Shown here: one piece after another, positions 1-64,000 of the stretch | How positions within the stretch are numbered: position 1 is the stretch's first letter | How the letters are laid out: the number at the start of each line of letters is the position of its first letter | Virus record (IMG/VR): IMGVR_UViG_3300017991_000003 | Location: 32,001-96,000 of that record | Source of the DNA: a virus | Strand: one strand, 5' to 3' | DNA length: 64,000 nt | Position numbers and translations under genes: made by a program | Notes under the pieces: model-generated | The model's input: the letters and a program-made list of their open reading frames with translations, nothing else | What the model was told of the DNA's origin: nothing | Database searches by the model: none

Positions 1-1
1 C

Positions 2-1063
2 CTGTCGTACATCGACGACATCGAGCCGGACTCCCTGGCCATGCAGGTCAACTGGCGCGGCGAGCCCAGCAAGACCTACATCGAGGGCAAGCGCTACTCG
101 ATCGACATCAGCACCGTGTCCTCGGACCGGTTCCAGAAGTCGATCCAGGAGCTTCGCTCCTACCGGATGCCCATCATCCGCGTCATCGAGCAGAACACGG
201 TCAAGGACATCCACGAGATCCAGGACCGTTCCTTCATGCGTCACGTGCGCGTTGCCCTCATGCTGGGCACCCGCCGCCGCATGAACGAGCTCGTCGACCG
301 CAGCATCGTCACCCACACCGGTGACGACGGCGCGTCGACCGACGGCAAGAACTTCTACACGAAGTACGCCTTCGCGTCCTACCTGTTCACCCGCAACATC
401 GCCGACACCGTCGGCGGCGGTGGTCTGTCGGACGTCAGCCCGGCCGTCGAGTCTCCGAGCAACCACGCTTGGGGTCTGACCTCGACCTCGGACGCTACCT
501 ACAACCCGGCCAACGGTCAGTTCTCGAACATCGTGCTCTCCGAGGAGACCGAGTTCGGCCGAGCTGTCCTGCGTGATGCCATCCGCATCCAGTCGGCGCG
601 TGAGATGAAGGCTCGCTGCTTCCTGCTGCACGAGTTCGACTGGAACGCGACCGTGGGCTGGCTCGACAGCGAGGCCGGTCTGGAGGTCACCTCGGAGATC
701 GTCCGTGACGGGTACAAGTACTCGACCGTGGGCGGCTACACCTTCGTGACCACCGTCCGCGACAACCCGGACATCCTCCAGCCGGGTCAGATCTTCACCT
801 TCCCGAGCCCCGAGTTCATGGGCCGCTTCCTCCTTCTTGACGGGACCCAGTTCTACGTCAACAAGGAAGGCCGCTTCCTGAACATGGAGGCCTGGGAAGA
901 CGCCGGCATGGGCTTCGGTAACATCAAGGGCATCGGCCTCGTGCTGCTGTCTGGTGCCGAGATCACCCTGCCGACGATCTGGCAAACCGAGGGCGGCACC
1001 GACGTCGACGTGGCCAGCACCTTCCGTCTCGTCAACGACGTCTCGGACCCGGTCCCCGCCTAG
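2..1063 (+). CDS. Virion structural protein, 5-prime truncated by window edge (candidate major capsid protein)
   Basis: Frame is open from position 2 with no upstream stop, ending TAG 1061-1063; heads a same-strand block of structural-looking genes; product inferred from position only. Confidence 0.5.
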   Translation: MSYIDDIEPDSLAMQVNWRGEPSKTYIEGKRYSIDISTVSSDRFQKSIQELRSYRMPIIRVIEQNTVKDIHEIQDRSFMRHVRVALMLGTRRRMNELVDRSIVTHTGDDGASTDGKNFYTKYAFASYLFTRNIADTVGGGGLSDVSPAVESPSNHAWGLTSTSDATYNPANGQFSNIVLSEETEFGRAVLRDAIRIQSAREMKARCFLLHEFDWNATVGWLDSEAGLEVTSEIVRDGYKYSTVGGYTFVTTVRDNPDILQPGQIFTFPSPEFMGRFLLLDGTQFYVNKEGRFLNMEAWEDAGMGFGNIKGIGLVLLSGAEITLPTIWQTEGGTDVDVASTFRLVNDVSDPVPA

Positions 1064-1158
1064 GACTGATCGCCTAGCCGGTAACCCCGGCTGATCCAAC
1101 GGGGGCTCCGGTAGAGGAAACTCTCCCGGGGCCCCTTTCACCTCCCATCCGATTCATC

Positions 1159-1830
1159 ATGGTCGTCAAGAAAGTCACCTGGTTCGGCCGCGGCACGATG
1201 CGCGCGCTGGCCCTCCCCATGGGCCGTACGAAGGCCGTTCAACAATCCCTCCTGACTGGGGCGGTCCTCCGTCGCCACGGCCATCAGATGGTCATTCAGG
1301 ATGCCCGCACCGGTCTCGTCGAGCACCAAGGCTCCGAGATCCGTGACGCGCAAGTCCAGAGAATCCCCGGCTTCCGCGGATGGGCGGCCGGCGTCGAGCA
1401 CGGCGTCGCCCCTACTCCGAAGCCGGTACCTAAGCCGCGGCCTAAGCCCGCGCGTGTCCCTGATCCCGCCCCTGCTCCTGTGGCGGAGCCTGAGCCCGCC
1501 CCCGTGGTCGAGCCCGACCTGGTCGACGAGCGCGCTGAGGCGTTGCGTGAGATGGGCTACAACGATCTCCGAGCCAAAGCCAAGCGTCACGACGTCTCGG
1601 CCGGCGGAGGCCGCGATGCCATCATCGAGCGCCTTCTGGCTCTCGAGGGTGTCGACATCTTCTCCGAGACGGAGCCTGAGCCCGTCGAGCCCGAGCCGAC
1701 TCCCGAGGCTGAGGAGGAGGAAGAGCTCGAAGGCCTCGAGGAACCCGAAGAAGAGGCTGCTGACGAGGATGAAGACGACGAGGAAGAGGAAGACCTAGAA
1801 GGCATCCTCGACCCCCTCAACGATCTGTAG
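1159..1830 (+). CDS. Hypothetical protein with Pro-rich linker and polyacidic C-terminal tail
   Basis: 223-aa ORF; PKPVPKPRPKP linker followed by long Glu/Asp run; coding-like composition. Confidence 0.6.
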   Translation: MVVKKVTWFGRGTMRALALPMGRTKAVQQSLLTGAVLRRHGHQMVIQDARTGLVEHQGSEIRDAQVQRIPGFRGWAAGVEHGVAPTPKPVPKPRPKPARVPDPAPAPVAEPEPAPVVEPDLVDERAEALREMGYNDLRAKAKRHDVSAGGGRDAIIERLLALEGVDIFSETEPEPVEPEPTPEAEEEEELEGLEEPEEEAADEDEDDEEEEDLEGILDPLNDL

Positions 1831-1840
1831 GAGGCCCTAG

Positions 1841-2413
1841 GTGCCGGAAGATCCCACAAAGCTCCCAGGGGCGCCGAAGCAGGATGTCGGAGTCAACTCG
1901 GGCCGCCGAGTACTCGTGCCGAACTCCCTGATTCGGCAGCTCCGGTCGATGCTTGCGGACTACCCGGAGACTAACGAGGTCTTTGTAGGCGAGGAGAACT
2001 CCGATGAGAAGCTGGCGCGCTACATCGTGCTGGCCTTCGACGACTGGAACTCCATGCCCCCGCTCCTGCGCTACCAGCTGTCGCCCATCGACGTGGTAGC
2101 GGTCGAGAAGTTCTGGCCCTTCCGGCCCCTGCTCCTGACAGCCTCTCTTCTACACGTCCTTCAGAGCGTGATCATCAAGCTGGCGCGTAACGATGTCCCC
2201 TATCAGGCGGGCAACGTTACGCTCCAACGCAACGCCGTCTGGCGTGGGCTCACTGAGCTCCGCAATCAGATGGAGGCCAAGTATCAGCAGCAGGCACAGG
2301 CCGCTAAGGTCGGCCTCAATGTCAGTGGCTTCTACGGGGACGGCGGCTACCGCGCTTCCCTGACTGAGATGTACGAAGGCCTGGACGTAGACGCTATCAC
2401 GGTGGTTCTCTGA
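1841..2413 (+). CDS. Hypothetical protein
   Basis: GTG start at 1841 preceded by TAGGAGG Shine-Dalgarno at 1827-1833; stop overlaps next start. Confidence 0.6.
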   Translation: MPEDPTKLPGAPKQDVGVNSGRRVLVPNSLIRQLRSMLADYPETNEVFVGEENSDEKLARYIVLAFDDWNSMPPLLRYQLSPIDVVAVEKFWPFRPLLLTASLLHVLQSVIIKLARNDVPYQAGNVTLQRNAVWRGLTELRNQMEAKYQQQAQAAKVGLNVSGFYGDGGYRASLTEMYEGLDVDAITVVL

Positions 2414-2883
2414 TGAAGCACTTCGACGCCTTCCTCGAGGGGTTCCTCAAGCAAGCAGGCATCCAGGAGATCCTTCAGGATCAGCTGGCTGCCTCCAAGG
2501 CCGTCTCGGCCGGCTCAGGCCCCAAGAGACTCTTGGCTAGTCGGGAGCACGTCGACGACCGGTTGAGTCACGGGCTGTCCGGCGCGGCTAGTGTCGGTAT
2601 CCCGGCAACGGCTGCCGGCGCCTTGATCGGCGCAGGCCTCGCCATGCTCATGGACGGTGATCCCATGGCCGGCGCTGGTCTTGGTGCTGTCCTTCTCGGC
2701 TCGAGCGGCGCAGCGGTAGGCCAGGCGGCCGGCCAGCTGAAGGCTGACGAGCAGGCTCTCGAGCGCGCGGGGCTCGAGTCCAAGGTTCCGAACCCCGCAC
2801 GCTTCGCACTCCCTTATCCTGTAGCCAGCGTCTTGGCCGATCCGGGCCATGTCGCGGTGACCAAACGACCCCTCCCGGAATAG
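2413..2883 (+). CDS. Small glycine-zipper protein (paralog family member)
   Basis: ATG at 2413 overlaps upstream stop; GC3-rich codons checked by hand; Gly/Ala-rich GxxxG-like segment. Confidence 0.6.
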   Translation: MKHFDAFLEGFLKQAGIQEILQDQLAASKAVSAGSGPKRLLASREHVDDRLSHGLSGAASVGIPATAAGALIGAGLAMLMDGDPMAGAGLGAVLLGSSGAAVGQAAGQLKADEQALERAGLESKVPNPARFALPYPVASVLADPGHVAVTKRPLPE

Positions 2884-2887
2884 CCCA

Positions 2888-3319
2888 ATGAACGACAACA
2901 TCTACGACGCCCTGTACGGGGCCATCTGTGAGAGCCTGGCCAAGCACGCCGAGGCCATGGAAGCCGCTCCCGCTCCGAAGAAGCAGAAGGACGAGCAGCG
3001 CGCCGCGGTCAAGACCCTAGCGGCTGGCGGTGCGGGTGTCGGTACGTACATGGCCAGCCGCTCTGGTAATCTCAAGCAGACCCAGACCCTGGGCTCTCGA
3101 CTCAGCCGCGGCAGCGCCAAGATTCGCCGCGGGGCTGAGACCCTGAAGGCGGGTTACGAAGGCCGTGCTCCCCAGCTCAAGACAGTGCCGCGTAAGCGGA
3201 TGAAGGCCGTTGGTCGCATGCGGGCGGGTGCTCGCGGCGTCGGCGCCGGTCTCGCCGCTGGCTACCTGGTCGGCAAAGGCTACGACGCCGTCAAGGGCGG
3301 TAAGAAGCAAGAGAGCTAG
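2888..3319 (+). CDS. Small basic glycine-zipper protein (paralog family member)
   Basis: 143-aa ORF, Lys/Arg-rich with C-terminal GAxGVGAGLAAG segment; 5-nt spacing from upstream gene. Confidence 0.55.
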   Translation: MNDNIYDALYGAICESLAKHAEAMEAAPAPKKQKDEQRAAVKTLAAGGAGVGTYMASRSGNLKQTQTLGSRLSRGSAKIRRGAETLKAGYEGRAPQLKTVPRKRMKAVGRMRAGARGVGAGLAAGYLVGKGYDAVKGGKKQES

Positions 3320-3322
3320 CGA

Positions 3323-3781
3323 ATGCGCGAGGCCCTCATCCAGGGCCTGGTCGAGAAGCTGGCCAAGCTGACACGCGAGCAAGACCGGGCACTCCGACGA
3401 GCAGAGCAGGGTGAACAGACCCTCGCTCTGCGCGCCGGTCAGGCCGTGGGCGCTGCCGGCGGTGTAAGAGCTGCTAAGCCCATGGCCCAGAAGGCTGAGG
3501 TCTTGCTGAGGGCCAAGGGGCCGAAGACGGGTCGGACAAAGCTCAAAGGGGCTTACCACGCCGCCAAGGCCCTGGGTCTTGTGGCGGGTACCACCACGGG
3601 CTCGGGCATCGCCGCTAAGCGCGCAACAAAGAAGATTCAGGAATACAAGCGGCGCAAGCTGCAAGGGGTCAAAGGCCCGACGGTCGGTGAGCGGGCGCAC
3701 GCGGTCGCGGAGCAGGCCAAGAAGGAGACGGGTGAGGTCGCCCGGATCCCCGTCGAGTACAAGAACGTTCGGGGGAGCTGA
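3323..3781 (+). CDS. Small basic glycine-zipper protein (paralog family member)
   Basis: 152-aa ORF; basic, Gly/Ala-rich central segment; tightly packed with neighbours. Confidence 0.55.
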   Translation: MREALIQGLVEKLAKLTREQDRALRRAEQGEQTLALRAGQAVGAAGGVRAAKPMAQKAEVLLRAKGPKTGRTKLKGAYHAAKALGLVAGTTTGSGIAAKRATKKIQEYKRRKLQGVKGPTVGERAHAVAEQAKKETGEVARIPVEYKNVRGS

Positions 3782-4674
3782 TGGCTGAGACGCCGGCGAG
3801 ACTCGTCGAAGTCCACGTCTTCCAGCAGACCTCCGATGCACAGGTGGTCGGCTGGACTTACGTGCCGGTAGGGGGCGCGCCTACCAGCGGAGCCACGGTC
3901 AAGGTCGAGCGCTCCTATGTGGAGCACGAGGGCTTCGAGGTCTTGGACGCGGCTGTGACGGCTTCCCAAGGGTTCTACAAGGACACCTCGGTCAACCTCC
4001 ACGACCAGTGGCGGCGGGTCTACTACAGGCTGACACTGGACGACGGTGTCAATGATCCGAAGGTCATTGGCACCTACTGGATGGAGAACGAACTACCGGG
4101 CCCGGCTCGGGGGTTCATTCGCAACACCGAAACCCTCCTCCGGCTCGGCGGTGTGCCCATCCTGATCATGCAGCGGGTCTTCGATACGAGCTCCCGCTGT
4201 ACGAGCTGCTGGGATCCGGTCATGGGGATGACGACGAGCTCGAGCTGCACCGAATGCTTCAACACCGGCTACACGGGCGGCTACCACTCGGCGATCCTGA
4301 CCCTAGGCCAGCTCCAGCCGGCTGCCAAGCAATCCGACCCCTCGGACACACTGCGCCAATCCCGGAACACGGCCATCCTGATCGCCAACTACCCGATCCT
4401 GCGGCCCCGGGACCTGATCATCGAGCTCAACAAGGGCCGGCGGTACCGTGTAGGGGGTATCTCCACGGCCGAGTATGGCCGGGCCCTGATCAACCAGACC
4501 GCGGCTCTGGTGGCCCTGAACCCCTCCGACGTAGAGCATCAGGTCGACCATCCCGACCCTTCGACGCTTGAGCCGCTCTTCCACCGGGTGGGTCCCGTGG
4601 AGCATAGGTTGATCCTGACCGACAACATCCAGAGCCCTGCGGTGGATCCGACCATCACTTCCAACGTTGTCTGA
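3781..4674 (+). CDS. Hypothetical structural protein with four-Cys cluster
   Basis: 297-aa ORF; CTSC...CTEC motif; ATG overlaps upstream stop. Confidence 0.6.
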   Translation: MAETPARLVEVHVFQQTSDAQVVGWTYVPVGGAPTSGATVKVERSYVEHEGFEVLDAAVTASQGFYKDTSVNLHDQWRRVYYRLTLDDGVNDPKVIGTYWMENELPGPARGFIRNTETLLRLGGVPILIMQRVFDTSSRCTSCWDPVMGMTTSSSCTECFNTGYTGGYHSAILTLGQLQPAAKQSDPSDTLRQSRNTAILIANYPILRPRDLIIELNKGRRYRVGGISTAEYGRALINQTAALVALNPSDVEHQVDHPDPSTLEPLFHRVGPVEHRLILTDNIQSPAVDPTITSNVV

Positions 4675-4715
4675 TGCTGGTAGCCGACGCTCCTAACCGT
4701 AAGCTATAGCTGAAC

Positions 4716-5612
4716 ATGGGTCCATCCGAACACCGGCTGCTTGAGGGCATGCGCCAGGCACTCTGCCAGGAGGGGCGGGGTCTGGTCGAGCCTATGGAGA
4801 AGGACGCGGGGACGGAGCTCTCCTTCGGCCGACGCCAGGGGTTCCTGGATGAGGAGCAACCAACACTTCGGGCGGCTACTCGAGGTGCCGCGATTGGCGG
4901 GTCCATCGGGGCCTTGGCCTCGACCGCGGCGACGCTGAGCAAGAAAAACCCGTACAAGCCTAAAACACAACAGGCTCGGGCTACGGGCGCCATGTTGGGC
5001 GCGCCTGTGGGTGCCTTGATCGGCGGGAGTATGGGCTCGGCGGCCCAGCGTCGCAAGAAGATGACGGCTAGAGATAAGCGGATCTTCGATCAAGCCACGA
5101 TAGCTGGAGCGGTGCTAGGTGCCGGGGGCATGATCAAGCGCACAGGCTCCCCGACCAAGGCCCTGCTAGGCGCGGGCCTAGGCGCCGCTGCCGGCGCGTC
5201 TCTATCAGCCACAGGCATGCACGCGGCCCGTATGGGCGGCCGAGCGGCAACGAAGCGACCTAAGGAGTCGGGCCCGTCGCTGGGCCCTGTGGGTAAGACT
5301 CTCGGCCTGGCCGCCACGGGCGCCGGCGCGGGTACTTACCTGGCTGGCCGGCTGGCAGCCCGTAAGGTCCCCGGCGCGGGTGCCACCCAGCAGGGGGCGA
5401 TCAACCAGCTGTTCTCGCGTAAGCAGATGCAGCTGGCCAAGCAGCAGATCCGAGGCGCGCGCCTCAAGGTAAAAGCACAAGCTCCCAAGCACTTTCGCTC
5501 TATGGAGCGCAAGGGCGGGGGTATCGGAGCAGCGGTTGGCGCGGGCTTGGCGTTGGGCCTGCTAGCCGCGGAATCACGGCGACGCAAGAACCGGAAACAG
5601 ACTTCCCAATGA
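4716..5612 (+). CDS. Gly/Ala-rich basic protein (glycine-zipper paralog)
   Basis: 298-aa ORF with repeated GAxxGAxxG segments and basic residues. Confidence 0.55.
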   Translation: MGPSEHRLLEGMRQALCQEGRGLVEPMEKDAGTELSFGRRQGFLDEEQPTLRAATRGAAIGGSIGALASTAATLSKKNPYKPKTQQARATGAMLGAPVGALIGGSMGSAAQRRKKMTARDKRIFDQATIAGAVLGAGGMIKRTGSPTKALLGAGLGAAAGASLSATGMHAARMGGRAATKRPKESGPSLGPVGKTLGLAATGAGAGTYLAGRLAARKVPGAGATQQGAINQLFSRKQMQLAKQQIRGARLKVKAQAPKHFRSMERKGGGIGAAVGAGLALGLLAAESRRRKNRKQTSQ

Positions 5613-6112
5613 ACACGAACGAGACGACCCAGAGCCTGGAGCTCGACCTCATGCAGAAGATCGCCACGATCATGCACGAGGACGACGCTGTGACGGTGGC
5701 TGATCATGACCCCTTCCTGTCCCTGAGCGATGGTCTCGGCGCCCACGTCGAGCCTGAGGAGGAGACCAAGGAAGCCGAGGCCCAAGAGGAGCTCGAGGAC
5801 GTGGAGGAGCCTAAGACGGCTCTGGCCAGTATGTCCATGGCTCAGGTCTTCCACGCGCCTGAGTTCCGCGAGGGCGTCCAAGAGGCCCTGGCGGCTCGCG
5901 CTGAGGAGATCAGCGAGGCTGTGACCAAGGTGGCGAAGACGAGCTGGTACTCGAAGCACGTCACCGGTCTCGGCAAGAAGTCGAAGACCATGCGGGAGCG
6001 TGCGAGCGACTGGGTCGGCAAGAACAAGGGCAAAGCCCTGGCTGGCGCTGCCGTCGGTGGCGGCATCGTCGGTGCCGGCGTCGCCAAGGGCTCGAAGGAT
6101 CCCTACGCCTGA
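5609..6112 (+). CDS. Hypothetical protein with acidic N-terminal half and C-terminal glycine zipper
   Basis: 167-aa ORF; ATGA overlap with upstream gene; C-terminal AGAAVGGGIVGAGVAKG. Confidence 0.55.
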   Translation: MNTNETTQSLELDLMQKIATIMHEDDAVTVADHDPFLSLSDGLGAHVEPEEETKEAEAQEELEDVEEPKTALASMSMAQVFHAPEFREGVQEALAARAEEISEAVTKVAKTSWYSKHVTGLGKKSKTMRERASDWVGKNKGKALAGAAVGGGIVGAGVAKGSKDPYA

Positions 6113-6125
6113 GACTAGGTGACCG

Positions 6126-6947
6126 GTGACTTCGCTAGGCGCTCCCGACTTCGGGGACCTGGATACCCAGGTCTTCAACCCGATGATCTACCCCAGGCGG
6201 GTGATCATCGAGGTACTTCGGAACGTCTTCGCGCAAGCCATCTTCACCGAGTTTCCCGGTCAGACGACCAACCCGTTCCTCTTCGTCACCGACGGAGATG
6301 GGGCGATCGACACGTCCAGCAAGCTGGTTATCGCCGACACGTTCAGCGACGAGCTCAGCCGCACGGACATGAGGCCCACGATCCTCGTGGGTCGAGGAGC
6401 CTTCCGGTTCAACGATCTAGCTGTCGACGGGCAGGGGTTTGGCGGGGCAGCGCCCAGCCTACTCCACGCCCCCGACGGCGAGACCGCGGTCAAGCACCTC
6501 GGTCTTGGTGGTTCGACCAAGAAGGTATTTCAGGACATGACCACCATGTCCATCGCCATCAACTGCTACGCACGTCGCAGCCAGGAGGCGGAGTCGTTGG
6601 CCTGGCACACAGCCGGGTTCATCCGCTTCTACGAGTACGAGCTCAAGCAAGGTTCGATGATCAGCAAGATCGAGAGCCCGCTTGTCGGCGACGTAGCCCC
6701 CGCCAACACCGACTCCCAGCACGATCTGTACCTGGTGCCCATTACACTGGAAGTGCACCAGTCCATCACCTGGGTCAAATCCAACGCAGCCACGGTTGCC
6801 CAGATCCTTGCCGGACTGAACCGCCCCTCGGGCAGTCAGTTCCCGCAGTACTACGGATCGCCAGCGACAGTGACCGCCAAGCCCGCGCCGATCTTCGACA
6901 GCCCCAGTCTGTTGGATCGCTGGTTCAACCTATCCCCGTCGCCCTGA
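6126..6947 (+). CDS. Hypothetical structural protein
   Basis: GTG start at 6126 preceded by AGGTGA at 6116-6121; 273 aa with ordinary composition; preferred over the Arg-rich overlapping frame 6119-6952. Confidence 0.6.
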   Translation: MTSLGAPDFGDLDTQVFNPMIYPRRVIIEVLRNVFAQAIFTEFPGQTTNPFLFVTDGDGAIDTSSKLVIADTFSDELSRTDMRPTILVGRGAFRFNDLAVDGQGFGGAAPSLLHAPDGETAVKHLGLGGSTKKVFQDMTTMSIAINCYARRSQEAESLAWHTAGFIRFYEYELKQGSMISKIESPLVGDVAPANTDSQHDLYLVPITLEVHQSITWVKSNAATVAQILAGLNRPSGSQFPQYYGSPATVTAKPAPIFDSPSLLDRWFNLSPSP

Positions 6948-6956
6948 TCTAAGACC

Positions 6957-9900
6957 ATGGCCCTCGAAAATCTCCGTCCCGATCTCAAGATCGAGCAGAA
7001 GTTCGTGACGGCGGCGCCGCTGGTGCCCGCGTCCTCGCTGCCCGTGGTGCTAGTCGGGCTCAACCGCGACCTTCGCTATCGGCAGCTGACCGACATTAGC
7101 GCCTGGAACGGCGGCGCCTCGGTCTCTGATGTTGACTTCCCCGGTTGGCTTGGCGGTGCCGTTGAGGACACGGACCAGACCGATACGTACCTGCGGCCTG
7201 TCGTCGAGGTCTACCACGACACCTACGGGTGGGCGGCCATCACGGACGACGTGACCTTCAAGAACATGGCGACCGCCCCGGCGATGGACATCGCCTCGGG
7301 TGTCGACGCGGTGTTCGAGGTCGCATCTGGCACGACCGGAGCCTTCGCTGTGGACACCAGCGCCCCGGCGGCTAGTGCCTTTACCGACGCCAACGCGGAC
7401 TTCATCGATGACCAGGTGGCAGCTGGGGACGTCATCAAGGTCGATGGGATCGCCACCTACGAGGTCAACTCTCTAGGCCTTGTGAGCGACACCGAGCTCG
7501 AGGTGCGCCGCATGGACAAGGGTCCCGGCACGGCGGGGGCGGCCGAAGCGGCCAAGATCTTCGTCAGCGCGGAGGACACCAACGACGTTCGCACCCTCTA
7601 CAACACCTCGACGGGGTTCACCGCTGCGGGCGGCTTCACCTCCTCGGGTGTGGCTGTGGGCGATCTGGTCCGCCTAGATCACTGGAACATCGTCAGCCAG
7701 GGCTCAGGCATCACCTTCGAGGCGGTGGGCGCGGATACCACGACTGCGAACAACGCCGGCGACACCGCGAGCGCGACCGAGCGCGTCGTGACGCTGCCGA
7801 CCGCTGACGCGCTTACGGCCTGGGACAACACCACTTACACCGGTGGTGTCTTCTTCACGGCCAACGCAGACGGCGACCTGATGCCGGCTTTCTACCTGAG
7901 CCACGCTGTGGCGGGCCCTGAGACTGTGGCCATCGCCACCGACTACGGCTCCAACCACCTGGTGGATACTGAAGACGCGGACTTCGGTGTGAAGTTCCAG
8001 TTGTTCGACTACGTCTATCGCACGGCCAGCGCCAGCACCACGGGTGCTTTCACCGCTGAGAACGCTGACGGCTATCGGACCTTCACCGACTCCTCGGTCA
8101 CGACCTTCAACGGCAGCCCGACTACTGTTCAGCTCGGCGATCACATCGCTATCAAGGACGAGGATGGGATCTACCGCCCGGTCTTCCAGGTCATCGGCTT
8201 TGGTGACGCGGGTAGCCCGGCCAGCGAGAGCCCGGATACGGACGCCACTCTGGCGGTCCAGCAGTTCGGTGACATCCTCGGCTCGGCGGTCTTTGCCTCC
8301 AACGTCGACTATGTGATCCTCGGAGCCGAGGTCGAGCAGGAGTACCTGGGCGCGACCATCTCGGCCGAGAACGCCGACGCCTACGGTGCTACGACCCGCC
8401 TGCTTGAGGCGACCGGTGAGGACTTCAACGCCGATGGCGTGACCGCTGGCGATCTGGTCTTCAGCGACTCTGGCACCCTGATGTTCATCGTGGTGCAGGT
8501 GGGTGACACCGTGAGCCCGCTGACCTACGACACCCTCGTGGTCGTGGATCACCCCAACGCCGGTACTACTCTCGGGACGACCGATACGATCGCTGAGTTC
8601 GGCTACAGCGTCCGCACCTCGGCTCGCTCTGACTTCCAAGTCAAGCGAGTGGTCGACGCGGACACGCTCGAGATCACCGCGCTCTCGACGACCCCGAACG
8701 TGATTCCGGGGACTCGCTCGATCCGCGGCGCTATCTACTTCCAGACGGCTCCCAGCATTGCGGCCAGCCCCGACGAGCTAGGTACCAACCCCGTGCTGGT
8801 GACTGCTGGCGACTCCGACAGCGCCATCAACTACACCATCGAGAAGACCCTGAGCGGGGCCTCTCTCGAGGGCGATGTCTATGTCACCTACGCGGAGATC
8901 CTGAACACGAACAGCGCTTCGCTGCTCAGCTTCAACTCCTCGACCGTCACGGACGTTCTGGGCGACGCGGTCCCGGGTAACCCGCTGGGTCTGGCTGGCG
9001 CCATCGCTGCCCAGAACACCGATGCGACCATGTACGCGATCCAGGTGACCGCGGACACCTCGGCTGCGTGGCAGACGGCTCTCGAGGTCGCCAAGACCGA
9101 CACGGTCTACAGCCTCGTGCCGCTGACCCAGAACGACACGTACCTGACGCTCTTCCAGAGCCACGTGACCACGCAGAGCCTGCCCGACAACAAGCGTGAG
9201 CGGATCCTCTGGCAGTCCAAGTGGTTCAAGACCCAAGTCGACCGCACGTCCTATGACTCCTCGGTGGACACGTCCAACGCCACGGTCAGCCGATCGGCGC
9301 TCGGTGTTCAGACCCTGACGGTCTACAAGGACGTCGTGGCCCTTGGGGTCATCATCGGTGACGAGGTCACCATGACGACCTTCAACGGCACTTCCGAGGT
9401 CTCGGTCTCCGGCCGGATCACGGACATCGACAACACGACGCCGGCCCAACCGGTCCTGACGATGGTGGCGGACGGCAACGTCCCGCTCTCGACCACGGAT
9501 CTGACGGTTCTGACCTACGACATCAAGTCGAAGAGTCTGTCTCAGACGGAGCTGGCCACGTCGGTCACGACCTACCTCACGGCCCTCAGCGAGCGCCGCG
9601 TCCGCAACATCTTCCCCAGCCGCTATCAGGTGACCTTCACCGACACGACGGGGATCTACGACTCGGGCCTCGGCGATGTCGAGGATTACGAGGTCGGTGG
9701 TGAGTACGTCGGAGCCATCATGGCAGCGCTGCGTCAGGCTCGCGGGCCGGCCCAGCCGCTGACCAAGGTTGCCGGCTCGGGTATCCAGCTCGTGATCGAC
9801 CCCTTCAGCGACTCGGTGACTCTGCAAGACCAGATCATCGATGGCGGCGGCTTCTACATCGAGCAGCCGGCTGGTGAAGGCGGTTCGGTCCAGGCGATCC

Positions 9901-10214
9901 GCGCCCTGACCACGGACGTTACGACCCTGACCTTCGCCGAAGAGTCGGTGACGAGCCAGGCTGACAACTTCGCCCGGAAGCTCCGCGGCGCTTTGAAGCC
10001 TATCCTCGGTCCCTACATCCTGGATGAGGGCTTCTACACGCTGGTCAGCACCATCGCCTCCGGCGTGGTCAACAGCGTGGTTCCCGACGAACTGAAGGAC
10101 GCCCTGCTCCTCTCGATCACCGAAGACGAGACCGCGGCCGACAGCTTCATCATGGAGTACAAGATCGACGTCTGGTTCTCCGGTGCCCGCGGCACGATCA
10201 CCATCTACATCTAG
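6957..10214 (+). CDS. Large beta-rich virion structural protein (candidate tail sheath)
   Basis: 1085-aa ORF, Thr/Ser/Asp/Gly-rich with repeated small GD-x-V beta-like segments; followed by a tube-sized gene; product by context only. Confidence 0.6.
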   Translation: MALENLRPDLKIEQKFVTAAPLVPASSLPVVLVGLNRDLRYRQLTDISAWNGGASVSDVDFPGWLGGAVEDTDQTDTYLRPVVEVYHDTYGWAAITDDVTFKNMATAPAMDIASGVDAVFEVASGTTGAFAVDTSAPAASAFTDANADFIDDQVAAGDVIKVDGIATYEVNSLGLVSDTELEVRRMDKGPGTAGAAEAAKIFVSAEDTNDVRTLYNTSTGFTAAGGFTSSGVAVGDLVRLDHWNIVSQGSGITFEAVGADTTTANNAGDTASATERVVTLPTADALTAWDNTTYTGGVFFTANADGDLMPAFYLSHAVAGPETVAIATDYGSNHLVDTEDADFGVKFQLFDYVYRTASASTTGAFTAENADGYRTFTDSSVTTFNGSPTTVQLGDHIAIKDEDGIYRPVFQVIGFGDAGSPASESPDTDATLAVQQFGDILGSAVFASNVDYVILGAEVEQEYLGATISAENADAYGATTRLLEATGEDFNADGVTAGDLVFSDSGTLMFIVVQVGDTVSPLTYDTLVVVDHPNAGTTLGTTDTIAEFGYSVRTSARSDFQVKRVVDADTLEITALSTTPNVIPGTRSIRGAIYFQTAPSIAASPDELGTNPVLVTAGDSDSAINYTIEKTLSGASLEGDVYVTYAEILNTNSASLLSFNSSTVTDVLGDAVPGNPLGLAGAIAAQNTDATMYAIQVTADTSAAWQTALEVAKTDTVYSLVPLTQNDTYLTLFQSHVTTQSLPDNKRERILWQSKWFKTQVDRTSYDSSVDTSNATVSRSALGVQTLTVYKDVVALGVIIGDEVTMTTFNGTSEVSVSGRITDIDNTTPAQPVLTMVADGNVPLSTTDLTVLTYDIKSKSLSQTELATSVTTYLTALSERRVRNIFPSRYQVTFTDTTGIYDSGLGDVEDYEVGGEYVGAIMAALRQARGPAQPLTKVAGSGIQLVIDPFSDSVTLQDQIIDGGGFYIEQPAGEGGSVQAIRALTTDVTTLTFAEESVTSQADNFARKLRGALKPILGPYILDEGFYTLVSTIASGVVNSVVPDELKDALLLSITEDETAADSFIMEYKIDVWFSGARGTITIYI

Positions 10215-10232
10215 TCCCGACGGACCTGAAAC

Positions 10233-10985
10233 ATGAGTAGCTACGTCAACTGGAGCTGGGCCTCCGAGCACGTTCAAACCGAGATCACTAACGGCGAGTA
10301 CGTCAGCTCGGAGAGCACCCTCGTGCTCGCCGGCCCGTCCCGGCTGTCGATGCTCTCGGGTGATGCTTCCGGCAACCTCTCCACCACGAACTCGGTCATC
10401 CCCTTGGGTCTGATCCAGAACATCGGCATCACGCAGCAGCGCCAGCTGAGCCGCCTGTTCGAGATCGGCTCCAAGCGCGCGTACTTCGTGCCCGGCCGCC
10501 TGTTCTCGAACTTCACCATCGGCCGGATCCTGTTCTACGGTCCCAGCCTCCTGCGCTTGCTCTACGCGCTGGCGCCGCTGAACGACTCGCAGCTGGGTAC
10601 GGTGGGTACGGACCTGAACGTCGACCCGGACAGTCAGGGCGATCCGATCTCGATCCCCACGGACTACGCGGATCTCTTCCAGAGCGGGCAGCTTCAACTG
10701 AAGCCGGGCTACGGTGGTACGATCGGCGAGGCCCAGAACCGGGACTTCTTCATCAACCTAGCCAGTGAGCTCTTCAACGTGCCCTTCGGCATGATCCTGG
10801 TGTTCAAGGACACCCGGAACCGCCCGTATGGCGCGGCCTTCCTCGAGGACTGCTACATCGAGACCCACCAGATGGGTGTCGACGCCAACGCCGTGGTGAT
10901 CGGTGAGTCGGCGACGGGTCAGTTCGACAGTGTGGCCCCGATCCAGCTGGCTACCCAGAGCTCGATCTACGGGCCGACCCCGTGA
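10233..10985 (+). CDS. Hypothetical structural protein (candidate tail tube)
   Basis: 250-aa ORF immediately downstream of the large structural gene; product by context only. Confidence 0.5.
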   Translation: MSSYVNWSWASEHVQTEITNGEYVSSESTLVLAGPSRLSMLSGDASGNLSTTNSVIPLGLIQNIGITQQRQLSRLFEIGSKRAYFVPGRLFSNFTIGRILFYGPSLLRLLYALAPLNDSQLGTVGTDLNVDPDSQGDPISIPTDYADLFQSGQLQLKPGYGGTIGEAQNRDFFINLASELFNVPFGMILVFKDTRNRPYGAAFLEDCYIETHQMGVDANAVVIGESATGQFDSVAPIQLATQSSIYGPTP

Positions 10986-10991
10986 GCTGAG

Positions 10992-11108
10992 ATGAACCTA
11001 ACAGCGGCGCTGATGCTCGGTGCCCTAGTGCTGGGGGTGGCTATCGTTCTCTTGGACGATCGCCGCTCCCAGCGGCGTAAACGGGCCAAAAGGAATAGGC
11101 GGAGCTAA
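10992..11108 (+). CDS. Small single-TM protein with basic C-terminal tail (38 aa, below ORF-track cutoff)
   Basis: ATG 10992 to TAA 11106-11108 translates MNLTAALMLGALVLGVAIVLLDDRRSQRRKRAKRNRRS; weak ribosome-binding site. Confidence 0.25.
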   Translation: MNLTAALMLGALVLGVAIVLLDDRRSQRRKRAKRNRRS

Positions 11109-11142
11109 AAAGAAGGAGAAGGGGGCTGCCGCTCCCTTCTCC
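11106..11142 (-). terminator. Putative intrinsic terminator for the minus-strand block
   Basis: 9-bp GC-rich stem 11115-11123/11134-11142 (GGAGAAGGG/CCCTTCTCC); on the minus strand it is followed by UUCUUUUU. Confidence 0.4.
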
Positions 11143-11174
11143 GTGCTCACCGAGGGCTTCTCGATAAGGGGCCG

Positions 11175-11516
11175 CTAGTCCCGGAGCAGTGCGACGCTCG
11201 CGAGGGCGTCGCGATGCCTGACCAGCTCACCGGTCGTAGGGAACCGCGTGATGCCGAGGAGTTTCAGGGCTTCCGTTGCGCTGTCCGCAATGGCCCAGAA
11301 CTGCTTACCATACGGGTCCGTGTACTGGTACAGGTTCACCACGGTCTCAGCGCGCTCGAACTCGTCCCAGGCATCTACACTCCCGATCCACTTGAGCGTG
11401 GACCAGTCGAGCTCGAAGGCAACATCCCGGTTCAGGAATTGATAGGGCCCTTGGGCCGCATCGGCCAGATTGAGGGCCACAACCAGATGCTGGTCTAGTT
11501 GATAGATCTGCATCAT
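11175..11516 (-). CDS. Hypothetical protein
   Basis: 113-aa ORF, last gene of minus-strand block. Confidence 0.55.
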   Translation of the reverse strand: MMQIYQLDQHLVVALNLADAAQGPYQFLNRDVAFELDWSTLKWIGSVDAWDEFERAETVVNLYQYTDPYGKQFWAIADSATEALKLLGITRFPTTGELVRHRDALASVALLRD

Positions 11517-11908
11517 AGGTGGATCCTCCGCTTCGGCTCCTCAGCCTGCTTACCCCGCGCCTCTCGGCAGGAGGTGCACAGGGCGACCTCGCCGGCCCAG
11601 GAGCCGGCGTCGTCGATCCACTGATCGATGATCTGACAGCCGCAGATCAGCGTCAGTGGCTCCGGCTTAGACTCGAAGAGCGGCTCCTCCTCGTCCTCCT
11701 TCGGAGGTGCGAAGAAGTTGCGGGGCCTGAAGGTGCCGCACACCTGCCCAGAGAGCAGGATGTGGTGCAGCAGCTCGTAGGAGCCGAGCCCTCGCCGGGA
11801 TCCACACGCGTCGCAGAAGTGAGCACGGGCCGGGTAGTGGTCCGGATCCATCTTCAACATCTGCTTGAGATACGCGAGATCGTCGGCCCTGCTGTCAGTC
11901 CGCGTCAT
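11513..11908 (-). CDS. Hypothetical Cys-rich protein
   Basis: 131-aa ORF with CDACGS...CGCQ...CTSC clusters. Confidence 0.55.
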   Translation of the reverse strand: MTRTDSRADDLAYLKQMLKMDPDHYPARAHFCDACGSRRGLGSYELLHHILLSGQVCGTFRPRNFFAPPKEDEEEPLFESKPEPLTLICGCQIIDQWIDDAGSWAGEVALCTSCREARGKQAEEPKRRIHL

Positions 11909-12132
11909 TGCGCCCTCCTGGGCCAGTGCTGGCGGCAGAGCCGCTCAGCGTAGGCCTCAAGGGCCGCGGCCCGGTTGGCCTCGGCCGTGGCGATGCCCTC
12001 GGCCAGCTCCTCGCTGAGACCCTTGGCGGTCTCGACGTCGAGCTGGTCCTGCCGGGCCAGGAACGCCGTCACCGAGGTGACGTGTTCCTGAACGGAGGGG
12101 TGCTGGACCACACCGAGGCGTGGCACCCTCAC
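11905..12132 (-). CDS. Hypothetical small protein (start uncertain)
   Basis: Only the C-terminal ~75 codons look protein-like; candidate GTG at 12130-12132 preceded by GAGGTGA; the track ORF extends further into the upstream gene. Confidence 0.35.
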   Translation of the reverse strand: MRVPRLGVVQHPSVQEHVTSVTAFLARQDQLDVETAKGLSEELAEGIATAEANRAAALEAYAERLCRQHWPRRAQ

Positions 12133-12554
12133 CGGGTCACCTCGTCGATGTAGTCCTTGATGGGCTTGTCCATCTCGATGGCGGCCTTCATGGCCGCCCA
12201 GATTTTGTCCGCATCCGCAAGCCGAAGGACCACACAGGTCCCGTAGATCGCGATGACGCTGAGCATCAGCGCGGCGGAGCCGACCACGGCGCTCGTAGTC
12301 CACCACATCCACGTGGGAAGCGGCAGGATCGTCAGGTCGTACACGCCGGCGACGACCACGATCGTGTAGACCGCGACCAGGGTCGCCACGATGGCGTACG
12401 CGGAGCGGTTGAGGTCCTTGAGGACCCCGGCGTGCATCAGCACGATGCTGATCACGCAGGTCGCCGACACGACCAGACCCGTGTTGGGGCCCAGTCCGAA
12501 GAAGGCGACGACGGCCCAGAACAGGCCGTACAGGGTGTTGAAGGTGCGCGACAT
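12129..12554 (-). CDS. Integral membrane protein (about 4 TM helices)
   Basis: Hydrophobic helices throughout; start taken at internal Met (MSRTFNTLYGLFW) rather than the track start at 12620. Confidence 0.55.
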   Translation of the reverse strand: MSRTFNTLYGLFWAVVAFFGLGPNTGLVVSATCVISIVLMHAGVLKDLNRSAYAIVATLVAVYTIVVVAGVYDLTILPLPTWMWWTTSAVVGSAALMLSVIAIYGTCVVLRLADADKIWAAMKAAIEMDKPIKDYIDEVTR

Positions 12555-12716
12555 GGTCGGCCTCCAGTGTTGGGGTGATGATGGTGCCGGGGTAGACATT
12601 CCCCGGATCACTAAACTCATGCCCGAACCCTCGCTTGTTCTGGCGCTTTTGGGTACCTACACTTCTTGTCGATGATGAGTCGGCGCCTCTGCGGGGCGGC
12701 TTCTTTCATGGGCAGG

Positions 12717-12750
12717 GCCTCGACGCAGCGGCAGCGTCGGGGCCCTATTT
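12717..12750 (+). terminator. Terminator-like stem-loop oriented on the plus strand
   Basis: Stem 12717-12725/12733-12741 followed by CCCTATTTTGT; T-run weak and displaced. Confidence 0.25.
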
Positions 12751-12770
12751 TGTGGCACTGGCTCCCAGTG

Positions 12771-13619
12771 TCAGAGATTGGGATCGATGTCCTCGAGCAG
12801 CACCCACAGCTCTCGAAGCCCCTCGTTCTCGATCTGCCTCACACGCTCCCGAGTCCGCCGGTAGAAGCGTGCGAGCTCCCCATAGGGGGTCGGGTTCTCG
12901 TGCCCGAACCCGTAGTGCCGGCGGATGATGTCCTCAGCCTCCGGCTTCAGCTGCGCCAGGGCCCAGTTCAAGAGGTCCCGGTTCTCCTGATTGATGACCC
13001 GATCGAGCATCGCCGGGGCCGGTCCTAGCTGAACCCCCTGCGCTGTGTCCTGGGTGAGCCGGCCGCACGCCTCGGTGATCTCGGTGTCCAGGGTCACCAA
13101 CCGACTATCCCGAGCGTGCCTGTACTTCCGGATCTTGTCCGGGTCCCAGCCGAGCTCCTCGAAGATCTCCTCCTCGTCCGGGTAGTAGCCGTTGGTCTTC
13201 AACATCCGGTACGCCTTGGTCTGGTAGTCGGTGACCAGGGACCGGTGGCGAATAGGCTTGGCTGAGAGGTTGCGGTACTCCCGACGGACCTCGGCGTCGA
13301 TCCACCAGACGGCGTAGGTACTGAACTTGACGTGGCTCTTCGTGCCCTTGACGACCCGGTCAAGGTCGAAATCCCTGAGCGCCTTCATAAGCCCCACGAA
13401 CCCCGCGGAGATCATGTCGTGATAGCGCGCGTCCTTGGCCTCGACGAAGCGCTGCACTCGTCGGATTACCAGGCGGACATTGTGTTCGACCAGCCGCTGA
13501 GCTGCGGCATCATCCCCCTCGCGTAGCGCTTTGACGAGCAGCTCGCGTTCTTCCTCCTTCGACAGGACTGGGTGATCAGCTGCCTTGTGTAGGGCGATCT
13601 CGTCGAAGGACCAGTCCAC
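12771..13619 (-). CDS. RNA polymerase sigma factor, sigma-70 family
   Basis: Region 2-like segment (YHDMISAGFVGLMKALRDFD), region 3 and region 4 HTH (RTRERVRQIENEGLRELW). Confidence 0.8.
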   Translation of the reverse strand: MDWSFDEIALHKAADHPVLSKEEERELLVKALREGDDAAAQRLVEHNVRLVIRRVQRFVEAKDARYHDMISAGFVGLMKALRDFDLDRVVKGTKSHVKFSTYAVWWIDAEVRREYRNLSAKPIRHRSLVTDYQTKAYRMLKTNGYYPDEEEIFEELGWDPDKIRKYRHARDSRLVTLDTEITEACGRLTQDTAQGVQLGPAPAMLDRVINQENRDLLNWALAQLKPEAEDIIRRHYGFGHENPTPYGELARFYRRTRERVRQIENEGLRELWVLLEDIDPNL

Positions 13620-13620
13620 G

Positions 13621-14067
13621 TCAACAGCCGAACGTGTCGAGGAGAGCCTTTGCGATGCGGCGCAAAGTCTCCTTCTCGCGTAGGCGTGGTACCCCGAGAA
13701 GGACGAAGTCGTACTGGTTACGGAAGAGGGGACTCACGCCAGCCTCGGCTTGGGTCCCCTGGATATTCAGCTTGCGAGCCACGAGATCATAGAGGTATGC
13801 ACTGAGCTCCTCTAGATCCGCAGACACGATCTGCTTGAAGTGGATGAACACCTTGGATTGATCGCCCAAGGCCTGTGTTCCAATGTGAGCCTGGTAGCGC
13901 CGGCCGCCGCTGCTCTGAAGCTCCAGAACATCGGGGACGACTGCCACGCCTTTAGCCCCCTCGTAGAGGCTGGCGTCTTCAAGAGCCTTGGCGTCTTCAA
14001 GAGCGTTTTTCCACTCCTTAGATCCGGGCTTGATGACGGAGAAGGACGGGTCAGGTGTCGAGGACAT
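13621..14067 (-). CDS. Hypothetical protein
   Basis: 148-aa ORF. Confidence 0.55.
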   Translation of the reverse strand: MSSTPDPSFSVIKPGSKEWKNALEDAKALEDASLYEGAKGVAVVPDVLELQSSGGRRYQAHIGTQALGDQSKVFIHFKQIVSADLEELSAYLYDLVARKLNIQGTQAEAGVSPLFRNQYDFVLLGVPRLREKETLRRIAKALLDTFGC

Positions 14068-14359
14068 CGTTGTGCCTCAGGATGCGGGCGATGATGTCTT
14101 CGCCCTGGTAGAAGAGCTCAACCCAGTAATCGTCGGGTTTTCGAGCCAACTGGCGCTCAATCCCTAGACCGAGGAGATGAGATGCACTATTGCAGTAGAC
14201 CTCAAGCTCCCAGGCTTTGTCAACAAACTGTTGCAACCACCTAGGGGGAGCGTAGAAGGTAACCACCGGGCCTTTCTTTCGGCTAGCCCCAGGGACGCGT
14301 GCTTGTGGGAGGAGGCTGTCGAGCGTACCGTCTAGGTAAGCCTCCTCAGCGAGCCACAT
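14051..14359 (-). CDS. Hypothetical protein (start uncertain)
   Basis: Track ORF reaches 14599 but its 5-prime part overlaps the zinc-ribbon gene; internal ATG at 14357-14359 chosen. Confidence 0.4.
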   Translation of the reverse strand: MWLAEEAYLDGTLDSLLPQARVPGASRKKGPVVTFYAPPRWLQQFVDKAWELEVYCNSASHLLGLGIERQLARKPDDYWVELFYQGEDIIARILRHNDVLDT

Positions 14360-14465
14360 GATAGGCCCGCTCGCGGCCCGGTCCGCCTTCTTCAGGATGC
14401 GTAGAAGGCGTTTCTTGGTCGGGGCGGTCAAAAACGCCCGACAGTCTTGACCAGTGCTTCGGTAG

Positions 14466-14678
14466 CTAGTGCCGAATGGCCTGGAAACCGTGCCCGCAGG
14501 AGGCGCAGCAGTAGGACTCTCGGACATGGGTCCCGAGCCTAGCTGCCTCAGCCATCTTCTGTAGGTCTCGATCTCCCTGTTCCTCGAGCTGTCCGACATC
14601 CGTAGCCTCGCGGCTGGGGGCAGGCGTGCAGTCTGCGCTGTTGCATTCAGGGCAGGAAACGACTCCGTACTTCTCCAT
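14466..14678 (-). CDS. Small zinc-ribbon protein
   Basis: 70 aa with CPEC...CASC; GC3 about 70 percent by hand count; 2-nt gap to the resolvase gene. Confidence 0.5.
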   Translation of the reverse strand: MEKYGVVSCPECNSADCTPAPSREATDVGQLEEQGDRDLQKMAEAARLGTHVRESYCCASCGHGFQAIRH

Positions 14679-14680
14679 GT

Positions 14681-15208
14681 TCAGTCTTCGCTAGCAGCTT
14701 GTTGTCGACGGACCTCCGCAGATGCAGCGTAGCAGAGCACCATCGCATCCGAGATGTCCTCGTGGGCTTTGGGCACACCATCAGGATAGCCCAAATCGGC
14801 CAAGTCATCGGAAAACCGTTCATTCATTCGAGCCCGCGCCCCGTCCTTATCCTTGGCCTTGACGCGACTGCGGGCCGTCTTAGCTGTGATCAGGACCGGC
14901 TCGTAACCCGCTCGGGCGACCTCCGACATCACGGCCCCGATAGCCATGGCGACCTTGCCCATGGATGATAGGTTCCTGGCGTGCTTGTTGAACTTCAAGT
15001 CCTCGATGATCACGTGATCCGGGTTCCACTTGGCGAGCACCTCCCGCACCCGCTTCCCTAGCTGCCCGATCCGAGCAGCGAAGGTGTCCTTGGCGCGCAA
15101 CCGAAGGAGCTCGACATGCAGCATCTCCCACTCATCGCTCTCATCCATCCGCATCAAGGCCACCCCTGTTTTGAGGCTGCCGCAGTCGAATCCCATTACA
15201 ACGGTCAT
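14681..15208 (-). CDS. RuvC-like Holliday junction resolvase
   Basis: GFDCGSLKTG, HVIIEDL and DAMVL segments align with the RuvC catalytic motifs. Confidence 0.8.
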   Translation of the reverse strand: MTVVMGFDCGSLKTGVALMRMDESDEWEMLHVELLRLRAKDTFAARIGQLGKRVREVLAKWNPDHVIIEDLKFNKHARNLSSMGKVAMAIGAVMSEVARAGYEPVLITAKTARSRVKAKDKDGARARMNERFSDDLADLGYPDGVPKAHEDISDAMVLCYAASAEVRRQQAASED

Positions 15209-15609
15209 TCACGCCCCCCGGCTCCTCGGCCGCGGTTACGGATGGCCCGCTGAATGGCCTCTCGCCGGCTCGGCGGGATCTTGTGCAGGGGGAGCTCGAC
15301 CGGAGCTTCGGGGACCTTCTGGAAGGGCAGGTCACCGAAGATCTTGATCAGGGATCCAAGAACGTCTTGAGCATTCATCGTGTCGAGACGCCCATCGACC
15401 ATGGAGATCGGCAGCTCGAAGGTCATCGGCTGATCGAACGGGGTCAAGTAGTGCATTCGGAGCCCCATGTGCTCCTCATCACCTTCGGGGGCGATGTTCG
15501 TCACGTGACACCAGATGAACCAGCCGGTCACGTGGATACCGGAGGCGCCGAATCGAATGTCCTTGGAGCTGAAGGTCCAGAAAGGCTTAGGAGCGTTGGG
15601 GTTATCCAT
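15205..15609 (-). CDS. Hypothetical protein
   Basis: 134-aa ORF. Confidence 0.55.
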   Translation of the reverse strand: MDNPNAPKPFWTFSSKDIRFGASGIHVTGWFIWCHVTNIAPEGDEEHMGLRMHYLTPFDQPMTFELPISMVDGRLDTMNAQDVLGSLIKIFGDLPFQKVPEAPVELPLHKIPPSRREAIQRAIRNRGRGAGGRE

Positions 15610-15668
15610 AGCTAAAAGAGAGGAAGGGGCGAGGCCGGCACCCCGAAGGGCGCCGACCTCTGGGGGAC

Positions 15669-17387
15669 TCAGATGATCGCGTTCCAGTCGACGATGACAC
15701 CGGCCTCGTCGAGCAAGTCGTAGAACCAGGTCACGACGTGGACGTAAGCACCTAGCGGGTCCTTGGGGTGGCGCTTCTGGGCCTCCTCGCGCTTGGCACC
15801 GAACTCGTCGGTCTTGGCCAGCTTGTGCTTCTTGCAGGTCTGGCCGAGCAGGCTGAGCAGGGCACGCTGCTGAGTGGAGTTGAGCTTCGAGTAGTCAGGG
15901 CGCACGTTCTCGTCGAACGGCTCCTCTTCTTCCTCTTCTTCCTCTTCCTCCTCCTCGCCAGGCTCCTCCTCGTCCTCCTCCTCAAGATCGTCGAGCTCCT
16001 CATCGCTGGGCTCTTCTTCGTCGAGGTCCTCCTCGTCGAGCTCCTCGTCTTCTTCCTCGTCAGGCTCCTCCTCGTCGAGGTCCTCGTCTTCTTCCTCCTC
16101 CTCGTCGAGGTCCTCCTCGTCGTCTAGCTCCTCCTCGAGCTCTTCTTCTTCGAGCTCCTCGAGCTCCTCGAGCTCCTCCTCTTCTTCCTCCACATCAGGG
16201 GCGGAGGCAGCAACCGGAGCCTCCCGCTTGCCGATCATGTCGTCAGGCGGGATAGGGGTGTGAAGAGGGCCGGAGACAGCGATAGGGAACGCGCGGATCG
16301 TGTCCTCGGGAACGCCGAGCGTATCCGCGGCCTCCGCGAGGCTGGTGGCCAGCACGTAGCGCAGCGTGTCGGAGCCGTCCTCGTCTTGGCTGTAGGCCTG
16401 GTACACGGCATGGACCGACGGGAGCCCGATATGCTCTTGCATGTAGTTGGGGTCACCATCGGGCGCGACGAAGACAGCGCTGACGCCCGGGCAGCAACGC
16501 TCAGCCGCTTCTTTGAGGCGCATCAGGCCCACGGCCCGCCACGCATCGTCAGCGCCTTCGGTCAGGTGCGAGGACGCGGCCACGAGGGCCTCGATCATCA
16601 CATCACCGTCGGTCGGCCAGCGGTCAGAGTCGTCAGTACCGGACGCGGCCCGCTTGAGCAGCTCCTGGTAGGAGTAGTAGAGGTCCAGCTGCGGCTGGGT
16701 GAGTCGGAGCTTGAGCTCGCGGTACTTGGCCTCGCCGGGCTCGAGCCCCTCGTCCTCCTCGTCGTTCATGTCCTGGATCGCCTGCTGCACCCGGCGCTTG
16801 AGGTCTGCGGAGCGCAGCGCGTGCGGGTGACCCAGGGGCTCGCAGAAGGGCAGCCACTCGGAGATGTTGTCCTCGTGGATAGCGCCGGCGCGGACGCCCG
16901 GGCTCAGCTCGACAAGCCGGTCCCAGACCACGTGGCGCAGGACGGCGGGGTTCAGGCTCAGCGACAGCAGCATGGCCCACTGGCCTGCTAGCTGGTTGGC
17001 CTTGGCCGGGTTCATGTTGAGCCGCATGTCCGCGACCTGCTCGAAGCTCTCGGCGGCCGGCAGATCACCGACAGGAGCCGCGACCTCGATCCACGCACCT
17101 TCTCGCAGGTTGAACAGGTGGCAGGCCAGCTCAGCAGTCTGAGCGCCTCGGGCCTGCTGGAGCTCGACACACCGGTCCAGACGCTTGATCGCCGGGAGCT
17201 TGCCGGTGCCGGCGAAGGGGGCTCGCTGCCCCTGTAGGAGGTTCTGGGTTGCGTACTCGGCGCGCTCTTGAGCCTCTTCGAGGGCCACCAGTGCGGCGTT
17301 CTCGGAGCCCGGCTGCGGTTGGGTAGTCGGCGCAGCAGCCGCTTTCTTCTTCGTGGCCTTCTTGGCGGCCTTCTTTTTCTTAGCCAT
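15669..17387 (-). CDS. Hypothetical protein with Lys-rich N-terminal tail and long polyacidic tract
   Basis: Start taken at MAKKKKAAKKATKKK (ATG 17385-17387); about 110 residues of nearly pure Glu/Asp/Leu. Confidence 0.65.
   Translation of the reverse strand: MAKKKKAAKKATKKKAAAAPTTQPQPGSENAALVALEEAQERAEYATQNLLQGQRAPFAGTGKLPAIKRLDRCVELQQARGAQTAELACHLFNLREGAWIEVAAPVGDLPAAESFEQVADMRLNMNPAKANQLAGQWAMLLSLSLNPAVLRHVVWDRLVELSPGVRAGAIHEDNISEWLPFCEPLGHPHALRSADLKRRVQQAIQDMNDEEDEGLEPGEAKYRELKLRLTQPQLDLYYSYQELLKRAASGTDDSDRWPTDGDVMIEALVAASSHLTEGADDAWRAVGLMRLKEAAERCCPGVSAVFVAPDGDPNYMQEHIGLPSVHAVYQAYSQDEDGSDTLRYVLATSLAEAADTLGVPEDTIRAFPIAVSGPLHTPIPPDDMIGKREAPVAASAPDVEEEEEELEELEELEEEELEEELDDEEDLDEEEEEDEDLDEEEPDEEEDEELDEEDLDEEEPSDEELDDLEEEDEEEPGEEEEEEEEEEEEPFDENVRPDYSKLNSTQQRALLSLLGQTCKKHKLAKTDEFGAKREEAQKRHPKDPLGAYVHVVTWFYDLLDEAGVIVDWNAII
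15921..16192. repeat. Low-complexity GAG/GAA/GAC codon tract encoding the polyacidic region
   Basis: Plus strand is CTC/TTC/GTC-rich with internal direct repeats. Confidence 0.8.
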
Positions 17388-18429
17388 GGGCGGGGGTCTT
17401 CTTCTTCTTGGTTCTTTTGTAGGGGAAGCAGTCAAGGCGGTTGCGGCATCGCTTGGCCTTGGCGGTGTTGCGGCTAGAGCAGGCCTTCGGGCCAGCTAGG
17501 GGCTGTCCAAGCTCTACGAGGCGATGGACAGAGTCGATGTAGGGGTCGACGACCATGGGCAGGAAGTCGGGGTCATAGGCGATCTCGTAGGCCCGGTCGG
17601 CAAGTCGGTCCCTGTCAAGATATAGCAACGAAGTGCCCTCACAGAGGTCAGGATCTAGCGGAAAGATTCCTTGACGCCCCTGCTCGACCAAGATGGCCGG
17701 GTAGAGCTTGCCTTGGTAGGTGTCCTTCTCCAGAGGGAGCGGGCCCTGCCGGGGCTTGAGCACGAAGGTTCCGGGCTCTTTGCCCCGGACGCGCGACATA
17801 CTGTCGAACTGGTCCCGCTCCTTGCTCTTCATCTCCAGCACTCGCCAGTGCCCGGTGGGCTTGATCCAGATACCGTCAGCACGGCCGCGGATCATCCACG
17901 CGTCACCGCGATTCTTGGGGTCGGGCCGACGAATGCGGATCTCCTCGTAGCGCCATCTGACACGCTCCCGGGCTAGGACCCGATCGCAGTTGTTCTCGTG
18001 GACTACCCCATCCGCATCACGGTAGGCGACGGTGTTGGTGCACACCTCCTCGGGCCTGAACCCTTCGACGACCTGGTGACAGCTCATACACCTCCACAGG
18101 CCCCAGAGGCGCCCGACGTCGCCTGTGATCTCAGGTAGGATCACGGACTGGAAGTGGTCATGAACAGCGTGCCCAGCTGCGAACAAGCGTAGCGCCTGGG
18201 GACTAAAGCCCTGAGCGTCGCCCCACATATCGTGGAGGCGCTTGAAAGCGTCTTGGACCATACACCCGTTGCAGAGGCTGCTTGGGTTGAAGGCTCTGGA
18301 GACATACCCCTCACGCTCTTCTCGACGGAGAAGCGCCTGGTCGATGGCCGGCGTCCAAGACTGATCGGCCTCGACCCTCGTCGTCATCTTGCAGATGAAG
18401 TCGACGATGTCTTGTGTGAAGGTGTTCAC
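17380..18429 (-). CDS. Putative PD-(D/E)xK-type nuclease-like protein with Cys clusters
   Basis: 349 aa; CNGC and CMSC pairs plus D...E-x-K-like RADGIWIK...VLEMKSK; weak assignment. Confidence 0.5.
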   Translation of the reverse strand: MNTFTQDIVDFICKMTTRVEADQSWTPAIDQALLRREEREGYVSRAFNPSSLCNGCMVQDAFKRLHDMWGDAQGFSPQALRLFAAGHAVHDHFQSVILPEITGDVGRLWGLWRCMSCHQVVEGFRPEEVCTNTVAYRDADGVVHENNCDRVLARERVRWRYEEIRIRRPDPKNRGDAWMIRGRADGIWIKPTGHWRVLEMKSKERDQFDSMSRVRGKEPGTFVLKPRQGPLPLEKDTYQGKLYPAILVEQGRQGIFPLDPDLCEGTSLLYLDRDRLADRAYEIAYDPDFLPMVVDPYIDSVHRLVELGQPLAGPKACSSRNTAKAKRCRNRLDCFPYKRTKKKKTPAHG

Positions 18430-18430
18430 G

Positions 18431-18667
18431 CTACTCCTCGTTGAGTCCCTCAGGTGCCCAACTGAACGCGCCTCGGATCTCCCGAGGGGTTGCAGCTTCT
18501 TTCAAGTTGCCGATCTCGGCTACACCCACACGGTCCTCCTCAGGCTGCTCCTTGCCCGGGTCGGCGAGGAGGACTACGTTACCTGAGGGCGATACGAAGA
18601 TGTGGTACGGCTGCTCCGGTTGATCGGCGTAGGCGGCCGCGACCTTGGCGATTAGCTCTTGTTCCAT
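18431..18667 (-). CDS. Hypothetical acidic small protein
   Basis: 78-aa ORF between nuclease-like gene and kinase gene. Confidence 0.45.
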   Translation of the reverse strand: MEQELIAKVAAAYADQPEQPYHIFVSPSGNVVLLADPGKEQPEEDRVGVAEIGNLKEAATPREIRGAFSWAPEGLNEE

Positions 18668-19395
18668 GCGTAGTGTCTCTGTAGGTGGATGAAGGCGAGG
18701 GCTGCGGCTTCGGCAGCGTCGTACTCTTTGTCGATGTACAACCAGTTCTTGAAGCGGTTGTTGAAGGCTTGTCGATCCGGGTTTGACATGGCCCGCGCCA
18801 TCTCGGCCTCAAGCCTCGGGTCCCGAGCGGTCGGATCTAGGTTGTCGCGGCCAGGGCCTAGTAGCCCCTCCAAAGCTATGTAGAGGTGCCTCACGTGCCG
18901 GTGCTGCCCTAGGTCTGTGAAGTGGTCCTCAGGGCCTTGGTGCCCGTGAGATCCGGTCATCACGATCACCTGATCGAAGGACTCGTCTACCAAGGATCTG
19001 TAGGCCGTCCAGATGGCGCGAACCATGGTAGGGCCTCCTTTCATGAACCCTTGATAGATCAACGTGGTCAAGATTGATCGGTCGCGCAGAGCAACAGGGA
19101 TCTCACCTCCAGCTGATACAAACCCGGCCCACTCCTGCACCTGCACCGCTGTCTGTGCCATCCCTGCGATGAACAGAGCGGCGCTGGCCTGAGTACAAGG
19201 GATCTGCGACTCACCCGTACCCCCCGTCGCCTGGCCGTGGAGCACTAGCTCCCGGAGGCCTTGGATGCTATCCCCCGGTTCCCGGAAGACTCGAGCCTTC
19301 CACCCCCCGACGTTGTTGTTGATGTCGTCGCAGAGGGATTGAGCTAGGGTGCTCTTCCCGCTGCCGTCAGGGCCTTCGAGGATGATCTGGTGCAT
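18652..19395 (-). CDS. Thymidylate (dTMP) kinase-like protein
   Basis: P-loop IILEGPDGSGKST and downstream DRS...IYQG characteristic of thymidylate kinases. Confidence 0.65.
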   Translation of the reverse strand: MHQIILEGPDGSGKSTLAQSLCDDINNNVGGWKARVFREPGDSIQGLRELVLHGQATGGTGESQIPCTQASAALFIAGMAQTAVQVQEWAGFVSAGGEIPVALRDRSILTTLIYQGFMKGGPTMVRAIWTAYRSLVDESFDQVIVMTGSHGHQGPEDHFTDLGQHRHVRHLYIALEGLLGPGRDNLDPTARDPRLEAEMARAMSNPDRQAFNNRFKNWLYIDKEYDAAEAAALAFIHLQRHYAWNKS

Positions 19396-19895
19396 CAGGT
19401 GGTCTGGGCGATTACGCGTTGGAGAAGGGAGCCATGAGTCACGACCAGCTCGTGCTTGGCGGTCAGGGGATCCAGCTTGGCCTTGAAGGTCAAGCCAAGG
19501 GACCCGAGCATCCCAGTGCGCTGTCGCTCCAAGTCCTCTTGGATGACCTCTACGGGGATGCGGGTCTCCTTGGTGGTGATGTCGAAGTACCGAAACGGCC
19601 CGTCAACGAACTGCTCGAGCTCCTCAGTCATGGGCATGATCAGGAGATCAGCGGGGAAACCCTCAAACACGCGATACGTGTTGTGGTCCGTGAAGTGGTA
19701 GGCGAGGGCGATGTTCGGGCGCGCTAGCTTGCGCGCGTCTTGCACCGCCTTCTCCCACCACCGAGGCTGGAACCGGAAGTCGGTCCCTGTTCTCGACTTG
19801 GCCTCGACAAACCACCCGTAAGGGGTGCCGAGGTCTCCTCGGAAGAACGAGCCGCAGCCAGATCCGGGGACCCGCTGCAAGCCGGTCTCTCGCAT
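19395..19895 (-). CDS. Hypothetical protein, possible PD-(D/E)xK nuclease fold (start uncertain)
   Basis: GDLGTPYGWFVEAKS resembles a D...E-x-K core; start set at internal Met to avoid overlap with the recombinase gene. Confidence 0.45.
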   Translation of the reverse strand: MRETGLQRVPGSGCGSFFRGDLGTPYGWFVEAKSRTGTDFRFQPRWWEKAVQDARKLARPNIALAYHFTDHNTYRVFEGFPADLLIMPMTEELEQFVDGPFRYFDITTKETRIPVEVIQEDLERQRTGMLGSLGLTFKAKLDPLTAKHELVVTHGSLLQRVIAQTT

Positions 19896-19914
19896 CAGGC
19901 GAAGCTCGTGCGCG

Positions 19915-21525
19915 TCACCCGTCCTCTTGTTCGAGGCCGGCCTCGAGCGCATCGAGGGGGTCACCTCCCTCTGCTTCTTCTGAATCTTCGGCAGCCCCAG
20001 CGGCTGGCTGATGTCCTTTGAGTCGGTCATGGGCTTCGTGAATGAGATCCTGGAGAGGGTCGTCGAAAGGCCCATAGAGATGGGCCTCTGCGTCGAGGTG
20101 GCCTCGGAAGGTCCGCGGCATGATTGCGGCAGCCAGCGGATAGCGCAGGCGATAACCGATGTCGGGCCGGCTCAGGAAGGCCTTGATGTCCGCGATCTTG
20201 GTGAAGGTGCGGCCGAGGATCTCATACCCCCGCGAGGTCTTCTTGAACCACCTGTCATCAGGCGGCAGCTCCCAAGCGCCCTCAGATAGGGCTTTCAGGA
20301 GCTCAAACACGCGCGCACCCTCGTCGGTCTCGCCGGCTTCGTAGTGGACACGGTCAAACAGACGATCCTTGAGGAACAGCCGAGCCTGGGCGCTAGCGTT
20401 GGTGCCGCCCCCGGACGCCTTGTCCTTCTTCATCGTCATCGTCATCTCCGCCATGGCGGCGGGCTCACGGTAGCCGCCGTCCCACGGGTTGTAGCGGGTG
20501 CGGATCTCCATGTTCTGCATGAGCGCGTACTTGAGGGCGTTACCGCCCGACGCGATCTTGGAGGGACCGCCGTAGCCCCCGGGGCCCGACTGGATGTTGG
20601 CGCGCCACTGGTTGGTCTGGATGAACGTGGGCATCACGCCCGACTGGTTCCAGGCCTCGTTTTGCGCGCTGATCAGCTTCGGGTACAGGCGGGACAGCTC
20701 ACGAGCCCGGGACGCGGTCTGCTTACGACCCGCCAGGTCCTCGTCAATCGCAGCCATGGCCACACTGTCGAGGATGATCAGATCGGCAGCGCCGTTCTTG
20801 ATCAGGTGGGAAGAGAGGATCTCGACCTGGTTCAAGGACGTGATGCGGGCCACAGCTACTGTCGAATCCGGGCTGATGAGTAGGCCCTCTTCGACCTCCT
20901 CGTACTCAGCCATCGGATCGCTCATGTCCACACGATCCGCGATCTTGAACCCCCAGGACTGTGCCCATAGCGGGTCGAAGTCACCCTCGACATCGATGAA
21001 GAGGACGGTCGACACATCGTTGGCACCGCAGCCGCAGCGGATCACGTTATCCCGCTCACCCAGGTCATCATGGAAGGTGAGGATCGGAGTCATGCAGCGC
21101 CGGCAAGTGCGCTGGAAGGAGCCGGCCAGTAGGTAGCACATGAGCGACTTGCCCACATGCTCCGGGCCAATGATCTGCGTCCGGGTGCCGATGGCCATGC
21201 GGATGTTCATGTCCATCTCGACCAGTCCCGTGAACAGGAGCCGGCGGCGGAACTCAGCTGCGGCCTGCGTCGCTCGCCAAGAACCCGTGGGCTGCTTGTT
21301 GAGCTCGACTGTCGCAGACTTCATCCCGTCGCTGAACCGAGCGCTGGTGCGTGTGTCGCGCGGGCTCTTCACTCCGGCCGTCAGCGCCCGCTTCGGAGCG
21401 TCGTCCTTGGCTGCGGCCTTCTTGGTCCGCTTCTTGGCCTTCTTCTTGGTCGCCTTCTTCTTGGTGGCCTTCTTGGTCACCTTCTTTGTGGCTTTTTTGG
21501 CGACCTTCTTCTTCTTGGCCGCCAT
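19915..21525 (-). CDS. RecA-like recombinase with Lys-rich N-terminal tail
   Basis: Walker A IIGPEHVGKS, Walker B LIILDSVAMA, GGNALKYA matching RecA GGNALKFYA; N-terminal AKKKKVAKKATKK tail. Confidence 0.6.
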   Translation of the reverse strand: MAAKKKKVAKKATKKVTKKATKKKATKKKAKKRTKKAAAKDDAPKRALTAGVKSPRDTRTSARFSDGMKSATVELNKQPTGSWRATQAAAEFRRRLLFTGLVEMDMNIRMAIGTRTQIIGPEHVGKSLMCYLLAGSFQRTCRRCMTPILTFHDDLGERDNVIRCGCGANDVSTVLFIDVEGDFDPLWAQSWGFKIADRVDMSDPMAEYEEVEEGLLISPDSTVAVARITSLNQVEILSSHLIKNGAADLIILDSVAMAAIDEDLAGRKQTASRARELSRLYPKLISAQNEAWNQSGVMPTFIQTNQWRANIQSGPGGYGGPSKIASGGNALKYALMQNMEIRTRYNPWDGGYREPAAMAEMTMTMKKDKASGGGTNASAQARLFLKDRLFDRVHYEAGETDEGARVFELLKALSEGAWELPPDDRWFKKTSRGYEILGRTFTKIADIKAFLSRPDIGYRLRYPLAAAIMPRTFRGHLDAEAHLYGPFDDPLQDLIHEAHDRLKGHQPAAGAAEDSEEAEGGDPLDALEAGLEQEDG

Positions 21526-21953
21526 CAGGCTCCTTCGTCAGCCCCCTCAGTGAGCTGCTCGGTGTGGAACAGCGGGTCCTTGCCGACCGACTGTAGGACG
21601 CGGTTGAAGATGTCGCGGTTGGCCACGACGCAGCGGTGCTGGAACTCCTCGACGATGCCCTCCATGTTCTCGGCAATCTCTTCCCGGGAAGCAGGCACGT
21701 TCACGGTGACGTGAACCTCATGGCTCGAGTAGGCGCCGTAGACCTCGGAGATGCGGGCGTGGTGGCCGACCGAGATCGATCCGACATTAGCGGGGTTGGT
21801 CATGATGTGGCGGGTGTCGATGATGTGGGTGTTGCTATAGCGGAGGACGTACTTGGTGCGTCCTCGCGGGATGGCTCGAATCGTCACCTCGAGGGTGACC
21901 GGGCGGGCTGTGATCTCACAGCCCTGGATAGTCGATGACATGGCAGCGGGCAT
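21525..21953 (-). CDS. Hypothetical protein (start uncertain)
   Basis: GC3-rich codons checked by hand; the first 38 nt overlap the helicase gene. Confidence 0.5.
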   Translation of the reverse strand: MPAAMSSTIQGCEITARPVTLEVTIRAIPRGRTKYVLRYSNTHIIDTRHIMTNPANVGSISVGHHARISEVYGAYSSHEVHVTVNVPASREEIAENMEGIVEEFQHRCVVANRDIFNRVLQSVGKDPLFHTEQLTEGADEGA

Positions 21954-23379
21954 CCTTGTAGGAGGCTAGCCGGCGGCGCCCGAGCGCGGCCAGAACGGGG
22001 GAGTTGGTGTGGACCGGGTCCACCACGATCGGGACCGGCTTCCCGTCGACCTCTCGCTCGATACGCCCTCGGGTCTGGCGAACATCACGACGGGGAGAGG
22101 CGAGTACAGCGGCATCCTTCCATGGTACATCAAGGGCCTTGTCAGCAATGCCGTAAGTGCAGAAGGTGACCGGCTTGTCGAGGGAGGCGTCCCGGCCGAC
22201 GCGCCCAACCTTGGCATGCTTACCGAAGAACAACCCGCTCGAGCCCGGATGCCGGGCTTCCCATAGCTCGTGCAGGTGGATGAGCTGCTTCTGGAACTGG
22301 CCGAATACCATGACCTGACGCCCCTTTTGGAACAGGTGGCCGACGATGTTAACCAACCAGGCTGAGTACGCAGGGTCAGCGATGACCGTCTGAATGTAGG
22401 CCGTGTAGTTGTGCTTGTCCTTCCAGGCGACGTCCGGGGGAGTCACCATCGGGTTGAGCGGGGGCCGGCCCGGGCAGCTAGTGGGAAAGCCGGCGAAGTC
22501 CGGGCACTCACGGCATCCTGCGAGTGTTGTCATCCCGACCTTCGCCTTGCACCACGCCATCCGGTAGTCGTCGTACTCGACGAGGGTCGTAACTGGGTAG
22601 CGGTAGATCGTGGCAGGGACCAGCTTGGCCGCGGCTTCGACCACGTGGTTACCCAGCGCCGCCTTGAACACCCACTCGAGCCCATCCCGGCGATCCGGGG
22701 TGGCGGTCAGGGCGATGCTCCAGGTGAAGGCTAGGTTCGTGAGGCTGCCGAAAAAGCAAGGTGCTGAGAACACATGCGCCTCGTCGACGAGGAGCATGTC
22801 GAGTTCCATCGGGTCTTCGGCCCACTCTTGTCGCCAGAGGCTCTGACCGACCATGATCGTGAACCGAGCTCGCGTGTCTCGACGCATCTGCCCGTGGCCT
22901 CCGCCGAGGATCTCGACGGTGGCCTCGGGCAGGAAGCGCTCGATCGCACCTTTCCACTGCTCGGCGATGTCGACCTGATCGACCAGCACGCCGACCCGCG
23001 CCGCTTGCAACGCGTCAGCGCAGTAGAGGCCCATGACTGTCTTGCCAGTGCCGCAATCAGCCCGCAGAAGCAGCCCCTCCTTGCGAGGCAGCTCATGTAG
23101 GATCTCACTGACCGGCGTCTTCTGGTTGTCTCTCAGCTCGCCCTTGAACTGCCGCTGTGGGTGCTCTTGGATCGGAGCCCGAGCCGGCAGCGCTCGGGTG
23201 AAGTTCTCTAGCCAGAAGCGAGGTACAAGCAGGGAGCCGTCACTGAACTCATGCCACAACGGGAAGGGCTCTCGATCTCCTTCAGGGCGCGCGATAAGGT
23301 CTTGGTCCCGATCAAAGGGCCACAAGGCAGGATCGCCGAGGATCTCGGCAGGGACGTGGACGAGGCCGCGTAGTTTCAT
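21916..23379 (-). CDS. Superfamily 2 DNA helicase (DEAH-type)
   Basis: Motif I CGTGKT, motif II LLVDEAH, motif III ALTATP. Confidence 0.7.
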   Translation of the reverse strand: MKLRGLVHVPAEILGDPALWPFDRDQDLIARPEGDREPFPLWHEFSDGSLLVPRFWLENFTRALPARAPIQEHPQRQFKGELRDNQKTPVSEILHELPRKEGLLLRADCGTGKTVMGLYCADALQAARVGVLVDQVDIAEQWKGAIERFLPEATVEILGGGHGQMRRDTRARFTIMVGQSLWRQEWAEDPMELDMLLVDEAHVFSAPCFFGSLTNLAFTWSIALTATPDRRDGLEWVFKAALGNHVVEAAAKLVPATIYRYPVTTLVEYDDYRMAWCKAKVGMTTLAGCRECPDFAGFPTSCPGRPPLNPMVTPPDVAWKDKHNYTAYIQTVIADPAYSAWLVNIVGHLFQKGRQVMVFGQFQKQLIHLHELWEARHPGSSGLFFGKHAKVGRVGRDASLDKPVTFCTYGIADKALDVPWKDAAVLASPRRDVRQTRGRIEREVDGKPVPIVVDPVHTNSPVLAALGRRRLASYKDARCHVIDYPGL

Positions 23380-23396
23380 GGCATTGGTAGGGGGTG

Positions 23397-23804
23397 TCAG
23401 TAAACAGTGGTCAGGATCGGGGTAGCCATCGACAAGTCAAAGACCCAGGTCATCTCCAGGTACCGGTGCTTGGCCATAGGTCTTCCGTGATGGTTGTGCT
23501 GCGCAGGCTTGGTCTGTTCAACAGCCTCCAGAGCCGTTCGGCAAAGCCAGGTATGGAGCCCCTCATTCGTCTCTTCGTCGCGGTGCTTGAGGAACACGTC
23601 AAGGCAGCGGATCGATGCTCGATCCACCGCGTGGGCGGTGACTTCAAGGCTTGTGGCCTGCATCAACATGCCGCGCCGCTTCAGTTCTTCAGCAGCGTCT
23701 TTCGCTTGATCGTGCTCTACACGCACCATCCAGCGCAGGTACCCAGGCGGTACACGTGTGATCGGCTCACCTGTATGTTTTCCGCGTTGCATCACAACCG
23801 CCAT
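23397..23804 (-). CDS. Hypothetical protein
   Basis: 135-aa ORF. Confidence 0.5.
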   Translation of the reverse strand: MAVVMQRGKHTGEPITRVPPGYLRWMVRVEHDQAKDAAEELKRRGMLMQATSLEVTAHAVDRASIRCLDVFLKHRDEETNEGLHTWLCRTALEAVEQTKPAQHNHHGRPMAKHRYLEMTWVFDLSMATPILTTVY

Positions 23805-24046
23805 GGCTCACAGCCCTCCTCGTCGGCCAGGAGACGCGCTAGCGCCTCGTCCTTGGTGTAATCCTTTGGCCACTCTCTGACTTCCACTGTAGGGTTGCGG
23901 AGACCGGCGCTAAGGCTTTGAAGATCCTTCCCCAGCCGGCGGAGGACCCCATCGAAGAGGTCCTCCTCTGGCTCGAGGAAGATGCGGGGAAGTTCGATGT
24001 AGGAGTCGAACCCCTCTGCACAGACTCGGACGTCAATACCCCTCAC
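23792..24046 (-). CDS. Hypothetical small protein
   Basis: 84-aa ORF. Confidence 0.4.
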   Translation of the reverse strand: MRGIDVRVCAEGFDSYIELPRIFLEPEEDLFDGVLRRLGKDLQSLSAGLRNPTVEVREWPKDYTKDEALARLLADEEGCEPWRL

Positions 24047-24929
24047 AGCCCTACTGGGAGGACAGTAAGCGGGTGATCGACGCGGAATCTAGCCGGTATC
24101 CCCCTAGTGGTGTCCTCCGTAGGGGTAGTCCGGGTCGGGGTGCGCCAGCGTCTGGTAGCGTATCTACTCACCATATGATGGTGTTCCAGTAGGCAGATCC
24201 CCGAGCTACCTCGGGTATTGGCAAGTTGGGCCATCCGCGTACTGATGCTCCGGGCCCACTGTCTGGCGTAGTACGCATTGGTAGTGTGGCCTAGAGGAGC
24301 ATACGCACTCGGCCACTCCCACCCGATCCAGGAAGCTGCATGGTTGGGCAGCTTGATGCTCACTCGAGGAATATTGCGGGCCTCCTCAGACCAGCGGCGT
24401 CGGTGATAGGAGAGGTCCGTAACACCAATACTCCCATCAGGTACCAACGCGTTCATGAGCTCTCTTGGAGAGTACCACGCAGCGTTGGTTGCATACGCCC
24501 AGGCCGCGTACGGGTGGGCGGCGTAACGAAAGTACCTCCGCAACGCCATCCGCACCCCCTGCTTCGACGCCAGATCACCTGCCCGCACATTTGGTACTCG
24601 AATAGCTGGGATCAACCCGCGAACTTGATCGAGCGGAAATAGCGTGTCAGGCCGGAACAGTACCGGGATTGCCACGCACCACACGCTCAAAGACTTGCAT
24701 GACACTGAGCTGCGCTTGGAGTAGAAGGCATAGATGACGCGCCACTGGAAGTTGGGAAATGTCATCTCCCACGACAGCTTCCCATAGCGCCCGGGAGGGG
24801 ATGTGGGGTCGATGTGAGGCCGCTGCGTGCGGCCTCGGCAGCGGTAGCGTGCGTACATGAGCGACCGATCGTTTGGGCCTGACCACAGCATCTGCATCGC
24901 CGCAGCACGCCGCGCCTCCCACGTCATGC
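24043..24929 (-). CDS. Hypothetical Trp/Arg/Tyr-rich protein (start uncertain)
   Basis: Only long ORF in this interval; wobble GC only about 65 percent; start set at internal Met downstream of the UvrD-like gene stop. Confidence 0.35.
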
Positions 24930-25024
24930 CGGCTGGGTTGTTGTTCAAGAAGCGCGACGCGGCTTCGGTCAGTCGATGATCTGCGACGTCGAAAGGAAAG
25001 CGGTCGGTGAGTGGGTCGAAGTCC

Positions 25025-26971
25025 CTAGCCGTGGCCGACTTCGTCGCCTGGAACCCGTAGACCGCCGCCCTTAGTCGCCAGGTCTCCGGGGGTCCGATCC
25101 TTGTCTTGAGTGATTTCGGCATCCTCGTTCTCCATATTGATGGCTTGAGGTTCAACACCCATCTCCTTGAGGAAAGGGCTGTCGATGTCGTATGTGGTGG
25201 TGTAGAGGTGGTTGATGGCGCGGGTAATCGCCACATAGGCGAGTCTCCGCTCCTCATCCTCACGGCCGTTCTTGTGTGGAATGAGCCCATCACAGAACCC
25301 GGCGATGAAGACAGTGGGGAACTCGAGTCCCTTGGCCCGGTGAATCGTGAGCAGCTGCACACGGGACCGGCCATCTTGGCGAGACTTGCTCTCCTGCTCG
25401 ACGAGATTGACGTGGGTCAGGAACTCCTTGATCGTGCGGAAGCGCGGCAAGGTCTGCATTAGTACCCGAGACACGGCATCCATCATCTCGTCAGGATCCT
25501 TGCGCTGGTTGCGGGCAGCCAGTTCACGAATGAACCCAGCAAAGCCGAGGCTCTGCCAGATGTGGTGGCCGATGTTGGCCGGCGTGTGACCCTCCTTGAC
25601 CAACATGTCCAGGTCCTGGAGGAGCGTACACAGAGATCCCGCGGCCTGCTGTTGCCGGAACCCTCCCCGCGTAGCTGCCATGACTTGCATGACAGATGCG
25701 GCAGAGCCGTCCGACTTGCCCATGCACTCAGCCACCCAGTCCCGACGCAGAAACCGGTTGGGCTTGTTGAGCACCCACCGCAGCGACGTGATGTCGTTCG
25801 GGCGGGCTGCTAGCCGAAGGTAGCTGACCAGGGTGCGGATCTCGGTACGACCGTAGAACCCGCCTTGATCATCGATGACCTCATAGGGGATCTTCCGCAT
25901 GCTGAGCTCATCCTCGAATGCGCCTGACTGGGCGTTCGTTCGATAGAGCACCGCGATGTCAGAGGCCATACCTCCGGCATCAAGGATCTCCTCGATCCGA
26001 TCGGCCGTGTACTGCGCCTCCTCGACAGGATGCTTCACACGGACCGAGGTGATAGCGCCCTCGCCTGTGAGCGTCGGTCGGAGGACCTTGTCCACTCGCA
26101 GGTCGTTGCACTTGATCAGCTGGTTAGCCGCGTCAAGGATCGGCGCCTGAGACCGGAAGTTCTCTTCCATCGAGATGGCAACCCCTCCGTAGATCTCAGG
26201 GAACTCGATGATGAAACGCGGGGAGCATCCCCGGAACCCATACACCGACTGATCATCGTCACCGACGACCACGAGGTTGCCTTTCTCGAGCTTCTTCAGG
26301 ATCTCGGCCTGCGCCGGGTCAGTGTCCTGGAACTCATCGACCAGGATGTGATCCAGTCGATTCTTGAGCACGTCGACCAGTTCCGGGTCATCTCGGAAGA
26401 GCTGCAAGCAGTCGATGATCATGTCATCGAACAGGTACTTCCCGTTCTTCACGATCGACTGATGGAGCGCATGCAGGAGCTCGACATACCCCGGGCCTAG
26501 GTTCATATGCGCGTGAATGCGGTCAGTCATCGCAAGCCACGCGTCGGGGTGAAACCCGTTGAGCTTGAGCAGGCTGATGTCCCGCAGCATGTCGGCAGGG
26601 ACGCCAACGGCGTTCGGGGTTTCTCTGAGCAGCTCCTCGGCCCACTTGATGAGCAACCACTCCTCCCGACCCTCCACGACTTCGCGGTTTTGGTACTGGT
26701 TCGGGCAGCGGCGATTGAGAACCTTGAAGCAGAAGCTGTGGAAGGTGCCAATGAAGCTGCTGGGGGTGAGGGGCACCCCCACACGCTTGTTGAGACTCTC
26801 TGCCGCCTTCTTACTGAAGGTCAGCACCAACTGGCTCTCGCCAGCCTCGGCATGCTTACGAATGCGCTCGACCAGGACGGTCGTCTTGCCGCTGCCGGCC
26901 ACGGCGAAGATAACGAGGTTCGAGCCCTCGTGATCAATCGCCTTCTTCTGCGCCGCTGTGAAGGAGGTCAA
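25025..26971 (-). CDS. UvrD/Rep-family (SF1) DNA helicase
   Basis: N-terminal AAQKKAI...FAVAGSGKTT Walker A in UvrD-like context; 648 aa. Confidence 0.85.
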   Translation of the reverse strand: MTSFTAAQKKAIDHEGSNLVIFAVAGSGKTTVLVERIRKHAEAGESQLVLTFSKKAAESLNKRVGVPLTPSSFIGTFHSFCFKVLNRRCPNQYQNREVVEGREEWLLIKWAEELLRETPNAVGVPADMLRDISLLKLNGFHPDAWLAMTDRIHAHMNLGPGYVELLHALHQSIVKNGKYLFDDMIIDCLQLFRDDPELVDVLKNRLDHILVDEFQDTDPAQAEILKKLEKGNLVVVGDDDQSVYGFRGCSPRFIIEFPEIYGGVAISMEENFRSQAPILDAANQLIKCNDLRVDKVLRPTLTGEGAITSVRVKHPVEEAQYTADRIEEILDAGGMASDIAVLYRTNAQSGAFEDELSMRKIPYEVIDDQGGFYGRTEIRTLVSYLRLAARPNDITSLRWVLNKPNRFLRRDWVAECMGKSDGSAASVMQVMAATRGGFRQQQAAGSLCTLLQDLDMLVKEGHTPANIGHHIWQSLGFAGFIRELAARNQRKDPDEMMDAVSRVLMQTLPRFRTIKEFLTHVNLVEQESKSRQDGRSRVQLLTIHRAKGLEFPTVFIAGFCDGLIPHKNGREDEERRLAYVAITRAINHLYTTTYDIDSPFLKEMGVEPQAINMENEDAEITQDKDRTPGDLATKGGGLRVPGDEVGHG

Positions 26972-27485
26972 AGTCGGACTCCGCGCTCGGGGGGTGAATG
27001 AAGGACTCGAAGTCCACGTTCTCCGGCTCGATGAGCGCTCGGAAGGCGTGGATCTGGCGGATGCGACGCCACGAGACTCCGCCCATCTCGGGGTCGATCG
27101 AGAGGATGAACTCGTCGGGGTCGAACGTCGTCTCGGCCACGAGGCCGTCGACGAAGAGATTGACTGCGTCCTCGATCCGGTTGGGATCGATCTCGATCAC
27201 GTCGGCAGGCTCGGTCGGGCGGGCGATCTGGATGCAGTCGTTGAAGTGGTACATCTCGATCTTGCCTCGATAGACCACACGACCTCCGCTCTGCATGCAG
27301 TTGCGGATGCAGAGCTTGAGCAGGGCCATCGAGACCTCGTGCGCCTGCGTGATACAGGCTCTGGGCTTCTGGGCGAAGTAGGGATTGCGCTTCATGGAAG
27401 GAAACCGAAAGGGGTAGAAGCCGAGGAAATCATCAATGTCCCTAGACACCTCTGCCCAGGCTCGAGTGATTGGATCAACGTCCAT
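26934..27485 (-). CDS. Hypothetical protein
   Basis: Start taken at internal Met (MDVDPITRAW), 5 nt after the upstream gene stop. Confidence 0.5.
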   Translation of the reverse strand: MDVDPITRAWAEVSRDIDDFLGFYPFRFPSMKRNPYFAQKPRACITQAHEVSMALLKLCIRNCMQSGGRVVYRGKIEMYHFNDCIQIARPTEPADVIEIDPNRIEDAVNLFVDGLVAETTFDPDEFILSIDPEMGGVSWRRIRQIHAFRALIEPENVDFESFIHPPSAESDFDLLHSGAEEGD

Positions 27486-28197
27486 AGTCAGGACGTACAC
27501 GCACGATGGTGTTGGCCCCGGTATCGCTGTAGTACAGCATTCCATCCAGACCGTCGCGGTCTGTGAACGGCGGGCCTAGGGACTCGCGCAGCTTGTTGAA
27601 ACAGTCGAGTACCTGCTGATCGACGGGTACGTCGGGCTGCTCATTGACACAGCAGATGACGCGGATGCAGAAGTCCAGCTCGCGACGACGTGGCATGGGC
27701 CCGGCTGCATCTAGGAGCTCTTGGAAGACTGACTGGACCTGCTCGGTAGATACTTGAACGTGTTCTTCACCAGACTTATGACGCATTGAGCTCTCAGGAC
27801 GGGGGTCGGTCCAAGAGTGCGCGCCCTCGATCTGGGCCTTGGTAGGGAAGTCCTGTGGCCCTTCGAAGCGCCAGGCCCGGTCATCGATGTAGAGACGGGC
27901 GATGGGCTTGTGCTTGGGGAAGGTGATGCACTTGAGGCCGCGCGTATGTTCGAGCCCGTACCACATCGGGGGGTTGGCGTGCTTCTTGAGCCAGCGGCGC
28001 ATGGCTCGACGAGCCCGCCAACTCCGGCTGCGCGCCGAGACGATGGCGATGTCGTAGTCTTGGATCATCTTCCAGAGCCACGCGAGAGCGTGATTGATCG
28101 GCTCCCCCTGGACGTCGTGAGCCTTACCCGCAGTGGGGATGTAGCGGTGGATGACGCCGTCGAAGTCGACGCAGAGGTGTTGACGGAACTTCTTCAT
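27475..28197 (-). CDS. HAD-superfamily phosphatase / nucleotidase-like protein
   Basis: Motif I CVDFDGVI (DxDGV) near the N-terminus; later IAIVSARS and LYIDD segments. Confidence 0.5.
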   Translation of the reverse strand: MKKFRQHLCVDFDGVIHRYIPTAGKAHDVQGEPINHALAWLWKMIQDYDIAIVSARSRSWRARRAMRRWLKKHANPPMWYGLEHTRGLKCITFPKHKPIARLYIDDRAWRFEGPQDFPTKAQIEGAHSWTDPRPESSMRHKSGEEHVQVSTEQVQSVFQELLDAAGPMPRRRELDFCIRVICCVNEQPDVPVDQQVLDCFNKLRESLGPPFTDRDGLDGMLYYSDTGANTIVRVRPDYGR

Positions 28198-28427
28198 CGG
28201 CGATGTCTGGTATCCCGCTTGATCTCGCGGAAGTTGGTAGTGACGGCCTTGCCCTGACGGCGGTCAAAGATGTAGGCCAGCGTGCGGTTATCGGTGAAGA
28301 CAGCGAGCGCCCGAGCGGCGCTCACCTGTCTTTTGAAGCTCTCGTGGTACTGGTACCGGTCGTGGGTGCCGTAGAACCAGACCTCGAAGCGGGGGACGCC
28401 CTTTTCAGGGTTCGGGATCCTCGTCAT
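28194..28427 (-). CDS. Hypothetical small protein (start uncertain)
   Basis: Track ORF trimmed to internal Met to limit overlap with the upstream gene. Confidence 0.35.
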   Translation of the reverse strand: MTRIPNPEKGVPRFEVWFYGTHDRYQYHESFKRQVSAARALAVFTDNRTLAYIFDRRQGKAVTTNFREIKRDTRHRR

Positions 28428-28953
28428 GATCAGGGGGATGGCAACAGCCGTCACAGCCGTGGATGCCGAAGATGTCAGAGACGTGACCCTGCGCAGCGAA
28501 GAACGCGAGAGCATCGGGATCGGGGTGACCGACGCCGTGCTCGCAGTGCCTCTCGGTCATGCCCGAGGCACGAATGCTCTTGGGCCAGTCCTTCATGTGG
28601 TGATCCGACGGGTTGTGGAAGGGGCAGTGGTGCCCCGCACAAGCGTCCGGCGGGTGTGCCGGGATCGGCTCGGGGTTGTTGGCTAGCCCCAAGGCGGCCA
28701 GATCATCAGCCACGGCGGCGCTGATTACAGCCTCGTGGGCAATCGCGGACCAGTGGCCGATCACGGCTCCGGTGCGGATGTTCGCCCACATTTTCGAGGT
28801 GTATGGCGGGTCAAGATCCTCGATACGTATCCACGTACCCGCTAGACGGCCGGTTGGGATCGTGACCTTATAGCCGGGCTCTGCGTGTTCGATCCGCTTG
28901 ACGATCGGGAGGCCTTCGATCTTCTTCCAGCTGTGCTCTTCTTGATCAGCCAT
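28405..28953 (-). CDS. Hypothetical His/Cys-rich protein
   Basis: 182 aa; C-terminal HHCPFH...HCEHGVGH...GCDGCCH metal-binding-like cluster. Confidence 0.5.
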   Translation of the reverse strand: MADQEEHSWKKIEGLPIVKRIEHAEPGYKVTIPTGRLAGTWIRIEDLDPPYTSKMWANIRTGAVIGHWSAIAHEAVISAAVADDLAALGLANNPEPIPAHPPDACAGHHCPFHNPSDHHMKDWPKSIRASGMTERHCEHGVGHPDPDALAFFAAQGHVSDIFGIHGCDGCCHPPDHDEDPEP

Positions 28954-29179
28954 CGGCTACATCTCCTTCGACCGTGGGGGTTGTCCAGGCAGCCGCTAGG
29001 TGGTCGCCGGGGATCTCGAGTGTGATGAGCTTCATGTGGCTGCTAGATAGCTCCGCCTCCTCAAGGGCTTGCGCCCAGCCTGTGGGGTTCTCGTCAATCG
29101 TGTACTCATCCCACGCGTCTTTGAGCCAGGCTTCGGACCAGTTGCCGCTGTCCGACAGCCAGATGGTGTGGATCTTCAC
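28946..29179 (-). CDS. Hypothetical small protein
   Basis: 77-aa ORF. Confidence 0.45.
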   Translation of the reverse strand: MKIHTIWLSDSGNWSEAWLKDAWDEYTIDENPTGWAQALEEAELSSSHMKLITLEIPGDHLAAAWTTPTVEGDVADG

Positions 29180-29445
29180 TTGTCGATCTTCTCCAGTAGC
29201 CAGGTAAGCAGCCGACCCAGATCAGGCCTGACTAGGTCGTTGCCGGGGTTCGCCGCGCGCCAGCGCTTGACCGCCTCGGTCATGCGCGTTTCCTGGAGCT
29301 CGAACAACCCCTCGTACTCGCGGACCTCGTTTTTGAGCTTCTTGTTCTCCTCCTCGAGCGCAGCGATCCGCTTGCGAAGCTCGAGAGTATCTCTCCAGGG
29401 TGCTTTCATAATCGGTGTGGGGCAAAAAGCGGCGCGGGTCACCAA
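29176..29445 (-). CDS. Hypothetical coiled-coil protein
   Basis: 89 aa; heptad-like RIAALEEENKKLKNEVREYEGL. Confidence 0.5.
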   Translation of the reverse strand: MVTRAAFCPTPIMKAPWRDTLELRKRIAALEEENKKLKNEVREYEGLFELQETRMTEAVKRWRAANPGNDLVRPDLGRLLTWLLEKIDK

Positions 29446-29487
29446 GTCTACAAACTGATGACACCGCGCCGCTAGGCTTCTCAGGGA

Positions 29488-29682
29488 CTACCTCGGGCCT
29501 CTACGCAAAGCTCTTGTCTTTGAAGGACTTAGACTCGTGGTCGAGTGCGCTTGGATAGCATCAGCGAGTAGATCTGCTAGATGATCCGCACGCTCCTCAG
29601 GGGTAGGTGCTTTACGGGCGCGTAGCTCGCGCTTACGTATCCATCTTTGGCGGCGCCTGTGTCGGCGCTTGCTACTGGTCAT
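29488..29682 (-). CDS. Hypothetical small basic protein
   Basis: 64 aa, Arg-rich; may be spurious. Confidence 0.3.
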   Translation of the reverse strand: MTSSKRRHRRRQRWIRKRELRARKAPTPEERADHLADLLADAIQAHSTTSLSPSKTRALRRGPR

Positions 29683-30083
29683 AGGTATGCGATCTGGAAG
29701 AGGCCTTGAGTACCGCCGTCGATCGGGTTCACGGCTTGCACGCCGATCTCGTCGTCATCCGCTAGATCACGCGTACCCATGAACACACCCGTTGGGGGAT
29801 CAATACTATTCACGGAGAGGCCGACGACCTCGCCCGCCGCTAGGTCCCGATGAGCCTCCAGCTGGTACAGAACGCCCCATCGTTTCGCTCGCCAGATCGG
29901 CCCGGTACGTCGAACGACGGGTTCTGGCTCCTCTTCTTGAAGGTGCTCCTGAAAGTGCTCCCGGATGCGATTCTCGATCTTGCGTACCTGCTTCGAGGTC
30001 CCGAGCTCGCTAGCAGCTGAAAGAGCCTCGAGAAGATCATCCAGACGCTGCATCGGCGTGGGCTCGTCGAGGGGTCTACGCAT
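29679..30083 (-). CDS. Hypothetical protein
   Basis: 134-aa ORF. Confidence 0.5.
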   Translation of the reverse strand: MRRPLDEPTPMQRLDDLLEALSAASELGTSKQVRKIENRIREHFQEHLQEEEPEPVVRRTGPIWRAKRWGVLYQLEAHRDLAAGEVVGLSVNSIDPPTGVFMGTRDLADDDEIGVQAVNPIDGGTQGLFQIAYL

Positions 30084-30441
30084 GACTGGCTAGGAGCTCT
30101 CGCAAGACCTCGTAGTCCTCCCTCCTCATCTGGAGCGATACGTAGCCGCGAGGCCACGGACCACCGCTGGGGCGGGCCAGGGAGTCCAGGAGTTCCCGGA
30201 TTTGCTGGCACTCCTTCGCAGTGTCACGGTGACGAAGCGTGACCGGGACGATCTTGTAGCCCCGCCGAGACGCAGACTGGCGAGACTCTCCCCACTTCTT
30301 CCAGAAGCGGTCCGCCCACTCGCTGCCTAGGTGGTAGGCCACATGCTCGAAGGACTCGCCCCAGGCAGCGTCTTGGCTGTCGGAGACAGTGTCTGGCTCG
30401 ATGGTGCCGTCGGGTAGTTGTAGTGCGTACAGCATGATCAA
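30076..30441 (-). CDS. Hypothetical protein
   Basis: 121-aa ORF. Confidence 0.5.
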   Translation of the reverse strand: MIMLYALQLPDGTIEPDTVSDSQDAAWGESFEHVAYHLGSEWADRFWKKWGESRQSASRRGYKIVPVTLRHRDTAKECQQIRELLDSLARPSGGPWPRGYVSLQMRREDYEVLRELLASHA

Positions 30442-30537
30442 TCCTCGCAGTTGCCCGCGGGTCTGGGGTAGTTGCAGTAGGGGCAGGGGTCGTCATGGCA
30501 GGTCTCCGCCGGCCGATCCAACTCGGCCCCGCACATG

Positions 30538-31044
30538 TCACAGGTCGGTTTCAAGTGACTGATCCAGCTCCGCGAGCTGATCAAGGACCTCGGCGCGGTC
30601 TCGCCACTCATCAGGATGAGGCAGGATGCTCTGGTACGTTTCTAGTAGGCGCTCACCGCGACAGAGCCAGCACCAGTCCTTCTCGCTTTGATGACGCTCA
30701 GGACAGGGGCATGGGAGCTCATCCGGGTCGGCGTAGGCGTTCACACGCTCTTTGATGAACTCGATAAGAGGGGCCACCTCCTCAACACGCACAAGATTGT
30801 GCATCTGCTGATTATCGATCACCGTATGCCAGACCCCGCTCATTCGGGCTCGCTCAGCTTTGAGTCGAACAGCGGCATGAAACTCTTCCCAGGCCGCCGG
30901 ATCCCACCACCACGCAGCATAGACCGGACAGCTGGAGCTGTCGCATCGGACCTTGTGCGGGGTTGATGGGGTTAGCGGCACCTCAGTCGGCGGCTGCTCA
31001 CACAGGGAACAGGAGCACAGCTCTTTAGTCATCATCATCACCAT
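30538..31044 (-). CDS. Hypothetical Cys-rich protein
   Basis: 168 aa; CSCSLCEQ and CPCPERH...CWLC clusters. Confidence 0.5.
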   Translation of the reverse strand: MVMMMTKELCSCSLCEQPPTEVPLTPSTPHKVRCDSSSCPVYAAWWWDPAAWEEFHAAVRLKAERARMSGVWHTVIDNQQMHNLVRVEEVAPLIEFIKERVNAYADPDELPCPCPERHQSEKDWCWLCRGERLLETYQSILPHPDEWRDRAEVLDQLAELDQSLETDL

Positions 31045-31375
31045 CTAGATCGAGGCCGCACTTCCAGCAGATACGAGCGAGCGGATCTTCGGGCGTACCG
31101 ATCGGATCATGGCGTCCAGCAGCGCAGCCGCGGGCTCCGCACTCGGTGCAGATCCACTCACCAAAATCGTCGTCGAACCTCATCGACTCATGAGGGCAGT
31201 TCTCATCCCCACCGCGGGCCTCGTCGATGGCATCAACGATAGCCTCTTGGAGGTCCTCAATAGCAGACACAGTGTGCGCAACCAGGAGTAGATCCGACTT
31301 TACGACGTTGATCAGGTGCTCGATCTTCTTGGTAATCAAGTCCGGGCACTTACGCGCTTTAGAGGTATCACTCAT
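31025..31375 (-). CDS. Hypothetical zinc-ribbon protein
   Basis: 116 aa; CTECGARGC...CWKCG. Confidence 0.5.
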   Translation of the reverse strand: MSDTSKARKCPDLITKKIEHLINVVKSDLLLVAHTVSAIEDLQEAIVDAIDEARGGDENCPHESMRFDDDFGEWICTECGARGCAAGRHDPIGTPEDPLARICWKCGLDLDGDDDD

Positions 31376-31841
31376 CGCAGTGGTAGGGATTGAGGCGGGC
31401 TAGGGACTCAGCATCGTGCCCGCGTGGGCAGAACTCGAGAGCCCCCGCCAACCAGACATCCGAGAGGTACCCCCGGACCGCGTGCTGGGCCTGCACCAGA
31501 TCGAACTCGATTGTGGTCTCGGGGCACAGCAGGCATGCCGGATCGCCGCATACGCCGGGGTCGGTGAGTAGGCCCGTGCAGATGACACAGCGCTTATCAA
31601 CCGCCGAATCGGCCTCGATGAGCGGAGGGATCTGACCAAGCAGCTCTTCAAGCTCGACGAACCGATCGCCGTCGGAGACATAGGCCTCCCAGTTTTCGGC
31701 ATCATCGCAGAGCCCGGCCTCGGCCTTGGCCTCTTCAACCATGTAGTCGTAGGTGAGCTGCAACTGCTCACGCACGGTTGCAAGATCTAGCTCGTGATGA
31801 TTCTTAGTACTCATGCGAACGCCTCCTGGCAGTTGACGCAT
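31368..31841 (-). CDS. Hypothetical Cys-rich protein
   Basis: 157-aa ORF with multiple Cys pairs. Confidence 0.5.
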   Translation of the reverse strand: MRQLPGGVRMSTKNHHELDLATVREQLQLTYDYMVEEAKAEAGLCDDAENWEAYVSDGDRFVELEELLGQIPPLIEADSAVDKRCVICTGLLTDPGVCGDPACLLCPETTIEFDLVQAQHAVRGYLSDVWLAGALEFCPRGHDAESLARLNPYHCDE

Positions 31842-32302
31842 CTGTTGGTGTTCGGGGGGTTGATGTTGTCACACTGCTCACAGGTCCAGGTGGCGCCGGC
31901 AGGTACTTCCCCCTCAGCCTTGCGGATCTCTTCGATCTCCTTGCGGAAGGCCTCCTCGTCAGCGGCCCACCACTGGCCGGGCGCCTGCCCGTCGAGCTGG
32001 AGGTATCCCATGATCTGGACGCCCTCGCTCAGGTAGCGCTTGATCACCGCCCGCCGGGCCTTGGATTGCATCTCACCCGGGACCAGGATTCCGAAGGTCA
32101 GAAGCGCCCGGTAAGCCTCGTTGAGATGATCGTAGAGCGCTGCCCTGATATTGCTGTGCTCGGTTCGAGCGGCATCACCTAGCCGCTGATTGCGGCTGAC
32201 ATGGGCGAGGGCGTAGTCCAGCGCTACGATGCGAGACTCGCAGTCCTTGATGCGCTCGAGGCAGGTGCTGAAAGCCTGCTCGATGATTGGTGTGTCGGTC
32301 AT
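31811..32302 (-). CDS. Hypothetical zinc-ribbon protein
   Basis: Start set at internal Met giving ATGA overlap with the upstream gene stop; C-terminal CEQCDNINPPNTNRCVNCQ. Confidence 0.5.
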   Translation of the reverse strand: MTDTPIIEQAFSTCLERIKDCESRIVALDYALAHVSRNQRLGDAARTEHSNIRAALYDHLNEAYRALLTFGILVPGEMQSKARRAVIKRYLSEGVQIMGYLQLDGQAPGQWWAADEEAFRKEIEEIRKAEGEVPAGATWTCEQCDNINPPNTNRCVNCQEAFA

Positions 32303-32628
32303 GGCTTGTCGGGGGTTATCGCCAGGAGACGGCCTCGGGGGCAGTCGGTTTCGTGACCACCGTCGGGGAGGTGGGCGTGACAGGTCGGGCACGCATGGCC
32401 CTGGCTTTTGCGGTAATCGTCCTCCTGACGAATGATGTCGATGGCTTCGTAGAGCGCCTCGATGATCTCGGGGATGTCACGCACCATGGCGACTGCCTCA
32501 ACACCCGAAAGCGGGACTCGGCCAACGTTCAGGTAGTGGCCGATACGGGCCAGGTTCTCCGGGACATCCCAGGTCTGGGCGATCTCGGAATACATGTCGA
32601 GCGGTAGATAGTGCCAGCGGTCGGTCAT
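32299..32628 (-). CDS. Hypothetical zinc-binding protein
   Basis: 109 aa; CPTCHAHLPDGGHETDCPRG. Confidence 0.5.
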   Translation of the reverse strand: MTDRWHYLPLDMYSEIAQTWDVPENLARIGHYLNVGRVPLSGVEAVAMVRDIPEIIEALYEAIDIIRQEDDYRKSQGHACPTCHAHLPDGGHETDCPRGRLLAITPDKP

Positions 32629-33149
32629 GCTTTGTCTCGTAGGAATGGAGCTAGCGCTTTGATCAAGGAGTCACGCTGCTCAGGTGTGAGGTCTTCTAGT
32701 ACGGCCTTGGCGTTATCCACCAGGTCCTCGACAGCCGTCGGTTGAATCACATGGCCGTGGAGGACCATCGAGCCTTGCAGGCGGAACGCGCTCGTCTTGC
32801 TCGGCATCATGGCAGCCATCCTGAACACACCACGACATCCGCTTCCAGCGTCGCAAAGATGTCCGAGCTTGTAGCTAGAGCCGAAGCCGCAGCCGGTGCA
32901 GTAGCAGAGCCACGGGACATCGCCGTCAGGGTCGCTTCCCTCACGCCATTGATTCGCGCGCCGAAGCTCCTTGATCCGCTTTACCGTATGCAGCGGCGTC
33001 TCCGGATCACGGTAGCCGTTCAGCATCCGATTGACCCAGTCGCGCACGGACTCGCCGTGATCACGCTGCCATCCGGCGGCGCCGTGGGTGATCGAAGAGC
33101 CCTCAAGGGAGATGCGGAGCTCGGTCCACCAGTCGTGGTCGTCAGTCAT
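32625..33149 (-). CDS. Hypothetical protein
   Basis: 174-aa ORF with CYCTGCGFGSSYKLGHLCDAGSGC cluster. Confidence 0.5.
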   Translation of the reverse strand: MTDDHDWWTELRISLEGSSITHGAAGWQRDHGESVRDWVNRMLNGYRDPETPLHTVKRIKELRRANQWREGSDPDGDVPWLCYCTGCGFGSSYKLGHLCDAGSGCRGVFRMAAMMPSKTSAFRLQGSMVLHGHVIQPTAVEDLVDNAKAVLEDLTPEQRDSLIKALAPFLRDKA

Positions 33150-33657
33150 TTTGATAGAAGGTGTCAGAGCCTAGACCAGCGCGGTGAAGCTCGAAGACGA
33201 GCTCCTCGTGTAGAGGCTCGAGAGCCCGCCACGCTACAGCGTGAACGAGGTCGTTCAGGGCTTGGTGTTGATGCTGGGGGGTGGATCCAGCTGGGACAGA
33301 ACTCATCACCCTGAGAGGGTCAAGACGTGCCTCGAGCGTGCGCGTTTCAGTGTTGACCTGGATCAGCACCTCGACATACGCCGGCTCTAGGCGATCCCTG
33401 CACCCCGGGACTCGAGTGACCTGTAGGACGCGGATCAGGTTGCTCTGGATCTGGGAGAAGGCGTACTCTCGAGCAACCCGCTGAGCGATGTTTTCACGGG
33501 CCTCGACCTGCTTGATCAGGTCAAGCCGATGCTTGGAGACGAGGCGCTTCAGCTCTCGGCGATCTGGCTCAGTCATCATAGCGCTCCTCTTGCCACTTCT
33601 TGTGGAGCCACTCAGCCAGCTCCTCCATGTCGCGCTCAGCCGCAGCTCTGCGGACAT
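33142..33657 (-). CDS. Hypothetical protein
   Basis: 171-aa ORF; start uncertain. Confidence 0.5.
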   Translation of the reverse strand: MSAELRLSATWRSWLSGSTRSGKRSAMMTEPDRRELKRLVSKHRLDLIKQVEARENIAQRVAREYAFSQIQSNLIRVLQVTRVPGCRDRLEPAYVEVLIQVNTETRTLEARLDPLRVMSSVPAGSTPQHQHQALNDLVHAVAWRALEPLHEELVFELHRAGLGSDTFYQND

Positions 33658-33734
33658 CGGAGTCGATGTAGGGATCTACGTGGTCGTCGTCGCACAGCTG
33701 GAGCAGGCGCTCCAAGAAGGCCGTCATGCGGGGG

Positions 33735-34040
33735 TTAGTCATCGGTCTTGTTCTCCATCATCCAGTGCCAGACGGAGTAGGCCCACTTGGAGCCGTAATC
33801 CACGTGGCCGGCAGCGGACTGCTCGGCCTCTTTGATGAGCTCGAGGGGCGGCCGGGGGAGGCCGTGAGCCTCCGCCTGGTCTCGAGCTTCTCGCCAGACG
33901 GCCATGACCTCAGCGTTGTGCCACTCCCGGAACCCGCGTTCTTCTCGATGAGCCGCCTCCTTCTGGAAGGCGTCGTAGAGAGCGCGCGGGATCTCGTGGG
34001 TCGGGCGGAACCAGTCCCTGCCGCCGCTCATGTCTGGCAC
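33735..34040 (-). CDS. Hypothetical protein
   Basis: 101-aa ORF. Confidence 0.5.
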   Translation of the reverse strand: MPDMSGGRDWFRPTHEIPRALYDAFQKEAAHREERGFREWHNAEVMAVWREARDQAEAHGLPRPPLELIKEAEQSAAGHVDYGSKWAYSVWHWMMENKTDD

Positions 34041-34525
34041 TCCTCGGGAGTGTCAGCGAGTTGGTCGGGCTTGATGACCGTGGTCTTCACATCAGCCGTG
34101 CCAGTCAGCGCAGCCATTTCGAGCGCATGTCGAATAGCACTGTTGACCTGGTTCCAGCGCGCGCGGAGTACACCGGCCGTAGAGCCGAAGACGCAGTGGG
34201 GGTTGTGGTGCTTGACTAGCTCTTCACCGAACAGGGTCGTGATGGTAATGGAGCCATCACAAAGGGCGCAGGACTCGGTCGGGGCGCTTATGTCTTCCCC
34301 CTCGAGGCTCTCTGCGCAGTTGTTGCAGAGGCACATCCAGAGCCCGTCCGCGTACTTGAGCTGCGAGCACTTCTTGCAGGAGAACTCCCCGCAGGAGTCG
34401 CAGGTATCCGTGATCTGGCCTTCGGGATCACCAGGGGCCCAGCCCCCGCTACCACCCCACCCAGGTGGGGCAAGGCAGTCGTAGTCGGCTACGCGGCAGT
34501 AGCCCTTAGTGGCATCGTTTGTCAT
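34028..34525 (-). CDS. Hypothetical Cys-rich protein
   Basis: 165 aa with many CxxC pairs. Confidence 0.5.
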   Translation of the reverse strand: MTNDATKGYCRVADYDCLAPPGWGGSGGWAPGDPEGQITDTCDSCGEFSCKKCSQLKYADGLWMCLCNNCAESLEGEDISAPTESCALCDGSITITTLFGEELVKHHNPHCVFGSTAGVLRARWNQVNSAIRHALEMAALTGTADVKTTVIKPDQLADTPEECQT

Positions 34526-34763
34526 GGGCGCATGTTTGGCAGTAGCGATCGTCGGGAGTCTCTATCGGTTTGAAGCTGTCGCAGACGTCGGGGACGTCGG
34601 TGATGTTGCCCCAATCGCGAGGATCACACTTACACGTCAGAGGGATGAGTACCGGTTTGAAGTGGTGATGATCGTCCTCGGGTTGGAGGCAGTACTGGCA
34701 CATGTCGATGCGGCGTCTAGCCTTCGTCATTGATCGTCTCCATATAGATGCGGGTGGTGTCAC
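34506..34763 (-). CDS. Hypothetical small Cys-rich protein
   Basis: 85-aa ORF. Confidence 0.45.
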   Translation of the reverse strand: MTPPASIWRRSMTKARRRIDMCQYCLQPEDDHHHFKPVLIPLTCKCDPRDWGNITDVPDVCDSFKPIETPDDRYCQTCAHDKRCH

Positions 34764-34889
34764 CCTGCCGGTCGATTACAAGAGCTCGCCGCCCATCCAC
34801 CCAGTACAGGACGAATATGGCGGCGATGATGATGAGGATGGATGCGAGGTCTCCGCCGCAACCGCGGGGGGCCTGGACCTTGATCTCAC

Positions 34890-35306
34890 TCACCCGCGTC
34901 TCCGGTTACCGCGGGACTCACCCCGCTCCCAGAGGGTCTCGCACGCGTCGCATCGGCACTTGGTCCAAGGCCCGTCACGTAGCTTGCCGACGGCTCCGCA
35001 GAACTCACACTCCTGGCTACTACGCTCCTCTGCACGCTCAATGATGGGCGTGAAGACGTCCATGACTCCACTGGTATAGATGCGGAGCGTGCCGAACTTC
35101 TCCTTGATCTGGACAACTCGGCAGTCGTCTTGGATCACAGCCCGCCGACGCGGACTCATGTGCAGGGATAGCCGGGCAGCTTCCTCCATATCCTCGAGGG
35201 CCTCGAACAGGATGTTGAACCAACCGTCGTGGCAGGAGATGACGTCGGGGTCTGGGAGGGTTAGCGGGGCATGCGCCCCGAGGCATGTCCTAAGTGCTTT
35301 TAGCAT
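34890..35306 (-). CDS. Hypothetical Cys-rich protein
   Basis: 138 aa; CEFCGAVGKLRDGPWTKCRCDAC. Confidence 0.5.
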   Translation of the reverse strand: MLKALRTCLGAHAPLTLPDPDVISCHDGWFNILFEALEDMEEAARLSLHMSPRRRAVIQDDCRVVQIKEKFGTLRIYTSGVMDVFTPIIERAEERSSQECEFCGAVGKLRDGPWTKCRCDACETLWERGESRGNRRRG

Positions 35307-35595
35307 GCTTCAAGGCGCGGCTGCGCTGGAGGTAGGTGAGCCGGATACTAGAGGCGCGGGCCCTCGAGGATGCCATCTCCGCTTTCCACAACTCGTGGTC
35401 ATGGATGGCTTTGAGGCAGTTCAAACAGGTTGTGCCCTCGATGTCCGGGTGCGCGTCCTGGCTGTAAGCCGGTTTGACAGTGTTGGGTACTTTTCGGCCG
35501 CACCATGTGCGCCAAGTCCCGTCATGTCGGTAGCTACCGCCGACGTAGTGACGCCAGGCGTGGTTAGCGCGTGCCACGAGCCTCGGCGACCTCAT
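35290..35595 (-). CDS. Hypothetical protein (start uncertain)
   Basis: Track ORF trimmed to internal Met; contains CLNC pair. Confidence 0.4.
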   Translation of the reverse strand: MRSPRLVARANHAWRHYVGGSYRHDGTWRTWCGRKVPNTVKPAYSQDAHPDIEGTTCLNCLKAIHDHELWKAEMASSRARASSIRLTYLQRSRALKHAKST

Positions 35596-35797
35596 TCCAC
35601 CAACCCGGGCCAACCTGCCGACCCGTGCAGCCGGCGGTGCTGCAATCTTCGTTGAGCCGTTCCTCGGTACCCAGTACCCCACACGCGGTGCAGTAGATAC
35701 GAGTGTAGGGCGGGTCCTTACGCTTGGAGCAGATCCGGCGGTTCTCGCGTCGGACGGAGATAATGAGACGGCACGCCTCAGGAGTGAGCTCTTCCAT
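35564..35797 (-). CDS. Hypothetical small zinc-finger-like protein
   Basis: 77 aa; CTACG...CSTAGC. Confidence 0.4.
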   Translation of the reverse strand: MEELTPEACRLIISVRRENRRICSKRKDPPYTRIYCTACGVLGTEERLNEDCSTAGCTGRQVGPGWWNEVAEARGTR

Positions 35798-35799
35798 GA

Positions 35800-36249
35800 T
35801 CAGGGGATGAGGAGGTTGTGGCAGGGGACGCAGAGACTGGCGGACTCGCCGGCGTTACCCGAGTCGAACTCGACGGGCATCTCGCCGATCGACACGAGCT
35901 CGTGCTCCATGTGGATCGTCTCGCCGCAGTGGTCGCAGAAGACGGGCTCCTTGAGCTCCTCGTCGATGAAGACGATCTCAGCACGGGTCACGCGGCCCTC
36001 GTCGTTGGTGGTGACGATCACACGGTAGGCGCCGTCGCCGTATCCGCTGGGGATGGCCAAGCCGATGCCGGATCCGAGAGGTTCCTGCACACCCGAGCCG
36101 TCAGCCTTTTCGCTTCGGTCCAGGTCTTTGCAGAAGTCGGCCCAGGTCAAGGGCCCGTGGGAGGAGTCCGCGCCGATGATGTAGCAGGGGTCGCCTAGCC
36201 AGATCATGCCGGCGTCGACGCCGATGGTGTGGTAAGTGCGTTTAGGCAT
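35800..36249 (-). CDS. Hypothetical protein
   Basis: Start taken at internal Met (MPKRTYHTIGVDAG); C-terminal CDHCG...CVPCH. Confidence 0.5.
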   Translation of the reverse strand: MPKRTYHTIGVDAGMIWLGDPCYIIGADSSHGPLTWADFCKDLDRSEKADGSGVQEPLGSGIGLAIPSGYGDGAYRVIVTTNDEGRVTRAEIVFIDEELKEPVFCDHCGETIHMEHELVSIGEMPVEFDSGNAGESASLCVPCHNLLIP

Positions 36250-36427
36250 CAGGGGTCTCCTCGATGTGGGCAGCGGGATCGGGGCACGTGTTCGCAGCAA
36301 GCCTCGCCCGGTAGTCGACCGAGGTGAAGTAGACGACAGCGACAAGGAAGGCGCCTAGAGCGAGGCTGAGGGAGATGACAACAGCAGCGCTCGGCCAGTC
36401 GAGGCTTGTGGGTTTTTGGCTATTCAT
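36242..36427 (-). CDS. Small single-TM membrane protein
   Basis: 61 aa with one hydrophobic helix. Confidence 0.4.
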   Translation of the reverse strand: MNSQKPTSLDWPSAAVVISLSLALGAFLVAVVYFTSVDYRARLAANTCPDPAAHIEETPDA

Positions 36428-36443
36428 GAATCAGATAGGAGCA

Positions 36444-36481
36444 GGGCCTGGTGTACATGAGACTCATGCCACACCAGGCCC
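36444..36481 (-). other. Perfect 11-bp stem-loop downstream of the DNA polymerase gene
   Basis: GGGCCTGGTGT at 36444-36454 pairs with ACACCAGGCCC at 36471-36481; loop holds a nested CATGAG/CTCATG palindrome; no U-run. Confidence 0.35.
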
Positions 36482-36486
36482 TCGCG

Positions 36487-39027
36487 TCAGTTGCGCATAG
36501 CTAGCTCTTCTTCCCGCGTCATGACTCGGGAGGTGCTGGGCTGGGTGATCAGCGGACCACGATCGGGGATCAAGGTCTTGCACCACTCCTGCTCCTCCGG
36601 GAGCAGACGCGCACAGCTGGAGGCCAGCTCAACATCGCCGTTCTCGTCGGCTTCGACGAAGTCGGCCCAGTTCTCTGCGGTGAACAACCGATCCTCGCCC
36701 TTGATCCGAGCGAAGAAGGTGCCGACGGGCGGGACGTTGTCATCGCCCTCTTCAGCCCAGTTGTTGTAGCAGATAGAGGTGTCGGCCAGGATCGGGACAG
36801 ACAGCCCGAACCAGTCGTACTCCATGACGTACTTGATGAGCATGGCCGCCTCTTTGGCGAAGCGGATCGGGCACGCATAGATCAGCTCGTCGTGGACCTG
36901 CCCGATCACCCGTAGGCCTGGGTATCGAGGCAGCACGTACTTGCGGATGATGAACATGTTGGCCTTGATCATGTCCGCCGAGGAGCCTTGCACCTTGGCG
37001 TTCAGGATCTTGCCGGGCATGACGTCGTTGTCGTTGAAGTGACGGTGACGTCCGCTGATCATCAGGAAGCTGCGTTGACCTTTCTGCCACTTACCCTGTA
37101 GCGCCTGCATGTAAGCAGGGATGCCGCTGTAGGTCTGGAAGAAGCCATCACGCCAGAGCGCTGCCTTTTCGATGTCGTACTCGCCCTTAGGCGTGAGTAG
37201 CGGCACCATACGGGCGAACTTCTCCGGCCCCATCCCGTAGTTGAAGCCGAAGTTGACGTTCTTGGCCGGCTTCCGCGGGATCCCGAGGCTCTGCGAGGTC
37301 TTGGCGTGAACATCGCCCGTGTGAAACACGAGCCCGTGGCTCGTGATCGTCTCGTGGTAGACGTTGCGTAGGTTGAAGTCGCCAGTGAAGTGAGAGATCA
37401 CTCGAAGCTCGACCTGGCTCTGGTCGCTGACGATCAGGCAGTAGCCCTCAGGTGCCCACTCATCAGGGGGCGGGCACACGAAGACTTCACGTAGCGCCGG
37501 GCCCAGGCCCTGGATCCTCTCGTCGAAGTGCGCGGGCTTTTTGCGGGAAGGGATGTTCTGGAGGTTGGGTCCAGAACTGCTGAACCGGCCAGTATCCGTA
37601 CCGAAGGAGTTGAAGCGACCGTGCACTTGACCATCCCCGGAGTCTTCAACCTTCTCGCCCATGCTTTCGACATAGGTGCTGAGGAGCTTCGAGACAGTTC
37701 GGAAGTTCAGGATGGCCTGCCCGATCGGATGATCGAGCATGCTCAGCGTGGTGGTGTCCGTGCTGATGTACTGCTCCCGGATCTCGTCCGGGATACGGTC
37801 CGGGTTGCGTAGGTCGACTACGCAGTCTTCCCAGAAGATCCGACCGTTGGCAGGGTTGCGCTTCATGTACCCCTGCTCGAGGCACCACTTGACGCCGTCC
37901 TTGGTCAGCTTCGGTAGCGGGATACGCTCCCCGTTGATCCAAGCCCACCGGAACGTGGGAGGCGTCAGGTACAGCGTCTGGAACAGGAGGGTGCAGAGCT
38001 GCTTCGGGCTGTTGGGGTTGAACTCCTGCTTGGCCAGCTCGTAGCAGTGGGAGCGGAACTCCTCGACTAGCGGACGCATGATATTGCCGCGCTTCTTGAG
38101 CTCCTCGAGATCGATCGTCATACCGGCGATCTCCATGCCGATGGTCTGCCACCGGACATCCATCTCGATCTCCATCCACGTACCTGCGCCATCCTTGCGG
38201 ACCTCGGCGAGGAGCTTACGCAGGAGGGGGAACAGGTAGCGGGCGTCGTCGCGGGCGTAGTCTTTGAGGAGCTTCAGAGCCTGCGCGCGCAGGTTGGCGA
38301 TCTTGGTCTCCGCTCGGGCTGTGTGGGCTCGGACGTAGTCCTCGTACTTCCACCGCTCGAGCTCATCAAAGAGTTCATCCCGCCAGGCCAAGAGAGCGCC
38401 ATTCTCCTCTTTCGACAGGTCCTTGCCGGTGATGCCGCGCTCGTCCAACACTTTCTTGCGGATGGCGTTCCAGGACATGGCAGGGTCGTCGAAGGACGGG
38501 TACGGCCGCCACCAGGTCCCAGGCTGGGACCACTTCTCCAGGTTGTCCTTGTGCATGGCCAGTCGCGCGTTAGTCAGATCGATCTCACGCAGGAGCGGAT
38601 TGTCGAGCGCCGCCTCCTCGTAGGTTGTCATCTGCTTACGCAGCCATTTCTGGACCAGCAGCTTGAGGCCCTTGGGACGCTCCTCGTCAACTGCCCAGGC
38701 GTAGCCGAGCGTGTCGAGGCAGCGGGCCTGCCACTCCTCGTACAGCACCATGCCGGCTCGATGGCCGACGATCACGTCGTAGGGGGCGTTGTGCGCCATC
38801 CCGAACAGCTTCGGGTTCGTAGCTAGGCGCTTGAATGTCTCGCACAGCTCAGGCGTGATCTCGAAAGCCCCGGCGCGGTTAGGTGTCGCCAAAGCTAGGA
38901 CGGTGGGTCGCGCCGTCCACGCGTTCTTCGCGTCCTCAGAGCGTCCGGTCTCCGACTCCGTCTCGAAGTCGAACGCAAAGTAGCCCGTCTCGAGGGCGTC
39001 GGCTTCAATCAGATGTAGAGGATCCAT
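36487..39027 (-). CDS. Family A DNA polymerase with 3-prime to 5-prime exonuclease domain
   Basis: Exo I FAFDFETE; motif A SDQSQVELRV; motif B RKPAKNVNFGFNYG; motif C QVHDELI. Confidence 0.92.
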   Translation of the reverse strand: MDPLHLIEADALETGYFAFDFETESETGRSEDAKNAWTARPTVLALATPNRAGAFEITPELCETFKRLATNPKLFGMAHNAPYDVIVGHRAGMVLYEEWQARCLDTLGYAWAVDEERPKGLKLLVQKWLRKQMTTYEEAALDNPLLREIDLTNARLAMHKDNLEKWSQPGTWWRPYPSFDDPAMSWNAIRKKVLDERGITGKDLSKEENGALLAWRDELFDELERWKYEDYVRAHTARAETKIANLRAQALKLLKDYARDDARYLFPLLRKLLAEVRKDGAGTWMEIEMDVRWQTIGMEIAGMTIDLEELKKRGNIMRPLVEEFRSHCYELAKQEFNPNSPKQLCTLLFQTLYLTPPTFRWAWINGERIPLPKLTKDGVKWCLEQGYMKRNPANGRIFWEDCVVDLRNPDRIPDEIREQYISTDTTTLSMLDHPIGQAILNFRTVSKLLSTYVESMGEKVEDSGDGQVHGRFNSFGTDTGRFSSSGPNLQNIPSRKKPAHFDERIQGLGPALREVFVCPPPDEWAPEGYCLIVSDQSQVELRVISHFTGDFNLRNVYHETITSHGLVFHTGDVHAKTSQSLGIPRKPAKNVNFGFNYGMGPEKFARMVPLLTPKGEYDIEKAALWRDGFFQTYSGIPAYMQALQGKWQKGQRSFLMISGRHRHFNDNDVMPGKILNAKVQGSSADMIKANMFIIRKYVLPRYPGLRVIGQVHDELIYACPIRFAKEAAMLIKYVMEYDWFGLSVPILADTSICYNNWAEEGDDNVPPVGTFFARIKGEDRLFTAENWADFVEADENGDVELASSCARLLPEEQEWCKTLIPDRGPLITQPSTSRVMTREEELAMRN

Positions 39028-39177
39028 TCAACTCCGGTGGTTAGTTGTAAGCGGGGCTCGGCCACCCGCACCCTCCAGCCCGTGCTAGAGCCAGGACCGA
39101 CACGTCCAAAGCACGTGGAGATTCGCCGAGGCGCAAAGAAGCCCGGACCCCGCGCGGGGATCCGAGCTCCTCAGTCA

Positions 39178-40539
39178 TCAGCCCGAGAAGGGGTCGCCGG
39201 CCAAGGGGTCCTGCCCCTCAGCCGGCTCCTTACCGTCACCGGCCTGCTGAGCCCCCGCATCCGGGAGATCCTGGAGCGCGCCCAGGGCCGATCCCGACGT
39301 CTGAACCGGCTGAGTCGCCGGAGCTTGCGTCACTTCGGGCTGGGCCGGCGGGGCAAGGGGCCCTCCAAGAGGAGGAGCGGCGGGGGCAGCGGGCGCGGGG
39401 GCTGCGGCAGGTGCGGAGCCGGGAAAGGGCAGGCCGCCACCCTGCGGGGCCGGCTGCGGCGCCGGGGCCTGCTGCGGGAAGAGGCCGCTACCCTGCGCCG
39501 GCTGCTGGAACAGCGGGGTCGGAGCAGGCTGAGGCTGAGCACCGGATTGCTGCATCGGCTGCTGCATCGGCTGCTGCATCGGCTGCTGCATCGGCTGAGG
39601 CGCCGCCCCGGCCGGCGGCATTTGACCATAACCCGCGCCGCCGGGGACCGTGCCGGTTGCTTGGGAGCCAGGACAGATCTGATCCATGACCCCCGCGTTG
39701 TAGGAGAGGCCTCGAACACCCGGGTGCTCGTCGCAGATCTGCCGGTGCAGACGCAGGATTTCACGAGCCTCCGCCTCGGAGTAGGCCGGGTAGATCTTGT
39801 TGAAGTCCACCGAGCCGGCCAGAGCCGCGAAGTCGCCCTCAGGGTTGGGGGCCATGTAGGCCGCTAGGGCTGTGACTAGCTCCTCGGTCGTGCCGAACGT
39901 CTGTCCCTGGTTCTCGCCCAAGTAGTACATCGGCATCCAGTTACCCAGCTTCGGGGCCTGCTTCTCGTGGGTGCGGTTCACGTTCCACACCGAGCCAAGG
40001 ATCGAGCGGTTCTTCATCTGACTGAAGGCCAGGAACTGATCGAGCATGGACTGGTTAGAGAACATGACCCAGCGGATGCTCCACGGGATCGTCTGCTGCT
40101 GCTTGTTGACCCAAGGGGTCATGTTGAGGACGGCCGCGGCCATTCCCAGCATCGGTTTCGGCTTACCGAGAGCGGGTCCGAACAGGTCCGGCTGACCGTT
40201 CTCGACCGGGTTACCCGCGTTATCGACGCCGGTGATGTGGGCAGCACGAACGATCTCCCACGTGGGGAAGCTAGCGTTCGGCGTGTTTTTCCACCCAGTA
40301 GCCACCCGGTAGTGCGGGATGAGGGTGACGTCGGAAAGGAAGGCGACCTGGATCTGCTGGCCGCGGGGCGCGAAGAACTCGCGATGAGGCTTGCGCTCGT
40401 CCCAGGTCTTGGACCACGGTCCGCTGCCGGCACCGATGGAGACGTTCTCGTTCTGGGCGATGGCCTGGTACTGCTGAAGGCCGCCCTGGGCTTGACCGCC
40501 TTGAGCGAAGGGGGTCGCGGGGTTCGTGGGGTCTGTCAT
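39178..40539 (-). CDS. Hypothetical protein with Pro/Gln/Ala-rich low-complexity C-terminal half and acidic tip (candidate SSB)
   Basis: 453 aa between primase and polymerase genes; disordered linker and acidic ...DPLAGDPFSG terminus reminiscent of SSB tails; assignment weak. Confidence 0.55.
   Translation of the reverse strand: MTDPTNPATPFAQGGQAQGGLQQYQAIAQNENVSIGAGSGPWSKTWDERKPHREFFAPRGQQIQVAFLSDVTLIPHYRVATGWKNTPNASFPTWEIVRAAHITGVDNAGNPVENGQPDLFGPALGKPKPMLGMAAAVLNMTPWVNKQQQTIPWSIRWVMFSNQSMLDQFLAFSQMKNRSILGSVWNVNRTHEKQAPKLGNWMPMYYLGENQGQTFGTTEELVTALAAYMAPNPEGDFAALAGSVDFNKIYPAYSEAEAREILRLHRQICDEHPGVRGLSYNAGVMDQICPGSQATGTVPGGAGYGQMPPAGAAPQPMQQPMQQPMQQPMQQSGAQPQPAPTPLFQQPAQGSGLFPQQAPAPQPAPQGGGLPFPGSAPAAAPAPAAPAAPPLGGPLAPPAQPEVTQAPATQPVQTSGSALGALQDLPDAGAQQAGDGKEPAEGQDPLAGDPFSG
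39547..39594. repeat. Four tandem copies of a 12-bp unit
   Basis: Plus strand TGCTGCATCGGC x4 read directly; encodes the QQPM repeats on the minus strand. Confidence 0.9.
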
Positions 40540-40554
40540 GATTCGTTGCGTCTG

Positions 40555-41574
40555 CTAGAGGAGGGAGGAGTATCGATCTGAGAGGTCTTGTTGCGTCAGG
40601 TACTTCGGGTCCTGATCGAGGTGGTACAGCATGCTAGGCACGCCGTGCTTCGTCAATACTTTGTTGACATTTTTGGCGGCATTCTGACCCTCGACATCGG
40701 GGTCCAGGAGGATGCCCACCAGGGACGGTTCGGAGGCTCGAATCAGCTTGGCCTTCTCCGCTGAGAAGGCGAGCCCGTTGATACCCGCGGCACGAGCCCC
40801 AAGCTGGACCAGGTGCATCGCATCAAAGGGGCCTTCAACCAAGGACAGGGGCTTACCGGCCCCATAGGGCAGTAGATGCTCGCCGAACAGGTGACGGCCG
40901 CTCACGAAAGGCCAGATCGTCCAGTACTTGAGGCCGTTTCCTGCTAGGGGCCGAACCTGTGCTCCGACGCAGCGAACGATGCCGACGTCTGGAGACACCA
41001 GGATGGGGAATACGAGGCAGGGCGCCTTGGTCGTTTTCGGGTTGTCGTATCGGTCGGTCCCCATGCCGTCGTCGGTGTAACCGGCGGGGACGGTGGTGCA
41101 GTAGAACTGCTCGATGGCAAAATCGGGATCGACCCCCTTAGCGGCCAGCACATCCCGTCCGAGGGGGAGCATCGGCACACGTAGCAGGTCAGCTAGGAAC
41201 ACGGTGTAGTCCGTGTCCGGGGTCGTACGGGTCTGTCGAGTGACGCCGGCAGCGGAGAAGTCCAGGCTTTCTAGCGCCAACTCCCGCTCTCGGGCCTTCA
41301 TCTGGAGGGCCAATCCCGCATACTGACCACCACTGAGGCGGTTCAGCTCGAGGAGCGTATCCCCCAGTGATGACAGGTGTTTACACGCGTGGCACTTCAG
41401 GAGGGTCACTCCAGGACCCACCGTCGCGGTCATCGACGGCCTTCGATCAGATCCTTTCCCATGAGTCCACGGAGCCAGCAGGCAGGAAAACTTCACATGG
41501 CGGTCCCCCGCGGGTCGAAGCTCCCCCGCTTGGGGCAGCTGGGCGAGGACGGTTCGGAGCTCTACCTCTTGCAT
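40555..41574 (-). CDS. DnaG-like DNA primase (zinc-binding plus TOPRIM-like)
   Basis: CHC2-like CLLAPWTH...CHACKH; LVEGPFDAMHL and LLDPDVEG TOPRIM-like acidic motifs; start set at internal Met to avoid overlapping the divergent fibre gene. Confidence 0.65.
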   Translation of the reverse strand: MQEVELRTVLAQLPQAGELRPAGDRHVKFSCLLAPWTHGKGSDRRPSMTATVGPGVTLLKCHACKHLSSLGDTLLELNRLSGGQYAGLALQMKARERELALESLDFSAAGVTRQTRTTPDTDYTVFLADLLRVPMLPLGRDVLAAKGVDPDFAIEQFYCTTVPAGYTDDGMGTDRYDNPKTTKAPCLVFPILVSPDVGIVRCVGAQVRPLAGNGLKYWTIWPFVSGRHLFGEHLLPYGAGKPLSLVEGPFDAMHLVQLGARAAGINGLAFSAEKAKLIRASEPSLVGILLDPDVEGQNAAKNVNKVLTKHGVPSMLYHLDQDPKYLTQQDLSDRYSSLL

Positions 41575-41632
41575 CTTTTCGGGTTCTCGGGGTTGGACTT
41601 CATAAGCTAAGACAGGGGAGGACCCCACACAC

Positions 41633-44600
41633 ATGGCCGATAACGTCCAGCTCTACGACGCGCATCTAAACCTCTGGACCCTCAGGACATCCGAGGACAC
41701 AGAAATCCACACGCCGCACCACGTGTCGCGGCTGGCGGACGGGGAGGGGCGCTTCTACAGGCCCGGACGGCCGGTACCTGTGTCGATCTACGGGACGGAC
41801 GGGGTCGAGATCAACATCGAGGCCGGCTCGATCGCTGTCAGCACAGACCACAACGAGGACTCAGTAGCGGTCTTCGGGTCGTCGACCCCTGAGGGGCTGG
41901 AAAACTTCAGGTCGCTGGTGGTGGACCCCCAGGGGCACCTCCAGACCACAGTGGTCTCAGCGCCTGGGGTGGAGCCCGTCGGGGACTCGCCCGACGCGGG
42001 GCAGCTAGGTACGGTCATCCTAGGGGTCCAGGTAGGGGCAACGCCAGCTAGTCAGGTCACGGGGGACGGTCGGACAGCCCCTCTGATCATGGACGATCGG
42101 GGCCGGCTCTTCGTCTCTTTCGGCAACTCCGTCGCGGTTCTGCCCTTCACGCAAAAGGGTGACCTACTTACTTATGACGGATCTGACGAAGTTGTCCTGG
42201 GCCCGACGGTCGACGACGCGCTTCTGACACTGGACTCCAGTACCAGTACCGGCCTCAGGTGGGTGAGCCCGGTGACGAGCTCCCCCAGCCCCGTGCTCTT
42301 CCTACGCGAGGATCTAACATGGGCTCTGCCCTCAGCAGGGGCACCGGGCGGGGCTGCGGGCGGAGACTTGGGCGGGACCTATCCGAACCCGTCTGTGGTC
42401 GCTATCCAAGGGATTTCCACTTCTGCGGCTGCGCCAACGCCTGGGCAGACCTGGGTGTACACCGGCAGCGCTTGGAGTCCGGGAAGCCCGGCTACCGGAG
42501 CTGCTACGGACCACGGGACGCTCACAGGGCTCCTCGACGATGATCACACCCAGTACATCCTGGCTGATGGCTCTCGAGACTTCTCAGGCTCAATCGGCAT
42601 GGGTGGGAATGAGATCACGGATGTGGCCTCTCCTATCCTCGTATCCTGGGCAGCTAACAAGGGTTACGTTGATGATCAGATCACCGCGTCCGTCATCACG
42701 GACCACGGCGGGCTAGGCGGGCTCGGGGATGACGACCATACCCAGTACGTGTTGGTGGCTGGCACTCGTGCGTTCACGGGCGATCAGAGCCTAGGCGGTA
42801 ACAAGATCACGAGTCTGGGGTCCCCGACCACCGCAAGCGATGGAGCCAACAAAGGTTACGTCGACGCTAACGTGGTCACGGACCACGGCGCTTTGATCGG
42901 GCTGGGGGATGATGACCACACCCAGTACATCCTGACTGCGGGGACTCGAGCCTTCAGTGGTAACCAGAGCCTAGGCGGCAACCTGATCACAAGCCTAGGC
43001 TCGCCTACTACCGCAAGTGGTGGTGCTAACAAGGGTTACGTTGACGCGGCTATCACGTCGGCAGTGATCACGGATCACGGAGGGCTTGGCGGCCTGACGG
43101 ACGACGACCATACGCAGTACGTCCTGGTCGCAGGTACTCGAGCGTTCACAGGCAGCCAGAGCCTGGGCGGTAACCTGATCACGTCGCTAGGGTCTCCTAC
43201 TGTTGTAAGTGACGCAGCTAACAAAGGTTACGTTGATGCGCAGATCCCGACGAGCCTACCCCCTAGCGGGGCTGCTAGTGGTGATCTAGGCGGCACGTAC
43301 CCCGGGCCTACTGTGGTGGCCATTCAAGGCACCGGAGTCAGTGCAAACGCTCCAAGTACTGGTGATGGCCTGGTTTACACCGGAGCGGCTTGGAGTCCGA
43401 CCGCGGTCTATCGACCTGGCGGGACGGATGTGGCTGTGGCAGACGGGGGCACCGGGGCGTCGGACGCGTCCACGGCGCGTAGCAATCTAGGCCTGACCAT
43501 CGGGCTCGACGTCCAAGCCCACTCCGCAGTTCTTGACGCTACAACGGCCAGTTACACAACCGCGGCCGAGGGTAAGCTCTCGGGCATCGAGACCAACGCT
43601 GATGTCACGGACACAGCCAACGTGACGGCCGCTGGCGCTGTCATGATCGGCACAACGGCCGCGGCCGGGGACCTGAGCGGTACCTACCCGAGCCCGACGG
43701 TCGTGGCCATTCAGGGGACTGGCGTCTCGAGCACTGCGCCGAGCTCTGGGCAGGCCCTGATCTACTCCGGCACTGTCTGGAGCCCCAGCACGCTCCCCAG
43801 CGGGGTGACGGACCACGGGGCCCTGACCGGACTCGGAGACGACGACCATACCCAGTACATCCTGGTTGGTGGCACTCGCGCCTTCACGGGCAACCAGTCG
43901 ATGGGCGGCAACCTGCTCACGTCGTTGGGGAGCCCGGTGGCGGTAACAGACGCAGCTAACAAGGGTTACGTCAATGCCTCGATCACCGCGGCCGTCGTCA
44001 CGGACCACGGGGCCCTTGACGGGCTGGCCGATGACGACCACACCCAGTACCACAACGACGCTCGGGCGCTGACGTGGTTGGGGACGCGCGACACAGATGA
44101 CCTGGACCCGAGCGCCACCCGTCTCTACATGAGCCCGGGTGAGCGCACCAAGCTCGCCGGGATCGAAGCGCTTGCCGATGTGACCGATGCGGCCAACGTG
44201 GCCGCGGCCGGCGCTGTCATGGTCGGTGACGCTGCGGGCGGTGATCTTAGCGGTACCTACGCAAACCCGTCCGTGGTCGCGATCCAGGGTACGGGTTGCT
44301 CTTCAGCAACGCCGACCGCCGGCCAGACCTGGGTCTACTCCGGGTCCCAGTGGAGTCCTGGCTCACCCGCTGTTGGTGGCGCGTCAGATCACGGAACCCT
44401 GACCGGGCTGGGCGACGACGACCACACTCAGTACATTCTTGTTGACGGTACACGGGCCTTCACAGGCGCAGTTAGTCTCGGTGGGAGCCAGATCAACAGC
44501 CTGGCTTCGCCCACGCTCCCAGCAGATGCAGCCAACAAGGGCTACGTCGACGACCAGATCCCGACGAGTCTACCCCCTAGCGGGGCAGCGTCTGGCGACC

Positions 44601-45409
44601 TTGGTGGGACCTACCCGGGCCCAGACGTGGTGGCTATCCAGGGGACCGCGGTCAACTCGGCGACGCCGACGACGGGTGAGGCCCTGCTCTACTCGGGAAC
44701 GCAGTGGAGCCCTGGGCCGATCAACTTCCTCGAGCTCAACGACGTCGATCCCACAGGCCTGACCAACCTCGACCTGTTCTACTACAGCTCGGCGTCGGGG
44801 ACTATCGTCCGGTCTAGCGGCCTCACGACCTACGCGTTCTACACGCACAGCGGATCGCACATCCACGGACAGTACGACGCAATCGACGGGGATCAGCTAT
44901 CGATCACCCAGCCGGGCGTCAACTACTCCCCGACGACCGACGCGACATACGGCACCAACACGGCGCACCTCGCTGCCCATCTGCGGGGTATCGGTCTGGT
45001 CCTGGAGGATGTCAGTCCCGCGGTCACCAAGCTCGCCGGGATCGAGGCGGGCGCTGAAGCCAACGACGTTCAGACCAAGAGCATCACGATCGAGGCGCCG
45101 ACCACGACGGAAGACATCTCGTTCTTCTACGCTCCGGTAGCGATGACGATCTCAGAGATGGTCACGGTCCTGGTGGGCTCTCCTACGCCGTCCCTAGCGT
45201 GGACGCTCCGGCACAGCACCGACAGGAGCGCTGTGGGCAACGAGGTCATCACCGGGGGATCCACGGCGAATAGTACGACGACCGGTAACGTGCTGACCTC
45301 CTTCAACGACGCAACGGTCCCAGCCAACTCCTTCCTGTGGGTTGAAACGGCGAGCCCCAGCACGAACGTGACGAGCTTCCAGCTCAGCGTTGAGTACACC
45401 GACGACTGA
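41633..45409 (+). CDS. Tail fibre / receptor-binding protein with internal repeats
   Basis: 1258 aa; seven copies of a unit containing TDHGxLxGLxDDDHTQY...GANKGYVD and five copies of a second unit DLxGTYPxPxVVAIQGT; AGGGGAGGA ribosome-binding site before ATG. Confidence 0.7.
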   Translation: MADNVQLYDAHLNLWTLRTSEDTEIHTPHHVSRLADGEGRFYRPGRPVPVSIYGTDGVEINIEAGSIAVSTDHNEDSVAVFGSSTPEGLENFRSLVVDPQGHLQTTVVSAPGVEPVGDSPDAGQLGTVILGVQVGATPASQVTGDGRTAPLIMDDRGRLFVSFGNSVAVLPFTQKGDLLTYDGSDEVVLGPTVDDALLTLDSSTSTGLRWVSPVTSSPSPVLFLREDLTWALPSAGAPGGAAGGDLGGTYPNPSVVAIQGISTSAAAPTPGQTWVYTGSAWSPGSPATGAATDHGTLTGLLDDDHTQYILADGSRDFSGSIGMGGNEITDVASPILVSWAANKGYVDDQITASVITDHGGLGGLGDDDHTQYVLVAGTRAFTGDQSLGGNKITSLGSPTTASDGANKGYVDANVVTDHGALIGLGDDDHTQYILTAGTRAFSGNQSLGGNLITSLGSPTTASGGANKGYVDAAITSAVITDHGGLGGLTDDDHTQYVLVAGTRAFTGSQSLGGNLITSLGSPTVVSDAANKGYVDAQIPTSLPPSGAASGDLGGTYPGPTVVAIQGTGVSANAPSTGDGLVYTGAAWSPTAVYRPGGTDVAVADGGTGASDASTARSNLGLTIGLDVQAHSAVLDATTASYTTAAEGKLSGIETNADVTDTANVTAAGAVMIGTTAAAGDLSGTYPSPTVVAIQGTGVSSTAPSSGQALIYSGTVWSPSTLPSGVTDHGALTGLGDDDHTQYILVGGTRAFTGNQSMGGNLLTSLGSPVAVTDAANKGYVNASITAAVVTDHGALDGLADDDHTQYHNDARALTWLGTRDTDDLDPSATRLYMSPGERTKLAGIEALADVTDAANVAAAGAVMVGDAAGGDLSGTYANPSVVAIQGTGCSSATPTAGQTWVYSGSQWSPGSPAVGGASDHGTLTGLGDDDHTQYILVDGTRAFTGAVSLGGSQINSLASPTLPADAANKGYVDDQIPTSLPPSGAASGDLGGTYPGPDVVAIQGTAVNSATPTTGEALLYSGTQWSPGPINFLELNDVDPTGLTNLDLFYYSSASGTIVRSSGLTTYAFYTHSGSHIHGQYDAIDGDQLSITQPGVNYSPTTDATYGTNTAHLAAHLRGIGLVLEDVSPAVTKLAGIEAGAEANDVQTKSITIEAPTTTEDISFFYAPVAMTISEMVTVLVGSPTPSLAWTLRHSTDRSAVGNEVITGGSTANSTTTGNVLTSFNDATVPANSFLWVETASPSTNVTSFQLSVEYTDD
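42507..43250 (+). repeat. Four tandem in-frame copies of a ~186-bp (62-aa) repeat in the fibre gene
   Basis: DDDHTQY codon strings recur at about 42537, 42731, 42911 and 43101. Confidence 0.85.
43801..44560 (+). repeat. Three further copies of the same 62-aa repeat interleaved with AIQGT-motif units
   Basis: DDDHTQY codon strings at about 43845, 44033 and 44413. Confidence 0.8.
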
Positions 45410-46545
45410 TGAGTGACTTCCTAGTCCAGCGCGATCAGACCGACGTGCCCACCGCCGGCACGACTGCGTCGATCACCGCCGTCTCGAGCCTGAACTCTGC
45501 ATTCGAGATGATGAGCAGCAACCGCCGGATGTCTGGCGGCCCCTCTGCGGTTACGACCAACCAGGAGGCTGATGACCTCTCCGCGGCCGGCGTGCTCACA
45601 GACACGAGCACGATCACCTACTCGCGAGTCTCCGGGTCGAGCTCGAACACGATGCGCTGCGCCATGGAGGTGGTGGAGTACACGGGCCCAGCGGGCGGCC
45701 CCAACGAGTTCATCGTGCGGGGGCGGTACACAGGTCTACTGACCGGCGGCACCAACTCAGTAAGTGTCACCGTGTCCGGTGTCTCTGACAAGGACAGGTG
45801 TATCCCGATCATCACCGGCATCTTGTGCGAGGACACAACGGACGGGGGTGCCCGGGCTACCGGTCTGGTCCTGCTCACAAACGCGACTACCGCAGTGGTC
45901 TATGCAGGCGGGTCCGCCTCTCGTGTGACTGTGCACTTCACGCTAGTTGAGTTCACTGGATCGGCGTGGACTGTCGGGCACGCTGCGGCTGGTCCTGTCT
46001 CGGCTGACTCGGGGTCCGCTACGATCGTCACGGGATCAAACGGCTCGAGCGGAACGACCGTGGATGTCGGGGACTGGGGTACCGCTTGCATCTTCGCGCA
46101 TCATGCGGGCGATCTGGGCTCGGACGCCAATCAGGCCATCGCAGATAACTGGCCCAACATCACACCCACCTCCGGGAGCACGACCTCAGTCGACTACACC
46201 TTCAACTCCCAGCACGACGGGGTCAACAACCTACACCTGGCTCACGTTCTCCAGCACGACGATATGGTCGTGCAGCGGATCACAGACACTGGCAGCCATA
46301 CCGGGGCACGGAACGTGTCGATCCCGTCCACGCTCTCGTCTATTAGCGAGGCTTTCGTGCGAGTGTGCCGAACCTCGAGCGGTGCGGGTACGGCCTACGG
46401 CCGTGGTTGGGTCAACGCCCGGCTGACTACGACCAGCAACGTAGAGCTCTGGGTCCACCGAAACGGCAACTCGATCGATACCCGCATCGAGGTTGTTGAC
46501 CTCTCTAGCATCTCCTCGGCTACCAGGAGGATCTTCGTCGTCTGA
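45409..46545 (+). CDS. Beta-rich tail fibre-associated protein
   Basis: ATG overlaps fibre stop (TGATG); Ser/Thr/Gly-rich 378-aa ORF. Confidence 0.6.
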   Translation: MSDFLVQRDQTDVPTAGTTASITAVSSLNSAFEMMSSNRRMSGGPSAVTTNQEADDLSAAGVLTDTSTITYSRVSGSSSNTMRCAMEVVEYTGPAGGPNEFIVRGRYTGLLTGGTNSVSVTVSGVSDKDRCIPIITGILCEDTTDGGARATGLVLLTNATTAVVYAGGSASRVTVHFTLVEFTGSAWTVGHAAAGPVSADSGSATIVTGSNGSSGTTVDVGDWGTACIFAHHAGDLGSDANQAIADNWPNITPTSGSTTSVDYTFNSQHDGVNNLHLAHVLQHDDMVVQRITDTGSHTGARNVSIPSTLSSISEAFVRVCRTSSGAGTAYGRGWVNARLTTTSNVELWVHRNGNSIDTRIEVVDLSSISSATRRIFVV

Positions 46546-47354
46546 TGACTGACAACATCCGAATCCAGACGGTCGACGGAGAGCGGTGGATCCGCACCTC
46601 CGAGATCGGCGGGGTCCACCACCCACACCACATCGCGCGCCTGTCCGACGGCTTGGGCGTGGTGTACAGTCCGGGCTATCCCGTCCCGGTCTCGATCTTT
46701 TCCGCAGATGGGTCGGCAACCATTACGCTTAGCGGCGGCGACCTAGCTGTTGGTCTGGACCATACCGAGGACTCGATCACGATCTGGGCGCACACCAACG
46801 CGGCGGGCTCCGGCAGCCCTGTCGCTGTCGTGGTCGACACCGATGGCCACCTCCAGGTCGACGTGCTCTCGAGCGATTGGCCGCAGCAACCTTTCGACGA
46901 ACCGGTACCAGCTGAGTACTCCGGCATGGTTATGCTCGGGGTCCAGACGGGTAGCCCTGAAGCACAAGCCACGGATGGCGCCTTCGCGCCCTTCCAGTTT
47001 GACAAGCAGGGTCGCCTGATCGTATCGATCGACCAGTCCTACCAAGGCGGGGCCTTGAAGCTGGTATCGGCCACCAAGACGAGCCCGTTCGTCGTGTGGG
47101 AGGATGATGTGCCCGCCTCTCTCCACTATGTCGACGTCTATCGTTGTTCTGGAACGTACACAATTGGCCTCCCTTCTCCCGCTGATCCCGCGGCAGCGGA
47201 TGGCCGAGTAGTCTGGATCAAGAACATAGGCACAGGCATGCTTACACTGAGTCCTGAAGGCGGGACCCTTGAGCTCAAAGCGGGGCTACTGCTAGCTAGC
47301 CGATCCTCTATCACCTTGCGCTCCAACACTGTAGACGACTGGGAGATTCTCTAA
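46545..47354 (+). CDS. Second fibre-like protein sharing the N-terminal domain of the 41633 fibre
   Basis: Residues 1-130 align by eye with the fibre N-terminus (shared HHxxRLxDG, YxPGxPVPVSI, DPxGHLQ blocks); ATG overlaps upstream stop. Confidence 0.6.
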   Translation: MTDNIRIQTVDGERWIRTSEIGGVHHPHHIARLSDGLGVVYSPGYPVPVSIFSADGSATITLSGGDLAVGLDHTEDSITIWAHTNAAGSGSPVAVVVDTDGHLQVDVLSSDWPQQPFDEPVPAEYSGMVMLGVQTGSPEAQATDGAFAPFQFDKQGRLIVSIDQSYQGGALKLVSATKTSPFVVWEDDVPASLHYVDVYRCSGTYTIGLPSPADPAAADGRVVWIKNIGTGMLTLSPEGGTLELKAGLLLASRSSITLRSNTVDDWEIL

Positions 47355-48127
47355 TGACGTTCCTACCGCTCGACACAGACTATTACGCCGCCGTCGAGGC
47401 AGGCGAGGTTCCAGGTGCGACCCTGCTCAACAAGTTTGGCAGGGCGGAGATCGGGACATCGTTGACGCCTATCAGTCGGGAGCTGGTCTACCAGACCCCT
47501 ACAACGGCCACAGTGCTGGAGTTTGTATCGGATGATGCCAACGATACGAGCGCAGGGACTGGGGCTCGGGAGATCTCGATCATTGGCCTGAACTCCTCGT
47601 GGGAGGAGGTGATGCAGACCGTCACAACAAACGGGACAACAGCGGTAGCCCTCTCGACCCCGCTAATCAGGATGTATCGGTGGTACGTGACGAAGTCCGG
47701 AACCTACGCCACGTCATCAACGGGATCACATGCCGGGACGCTGACTATCCAAGAATCTGGTGGCGGCACGGTGTGGTCGTCAATCGGCGTAACACCCTTC
47801 CCCACCGGGCAGTCCCAAATCGGGATCACGACCATCCCCATCGGTAAAAGAGGCGTCCTGCTGTCTACTCACGTGTTCGTTGACACGTCTAAGAGTGTTG
47901 ATCTGTACCTGTTTCAGCGGCCTAACGCGGACGTCGTTACAGCGCCCTACACAGGAGCGATGCGCGTTGTTCGAGAGTTCCAGGGTGTCACAGGCCCGAT
48001 TACCTACGTTCCCCGCGGAGGGGCCGGCGCATTCGTCGGGCCTTGTGATATCGGGTTTATGGGCCAGGTAACAGTTGGCACGGCCGCTGTGTCCTGCGAC
48101 TTCGAGCTGCTTCTGCTAGATCTTTAG
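47354..48127 (+). CDS. Beta-rich tail fibre-associated protein
   Basis: 257-aa ORF; ATG overlaps upstream stop (TAATG). Confidence 0.6.
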   Translation: MTFLPLDTDYYAAVEAGEVPGATLLNKFGRAEIGTSLTPISRELVYQTPTTATVLEFVSDDANDTSAGTGAREISIIGLNSSWEEVMQTVTTNGTTAVALSTPLIRMYRWYVTKSGTYATSSTGSHAGTLTIQESGGGTVWSSIGVTPFPTGQSQIGITTIPIGKRGVLLSTHVFVDTSKSVDLYLFQRPNADVVTAPYTGAMRVVREFQGVTGPITYVPRGGAGAFVGPCDIGFMGQVTVGTAAVSCDFELLLLDL

Positions 48128-48129
48128 GT

Positions 48130-48164
48130 AAAAAAGAGGAGAGTAGCGAGCCGCTGCCCTCCTC
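48130..48164 (-). terminator. Putative intrinsic terminator for the minus-strand block
   Basis: Stem GAGGAG 48136-48141 / CTCCTC 48159-48164 with nested stem; on the minus strand it is followed by CUUUUUU. Confidence 0.4.
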
Positions 48165-48208
48165 CACACCGTGGGTCATCACCCCCTAGGATCCTCCCCG
48201 CAGTGTCG

Positions 48209-49174
48209 CTAGATCTGGTACGCGTCCAGCGGCGTGCCGCGGGTCATCCCCAGCCTGAAGCCAGCCGCCTTCGCGTGACCGCCACCGGAGATGGCGATGC
48301 CGCGGTCGAACAAGTCGCGCGCGACGGCCGAGACGTCGATGTCGTTGTCTGCGTGAGTGCGGAGACTGACGATAAGCTGATTGGTATCTCGATCAATGCG
48401 CCAGTTGCCCACAATCGCATCGCCCATCTTGTTGTAGAGAAGCTCAGCAGCCTCAGAGATGTAACGATCCTCAGGAGCCAACCACATCTGGTACCCGCCG
48501 ATCTCGTACAGCGAGACGTTGTAGTTGCTCTCGGCTGCTTGCTTGTAGATGTGCCGGCGGATGCCTCGACCCTCGGCCACAAGCCGGTCCCGGCCATCCG
48601 GGCAATCAAGACTTTGGTTGAGCATGTCCCAGTTCTCCCAGTGCCGGGGATAGCTCTGGATAGCAGCGGCAATCTCCTCAGTGTCCGGAAGCTCCTTCAG
48701 CCATAGATCACGATCACGGATGTACTCGATGAGCGGGGTCGAGTGCTCGAAGAGCAGACGATTTGTCAAAGACGCTCCGCACTCCTCCATGTCGAACACG
48801 GCGAAGTCCCGGCATCCGCTGAGCGCATCCTTGGCGGTCTTGTGGTGATCGATGACCACCAGGTTCTTCATGCGCTCGAGCCAAGCGAGCAGGACATCAC
48901 GGCCCCAAGAGAAGTCCACGATGATGATCTGCCAACCATCCGGGACCTCTGGCACGGTGCCGTCGTAGTTGACTCCGCTGAAAGTCAGCTGGGTCTTACC
49001 GTCCCACAACGTATCGAACCCCTTGCAGAGATCCGTGAAGCCGTGGGCCATGAACCACTTGCGAACAAGCCACGCAGCCGTGAAGCCATCGGAGCAGGGG
49101 TCGTGATAGAACACGACTGTCGGGACGTCCAGGAGGATGCGGACGCCAGGCTCACTTCGGGGCTTGATAGACAT
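48209..49174 (-). CDS. DHH-family phosphoesterase (NrnA/RecJ-like)
   Basis: Motif I YHDPCSDG, DHH motif VVIDHHK, DHHA1 GGGHAKAAGF. Confidence 0.65.
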   Translation of the reverse strand: MSIKPRSEPGVRILLDVPTVVFYHDPCSDGFTAAWLVRKWFMAHGFTDLCKGFDTLWDGKTQLTFSGVNYDGTVPEVPDGWQIIIVDFSWGRDVLLAWLERMKNLVVIDHHKTAKDALSGCRDFAVFDMEECGASLTNRLLFEHSTPLIEYIRDRDLWLKELPDTEEIAAAIQSYPRHWENWDMLNQSLDCPDGRDRLVAEGRGIRRHIYKQAAESNYNVSLYEIGGYQMWLAPEDRYISEAAELLYNKMGDAIVGNWRIDRDTNQLIVSLRTHADNDIDVSAVARDLFDRGIAISGGGHAKAAGFRLGMTRGTPLDAYQI

Positions 49175-49562
49175 GAGGAAGTTTCTCGAGGATGAGGTAG
49201 ATGTCGCCAGCGTCCCAGGCAGCGGGATCGGTGAGGGCCTTGAGTACCTGAGTAGACGCCTTCAAATCATCCGGCGCGTAGGGGTCGCCGGTCTTGGCGT
49301 TCGACCACATTTTGGGCGTCAGTCGAAGCGGGCCGGCCCCAACCGGGGAGGACGCAATGTCGCCGCGGTACAGGAGCACGCTGATGACGTAAGCGATCTC
49401 TTGATCATCGAGGTGCTGATCCTCGACAACCTCGGAGGGCATCGACTTCGTCAGCTTGGGACTCACGTAGGTACTGAACAGGTCCCAGGACACGAAGCCG
49501 AGGAACCCGACAAGCAGGAGCGCTACTACGGTAGCGGTAACCCTAGCGATGAAGGTTTTCAT
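49152..49562 (-). CDS. Secreted or membrane-anchored protein (N-terminal signal/TM)
   Basis: Start at MKTFIARVTATVVALLLVGFLGFV; adjacent to the lysozyme-like gene. Confidence 0.5.
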   Translation of the reverse strand: MKTFIARVTATVVALLLVGFLGFVSWDLFSTYVSPKLTKSMPSEVVEDQHLDDQEIAYVISVLLYRGDIASSPVGAGPLRLTPKMWSNAKTGDPYAPDDLKASTQVLKALTDPAAWDAGDIYLILEKLPHVYQAPK

Positions 49563-50106
49563 GGTAAGCGCGGACACGGGTCCAGAAGGGGATGGTGGAG
49601 ACCCGGGTCATGCCCATGGGTCCTCCGTTATGAATTCGAGCGATGGTCTCCAAGTCTCGAGCTGCCCAAGCCTCGGGGACCCAGCGAAGCATGTAGGCTT
49701 TGACGACCTGAGCTCCCATGGGGTAGATGCGGCAGAGCTCGTAGTCATCCGGGATACTTGGATCCTGCTCGCGAGCATCCTGCCAGTAGGCGCGGCTGAT
49801 CTGAAAGGGGCCGATTGATGTTCCGCCGCCCCCATCCGGCGGGTCGTACTGGCCGTCGGTCTCGGCAAGCCAGATCAGCTCGAGGACCTGCTCTTCGGTG
49901 AGTACAGGCTCTGCCGGAGCCGGGACACGGTCGGCCGCTTCAACGCCTGCGGCAGCACCATCCTTGAAGCCTTGGTCGTAGGCCAGGCCGCTGTCCTTGC
50001 GGTAGTTGTACGCGGTGATTGACGCACTCAGCACCACCAGGATGGCGGTGACGAGAAACCACGCGACCCAATCGCGGGTGTGGTTGGTGAATGGTTGAGT
50101 AGTCAT
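49543..50106 (-). CDS. Lysozyme-like protein (destabilase-like signature) with N-terminal TM anchor
   Basis: Start set at internal Met; TM helix WVAWFLVTAILVVLSASITAY; SIGPFQISRAYWQDA resembles the GxFQI...YW.D lysozyme core. Confidence 0.45.
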   Translation of the reverse strand: MTTQPFTNHTRDWVAWFLVTAILVVLSASITAYNYRKDSGLAYDQGFKDGAAAGVEAADRVPAPAEPVLTEEQVLELIWLAETDGQYDPPDGGGGTSIGPFQISRAYWQDAREQDPSIPDDYELCRIYPMGAQVVKAYMLRWVPEAWAARDLETIARIHNGGPMGMTRVSTIPFWTRVRAYHENLHR

Positions 50107-50198
50107 GCTGGTTCTCTGGGTGGTTGTTACAAGACGTTTGTAGCCAAGGGACTTATGACCGATAGGAGACCCGAGCTGAGCACCCGGATCCCCTGTGG

Positions 50199-51593
50199 CT
50201 AGTAGGCAGCCTGACCACCGCTGCTCGCCATGTCCTGGACAGGGCCGAGCTGCGCGAACCGCATGTCGTAGAGATCCCATTGAACACGATAGGGTTGGTC
50301 GACCGCACCGTCTCGGACCTTGCCGAGCTTCATGTCGATGACGCGGGCGTTGTTACCGGCATCCTTCGGCGGTACCAGGAAGACGAGGTTGTTGGAGTCG
50401 TGCGAGATGCTCTGGCTGAAAGCCACAGCATCAGCGTTCGACCGGGCCAGCGTGCCTTCATTTCGGCGCAGCTGCGTGGCCAGCATGTAGTGACGGTTGG
50501 ACATCAGCGTATGCAGACGCATCTGCCGCATGTTGCCCTCCACCTTCTGCCAGCGCTCCTTACCAGGGCCCTCCATGTAGTAGAAGCCGTCGATCAAGAC
50601 CAGGTCCGCGCCAAACTCCTCAGCCTGTGCGGCAACCTGATCAGGAGTCGTAGCCTGGTTAGGGCCCACGATGCGCAGGTTCTCACCAACGCGAGCGTGC
50701 GGCCCGTCTGCTTTCAGGCTACGCAATGCCTCGAAGTAGGCCGCCTTCTCCACGTCACTTAGCTTCTGCTTCATGAGGCGGTTGAAGCTAGTGCTCGAGA
50801 GCACCGCGGCTTGGCGTCGAGCCACATCGATGGGTGCCATCTCCAGACTGACGATCAAGACCCGAGCGCGGGCGGCGTCCTTCTGCTCCTGCGTCCACGC
50901 CGGGATGTCGGGTGGGCGGTGGAAGATGTAGGGATCTCCCAGGAGGCCGGCGGCACTGTTGAGCACGATGAACCAAGTCTTGCCGAGGCCGGTAGGAGCC
51001 ACACAGCTGGTGATCTGCGCAGGGTGCCAGCCCCCAAGCTGTTCCTGAATGAACAGGAACGGACAAGGGATGCCGAGCTTCACGCCGGCCAGCCGATCGT
51101 TGTAGTCCTGCTCGAGATCCTCAGCGTACTCTCGGAAGTCCTTGATCTCCGTCTTGTGTGCCGAGTACCTAGCTTGCAACGTATGAGCGTACAAGGACAT
51201 CGCGTCCTTGATGTCGAACGGGTCGGTGCGCTCGGTCAGCTGCTTGTGAAGATCCTGAAGGCTCTCTAGCACATCTACACGCACCGCCTCCTTAGCGACT
51301 TCGTCGTAGAGAACCGAGATGCTCGCTTCCGGGATCTCAGTACCAGCCAAGATCGTGGGAAGCTCAGGCCAGGCGCGCTGCGCCGTGTCAGGCGTAGGAA
51401 GCTCGTTGTACTGTGCTCGGTACCCGACGACCCACTCGATGATCTCCGTCATCGGCTCTTGAAAGAACCCGGGGTTGAGTCCGTTCTTGGCGACGTGGTG
51501 GTCGAAGGCGGCTAGGTTCCGGTCACTCAGGATCTTGGTCAGGAAGAGAGCCTCGACCCTGTCTCGAGAGTTGACGTTGGTGAACCCGGTCAC
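50199..51593 (-). CDS. DnaB-like replicative DNA helicase
   Basis: Walker A APTGLGKT, SLEM motif VLIVSLEM, LVLIDGFYYM and LATQLRRNEG segments. Confidence 0.75.
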   Translation of the reverse strand: MTGFTNVNSRDRVEALFLTKILSDRNLAAFDHHVAKNGLNPGFFQEPMTEIIEWVVGYRAQYNELPTPDTAQRAWPELPTILAGTEIPEASISVLYDEVAKEAVRVDVLESLQDLHKQLTERTDPFDIKDAMSLYAHTLQARYSAHKTEIKDFREYAEDLEQDYNDRLAGVKLGIPCPFLFIQEQLGGWHPAQITSCVAPTGLGKTWFIVLNSAAGLLGDPYIFHRPPDIPAWTQEQKDAARARVLIVSLEMAPIDVARRQAAVLSSTSFNRLMKQKLSDVEKAAYFEALRSLKADGPHARVGENLRIVGPNQATTPDQVAAQAEEFGADLVLIDGFYYMEGPGKERWQKVEGNMRQMRLHTLMSNRHYMLATQLRRNEGTLARSNADAVAFSQSISHDSNNLVFLVPPKDAGNNARVIDMKLGKVRDGAVDQPYRVQWDLYDMRFAQLGPVQDMASSGGQAAY

Positions 51594-52159
51594 TGGTATA
51601 GCCCCAGCTCAATAGCTGTTCGGTACTCGCGATGCACCGGATAGGTCTCGATCACCTCTCTCGGGCAGATCACTAGCGTGACCTTGTTTGCAACTGATAG
51701 GCGCGGTGTGAGGATGCCTGACACACTTCGACAGAACCTATCAGAGACGTCGTACGGCGGGAGACCTGTCAGGACGGCGAAAGGACAAGCACGGAGCTCT
51801 TCCCACATGGTCAGCTCAGCGTTTTCGATGCGCGGCTGGTCACGGATAATGGCTCGCTCGGCTGCCGCAATGTCACACCAGAGCAGCCAGTCAGCCCGCC
51901 ACCGGTAGAGCGCGTACAGGGTCTTGAGATCGGCTAGAAACTCGGCATCAAGCTCGACGGCGTGGACGTATCCAGGCTGTTTTGCTAGCCGCGGTTCCCA
52001 ACGTTCTTGCTCAGCCGGGGTAGGTTCGGGCAGATCTTGGAGGGCCTGGATGACGGGAGCAGGGAACCCGTAGTCCGCCAACCAATCAGAGCCAGTCCCT
52101 CTGATCCTCTTCAAGTTGTCGCAGACCCCGTGGTCCGCGGGCCAGATTCGATAGCTCAT
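51590..52159 (-). CDS. Hypothetical protein
   Basis: 189-aa ORF; GTGA overlap with the helicase start. Confidence 0.5.
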   Translation of the reverse strand: MSYRIWPADHGVCDNLKRIRGTGSDWLADYGFPAPVIQALQDLPEPTPAEQERWEPRLAKQPGYVHAVELDAEFLADLKTLYALYRWRADWLLWCDIAAAERAIIRDQPRIENAELTMWEELRACPFAVLTGLPPYDVSDRFCRSVSGILTPRLSVANKVTLVICPREVIETYPVHREYRTAIELGLYQ

Positions 52160-52394
52160 ACTGATCGTCGGTGTAGGAGTCGTATAGCTGCTTGATCACC
52201 GGCTCGGTAGCGATGATCCGGTCGAGCCGCTCACATTGAAAATCGGACAGCGCTTTCAAGGCGACGAGGAGCTCGAGCACCTCGAGGCGACTCTGGAGCA
52301 GCACGAACTTGTGCGTGGGGTCCTGAGTACGCAGCGCCTCGTGTTCGAGATGCTCGAGCTCCGTCAAGAGCTCAAAGGGATCGAGCTGGGTCAT
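52086..52394 (-). CDS. Hypothetical small acidic protein
   Basis: 102-aa ORF; overlaps downstream gene by 74 nt, so one start is wrong. Confidence 0.4.
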   Translation of the reverse strand: MTQLDPFELLTELEHLEHEALRTQDPTHKFVLLQSRLEVLELLVALKALSDFQCERLDRIIATEPVIKQLYDSYTDDQYELSNLARGPRGLRQLEEDQRDWL

Positions 52395-52711
52395 GTCGTG
52401 ACTTGTCGGGTCTTCACGGGAGGGCCGGCTCGCATGCCTTTGTAGCGGCGCTTCGGAGTCACCTTATTGCGCCGTCTACGTTCCCGCTCTCGAGCCTCCC
52501 GAGTACGGGCAGCGCGCTGAGCCTGAATCCGACGCAACGCATCATCGGCAAGACAGGCTGCACACCAGCCCTCTTTACCGTGATCGCTCAGGTCCGAACA
52601 GATGCTTCCGCCTTGGGACCACATCTCAGAGCAACCAAGGCTCCGGATGCGGACTAGCGCATCGCGCCAGACCCGCTCATCCGCATCCGGGCTTGAGAGC
52701 TGTCTAGGCAT
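52391..52711 (-). CDS. Hypothetical small protein with basic C-terminus
   Basis: Start set at internal Met 2 nt after the upstream gene stop; contains CSEM...CSD...CAAC. Confidence 0.45.
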   Translation of the reverse strand: MPRQLSSPDADERVWRDALVRIRSLGCSEMWSQGGSICSDLSDHGKEGWCAACLADDALRRIQAQRAARTREARERERRRRNKVTPKRRYKGMRAGPPVKTRQVTT

Positions 52712-53924
52712 CGGACTCAGCCGGTGCCACCTCTTCAGGGGCCTCGGCCTCCGTGGGCTCCTCGGTCGGCTCTTCCTGGCACTGGGGGCCAGTGTCAGAG
52801 ATGGCCTCGCGATCGAGCTCGAGCCGGCCTTCGAAGAGCTTGTAGAGCGCCACATCGCTCTCCGCGCCAGCCAGGCCGGGCGCGTCCTCGAACACACCGT
52901 AGGTGTTCAGCGACACCGGCCCCTTCGGGTCCGGCTGCTGGATCGTCCAGCTCTTGCCGCCCATGATCAGGCCCTGGCCGGTGCGGATGGCCACACTGAC
53001 CGTGATACCCTGAGGCTGCTGGGCAGCTTCCTGCATGTCGATCACGCTTCCCGAGCGCTCCAGCGGACCCAACTGGGTCAGGAACAGGGCGTAAGCGTCG
53101 ATGCGGTCGATCTCACGGCGCAGAACATCGAGGCGATAGGCGTCGCTGTTGACGTTGCACTCGGTCAGGTTCATCAGGACCGTGACCTCCGGGCCGGCGA
53201 TCACGGCGATCATCGGCAGGGGAGCGGTGCGGTTCTGGATCATGGCCAGGCGGTTGGGCTGCTCCAGGATCCGGCCGATACCGAGGGTCACGGGCCTGTC
53301 GAGGTCCTTGTGCTCGTGGTCAGCCCACTGGAAGCGCGTCAGACCCTTAGCGTAGTTCGGGTCCAAACCCAGGCGGACGGTCGGCAGCTCCAGGAAGGGG
53401 CAGCCGTAGTCCACCCAGCGCGCCGGCTGGCAGTTGGCGATGGCGACGATCTCGGGGCGGGCCGAAGTGCCTAGGAAGGCGGGGAGCATGGCCTCGATGT
53501 CCCCCATGGCGCGGCTGTACAGGGAGCCTTGGGTGATGACGTCGCGGCTCATCACCACGGACTCGCCGGGGGTCGGCCGGCGCACGGTCACGGTGAAGGG
53601 CTCCTGCGCCGTGTTGAGCTGCAAGGGCAGCACACCCCCCAGCCGGCGGCAGACGCTGCGCAGGAGGGACGTGGATTGGGTGCTGTGACGGAAGCGCAGG
53701 TCTTCGAACTCGAAGTAGGACTCGGCTAGATCGGTGTCGACATCACCGGTCATCCGGGAGCAGCCGTTGAAGACCTCGATACGGAGCTCGTTGATGTCGT
53801 CAGCCATCTTGGCGATCTCCGAGAGCGACTGCTTCTCGGGATCGGTGAGGTCGATGACTTGGTCGACCTCGAAGGTGCGGCCGTTGATCAGAAACGTGTT
53901 GGGGGTTAGCTGTGCGGTGAGCAT
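52704..53924 (-). CDS. Hypothetical protein with acidic C-terminal tail
   Basis: 406-aa ORF; C-terminal EEPTEEPTEAEAPEE. Confidence 0.55.
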   Translation of the reverse strand: MLTAQLTPNTFLINGRTFEVDQVIDLTDPEKQSLSEIAKMADDINELRIEVFNGCSRMTGDVDTDLAESYFEFEDLRFRHSTQSTSLLRSVCRRLGGVLPLQLNTAQEPFTVTVRRPTPGESVVMSRDVITQGSLYSRAMGDIEAMLPAFLGTSARPEIVAIANCQPARWVDYGCPFLELPTVRLGLDPNYAKGLTRFQWADHEHKDLDRPVTLGIGRILEQPNRLAMIQNRTAPLPMIAVIAGPEVTVLMNLTECNVNSDAYRLDVLRREIDRIDAYALFLTQLGPLERSGSVIDMQEAAQQPQGITVSVAIRTGQGLIMGGKSWTIQQPDPKGPVSLNTYGVFEDAPGLAGAESDVALYKLFEGRLELDREAISDTGPQCQEEPTEEPTEAEAPEEVAPAESDA

Positions 53925-53980
53925 GGGCGTTCAGGGGGTTGCGGGTGTGTCGCTGATTGTTGACAGACGGCAGGCTGCTG

Positions 53981-55402
53981 TCAAGGGTTGGGGATGCCTC
54001 GGCGAGCGGCTGTGTACAGCGTGTCGAAGGCCTCGCCCCGGAGCTTGTAGGACGCCATGATGACGTCGCCTTTCCCGGTCGGAGGTGTCTTGTAGGACCT
54101 GAGAGCCTTGACGGCCAGCTCGAGGACCTCGGGCTCGTCGACCCACTCAGGGTAGATGTCCAGGACGCCGTTACGGATCATCGCGTCATGATCCTCGGTC
54201 GAGACAGGAGCGGCGTTGATGTACTCCATGTCGGACATCACGTGGTTGCGCAGCCAGGGGAAGATGTTGTTCCAGGCGGCGGTCCAGTAGGCAGGGATGA
54301 AACCGACGTCTTGGCACCTCTGAGGGCGCATGAAGTCCTTCCAGTCCCGGATCCAGACCTTCAGGAAGACGGCCTGCTGCTGGTTGGTCCTGATCCCCGA
54401 GCTGGCTAGGAGCTCGCGGAACTGGTTCATGATCTGGGTCGTACGGGCGATGGAGTGGGCTAGGCGACCGTTGGGGAGGGTCTCGTTGAACAGGCACTTG
54501 ATCCCTGAGGCCTTACAGGCTGCTCGGATCATGCGGACGAAGTCCATGGACTTCCAGCGATCGACGTGGGAGAGGTCGAGGGGATCGACTCGCTCAGCCG
54601 GCTTGGGGTGGGCTGGGTCCTCCTGAGGGGCCCTGTACTTGGACAGGGTCTGCTTGGACTTCTTCTTGACCCGGTCATCCTGACGGGCCTTCTCCTCGCT
54701 GTAGGCGGACCCACTGGTCACGTCTTGGATGCGCTTCTTCGGGGCCCTATCCCTTCGGGTCATATCCCCCTCCTGAGGGCTTGGCGGGTCCTCCCGCCTC
54801 GACGAGGAATGCGAAGCATTCCGAGGAGAGTCAGAGTCCTTGTAGGACTCTTCCTCGTAAGGGCGGAAGCCGGCTTCACCCTGCTGGCGGCCCCTAGAAG
54901 CGGGGTCACCCCCCGCCGCGGCCACGGTACCGGCCTTGGCCGCCTCCGGGCAGTGCTCCTGTACCCAGGGGTCGTCTCGGTACCTGGCCCACAGTGCTCG
55001 CCAGCACCTGTGGGTGATCGTTCGGGGCCGGAGCTTGACCACTAGGTCCAGCGTGATCGGGACCGGCACGAGCAGGCTCGAGGCCCGGACGCGGTGGGTC
55101 CGATGAAGCAGGCCCACCTCCACAAGCCGGTTCAGGATCGTACGGATCTGCCGGCTCGACAGGTCGCAGACGTCTCCGAGCACACGCGCGGACGCCGAGC
55201 AGATCCCGTTACTGGACGCCTCCGCGAAGGAGACCACCTCCTGATAGACAAAAACCTCGGTCTTGGTGAGGACCGAGGAGCGTCTGACAGCCTTGGACAT
55301 CCGGTCGTAGCCGGAGACCTCCGGGGAGGGGGGCAAAATAATCGCATTTCCCTTAGCAGAAGGGACTTGCGTTCTACCAGTCTCGTGTCCTAGACTACTC
55401 AT
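53981..55402 (-). CDS. Helix-turn-helix domain protein (candidate replication initiator or regulator)
   Basis: N-terminal winged-helix-like segment (SSRQIRTILNRLVEVGLLHR); 473 aa. Confidence 0.55.
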   Translation of the reverse strand: MSSLGHETGRTQVPSAKGNAIILPPSPEVSGYDRMSKAVRRSSVLTKTEVFVYQEVVSFAEASSNGICSASARVLGDVCDLSSRQIRTILNRLVEVGLLHRTHRVRASSLLVPVPITLDLVVKLRPRTITHRCWRALWARYRDDPWVQEHCPEAAKAGTVAAAGGDPASRGRQQGEAGFRPYEEESYKDSDSPRNASHSSSRREDPPSPQEGDMTRRDRAPKKRIQDVTSGSAYSEEKARQDDRVKKKSKQTLSKYRAPQEDPAHPKPAERVDPLDLSHVDRWKSMDFVRMIRAACKASGIKCLFNETLPNGRLAHSIARTTQIMNQFRELLASSGIRTNQQQAVFLKVWIRDWKDFMRPQRCQDVGFIPAYWTAAWNNIFPWLRNHVMSDMEYINAAPVSTEDHDAMIRNGVLDIYPEWVDEPEVLELAVKALRSYKTPPTGKGDVIMASYKLRGEAFDTLYTAARRGIPNP

Positions 55403-55461
55403 GTCGAATGACTACTCGGCGTTGTGACCCAGGGCGCATACACCTTCAGGGTCATGAATAT

Positions 55462-55499
55462 GCGGGTGCCCGCCTTGTGCGGGCCCCGCTTCTTTTTTT
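55462..55499 (+). terminator. Intrinsic-terminator-like hairpin plus T-run oriented on the plus strand
   Basis: GCGGG-T-GCCCGC-CTTGT-GCGGGC-CCCGC followed by TTCTTTTTTT at 55490-55499. Confidence 0.35.
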
Positions 55500-55563
55500 G
55501 GGTACCCCGCACCCTACGCGGTCCTGGGGACCGTTTCAAGGTGCGGGGCTCCACAAATCGCAT

Positions 55564-56193
55564 CTAGCCGTCCGTCGTTACCCAGGTGGTCGTCCAGTTA
55601 CCAGCTCCGGCGTCCGGCCCTGTGTAGGTCACCTGCATCACCTGGTCCGTCGTGAGGTCGACCCTCTGCACGTTTGGTTGCGGCTGGGGCCGGGGCTCCT
55701 CGTAGGTGAAGCGGCTCCAGAACTGATCCTCGTCGATAGCCTTCAGCTCGTTTGAGCGCCGGCGGATATCGACCGTACCTGGAGCTAGCTTGAATAGTGA
55801 GACGTGGAAAGTGCCTAGGAGCTCTGTCGCATTGGCCTCTTGGAGTTGCTCGTGACCGTCCAGGTGCCGGAACGGGTACCACCTGTCCGTGACGCCCTGC
55901 ATCCTGCCTCCGATGTCCGAGAAGTGCGGGTAGTCTCGCATGCACGCATTGAAGATACGCTTCCACCATCGGGAGGAGTAGAGCGGATTGGTGCGAGCTC
56001 CGATATCTCGGCCCCTGAGGTGCTCTTCAATGTGTTGGAGGACCCTGAAGACGACAGCGCGGTGATCGCGATCCGTCGGGCCTCGAGAGCGCAGGGTGCG
56101 GAGCGGGAACGTGGCTACGTGAATGCTCTGCTCCTGGAGGTGGCGGGTGTTCGTGATGTGGAGGACCTGGATAGGGCGGGGCCGGCGACTCAT
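55564..56193 (-). CDS. Hypothetical protein
   Basis: Start at internal Met giving ATGA overlap (56190-56193) with upstream gene. Confidence 0.5.
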   Translation of the reverse strand: MSRRPRPIQVLHITNTRHLQEQSIHVATFPLRTLRSRGPTDRDHRAVVFRVLQHIEEHLRGRDIGARTNPLYSSRWWKRIFNACMRDYPHFSDIGGRMQGVTDRWYPFRHLDGHEQLQEANATELLGTFHVSLFKLAPGTVDIRRRSNELKAIDEDQFWSRFTYEEPRPQPQPNVQRVDLTTDQVMQVTYTGPDAGAGNWTTTWVTTDG

Positions 56194-56900
56194 GGCTTGG
56201 TCAGGGTCAGGATGGTGATCATGTAAGGCGTGCGCAGGAGTAGGTACTTGTCCTGGACTGCCCATAGCACGGGGCTCTTGCCTAGGAGGATCAGGCACTG
56301 GCGGAGCTTGGTGACGTTGACGGCCGGGTAACGGCGCTCACCCGAGATGGGGTACTCAGTCGGCTCGGCTCGAAGACCCTGCTGTGGGCAGATCTCCATG
56401 AACTGGTAGTTCAGGGCTGACTGATGTGCTCGCGATTGCGGGATGACACCCAGCGGGTCTCCGGTCACGCGCTTGAAGGCTGCGGAACGAGCAGCCAGTT
56501 GCTGCATCAGATCTGCGTGCGGGTAGTCAGGGCCGGCCTTCACTGGCGCAGCCCTCGGGGTGTCGAGCTGCGTGCTGCTGTAGATCGTGGTGACGGTCAT
56601 GTTGCAGACCATTCGATCTAGCGGCCAGTCCTCGACCCAGGTCAGCTCTTTGGTGATCGAGGGGTGCAGTTGGTAGAGCAGGCGGCCTCGACCGCGTGCT
56701 AGGTAAGGGCGCTTCCACGCAGCCAACCGGTGCGAGCCTTCGACCCGTTGAGGTGTTTGGTACTCCGCAAAGGGGCCGGCCGGTTCTGTCGGTTCTGCGG
56801 CTTTTCGAGGCTGCTCCAGGTGGGTCAGCAGGGTAAGGACTCGCGCCTGATCACCCGCGCTCAGGGCCTCGATACGCTCAGCGATGGTCTTGTCGGTCAC
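56190..56900 (-). CDS. Hypothetical protein
   Basis: GTG start at 56898-56900 preceded by AAGGAG 7 nt upstream; track ORF extends further into non-coding sequence. Confidence 0.5.
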   Translation of the reverse strand: MTDKTIAERIEALSAGDQARVLTLLTHLEQPRKAAEPTEPAGPFAEYQTPQRVEGSHRLAAWKRPYLARGRGRLLYQLHPSITKELTWVEDWPLDRMVCNMTVTTIYSSTQLDTPRAAPVKAGPDYPHADLMQQLAARSAAFKRVTGDPLGVIPQSRAHQSALNYQFMEICPQQGLRAEPTEYPISGERRYPAVNVTKLRQCLILLGKSPVLWAVQDKYLLLRTPYMITILTLTKP

Positions 56901-57127
56901 TAAAAAGCTCCTTGGTGAATCAACCGGAGCAGAGCTCCGGAGGTGAAAGGTGCCCCACCCGCCGAGAGGCGAGTGGGGCGGTTGCCAGGATGCACACGAA
57001 CTACTGGAGTGGTGGACCTGAGCTGAGCCGGAGTATGGCACCGGATCGAGCCGGATTCAGTGACTGCGTATAGCTCGTTGGGTTTGTCTACCTCGTGGAT
57101 GAGCTCGGAGTCACGACTCGAGCGGAG

Positions 57128-57289
57128 TCGCCTGCCTCGAGCTCATTGTTGCCATCATCTCGTCTGGTTGATGAGATGGCGGCGGCTCCTCCTCTCCTGT
57201 TATCCTGCGCTTACAGTATTCTCGGTGCCCGAGCTCGACCCATCTCGTCAACCTGACGCGATGATGGCAACAATGAGCTCGAGGCAGGC
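57128..57289. repeat. 31-bp perfect inverted repeat pair separated by 100 nt
   Basis: 57128-57158 is the exact reverse complement of 57259-57289, verified base by base. Confidence 0.9.
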
Positions 57290-57438
57290 GCCGCAGCGAG
57301 AGGCGCCGTGGCTCAGCCTCGTGGTGGGCAAACCCACGAGTTATTCGCAGACACTGAAGCCGGCCCGGTTGACATGCTCTGGCTCAGCTCAGGGTCTACC
57401 CGTAGGTGCAAGTGTGGCCGAGGTTGCTGTTGCGCTAT

Positions 57439-57457
57439 CTGCGGCGATGCGCCGCAG
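57439..57457 (+). repeat. Hairpin motif copy 1 (CTGCGGCG-ATG-CGCCGCAG)
   Basis: 8-bp stem, 3-nt loop; shares core GGCGATGCGCCGC with two other copies. Confidence 0.8.
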
Positions 57458-57785
57458 GACCCTCAAGTCAAGAGGGAATAGCTCTTCGTGTGCGGGGATT
57501 CCAAGGCAAGAGCCTGGATGGGCGCGCAGAGCATGATCCCGGTCGTGGAGGCGTGCCCGAGCTTTGTACGCGACCCGGTTCGGGTCGAGGATAAAGCGAA
57601 GGACCAGCACGCTGTAACGATCCGTGGATTATGCTCCGCGCTGTCCCAGCCAGCGCTTCGTTGGTAGTGGGAGGCGCCTCCGCTAGGAGGCGACGTCCTC
57701 GAGTTGCGCTACTGAAGCGACCACACATGCTGGCATGTGTAGCTTCAGGTGCGCAGTGCTCGAGGCCCACGACCAGTCGTACAGT

Positions 57786-57802
57786 GGCGGCGATGCGCCG
57801 CC
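57786..57802 (+). repeat. Hairpin motif copy 2 (GGCGGCG-ATG-CGCCGCC)
   Basis: 7-bp stem, 3-nt loop; same core. Confidence 0.8.
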
Positions 57803-58040
57803 TGAAGACGTTGTGGATTAGGCCTCCGGTAGGCCCGTTCCAGTCTTTCTACTCCCTTGGAAAGGTAGTCACCTCTTGCGAGGCTGGCTGGCTACCTTGG
57901 TATCGGCGCTCGTAGAGACTACCCGGTCACACGCCCGCCGGAGGCGGGCTTGTGGACGCGTGGTCTCAACGTAATGTGTCACAGGAGACAGCTCGAGGCG
58001 CAGCTCGAGCGGGCCTCCGGCCACAGTTTCTATCACTTGA

Positions 58041-58053
58041 CGGCGATGCGCCG
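58041..58053 (+). repeat. Hairpin motif copy 3 (CGGCG-ATG-CGCCG)
   Basis: 5-bp stem, 3-nt loop; same core. Confidence 0.75.
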
Positions 58054-58265
58054 CCGCGGAAGTCAGATGGGCTAGCTAGACCACTTCTTTCCTTGCTCCG
58101 CCGAAGATGTACCTGTTGGCAGCCCTGGTACTGGGCTTTTGGCTATGAAGAACGGATCATCGGGGCCAACTACCCTCCTGCTCTTCGTGCCTGTTGGTAC
58201 CGGCCTTTGGCCGGCAGCCGAGCCTGCTCCGGATTATGTGGAGCAGACTCGGTTCACTTGGTGCG

Positions 58266-58733
58266 CTAGCCGCGCTCCTTGACGGGGACCTTCATGATGA
58301 GGACGTCGCCCTCCTTGAGGGTCATCCCGTCGGTCACCTCCTGGCCGCCGATGTGCGGCTTCGACCCCTCGGGGGTGCCGAAGCGGCGAGCGTACTCGGT
58401 CCGCGCGTCGGCGACCGAGGTGCCGGCGGCGACGTTGAGGCGGCCGGGCTCGCCCAGACCGTCGGTGGCCGCGGCGGTGACCGTGGCGACCGGACCCGCC
58501 TGCGGGGTCTCCTGGGTCGTCGGCGCCGTCGTGGCGGTGGGAGCGGTGCGCGTCACGGCGACGGCCACCTCGGTGTCCGTGGGCAGACCCGTGGTCTGGT
58601 CCCACTTGGTCGGATCCGAGTGGTCGACCTCGTAGAGCACGGGGTTGCCGGCCGCGTCGTTCGCGGGGGAGTCGGCGTAGCGGATGCGACGGTTGAGGGT
58701 GTCGAACGCGGGGCGCTTGATGTTTCCGGTCAT
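58266..58733 (-). CDS. Beta-grasp (ThiS/MoaD/ubiquitin-like) domain protein with N-terminal extension
   Basis: C-terminal ~60 aa (GRLNVAAGTSVADARTEYARRFG...TLKEGDVLIMKVPVKERG) matches the ThiS/MoaD pattern by eye; ends in a single Gly; no clear ribosome-binding site. Confidence 0.5.
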   Translation of the reverse strand: MTGNIKRPAFDTLNRRIRYADSPANDAAGNPVLYEVDHSDPTKWDQTTGLPTDTEVAVAVTRTAPTATTAPTTQETPQAGPVATVTAAATDGLGEPGRLNVAAGTSVADARTEYARRFGTPEGSKPHIGGQEVTDGMTLKEGDVLIMKVPVKERG

Positions 58734-58756
58734 GGTGCAGAGGGTGTGTAGAGGGT

Positions 58757-59491
58757 TCAGGTGAGTTGGAGGGAGTGCTGCGTCTGCGGCGCGGCTTTCC
58801 CACCGAGCACGTCGACCACGATGGTGTTGAAGCTGGGCTTCATCGGGTCGTCGATCGTCAGGACCTGGGCGAACCAGGTCTGCAACATGGCCTGGGCGAC
58901 CGCTTGGTTCGCCAGAGCCAGTTGCGGCTGCGTCTCGTACTCCTGGGTGCAGTCCAGCTGATCGGGAAACTCGTTCCCAGGAGTCTCATGACGCATCTCG
59001 GGGTTCCGTTCGGTGAGCGACGCGCAGACGTCCTCGCTGTTGATGCGGCGCCAGAGCATGGCCTGGCCGCTGTCGAGGTCGTTGCCGCCGTCCACCCACG
59101 TGAACTCGTCGAGCTTGTCGAGCTGCTCCTCGAGGAAGCAGCGGGTCTTGTTGTTGTCCACGCAGCCGAACAGCGTGACGCCCTCGACCAACCACTCACG
59201 GTGGTGGTTCAGGAGCCGATCGCTCAGGTACATGGAGATCACCCGGACGTCCAGGCCCGGGAAGGTGTCTCGCAGGGTTCGGGCCATGATCTCGGCTTTG
59301 TTCTGGCCGATGGCCGCGGCGCCGTGCTGGCGCGCGAGGTTGTGGTCCTCGACCTCGTCGCCGTCGATGATGAAGAGGGTCGGATTCTGGATCCGATCCC
59401 CCACCATCTCAGGCGGGTGGGCGAGAAGACGAGCGAGCGGCTCGGCTAGGTGGTAGCCGATGCCGCCCGCTCCGAGGATGGCGTAGATCAT
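58757..59491 (-). CDS. E1-like adenylyltransferase (ThiF/MoeB family)
   Basis: Start at MIYAILGAGGIG (Rossmann GxGxxG); IIDGDEVEDHNLARQ matches the E1 Arg-finger; GCVDNNKTR matches the conserved DN..R segment. Confidence 0.7.
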   Translation of the reverse strand: MIYAILGAGGIGYHLAEPLARLLAHPPEMVGDRIQNPTLFIIDGDEVEDHNLARQHGAAAIGQNKAEIMARTLRDTFPGLDVRVISMYLSDRLLNHHREWLVEGVTLFGCVDNNKTRCFLEEQLDKLDEFTWVDGGNDLDSGQAMLWRRINSEDVCASLTERNPEMRHETPGNEFPDQLDCTQEYETQPQLALANQAVAQAMLQTWFAQVLTIDDPMKPSFNTIVVDVLGGKAAPQTQHSLQLT

Positions 59492-59495
59492 GAGG

Positions 59496-61394
59496 TCAGG
59501 GGTAGATGGGGAGGGTGGCTTCTGTTTCGGACTTGTTGCAGAAGGCGATCTCCTCGAGGAGGACATCGTCTTCCATGTCGTCGGGGTCCTCGAGGACTCC
59601 GTCCATCTCGAGCACCAGTCGATCCATCTGATCGAGGATCTCTTGGTAGTCCTTGCGGTAGGGAATGCCGGCGTTCTGGGCCGCCTTGCGGACGACAAAG
59701 TAGGTCAGCCGGAACCACTCGAGCAGGACGCCGTCGGAGTCCTCTCGCGAGAATGCCTCGACGTAGCTCAGGTTGGTCTCGATCACGGTCTCGATCACGG
59801 TGTCGATCGACGTCTCGGGGAACACAGTTTTCACCGTCGGGTCGGCGTAGACGTATTTCGAGAGCTTGTCGATCCGGGCATCCAGTGCGATCGACTTGAA
59901 TAGCCGGTCGAGAAGGTCGTCGATGCGATTCATCACCTCGTCGATGACGTCTCGAACCAGCATGCTGTAGAGGGTCTGACGACTCTCGGATGCGCTGTTC
60001 TGCGCTTCTTCGACGATCTCTTCGATCGTGGGGGCGTTATCGAACCACTCACTGGTCGAGGCGTGGTTCATGAGCAGATGCAGGGCTAGGGCCGTAGCGT
60101 TGCTCGACGTCAGACTGTCCTTGAACGAGGTGCAGTACGCCCACACGGCTCGTGGGAAGGTCGTTTGCTGACCCTCCGCCTTCTTGATCAGCTGAAGGGG
60201 GTAGTGCGCTTGCGGTGAGATCACCATGCCGTAGAAGCCGGTGTGCATCCGCTGGATGCGGAACTTCTTATCAGCGACCAGCGAAGGGCCAGAGGCTGTC
60301 TTGCTGACAGGTACCAGTGAGGTAGTCGTCTTCTTCGTCGTCTGGCCAAGGCCACCCTGCGCCCCCGTACCCCCAGTCTTGCCGCCAGGAGTCGAAGGCG
60401 TACCCGCTTTGCCGCCGGTCCACTTTTTCGAGCCATAGCCGCCATACCTGCTGGTCTTGGCTTTCTTCTCCGCCTCCTTGATGGCCTCGCTGGCCAACTT
60501 GAACGTGGTAAGACAACGGGCGGCCTCGCCCATCCTGTCCTTCCAACGCCCCAGGCTTTCCATCGACCCACAGAAGGTCATCACAGTGCTCGTGTCGACG
60601 TCCTCGAGCTTGTCGACGCTGAGACCGACGGCGAGCTCGTCGGGATCGACCCCGGCCTTCAGCATGGCTTCGCACAGTCCGGGGTGGGCGACCCGGTTCA
60701 GCCACAGCTGAATCAGATCCAGGCCGCCCTCCACGAAAGGGATGTCGAACAACTCCTCGAGACCGGTCGCGTGGCGGATGCCCTGCGCCTTCTCGTTGCG
60801 GTAGCCGGGGAGGGCGGTGACGAACGACGGGCACACCGAGAAGGGCGGCTTGTCCACGTTCCCGAAGGTGATGTGGAAGCCCGTCTGGTTGAGCTCGTTG
60901 GCGTCGTCGGTCGAGCTGTGGTAGGCTCCACCAGCGCCGTGACTGTGCGCGGTGCCGACGCAGATGAACTCGACAAGCTCTCCATCCTCGCAGATGGGGC
61001 AAGCGTTGCCGGCTTCGAGCTCGATCGAGCCGATGCGACAGGTCGTGCAGAAGCTCTTGACGTTGGGATCGTACTTCACGTGCCCCGCGGAGGCGGTGTA
61101 CCACGGCGGACTGACGAGGGTGTAGGCGTCGTCGACCGGCCCTCGGTGGAAGAGCACGAAGGCCTCGGTCTTCCACAGGCGGTAGACCTCGGCGAAGTAG
61201 CGGTAGACGAACATCGTCTCCGCCATGGAGATCTTGGGCCAGTTGGTGAGGTCCAGGTCACGCTGGATCTGGTCGGTTTCACCGAGGTCCTCGGCCCGGG
61301 CGGGAACGAAGGCCTGAGCCCAGGCGGCCCCGCCTGGGCCGATGGTCTTCAGCACGTGGGCTTGGTTGCCCTTGTAGTAGATGTCGGTGGTCAT
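59496..61394 (-). CDS. JAB/JAMM metallopeptidase-domain protein with zinc ribbon and large C-terminal domain
   Basis: Exact JAMM signature HSHGAGGAYHSSTDD preceded by CTTC...CPIC; GC3-rich codons checked across the gene; start at internal Met giving ATGA overlap with upstream gene. Confidence 0.7.
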   Translation of the reverse strand: MTTDIYYKGNQAHVLKTIGPGGAAWAQAFVPARAEDLGETDQIQRDLDLTNWPKISMAETMFVYRYFAEVYRLWKTEAFVLFHRGPVDDAYTLVSPPWYTASAGHVKYDPNVKSFCTTCRIGSIELEAGNACPICEDGELVEFICVGTAHSHGAGGAYHSSTDDANELNQTGFHITFGNVDKPPFSVCPSFVTALPGYRNEKAQGIRHATGLEELFDIPFVEGGLDLIQLWLNRVAHPGLCEAMLKAGVDPDELAVGLSVDKLEDVDTSTVMTFCGSMESLGRWKDRMGEAARCLTTFKLASEAIKEAEKKAKTSRYGGYGSKKWTGGKAGTPSTPGGKTGGTGAQGGLGQTTKKTTTSLVPVSKTASGPSLVADKKFRIQRMHTGFYGMVISPQAHYPLQLIKKAEGQQTTFPRAVWAYCTSFKDSLTSSNATALALHLLMNHASTSEWFDNAPTIEEIVEEAQNSASESRQTLYSMLVRDVIDEVMNRIDDLLDRLFKSIALDARIDKLSKYVYADPTVKTVFPETSIDTVIETVIETNLSYVEAFSREDSDGVLLEWFRLTYFVVRKAAQNAGIPYRKDYQEILDQMDRLVLEMDGVLEDPDDMEDDVLLEEIAFCNKSETEATLPIYP

Positions 61395-61816
61395 GTGGTG
61401 ATCAGGGGTGGGTGGAATCGACGTAGGACGGTCAAGACCGCCTGGGTGTCTTCGTTGATGTCTTGCTCGGCTAGTAGGTGATCGAGCCGGCGCATCCAAT
61501 CACGTAGGGTCGTGAGCTGCTCGGGGCCCATGCTCGCCGGAGGGTCGACGACAGGACGTCGGTCGCTCTCGTCTCGGATCAAGTTGAAGCGGATGTTGTT
61601 GATCCTTCCACCGTCTAGCGCAACTGGATAGGTGCGTTGGAAGATCTGACCAAGAGCCTCGATCATCTCTCGAGTAAGACCCGTCCCCTCAAGATCGAGA
61701 AGGTGCGGTCGGTTCTCGAGGATCCGAGATAGAAGCTCCTCGCGTCTCCGGATAATGGCCTGGTGATCATTGTGTCGATCACGCGCGCCTTGCACGGTGT
61801 CCAGAATGGTGGTCAT
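61391..61816 (-). CDS. Hypothetical protein (operon member)
   Basis: 141 aa; ATGA overlaps at both ends (61813-61816 and 61391-61394). Confidence 0.55.
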   Translation of the reverse strand: MTTILDTVQGARDRHNDHQAIIRRREELLSRILENRPHLLDLEGTGLTREMIEALGQIFQRTYPVALDGGRINNIRFNLIRDESDRRPVVDPPASMGPEQLTTLRDWMRRLDHLLAEQDINEDTQAVLTVLRRFHPPLITT

Positions 61817-62655
61817 CGGACCACCTCTCGCCACTTCTCGGCCGCCGTACCGAGCTCCCGGCCCAGTACGATCTCATCGACGTCCGTCTGCCAGGTCATG
61901 ATGCGATCCTCGGTCCAGCGCTGCCATCGACAGAACTGCCAGAGCATGACAGTGTTCATGTTCAGGCCCAGATCACGCCGCCTGTCGTAGTCGGTGTAGT
62001 CACCTTCGGGGAGTTGCTCGAAGTACGGGACCTCTCGAAGCGCTTCGGGAACCTCAAACCCCTCAGGGAGCGGCCCGCTGAAAGGTGGCATGGTCAGGGA
62101 GTGCTCGTAGTGCGCGTTGTAGCCGGACTCGTTGATGAGCTTGAGGACCATCTCCGGGATCGACTGGAGCCCGTTGTACCGGTACTGGCGGAACACAGCA
62201 CCCGTGCACATGCCTCCCGTATCTTGCTGGTTCGGTAGGAATGATTTGTACAGAACCGGGGTGTACCCCGCCTCCAGATGCGGCTGCTGCTTGGTGAAGA
62301 AGCAGCGGGCATCGGAGAGGCGCCCGTCGTAGATCGAGATGATGAAGACGCGCGCAGGCATGGCGACCAGGAATCGAAGACCCTCCGGCCAGCCGCGGTT
62401 CTCGCGGACGTCGATGGAGATCCTCTCAGCCCGCGGAGGCACGACTGCCATGAAGTGCTCGTTGTGGGCATCCTTGGTGTGTGCCAGGATGTTTACGTAG
62501 GGGTGGTACGGAAAGAGGGCGCCAGCGCGCCGGCCTCGTTCCTCGAGGGCGGTCACGACGTCTTCTTCCCGCGTGATGCGGTTGACGTGAACCGTTTGAT
62601 GGATCACGTGACCATCGACGATGACGAGTCGATCGTGGGTTTCGAAGTTGGTCAT
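61813..62655 (-). CDS. Hypothetical protein (operon member, candidate effector)
   Basis: 280 aa; ATGA overlap with the RT stop at 62652-62655. Confidence 0.6.
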   Translation of the reverse strand: MTNFETHDRLVIVDGHVIHQTVHVNRITREEDVVTALEERGRRAGALFPYHPYVNILAHTKDAHNEHFMAVVPPRAERISIDVRENRGWPEGLRFLVAMPARVFIISIYDGRLSDARCFFTKQQPHLEAGYTPVLYKSFLPNQQDTGGMCTGAVFRQYRYNGLQSIPEMVLKLINESGYNAHYEHSLTMPPFSGPLPEGFEVPEALREVPYFEQLPEGDYTDYDRRRDLGLNMNTVMLWQFCRWQRWTEDRIMTWQTDVDEIVLGRELGTAAEKWREVVR

Positions 62656-63755
62656 GGGAGGTACGCGCGTGTCTCGGCGCTGTAGTTGGTGGGGGTGTTG
62701 TGGTGCACGTCTTGCGCGACACGCAGTTGTAGTTGGAGCGAGGCTCCTTGATCAGGGTTGATGAAGTTGACGTGGTTGACGAGGCCGGCGAGGTGGTCAA
62801 AGTTCACCGGCACAGGGCCTCGGTGCGTCAGCTCTCCCCCACGGGGACAGCGGCCGAAGTGCGCGTCGCAGATGATCTTGTGCAGCCGGGCGCGAAGCGC
62901 GCGCCGTCGAGGCCTGGGAGCGCTTAGCTTCTCGTTGACGACGACGCCGCAGACCGTCATGCGACTGCCGATGGAGCGGAATCGGATCTTTTCGGGGGCG
63001 ACCTTGTAGCCCAGCTTTTTCAGGAACCCGATGACGGGGTACTGGAACTGGTACAGCTTTCTGTAATCCGCCGTGAAGGTCATGTCGTCGCTATAGCGGG
63101 TGTACGCGATCGGCAGGAGTCTGATCTGAGTCTGCGTCTTTCGCCGGCGCTCTCCGTGGTTGTCGACCCACCGCATCGTGGGGTTGGTCCGCCAGGACTC
63201 GATCAGCTTCAGGATGCCGAAGTCCACCTGAGCCCCTGCCAGGTTGGAGAGGAAGGGGGACGTGGGGGCTCCTTGTGGTAGGCCACCATCCAAGAAGCAG
63301 GCGCGTTTGACTCTGTCAAGGAAGAGCCTGTCGGCACGTGACATCGGTTGCATGTACCCCCTGGTCAGGAAGTACTCCAGCTGCTCGAGGACGACGTGGG
63401 GAGACACGGACGGGAAGAAGTCCCGCAGATCGATGTCCAGCTTGTACCGGTGACCTACATGCGGGGCGGCGTTGGTGTGGATACCACGCTTGCGGACGTA
63501 GGCATGAGCTGCTGGGGAGGCCCCGATCCCGAGCGCTTTGAGCTCGCTGAGGATGAGCTTTTGAGCAGCCATTAGCTCCGGGCAAGGGATCTGGAGCTTT
63601 CGCATCTTCTGACGTGTCCGACCGTTCGAAAGCGTCTCGAGTACCGGGACTTCTCGACCATCCCGGGTACGCCTGGTCTTGGGGATTCGTGCGAATCGGT
63701 AGTGCTCAGCTTGAGCGGTGTCCGTCAGGACATTGAATGATGGGTAGCCAGCCAT
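62652..63755 (-). CDS. Reverse transcriptase, retron-type
   Basis: TNAAPH (NAxxH), YKLDIDLRDFFPSV, GLPQGAPTSPFLSNL (QGxxxSP), YTRYSDDMTF (YxDD), RMTVCGVVVN (VTG-like); GAGGG ribosome-binding site 6 nt before ATG. Confidence 0.8.
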   Translation of the reverse strand: MAGYPSFNVLTDTAQAEHYRFARIPKTRRTRDGREVPVLETLSNGRTRQKMRKLQIPCPELMAAQKLILSELKALGIGASPAAHAYVRKRGIHTNAAPHVGHRYKLDIDLRDFFPSVSPHVVLEQLEYFLTRGYMQPMSRADRLFLDRVKRACFLDGGLPQGAPTSPFLSNLAGAQVDFGILKLIESWRTNPTMRWVDNHGERRRKTQTQIRLLPIAYTRYSDDMTFTADYRKLYQFQYPVIGFLKKLGYKVAPEKIRFRSIGSRMTVCGVVVNEKLSAPRPRRRALRARLHKIICDAHFGRCPRGGELTHRGPVPVNFDHLAGLVNHVNFINPDQGASLQLQLRVAQDVHHNTPTNYSAETRAYLP

Positions 63756-63814
63756 GATCTACCCTCAGATGACGGCGCAGATTGCGCTCAAGGCAAGAAG
63801 TAGCATGTGCTTCA

Positions 63815-64000
63815 CTCCGTGGTTTGAGGAAGTAGCGGGAGGTCCGCCTGGTGAAAGGCCTGGAAGATCGCCGAGGCGACGGTCTTCAGACGGCTTTCGA
63901 AGATCAGGTGGTCCGGGTGAGACATCTCCCCAGCGGGCGGGAGCTCTTTGAACAGCCGGTCGATGATGGCTACGAGCAGGTCGTTAGCGTCGGCCTGGCT
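63815..64000 (-). CDS. Hypothetical protein, 5-prime part outside window
   Basis: Reverse-complement frame open from the window edge to TGA at 63815-63817 (...LPQTTE*); GC3-rich codons. Confidence 0.5.

Follow-up and report, generated by a model that had tools for sequence, protein, structure and literature searches.

Ubiquitin-like conjugation systems of the Bil, Bub and CBASS Cap2 types and retrons have all recently been active topics in the study of phage–host conflict, and so far they have been treated separately. Retron effectors are often translationally coupled to the reverse transcriptase (RT). The function of the PRTRC-type cassettes has, to our knowledge, never been tested experimentally. 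PRTRC cassettes (NCBIfam 'ParB-related, ThiF-related cassette') encode a stand-alone E2-like protein (protein B, Prok-E2_D), a JAB protein (protein A), a single-domain ThiF-type E1 and a small ubiquitin-like protein (Ubl; protein C, Prok_Ub) that ends in x-K-G (TKG), and they are tied to plasmid ParB genes. Judged by composition, PRTRC seems equivalent to operon type 6d, which combines a Ubl, a JAB protein, an E1, an E2 devoid of the classical His and an α-helical protein that diverges rapidly (Iyer, Burroughs and Aravind, 2006; PMC1779556). The Bil system (BilABCD; Types I and II, as defined in PMC10557695 and the Bub preprint) consists of a Ubl, an E2, a JAMM deubiquitinase and an E1 with no E3 gene, and for this system attachment to lysines of proteins has been demonstrated (Chambers et al., PMC10557695; Hör et al., bioRxiv 2023.09.04.556158). 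The Bub (6E) operons and CBASS Cap2/Cap3 are further bacterial E1, E2 and JAB or other-peptidase systems on mobile elements.

Here, we describe an operon in which genes for a retron-type RT and for a predicted Ubl conjugation pathway are translationally coupled. It lies in a viral stretch of 64 000 nucleotides, referred to below as the window (positions 32 001–96 000 of IMG/VR record IMGVR_UViG_3300017991_000003). Six genes, all on the minus strand, encode the RT (63755..62652, 367 amino acids), a 280-residue protein (62655..61813), a 141-residue protein (61816..61391, from the ATG of MTTILDT), a JAMM protein (61394..59496, 632 amino acids from the ATG of MTTDIYY), an E1-like protein of the ThiF/MoeB type (58757..59491, 244 amino acids) and a predicted Ubl (58266..58733, 155 amino acids). 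A GTG 18 nucleotides upstream provides an alternative start for the 141-residue protein, which would lengthen it to 147 residues. Both open reading frames between the RT and JAMM genes display a coding pattern, with GC contents at codon positions 1, 2 and 3 of 0.64, 0.40 and 0.79 for the 280-residue protein and of 0.68, 0.41 and 0.65 for the 141-residue protein.

The initial annotation placed these two reading frames at 61391–62655 and joined them to the RT and JAMM genes through ATGA overlaps. This is correct, and the three stop/start overlaps are seen on the plus strand as 'tcat' at 62652–62655, 61813–61816 and 61391–61394. It also took such overlaps for the strongest linkage that a sequence can provide, but they are routine between neighbours in this genome. 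Overlaps of one or four nucleotides are the norm across the window (for example 4716..5612 with 5609..6112, 50199..51593 with 51590..52159 and 45409..46545 with 46545..47354), and because they are so common the overlaps alone are weak evidence of linkage. Conserved gene order is the stronger evidence.

The 280-residue protein and its predicted partners

Neither the 280-residue nor the 141-residue protein matches a family in Pfam, PADLOC or NCBIfam, in agreement with their earlier description as unknown. For the 280-residue protein, Pfam and NCBIfam yield nothing even at an E-value of 10. A loose resemblance to an E2 had been noted in its YHPYVN segment, together with the lack of a Cys at the expected spacing. 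The segment is indeed present at residues 50–55, but it is not conserved, with only two prolines being kept, and the invariant motif of the family is found 90 residues further downstream. This motif, which we propose as the E2 active site, spans residues 140–155 (LPNQQDTGGMCTGAVF; 62191..62238, minus strand) and contains Asn142 (codon 62230–62232) and Cys150 (codon 62206–62208), both codons having been read directly. Its core LPNqqdtGgmCtG, or L-P-N142-x7-C150-x-G-x2-F, is invariant in the family and retains the spacing of the classical HPN-x7-Cys motif, so that a Cys does occur exactly where it is expected, eight residues after the Asn. Asn142 and Cys150 are invariant in the 15–17 sequences of two alignments, RT-less relatives included, and are kept down to 11–17% overall identity. 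Leu takes the place of the His of HPN. E2s of the 6d/PRTRC type likewise do without this His; however, 6d and Bil E2s have a downstream invariant His, which in Bil stands beside the catalytic Cys, whereas no invariant His is present anywhere in the alignments of the 280-residue family.

When aligned with hhalign to a eukaryotic E2 (the eukaryotic comparison sequences were entered by hand), the single best match, 'YHPNINSNGSICLD', falls on the stretch containing Asn142 and Cys150, and the same stretch is chosen against PRTRC protein B ('ILNVFVDGSLCWGN'). The probability against E2 profiles is only about 2%, with a pairwise E-value of about 0.02. More distant relatives extend the picture. A 712-residue protein from a Candidatus Vogelbacteria genome (L012) is matched to the family with a probability of 94.9% and an E-value of 4e-8, and in the same region it has a PRTRC_B match at an E-value of 0.059. 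From a Metabacillus plasmid, the protein encoded at the equivalent place in its operon matches the family with an E-value of 3e-4. The remote-homology and fold searches that had been suggested gave a divided outcome: Prok-E2_D is matched by a family member (E-value 0.013), by the L012 relative (0.0066) and by the Metabacillus relative (0.0012), all three below the 25-bit cut-off and all covering the same region, but Foldseek finds no significant match in the PDB for the structure model of the 280-residue protein (pLDDT 62, from a 14-sequence alignment). The whole family comprises roughly twelve clusters of sequences out of billions of proteins.

These data support the earlier E2-like guess. 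The 280-residue protein is most probably a strongly diverged E2, and we predict it to be a conjugating enzyme of the UBC superfamily resembling Prok-E2_D and PRTRC protein B. It would add a very divergent E2 family in which only the Asn-x7-Cys core is kept. Alternatively, the protein could stand outside the conjugation pathway as an unrelated β-sheet scaffold, a substrate or a structural protein, its N-x7-C pattern being a coincidence. Such a role would fit the lack of significant Foldseek matches in the PDB and the low hhalign probability, as well as the BFVD search, in which the significant matches are uncharacterised phage proteins only. However, the non-significant NTF2-like and other β-sheet matches span 49–70 residues compared with 96–116 for E2s, and a chance pattern is hard to reconcile with the invariance of Asn142 and Cys150 and with Prok-E2_D matches over one region in three independent relatives. 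Moreover, the gene occupies the position of PRTRC protein B, and without this assignment the cassette would lack an E2 next to its E1, Ubl and JAMM protein. We consider this alternative quite improbable.

The likely partners of this candidate E2 are encoded downstream. The E1-like protein is a single adenylation domain with GxGGxG, DGD-x2-E-x2-N-x2-R54 and Lys65; it also carries C110-V-D112-N-x3-R117 and an invariant Cys181. It matches Pfam ThiF (4.7e-14) and, in PADLOC, the E1–E2 (Cap2-like) models (1e-8). Its best NCBIfam match is PRTRC_ThiF (5.8e-15, below the cut-off), and TcdA, SAE2, UBA7, UBA5, MoeB, ThiF and Cap2 are among its PDB profile matches. The JAMM protein has the catalytic-type residues Glu77 and H150-S-H152-x7-S160-x2-D163, and a zinc-ribbon insert with four cysteines (Cys116, Cys119, Cys132 and Cys135). 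Its C-terminal part is made up of a Gly/Lys/Thr-rich linker followed by a poorly conserved helical region of about 230 residues. The match to Prok-JAB (2.8e-5) is slightly under the cut-off and that to PRTRC_A is weak. The catalytic motifs of the E1, the JAMM protein and the RT are all invariant among orthologues.

The 155-residue protein is predicted to be a Ubl. Its N-terminal domain (about 95 residues) is conserved, and its C-terminal domain (about 60 residues) terminates in K-x-R-G, of which Lys152, Arg154 and Gly155 are invariant in seven orthologues. The window Ubl ends at this Gly, while two of the seven orthologues continue for one or two residues and one is minimal, with 78 residues. 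The L012 orthologue (74 residues, ending in AKG) has weak matches to ThiS and ThiS-like families. The match of the Ubl to SUMO is weak and non-significant.

On this basis, it is probable that the 280-residue protein serves as the E2 of a complete ubiquitin-like conjugation cassette distantly related to PRTRC/6d. We infer all steps of the following cycle. The JAMM protease would trim the Ubl where residues follow the C-terminal Gly. The ThiF-type E1 would then adenylate the terminal Gly, possibly with a thioester on the invariant Cys181, and the Ubl would move to Cys150 of the E2-like protein, eight residues past Asn142 as in classical E2s. From there it would be transferred to target proteins, and the JAMM protease could later reverse the conjugation.

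The likeness to PRTRC extends to gene order, B-A-ThiF corresponding to E2-JAMM-E1; both small Ubls end in x-[KR]-G, and protein B carries the same N-x7-C-x-G motif as the 280-residue protein. Real PRTRC proteins match the Pfam models strongly (6.7e-30, 1e-24 and 8e-18, the first being protein B against Prok-E2_D). In contrast, the window E1 reaches 55 bits where the PRTRC cut-off is 145, the JAMM protein reaches 20 bits where it is 102, and the 280-residue protein and the Ubl do not match the PRTRC family models. Because all of the window proteins fall below the PRTRC family cut-offs, the cassette is, as judged from its sequences, a distant relative of PRTRC and not a member. Unlike PRTRC, the operon lacks a ParB partner and proteins D, E and F, and no JAB-N/DUF2016 domain is detected in its JAMM protein, which instead has the zinc ribbon and is extended by about 380 residues at its C terminus. 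The N-terminal domain of the Ubl, the retron-type RT and the 141-residue protein are additions with respect to PRTRC, and the carrier is a large phage rather than a plasmid or an integrative element.

The four-part logic of Ubl, E2, JAMM protein and E1, without a gene for an E3, is shared with Bil, where the Ubl also has a C-terminal Gly and at times needs trimming by the JAMM protein. Unlike in Bil, the window E1 has one ThiF domain in its 244 residues, and the operon is phage-borne and linked to an RT, whereas the Bil operon serves in host defence. Bub and Cap2 contain various fusions of E2, E1 and peptidase, while all parts are separate genes here. Bub works through oxyester intermediates and has a DUF6527 serine protease, whereas the E2-like protein of the window retains its Cys, and in CBASS it is the cyclase and not a Ubl that is conjugated.

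Relatives and conserved gene order

All related loci were retrieved via the JAMM protein, of which 17 homologues were found. The order RT, E2-like gene, reading frame of 119–162 residues, JAMM, ThiF and Ubl is kept in nine distinct loci from different metagenomes, although the JAMM proteins, where measured, are down to about 25–30% identical between loci. Adjoining gene ends mostly overlap across these nine phage-type loci, and no complete one lacks the RT or its translational coupling with the E2-like gene. The carriers are virus-like genomes (large uncultured phages) and not host defence islands. The E2-like gene is accompanied by E1-like, Ubl and JAB genes in all nine phage-type loci as well as in L012 and L014. 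One might have expected homologues that never adjoin RT or E1 genes if the initial annotation were wrong; instead, relatives of the 280-residue protein always adjoin an E1.

The RT, the protein in the 141-residue slot and the C-terminal JAMM extension co-occur and are also jointly absent. In particular, the Candidatus Vogelbacteria genome has the E2-like/JAMM/E1/Ubl core with neither an RT nor a 141-residue gene. The genes downstream of its 712-residue E2-like protein encode a JAMM protein that aligns with the entire PRTRC_A model (5.6e-13), a ThiF protein that matches PRTRC_ThiF at 4.8e-12 and the 74-residue Ubl ending in Gly. Bacillales megaplasmids also carry the core without an RT. Because the L012 bacterium has this core without the RT and the 141-residue gene, the core is a self-contained module, predicted to act in ubiquitin-like conjugation, and not a retron-specific effector. 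To this core, a clade of large uncultured phages would have added a retron-type RT, translationally coupled at the 5′ end, and, between the E2 and JAMM genes, a hypervariable helical protein of about 140 residues; the JAMM protein would have acquired its long C-terminal extension and most of the Ubls a domain at the N terminus.

A protein of 119–162 residues fills the slot between the E2-like and JAMM genes in every phage-type locus. These proteins are hypervariable, with 18–25% identity and only three invariant columns. The window protein contains no cysteine and is predicted by single-sequence AlphaFold2 to be composed of helices only (pLDDT 40). Comparisons with PRTRC protein E and the other PRTRC or 6d components, with the slot protein of Metabacillus and with the whole length of the L012 protein revealed no similarity. 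From its position, the 141-residue protein is most simply seen as a fast-evolving accessory subunit, for example a target adaptor or a regulator.

Reverse transcriptase and adjoining structured region

The RT matches Pfam RVT_1 (4.4e-14). Its best 25 matches in PADLOC are all retron RT models, with RT_III-A at the top (2.4e-44), and in NCBIfam it matches retron_St85_RT at 1.8e-38 (132 bits against a curated cut-off of 235), ahead of group II (2e-10) and Drt2 (1.4e-4) models. The catalytic YSDD (residues 221–224) and the other RT motifs are invariant in six orthologues. The protein further contains [N/M]AxxHVG, a 'VCG' thumb and, unlike retron RTs, an additional conserved C-terminal region of about 90 residues. 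[N/M]AxxH and V-x-G, both conserved in the orthologues, are reportedly hallmarks of retrons. The predicted enzyme is thus retron-type with its catalytic motifs intact, as the initial annotation had it. We know of no retron type in Mestre et al. 2020 that uses E1, E2 or JAMM proteins; full-text literature searches returned no report of such a retron, and a pairing of an RT with a ubiquitin-like cassette was not found in the searchable literature.

The role of a retron effector, which had been suggested for the adjoining proteins, is not established, as no msr/msd RNA was found and the core exists without an RT. The operon could still represent a genuine retron of novel type, in which msDNA made by the RT from a nearby non-coding RNA restrains the downstream genes as an effector module until a trigger frees them. 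The exclusive retron matches and motifs of the RT, its coupling to the E2-like gene in all complete phage-type loci, as in retrons, and its joint presence or absence with the 141-residue slot and the JAMM extension all point in this direction. The RT nevertheless scores under the NCBIfam retron cut-offs, and neither Rfam nor the spacers upstream of the RT provide an msr/msd-like RNA, the 57-nucleotide spacer 5′ of the gene and the divergent intergenic region of about 180 nucleotides being too short for one.

A possible template lies on the other side of the operon, which is followed by a gene-free and highly structured gap of 1.37 kb (56901..58265) whose membership in the system is uncertain and for which Rfam gives no match. 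It contains a giant imperfect hairpin at 57002–57408 (z-scores −16 and −19). Such hairpins, 0.9 kb downstream, fold better when read antisense to the operon, as would a cDNA-like complement of its transcript. Yet a comparable hairpin exists in three of the seven complete loci and is missing in four, and no a1/a2-like repeats above shuffled controls flank it. Together with the existence of the conjugation core as a unit without an RT, this makes a new type of retron rather doubtful.

A related reading, which we put forward tentatively and regard as possible, is that the phage clade possesses a new RT system in which a retron-lineage RT is functionally coupled to a complete Ubl conjugation machine. 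The template may then be unconventional, for example a long structured RNA adjoining the operon, and the RT-made DNA or the RT itself might gate, target or be modified by the conjugation. The hypervariable 141-residue protein and the C-terminal extension of the JAMM protein would be the coupling parts. If true, reverse transcription would be connected for the first time with ubiquitin-like tagging, and the user of this connection would be a virus and not its host. A functional coupling would also offer a testable system for roles of retron-type RTs besides toxin guarding, and a way to ask what PRTRC-type cassettes do.

Finally, the operon may not belong to a conflict system but be a core replication or genome-maintenance module of the phage clade, in which Ubl conjugation, perhaps aided by DNA from the RT and by the neighbouring structured region, regulates or primes replication proteins. 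This we regard as unlikely. We know of no mechanism that ties an RT or Ubl conjugation to phage replication, and no ParB or other significant Pfam domain is detected among ten neighbouring genes of L001. The search via the JAMM protein would also miss related phages without the operon. On the other hand, the operon always sits between one and the same divergent gene block and a replication module with an O-like initiator, DnaB, a primase, a DNA polymerase and helicases, and PRTRC, the closest known cassette, accompanies plasmid ParB. The hairpin-region GC content ranges from 36 to 60% across loci, where measured, and synteny over such a range suggests long vertical inheritance. The gap itself is origin-like, with large hairpins and palindromes conserved among relatives: GGCGGCG-ATG-CGCCGCC is present in three copies (57439–57456, 57785–57802 and 58038–58055), and the palindrome also occurs in L003 and L005.

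Layout and conservation of the operon

The operon lies on the minus strand and its genes follow one another in the order RT (63755–62652, 367 aa), 280-aa protein (62655–61813), 141-aa protein (61816–61391), JAMM-type protein (61394–59496, 632 aa), ThiF-type E1 (59491–58757, 244 aa) and a predicted ubiquitin-like protein of 155 aa (Ubl; 58733–58266) with the C-terminus KERG. On the plus strand 'tcat' stands at 62652–62655, 61813–61816 and 61391–61394, and the three ATGA overlaps by which the initial annotation saw the 280-aa and 141-aa ORFs locked to the RT and JAMM genes are therefore real. That they are the strongest linkage a sequence can show was an overstatement, as adjacent genes throughout the window often overlap by 1 or 4 nt. 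Both ORFs have a codon-position GC pattern of the coding type, and neither protein matches any of the Pfam, PADLOC or NCBIfam models.

Nine distinct phage-type loci were gathered from the contigs of JAMM relatives and from a metagenome scan. The order RT, E2-like protein, ORF of 119–162 aa, JAMM, ThiF and Ubl is retained in all nine, with gene ends that mostly overlap and with JAMM identities among the loci down to 24–30%. It is because of this conserved order that the two ORFs can be said to belong with the neighbouring genes, and relatives of the 280-aa protein indeed adjoin RT and E1 genes in the nine loci. All of these loci were reached via the JAMM protein, and synteny extends to their wider surroundings, so that they represent one phage lineage.

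The replication and recombination genes of the window (among them DNA polymerase, DnaB, primase, helicases, a UvsX-like recombinase, a Cas4-like exonuclease and an O-like initiator) are of phage type, and a 1258-aa protein (41633–45409) gives many collagen-like repeat matches to phage tail-fibre families. The sequence is present as a viral contig in IMG/VR and in ENA/JGI assemblies of 174–193 kb, and searches of 50,697 GenBank phage records with the region, the JAMM protein and the 280-aa protein gave no match in DNA or protein. The gene preceding the RT (63812–64000 and beyond; 8242–8844 in L001, the numbering of this locus in the set of relatives) specifies a protein of 200 aa that includes a hydrophobic segment. 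In more distant loci this position is taken by a membrane/coiled-coil protein of 66–92 aa, and the gene therefore does not count among the conserved members of the operon.

The 280-aa protein as a putative E2

The 280-aa protein comes close to being an orphan: by word index it retrieved only itself, and a single-sequence search of 1.84 billion representative proteins gave four matches. Its relatives were obtained via the neighbouring JAMM protein (17 relatives) and their contigs. Asn142, Cys150 and Asn180 are invariant in a first alignment of 17 sequences and a second one of 15; Pro52 and Pro100 are invariant or almost so, and conservation is at least 90% at Pro141 and Ser177. The core motif of the family is L-P-N-x4-G-x2-C-x-G-x2-F. 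The initial annotation had missed a cysteine at the expected spacing; Cys150 follows Asn142 by eight residues, which is the spacing of the classical E2 motif HPN-x7-C. The segment that had been likened to an HPN motif, YHPYVN (residues 50–55), is conserved in the family at its prolines only and was dropped as a candidate.

In direct comparisons with E2 enzymes and known structures, no single line of support is strong. Using hhalign against seven hand-entered eukaryotic E2 sequences, a single match was obtained, FLPNQQDTGGMCTG / YHPNINSNGSICLD, with a probability of about 2% and a pairwise E value of 0.02. An AlphaFold2 model based on 14 sequences is of mediocre quality (pLDDT 62) and has the element order helix, β-meander, PN loop, Cys, short helix, long helix. 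No significant match to this model was found in the PDB using Foldseek, and the family profile gave one chance ribosomal match among PDB sequences. The model does match three uncharacterized phage proteins in BFVD (A0A7R7G2H5, A0A6J5P0Y8 and A0A6J5MFC0; Foldseek E value of about 2e-5, probability 1.00), and further viral relatives that are missed by sequence searches may thus exist.

The best support for an E2 assignment comes from intermediate sequences, each of which is weak when taken alone. Residues 398–536 of a 712-aa protein from Candidatus Vogelbacteria match the 280-aa family with an hhalign probability of 94.9% (E value 4e-8), and the same residues match Pfam Prok-E2_D (E value 0.0066) and NCBIfam PRTRC_B (0.059). 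One member of the 280-aa family itself reaches an E value of 0.013 against Prok-E2_D. A 300-aa protein at the equivalent operon position on a Metabacillus plasmid matches both Prok-E2_D (E value 0.0012) and the 280-aa family (hhalign E value 3e-4); all three of these Prok-E2_D matches stay below the 25-bit cut-off. A genuine protein B of the plasmid-borne PRTRC cassette (275 aa; Prok-E2_D E value 6.7e-30) contains N-x7-C-x-G. Combining these weak lines with the operon context, we consider the 280-aa protein to be quite probably an E2.

The predicted conjugation cassette with and without the RT

The remaining conjugation proteins look functional from their conserved residues. The E1 retains GxGGxG, DGD-x2-E-x2-N-x2-R, Lys65, CVDN-x3-R and an invariant Cys181, and it matches solved E1 structures, TcdA, MoeB, ThiF and Cap2. 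The JAMM protein retains Glu77 and H-S-H-x7-S-x2-D together with an invariant four-Cys insert. This insert is a zinc ribbon, CxxC...CxxC (residues 116–135), placed ahead of the HxH motif; residues from about 250 to 632 form a Gly/Lys/Thr-rich low-complexity linker followed by a helical C-terminal region of low conservation. At the C-terminus of the 155-aa protein, K-x-R-G is invariant; in two orthologues one or two residues follow the glycine, and these could be trimmed by the JAMM protein. One orthologue is a bare Ubl of 78 aa, and in the other six of the seven the N-terminal domain (residues 1–95, 58449–58733 in the window) with the pattern NxxRPxFxPxGRRIKYAxSP...WDQxTGLP is conserved. We infer the mechanism proposed for the conjugation cassette from knowledge of the families.

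The Candidatus Vogelbacteria locus (JACRKE010000020.1, 2593–6511) encodes an E2-like domain, JAMM, ThiF and Ubl consecutively, in proteins of 712, 294, 225 and 74 aa. The 712-aa protein consists of a membrane/coiled-coil N-terminal part and the E2-like C-terminal domain, the JAMM protein matches PRTRC_A (5.6e-13), and the Ubl (C-terminus AKG) matches ThiS-type models weakly; PRTRC protein C (Prok_Ub) ends in TKG. The locus links the phage family to PRTRC. It contains neither an RT nor a homologue of the 141-aa protein, which implies that the conjugation module is self-contained. Its JAMM orthologue also lacks the zinc ribbon, the linker and the C-terminal region. Only the phage lineage has the RT, the 141-aa slot protein and the zinc ribbon with the long C-terminal extension of the JAMM protein; these features occur together, in most loci along with the Ubl N-terminal domain.

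On Metabacillus plasmid pB218 (NZ_CP088246.1, 4501–7417) the cassette consists of the 300-aa E2-like protein, a 135-aa Ubl, JAMM and ThiF, all annotated as hypothetical proteins. The slot between the E2-like and JAMM genes is thus taken by the Ubl, a Lys-rich protein that has a disordered N-terminal tail and ends in GAKG. This cassette is preceded at a distance of 1.4 kb by a gene of the RNA ligase family, and similar matches occur on Lysinibacillus, Cytobacillus and Rossellomorea megaplasmids.

The slot protein of the phage lineage (119–162 aa) is present in every phage-type locus and diverges rapidly, with identities of 18–25% and three invariant columns; an HMM built from seven sequences fails to detect those of three further loci. 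The 141-aa protein has no cysteine, and its single-sequence AlphaFold2 model (pLDDT 40; helices only, with a disordered middle) is unusable for a fold search. The family has no similarity to the Candidatus Vogelbacteria fusion protein, the Metabacillus slot Ubl or PRTRC protein E, and homology to any of the PRTRC proteins could not be demonstrated. Operons of type 6d carry a 'rapidly diverging alpha-helical protein' (Iyer et al., PMC1779556). From its position and rate of change, the 141-aa protein may be an accessory adaptor or regulator. The idea that its lack of lysines (0 Lys) guards against self-tagging was rejected, as a low-GC orthologue has several.

Among known systems, the PRTRC cassette and operon type 6d are the closest, followed by Bil and then by Bub and CBASS Cap2/Cap3. 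The PRTRC order B-A-ThiF is the same as E2-JAMM-E1 here, but the proteins of the window score far below the family cut-offs and the operon has no ParB partner, which sets the operon outside PRTRC proper. It likewise falls outside Bil, as its E1 is single-domain and its E2-like protein is without the conserved His. Judged from its sequence, the operon represents a highly divergent conjugation cassette of the PRTRC-like kind, joined to a retron-type RT by a phage lineage. This arrangement was not found in the literature on retrons or RTs combined with ThiF, JAB or ubiquitin-like genes, in a search to which subscription journals were mostly closed.

The retron-type RT and the non-coding elements

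The RT has its best matches exclusively among retron RT models (PADLOC and NCBIfam), and both its catalytic motifs and its retron-like ones are invariant. An msr/msd RNA was not found using Rfam in gathering and E-value modes, alignments of upstream intergenic regions, flanking-duplex tests or a promoter/terminator scan of the gap after the operon. The RT is preceded by spacers that are too short for an msr/msd and resemble promoters and ribosome-binding sites. Of the proposal that the two ORFs occupy the place of a retron effector, the retron-type RT stands, while the failure to find an msr/msd and the occurrence of the conjugation core without an RT speak against an effector role. Just upstream of the RT start (63756–63812; 8845–8900 in L001), a non-coding stretch some 55 nt long is about 80% identical between L001 and the related loci L003 and L005, compared with about 50% for their RT proteins, and contains a small GCGC-stem palindrome and the ribosome-binding site.

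The operon is followed by a gene-free, densely structured gap of 1.37 kb. After the Ubl gene it contains a giant imperfect hairpin of about 400 nt (57002–57408; 15255–15650 in L001; z-scores of −16 and −19), and L008 (4808–5135) and L009 (11433–11926) have counterparts at the same place, giving a range of 330–500 nt. The three hairpins are unrelated in sequence, and the GC content of the hairpin region varies from 36 to 60% among these loci. They fold better by 15–53 kcal/mol on the operon-antisense strand, with more G–U pairs, a pattern that would fit an antisense RNA, an origin of single-stranded DNA or a cDNA copied from the operon transcript. The hairpin is missing from four of the seven complete loci (L003, L010, L017 and L019), and no a1/a2-like flanking repeats were found; it was therefore rejected as a feature that defines the system and is not counted among its parts. 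The same gap holds three copies of an 18-nt palindrome, GGCGGCG-ATG-CGCCGCC (57439–57456, 57785–57802 and 58038–58055). The palindrome recurs in the corresponding gaps of loci L003 and L005, the proteins of which are about 40–60% identical, and the copies could act as elements of operator, iteron or terminator type beside the replication module.

Follow-up and report, generated by a model that had tools for sequence, protein, structure and literature searches.

The window analysed here, a stretch of 64,000 nucleotides, belongs to the 174,660-bp contig k141_2423138 (ENA ERZ27256773) of a large uncultured phage, and the analysis was computational throughout. An operon runs along its minus strand, which is the sense strand in what follows, and codes in order for a small membrane-like protein, a 13-codon micro-ORF, a reverse transcriptase (RT), an E2-like protein, a 141-aa protein, a JAB peptidase, a ThiF/E1 enzyme and a ubiquitin-like protein (Ubl), its 3' end being a non-coding tail of 1.36 kb (Table 1). 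The locus is termed L001, and loci of other phages are numbered likewise. The RT, JAB and ThiF genes are linked in 15 lineages, rearrangements notwithstanding, and the synteny of the operon is kept among deeply diverged phages; GenBank phages gave neither a nucleotide match nor a homologue of the JAB protein. A TG(G/T)CAT(A/G)AG motif, which looks like a phage promoter, is found ahead of the operon in every locus; two further copies lie elsewhere in the window, and no copy adjoins the RNA unit described below.

Table 1. Position of the genes, predicted RNA elements and repeats (window coordinates unless another locus is named)
Feature	Position	Strand	Remarks
First operon gene, 3' part	63812..64000	-	Full gene L001 9342-9944, 200 aa, continues beyond the window
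Micro-ORF, 13 codons, MLLLALSAICAVI-stop	63765..63806	-	Conserved; relatives MLLFALSAICAVI, MLLLALSALYAVI, MLLLAISALCAVI; synonymous changes
Retron-type RT, 367 aa	62652..63755	-	ATG start; Pfam, PADLOC and NCBIfam profiles plus motifs
Putative E2 (UBC)-like protein, 280 aa	61813..62655	-	Start overlaps RT stop by 4 nt
Conserved protein, 141 aa	61391..61816	-	Same position in L005-L012
JAB/JAMM-domain protein, 632 aa	59496..61394	-	Prok-JAB match; H-S-H-x7-S-x-x-D motif
ThiF/E1-like adenylating enzyme, 244 aa	58757..59491	-	Pfam ThiF; GAGGIG nucleotide loop
Ubiquitin-like protein, 155 aa	58266..58733	-	N-terminal extension of ~80 aa, C-terminal module of ~75 aa
Gene-free, densely structured region	56901..58265		No called gene; operon 3' end
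Extra structured modules	57501..58055	-	Upstream of the ncRNA unit
SH1	58039-58055	-	Copy of SH hairpin within tail
SH2	57786-57802	-	Copy of SH hairpin within tail
Hairpin of ~160 nt, plus hairpins of ~60-65 nt	57501-57664 (~160-nt hairpin)	-	Tail, upstream of the ncRNA unit
a1 arm GCACACGAA	57485..57493	-	9-nt perfect complement of a2
Candidate priming (branching) G	57484	-	Directly after a1; faces G57001
First msr-type hairpin CCCTC-TTGACTT-GAGGG	57460..57476	-	Equivalents of different sequence in L004, L007, L010
Second msr-type hairpin, SH3, CTGCGGCG-CAT-CGCCGCAG, then ATAG	57439..57457	-	Covariation, wobble pairs
msd-type giant imperfect hairpin, 405 nt	57001..57405	-	MFE -243 kcal/mol, z = -14.5; unique in window
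a2 arm TTCGTGTGC	56992..57000	-	Directly after giant hairpin
Compact unit of L021	7777-7955 (L021)		Starts at RT stop codon; z = -7.8
Compact unit of L016	10810-10980 (L016)		z = -7.2

The initial annotation had described the RT as carrying the hallmarks of the retron family, and this description is borne out. Retron RTs are defined by an NAXXH motif in region X and a VTG motif in region Y, the H and the G being the most conserved residues, together with an intact YxDD (PMC7736814). The enzyme has N95-A-A-P-H99 (NAAPH), V268-C-G270 (VCG; some relatives have the exact VTG) and Y221-S-D-D224 (YSDD), and residues A96, H99, Y221, D223, D224 and G270 are invariant in 12 relatives with 34-52% identity. 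It matches Pfam RVT_1 at 4.4e-14; the best 25 PADLOC matches listed for it are retron RT models without exception, the top ones scoring 130-150 bits and RT_III-A, XIII and Ec107-like about 140-150 bits (146 bits for RT_XIII), and the NCBIfam retron models stay below their strict equivalog cut-offs (132 bits vs 235 for retron_St85_RT). The profile of the RT family finds the Ec86 RT at 4e-43, followed by Kva2, Ec83, Ec67 and Ec78, the five together spanning 1e-43 to 1e-31, while group II intron RTs reach 1e-11 and Drt2 1e-6, and all of the closest solved structures are validated retron RTs. By these motifs and scores the protein is assigned to the retron clade. A diversity-generating retroelement (DGR) was rejected because the window contains no template/variable repeat pair, its direct repeats of at least 40 nt being confined to repeats within a tail-fibre gene and to coding runs of low complexity. 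A group II intron (group_II_RT_mat, 40 bits vs a cut-off of 300; no intron match in Rfam) and a DRT (Drt2, 21 bits vs 390) were rejected as well.

The genes that follow the RT resemble the components of a ubiquitin-like conjugation pathway. The E2-like protein carries a PN..C motif, and a full HMMER scan returned just four relatives; word-index searches yielded no more than one relative besides the protein itself. The JAB protein matches Pfam Prok-JAB at 2.9e-5 with 24.3 bits, against a cut-off of 25, with weak JAB matches in its orthologues, and possesses an extra C-terminal region of 400 aa. The ThiF protein is recognized by Pfam ThiF (9.2e-14, 51.6 bits vs a cut-off of 28.1) and by the E1-E2 models of PADLOC. 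In the Ubl a C-terminal K-x-R-G is invariant, the glycine being terminal in five of eight lineages and followed by one or two residues in the other three; the orthologues in L011 and L012 have only 74-78 aa. PDB sequence searches gave no match for the 280-aa family, the ThiF protein or the JAB protein. The PRTRC cassette was rejected as an identity of these genes, PRTRC_ThiF (54.6 bits vs 144.75) and PRTRC_A (a weak match to the JAB protein, 19.5 vs 101.8) being below their cut-offs and other PRTRC matches being absent; a ParB-like protein was not found among the few genes examined. The 141-aa protein had no family match in Pfam, PADLOC and NCBIfam profile searches. None of the PADLOC retron-effector models matched the neighbours of the RT, and the set of partners is outside the 13 retron types of Mestre et al. 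2020 (PMC7736814). Because their linkage to the RT persists across distant phages, the Ubl, E1, E2 and JAB proteins are most likely the partner (effector) module of the RT.

On the other side of the RT, the upstream reading frame leaves the window, as had been noted, and on the source contig it is a 200-aa gene with its stop codon at 63812-63814. L004, L006 and L007 have conserved versions of its protein, in which a hydrophobic LLLPAMGLGALAALSLYHRL segment is found, and L009-L012 have unrelated small membrane-like ORFs in its place. The gap between the two genes is short, as annotated; its reported 59 nt correspond to a spacer of 56 nt (63756-63811) plus the stop codon of the upstream gene. 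The GAGGG ribosome-binding site was located 7-11 nt ahead of the ATG of the RT. The initial annotation had held the spacer to be too small for a canonical msr-msd, and folding against shuffles agrees, with no excess of structure (z = +0.13). The GCGCA-ATC-TGCGC hairpin that it had pointed out is indeed present, at chance level; it lies inside the conserved micro-ORF, is broken in L006, and was rejected as a template. Beyond position 64000, where an msr-msd just upstream of the 200-aa gene would have made this an ordinary retron, the source contig has an intergenic region of 135 nt that is less structured than its shuffles (z = +1.67) and holds only the promoter-like motif. Since this region, like the spacer, contains no msr-msd, the canonical architecture is not found there either.

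The template RNA, if any, had been expected either upstream beyond 64000 or in some unconventional form, for instance within the hairpin-dense region at the end of the operon. The upstream option fails, and a predicted RNA with the layout of a retron ncRNA, as defined by Mestre et al. 2020 (PMC7736814), was found within that region; what is unconventional is its position at the operon 3' end and the length of its msd, the layout itself being canonical. The density of hairpins is real and no gene is called among them, the equivalent gap being gene-free in eight other loci (0.6-1.6 kb). The region holds the sole very long inverted repeat of the window. The a1 and a2 arms were found by an exact-complement search, since RNAduplex over-extended the pairing; 28 of 5000 shuffles gave an equally good pair in L001, and the combined p over five loci is 3.5e-6. 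The SH hairpins recur with similar spacing in L007 (three copies) and L014 (three or four), and all 12 of their copies in the different loci pair completely (100%), although 15 cells have changed on both sides, which none of 500 shuffles matched. The extra SH modules and the other hairpins of the tail are beyond what a single unit explains. The covariance-model search for retron ncRNAs that had been proposed was run with Rfam, and no known family was found at the template region: nothing reached the gathering thresholds in the whole window, and at E <= 10 the 10 kb around the operon gave only chance matches of microRNA type. A scan of the tail found neither a sigma-70 promoter consensus on either strand nor an intrinsic terminator consensus, and since none is seen beside the unit we assume that the tail would be transcribed together with the operon.

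The same retron-like layout is present, in unrelated sequence, in eight other phage lineages (L004, L006, L007, L010, L012, L014, L016 and L021), downstream of the homologous operon, the loci of L016 and L021 being rearranged. Giant hairpins of unrelated sequence occupy the same position in L004 (418 nt), L007 (452 nt), L010 (518 nt) and L014 (431 nt), and in these four loci as in L001 (5/5) the closing helix has a common geometry, in which a1 precedes the hairpin by 60-90 nt and a2 directly adjoins it. L006 and L012 have shorter versions of the unit, and the rearranged loci have compact units of 170-180 nt. Opposing guanines at the inner end of a1/a2 are found in eight of the nine lineages (L001, L006, L007, L010, L012, L014, L016 and L021) and are absent in L004. 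No confident fit to the layout was obtained in L009 and L011, and L015, L017 and L029 showed no comparable structure. In L009 and L010 the equivalent gene-free region contains tRNA genes on the sense strand. A strict automated scan for the layout picked up the units of L010 and L016 but no others, besides two background matches, and was therefore excluded from the evidence; the pairs L004-L005 and L007-L008 are too alike for covariation analysis.

The two kinds of hairpin differ in the strand on which they pair best. In retrons the msr acts as RNA and the msd as cDNA, and therefore a split of wobble pairs between the sense and antisense strands is predicted. The SH hairpins have 10 G.T and no A.C wobble pairs on the sense strand, the giant hairpins have 69 G.U pairs on the antisense strand vs 13 on the sense strand, and the antisense strand is the more stable one in nine of nine msd-like hairpins. 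Hence, the short hairpins are optimised as sense RNA and the long hairpin as the complementary cDNA strand. The local plus strand is rich in G and T, and part of the wobble asymmetry could come from mutation bias; such a bias would probably not explain a ratio of 5:1, nor why the sign is reversed in the SH hairpins. GC skew, used as an origin test, was uninformative and gave no origin signal.

We favour, with a probability of roughly 0.6, a phage retron-type system with an unusual order of its parts, in which the segment 56992-57493 of the minus strand would be the cognate msr-msd RNA of the RT. By analogy with the retrons that have been studied, the RT would bind the short hairpins at the msr position, prime from the 2'-OH of G57484 and copy the long hairpin starting at the a2 side. 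Such 2'-5' priming and msDNA synthesis would yield a branched RNA-DNA molecule whose DNA part, a hairpin of ~400 nt, has the sequence of the plus strand of the window. Known natural msd lengths are about 48-163 nt; an msd of ~400 nt is far above them and would call for a different processivity and a different termination.

The gene-free region could alternatively be an independent phage element, such as an origin of replication, a signal for single-strand initiation or clustered small RNAs and tRNAs, the template of the RT being elsewhere or not existing at all. It is closely followed by replication-type genes (in related loci an HTH_36 protein, DnaB and RNR), tRNA genes are found within it in two lineages, the repeated palindromic SH motifs might be protein-binding sites on duplex DNA, and single-strand origins are likewise long, strand-specific hairpins. 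We hold this explanation to be improbable, because the combination of a1/a2, two hairpins, a long hairpin and opposing guanines is specific of retrons and occurs in nine lineages, and in the rearranged locus of L021 the unit comes directly after the stop codon of the RT. Moreover, wobble pairs restricted to the sense strand in the SH hairpins are not expected of sites on duplex DNA, and the skew analysis does not point to an origin. The preference of the giant hairpin for the antisense strand, in its stability and in most of its G.U pairs, would also suit an antisense double-stranded RNA made from the plus strand, a substrate of RNase III, a decoy or a regulator of the neighbouring genes, instead of an RT template. 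This is less probable still: the hairpin of L010 is only ~30 nt from the next gene on the sense strand, which therefore leaves no space for an antisense promoter outside coding sequence; the short hairpins give the opposite strand signal; the tRNA genes of the region are on the sense strand; and a sigma-70-like promoter was found on neither strand. On the antisense strand the elements do not follow one another as in a retron, and therefore the a1/a2 arms and their opposing guanines are left without explanation.

The RT might also be a mere remnant, decaying or selfish, or belong to a DGR or a group II intron, and have no retron RNA dedicated to it. This reading would accord with the frequency of retron-type RTs as prophage passengers and with the lack of Rfam matches. 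It is, however, very hard to reconcile with the invariance of catalytic and retron-specific residues in relatives as divergent as those above, with a synteny conserved across deeply diverged phages, and with the repeat search and the intron and Drt2 scores already given, and we give it hardly any weight.

The msr-msd reading leads to a wider and more tentative proposal, which as a whole we consider rather unlikely, namely that reverse transcription and Ubl conjugation are mechanistically coupled in a module that belongs to the core of a widespread large-phage lineage. A hairpin msDNA of ~400-500 nt would be made from a template at the operon 3' end, and the RNA-DNA-RT complex would control, scaffold or be the target of the phage E1, E2, JAB and Ubl proteins, the phage thereby countering host immunity or excluding rivals, as opposed to defending the host. 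Counter-defence and the exclusion of competitors are guesses at what the system would do for the phage. If the predictions are correct, the template of a retron need neither adjoin nor precede its RT, and natural retron ssDNA may be several times longer than the msDNAs described, which would be relevant to retron genome editing, where the length and yield of the donor are limiting. A complete Ubl conjugation kit would then be a new retron effector module, joining two separate fields. In the survey of Mestre et al. 2020 the ncRNA was not found in 3 of 11 RT clades (PMC7736814), and some of these could be re-examined at the ends of their operons.

Among lytic large phages, the MarsHill-like jumbo phages of Staphylococcus are the nearest parallel, with a retron-like RT of 501 aa that has an extra N-terminal domain, and, adjoining it upstream, a non-coding region of ~1.2 kb that was proposed as a possible ncRNA site (bioRxiv 10.1101/2020.12.14.422802). 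Ubl, E1, E2 and JAB genes were not reported there, and the structure of the RNA was not defined. The RT of a related Staphylococcus phage is a weak tblastn match to the present one (27.7% identity).

The conjugation genes resemble the four-part set of the Bil system (BilABCD) and of the PRTRC cassette (TIGR03735/TIGR03736), with a Ubl that ends in Gly, a ThiF-type E1, a putative E2-like protein with PN..C and a probable JAB protein with a JAMM motif; they differ from these systems in the C-terminal region of the JAB protein and the ~80-aa extension of the Ubl. To our knowledge neither an RT nor a structured ncRNA has been described for Bil or PRTRC, and in the literature searched no relevant case turned up of a retron or RT associated with ThiF, JAB or Ubl. 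Type XIII retrons (Mx162, Mx65, Sa163) share the long imperfect msd hairpin; theirs are the longest natural msDNAs known, about 65-163 nt, whereas at least 400 nt are predicted here. Their partners are SWIM/HEAT-repeat proteins and their ncRNA is upstream of the RT, in contrast to the Ubl conjugation enzymes and the downstream ncRNA of the present locus.

With canonical retrons (Retron-Eco1/Ec86, Sen2/St85, Eco7/Ec78) the locus has in common the RT clade with its NAXXH, V-x-G and YxDD motifs, the a1/a2 arms, opposing guanines, one to three short msr hairpins and one long msd hairpin of the ncRNA, the location of this RNA on the strand of the RT, and accessory genes within the operon. Their ncRNA, however, is contiguous with the RT and upstream of it, while the one predicted here is 5.2 kb downstream with five genes between, and its msd hairpin of 405 nt (418-518 nt in sister lineages) is unlike theirs. 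Finally, canonical retrons reside in bacterial defence islands, whereas this module is part of the syntenic core of a large phage; if the prediction holds, its conserved place in large phages of lytic type would argue that retrons can be of use to phages as well as to bacterial hosts.

The initial annotation called the reverse transcriptase (RT) retron-type, and this ORF is present, with retron RT models and hallmark residues both in agreement. Besides a Pfam RVT_1 match (4.4e-14), the best 25 PADLOC hits shown were all retron RT models, with RT_III-A (149.8 bits), RT_XIII (146.5), Ec107-like (139.5) and RT_X (139.2) scoring highest. Among NCBIfam models, retron_St85_RT reached 132 bits, short of its equivalog cut-off (235); the models for group II intron RT and Drt2 gave 40 and 21 bits. 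A profile built from the window RT and 11 relatives was run against solved structures; validated retron RTs ranked first (Ec86, at 4e-43, Kva2, Ec83, Ec67 and Ec78), with group II intron RTs at 1e-11 and Drt2 at 1e-6. The retron RT hallmarks defined in Mestre et al. 2020 (PMC7736814) are found as N95-A-A-P-H99 (NAXXH) and V268-C-G270 (V-x-G), together with the catalytic Y221-S-D-D224, and A96, H99, G270, Y221, D223 and D224 are invariant across 12 relatives (34-52% identity). Judged by its sequence, the enzyme is of the retron clade, with its catalytic and retron-specific residues intact. The exact protein also occurs on a metagenome contig of 174,660 bp (ENA ERZ27256773) and an IMG/VR viral contig.

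Sequence past window position 64000 was read from L001, the locus on the metagenome contig (window coordinate = 73756 minus L001 coordinate). The RT had been described as preceded by a 59-nt spacer; the gap is indeed short, but those 59 nt include the stop codon of the upstream gene, so the spacer proper measures 56 nt. Three sister lineages keep the 200-aa product of that gene as protein, so the ORF is a true gene rather than a mis-called RNA. In the 56-nt spacer there was no folding excess over shuffled sequence (z = +0.13), and structure in the next intergenic region upstream, 135 nt between divergent genes, was below that of shuffles (z = +1.67). Neither region contains an msr-msd, and no ncRNA contiguous with and upstream of the RT was found; the earlier claim that none lies just upstream stands, the contrary finding named with it being absent. 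Such an absence alone is unremarkable, since an ncRNA could not be found for 3 of the 11 RT clades in Mestre 2020 (PMC7736814). The small spacer hairpin was rejected as a template: it lies within the codons of a micro-ORF and is broken in the related locus L006. Relatives carry synonymous differences in this micro-ORF, or other mini-ORFs at that place (L010 and L012), and it may encode a leader or translational-coupling peptide.

The sole feature of the 135-nt region is the motif TG(G/T)CAT(A/G)AG. All related loci have it ahead of the operon, and the window contains two further copies. This pattern fits a phage promoter, probably of a phage-specific class. A fuller form is TG(G/T)CAT(A/G)AG-N6-8-TG, as in ACATGGCATGAGTCCTGTGAGCC; in L011 and L012 the motif is repeated just before ThiF. 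About 9 kb away lies a gene whose product faintly matches sigma-70 region 3. Upstream of the operon motif, AT-richer relatives have tandem AAAATAGGCC/TATTTTAGGCC-type repeats, absent in the window's lineage, which look like iterons or regulator-binding sites.

The alternative offered at the outset, a template within the gene-free tail 56901-58265, proved well placed: a retron-layout RNA lies there, at 56992-57493. Nested inverted repeats of the tail form one imperfect 405-nt hairpin, with nothing comparable among inverted repeats elsewhere in the 64 kb. Hairpins of unrelated sequence occupy the same place in L004 (418 nt), L007 (452), L010 (518) and L014 (431). In all five loci, L001 included, an exact complement of 7-11 nt closes the unit, its 5' segment 60-90 nt before the giant hairpin (operon sense) and its 3' segment adjoining the hairpin end. 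Among 5000 shuffles of the upstream 150 nt, 2 to 692 per locus matched the closing helix, for a combined p of 3.5e-6 in which the consistent geometry is not counted. MFE folds of whole units retain this helix and put two short hairpins in the stretch leading from it to the giant hairpin. All 12 instances of the second (SH, core GGCG-NNN-CGCC) are 100% paired, and 15 cells show changes on both sides, a covariation equalled by 0 of 500 shuffles. Where the closing helix ends on its inner side, a 5' G opposes a 3' G in L001 (G57484/G57001), L007, L010 and L014; L006 and L012, whose units are shorter, show this too, and L004 is the exception. The msr-msd transcript described by Mestre 2020 (PMC7736814) is bounded by inverted repeats and contains short msr hairpins (one to three), one long msd stem-loop and a pair of opposing G, and the layout of 56992-57493 matches it. 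Compact units of ordinary retron size occur in the distant, rearranged loci L021, starting at the RT stop codon, and L016, in a gene-poor stretch downstream of the operon. In nine lineages the 3' end of the RT operon carries an RNA of retron layout on the sense strand. That the window unit is the cognate template of the RT is the favoured reading, with a probability of roughly 0.6.

Coordinates of features in the window and in related loci (window positions unless a locus is named)
Feature	Position	Strand	Details
RT ORF	62652-63755	minus	367 aa
Micro-ORF	63765-63806	minus	conserved, 13 codons, MLLLALSAICAVI; between 200-aa gene and RT
Stop codon of 200-aa gene	63812-63814		upstream ORF
Giant hairpin	57001-57405 (L001 16351-16755)		MFE -243 kcal/mol, z = -14.5
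Closing arm	57485-57493		GCACACGAA
Closing arm	56992-57000		TTCGTGTGC
Extra GGCGGCG-CAT-CGCCGCC hairpins	58039-58055, 57786-57802	minus	
Hairpin	57501-57664	minus	~160 nt
Compact unit	L021 7777-7955	operon sense	a1 AACTTATTG, G/G, two short hairpins, ~100-nt hairpin, z = -7.8
Compact unit	L016 10810-10980	operon sense	a1 ACCTTGAACC, G/G, z = -7.2
TG(G/T)CAT(A/G)AG sites	36471, 23256	minus	
TG(G/T)CAT(A/G)AG site	L001 9275		outside window
AAAATAGGCC/TATTTTAGGCC-type repeats	L009 9411-9778; L010 9377-9633		intergenic
tRNA genes	L009 15796-15949; L010 15087-15160	operon	tRNA-Ala, tRNA-Gly
Ubl	58266-58733	minus	
JAB protein	59496-61394	minus	632 aa
Tail-fibre-like ORF	41633-45409	plus	1258 aa; repeats at 42350-44650
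Low-complexity coding runs	15909-16202, 21376-21516	minus	ORFs 15669-17435, 19915-21525

The two parts of the unit differ in the strand that carries wobble pairs. A strand-symmetric search of the gene-free regions for SH-type hairpins returned 10 with G.T on the operon-sense strand and 0 with A.C, the signature of wobble on the opposite strand; selection on the SH hairpins is therefore for the sense-strand RNA. Giant hairpins contained 69 G.U pairs folded as the antisense strand versus 13 as the sense strand, and the antisense strand was the more stable in 9 of 9 msd-like hairpins. This split fits the retron prediction, in which the msr acts as RNA and the msd hairpin matters as complementary DNA. 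Part of the asymmetry may come from mutation bias, the window plus strand being rich in G and T here, but such a bias is unlikely to have produced opposite signs in adjacent SH and giant hairpins. Sense transcription is also indicated by the tRNA genes on the operon strand of the homologous region in L009 and L010; the window has no tRNA genes, and no consensus promoter or terminator was found for the tail. With the unit as cognate template, and by the model of well-studied retrons, the RT would bind the short hairpins, prime at the 2'-OH of G57484 and copy the 405-nt hairpin from the a2 closing arm, to give a branched msDNA some 400 nt long. Each extra GGCGGCG-CAT-CGCCGCC copy has another hairpin before it and a 60-65-nt hairpin after it, and SH copies recur in L007 (three, similarly spaced) and L014 (three or four). 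The modules at 57501-58055 may be further template units, or sites bound by the RT.

The window comes from a large tailed phage, with a family A DNA polymerase, UvsX-like recombinase, helicase and tail fibre, and no close relative exists among 50,697 GenBank phage records. RT relatives (33-52% identity) lie on contigs of 66-183 kb and have their genes in the same order. A small variable gene comes first, followed by the RT, proteins of ~270 and ~140 aa, JAB (~600 aa) and ThiF (~245 aa), then a 74-159-aa protein, a 0.6-1.6-kb gene-free stretch and replication genes. The order is rearranged in the more distant L016, L021 and L029, with the RT near ThiF in all three and near JAB in L016 and L021. 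The linkage of the RT to the E1, JAB, E2-like protein and ubiquitin-like protein (Ubl) is a lasting one. The Ubl, the last small protein, has a ~75-aa C-terminal module with an invariant K-x-R-G end. Gly is the very last residue in five lineages, and one or two more residues follow it in three; as a sequence pattern, this is a ubiquitin-like modifier signature. A conserved 80-aa N-terminal extension (YADSP...DHSDP.KWDQ.TG) precedes it in the window, and the L011 and L012 orthologues, of 74-78 aa, are without it. The JAB domain, which carries HxHx7SxxD, spans only about residues 150-220 of its protein; no family was detectable for the Gly/Lys/Thr-rich linker and ~250-aa C-terminal region. With this Ubl signature, ThiF and the JAB motif, the operon would encode a full ubiquitin-like conjugation kit. 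Elsewhere in the window, the tail-fibre-like protein has internal repeat families of 59-215 nt; considered as a DGR template/variable pair, they proved to be protein repeats. Of two low-complexity coding runs, one is acidic and Glu/Asp-rich and the other, Lys-rich (KKxK), lies at the N-terminus of the UvsX-like recombinase.

The RT and RNA behaved as a retron in the membership tests that could be run; neither a contiguous upstream ncRNA nor an effector of a known retron type was found. Type XIII retrons, whose msDNAs are long (about 163 nt), are one of the nearest precedents. For the conjugation genes the near precedent is the Bil and PRTRC ubiquitin-like operons; we know of no RT in either, and no link of ThiF, JAB or Ubl to a retron or RT came up in an incomplete coverage of the literature. 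The MarsHill-type Staphylococcus jumbo phages are also near, having a retron-like RT that adjoins a 1.2-kb non-coding region, of content undefined there (bioRxiv 10.1101/2020.12.14.422802). Relative to these systems, four features are new: the position of the RNA, the msd length, the partner genes and the setting in the phage core.
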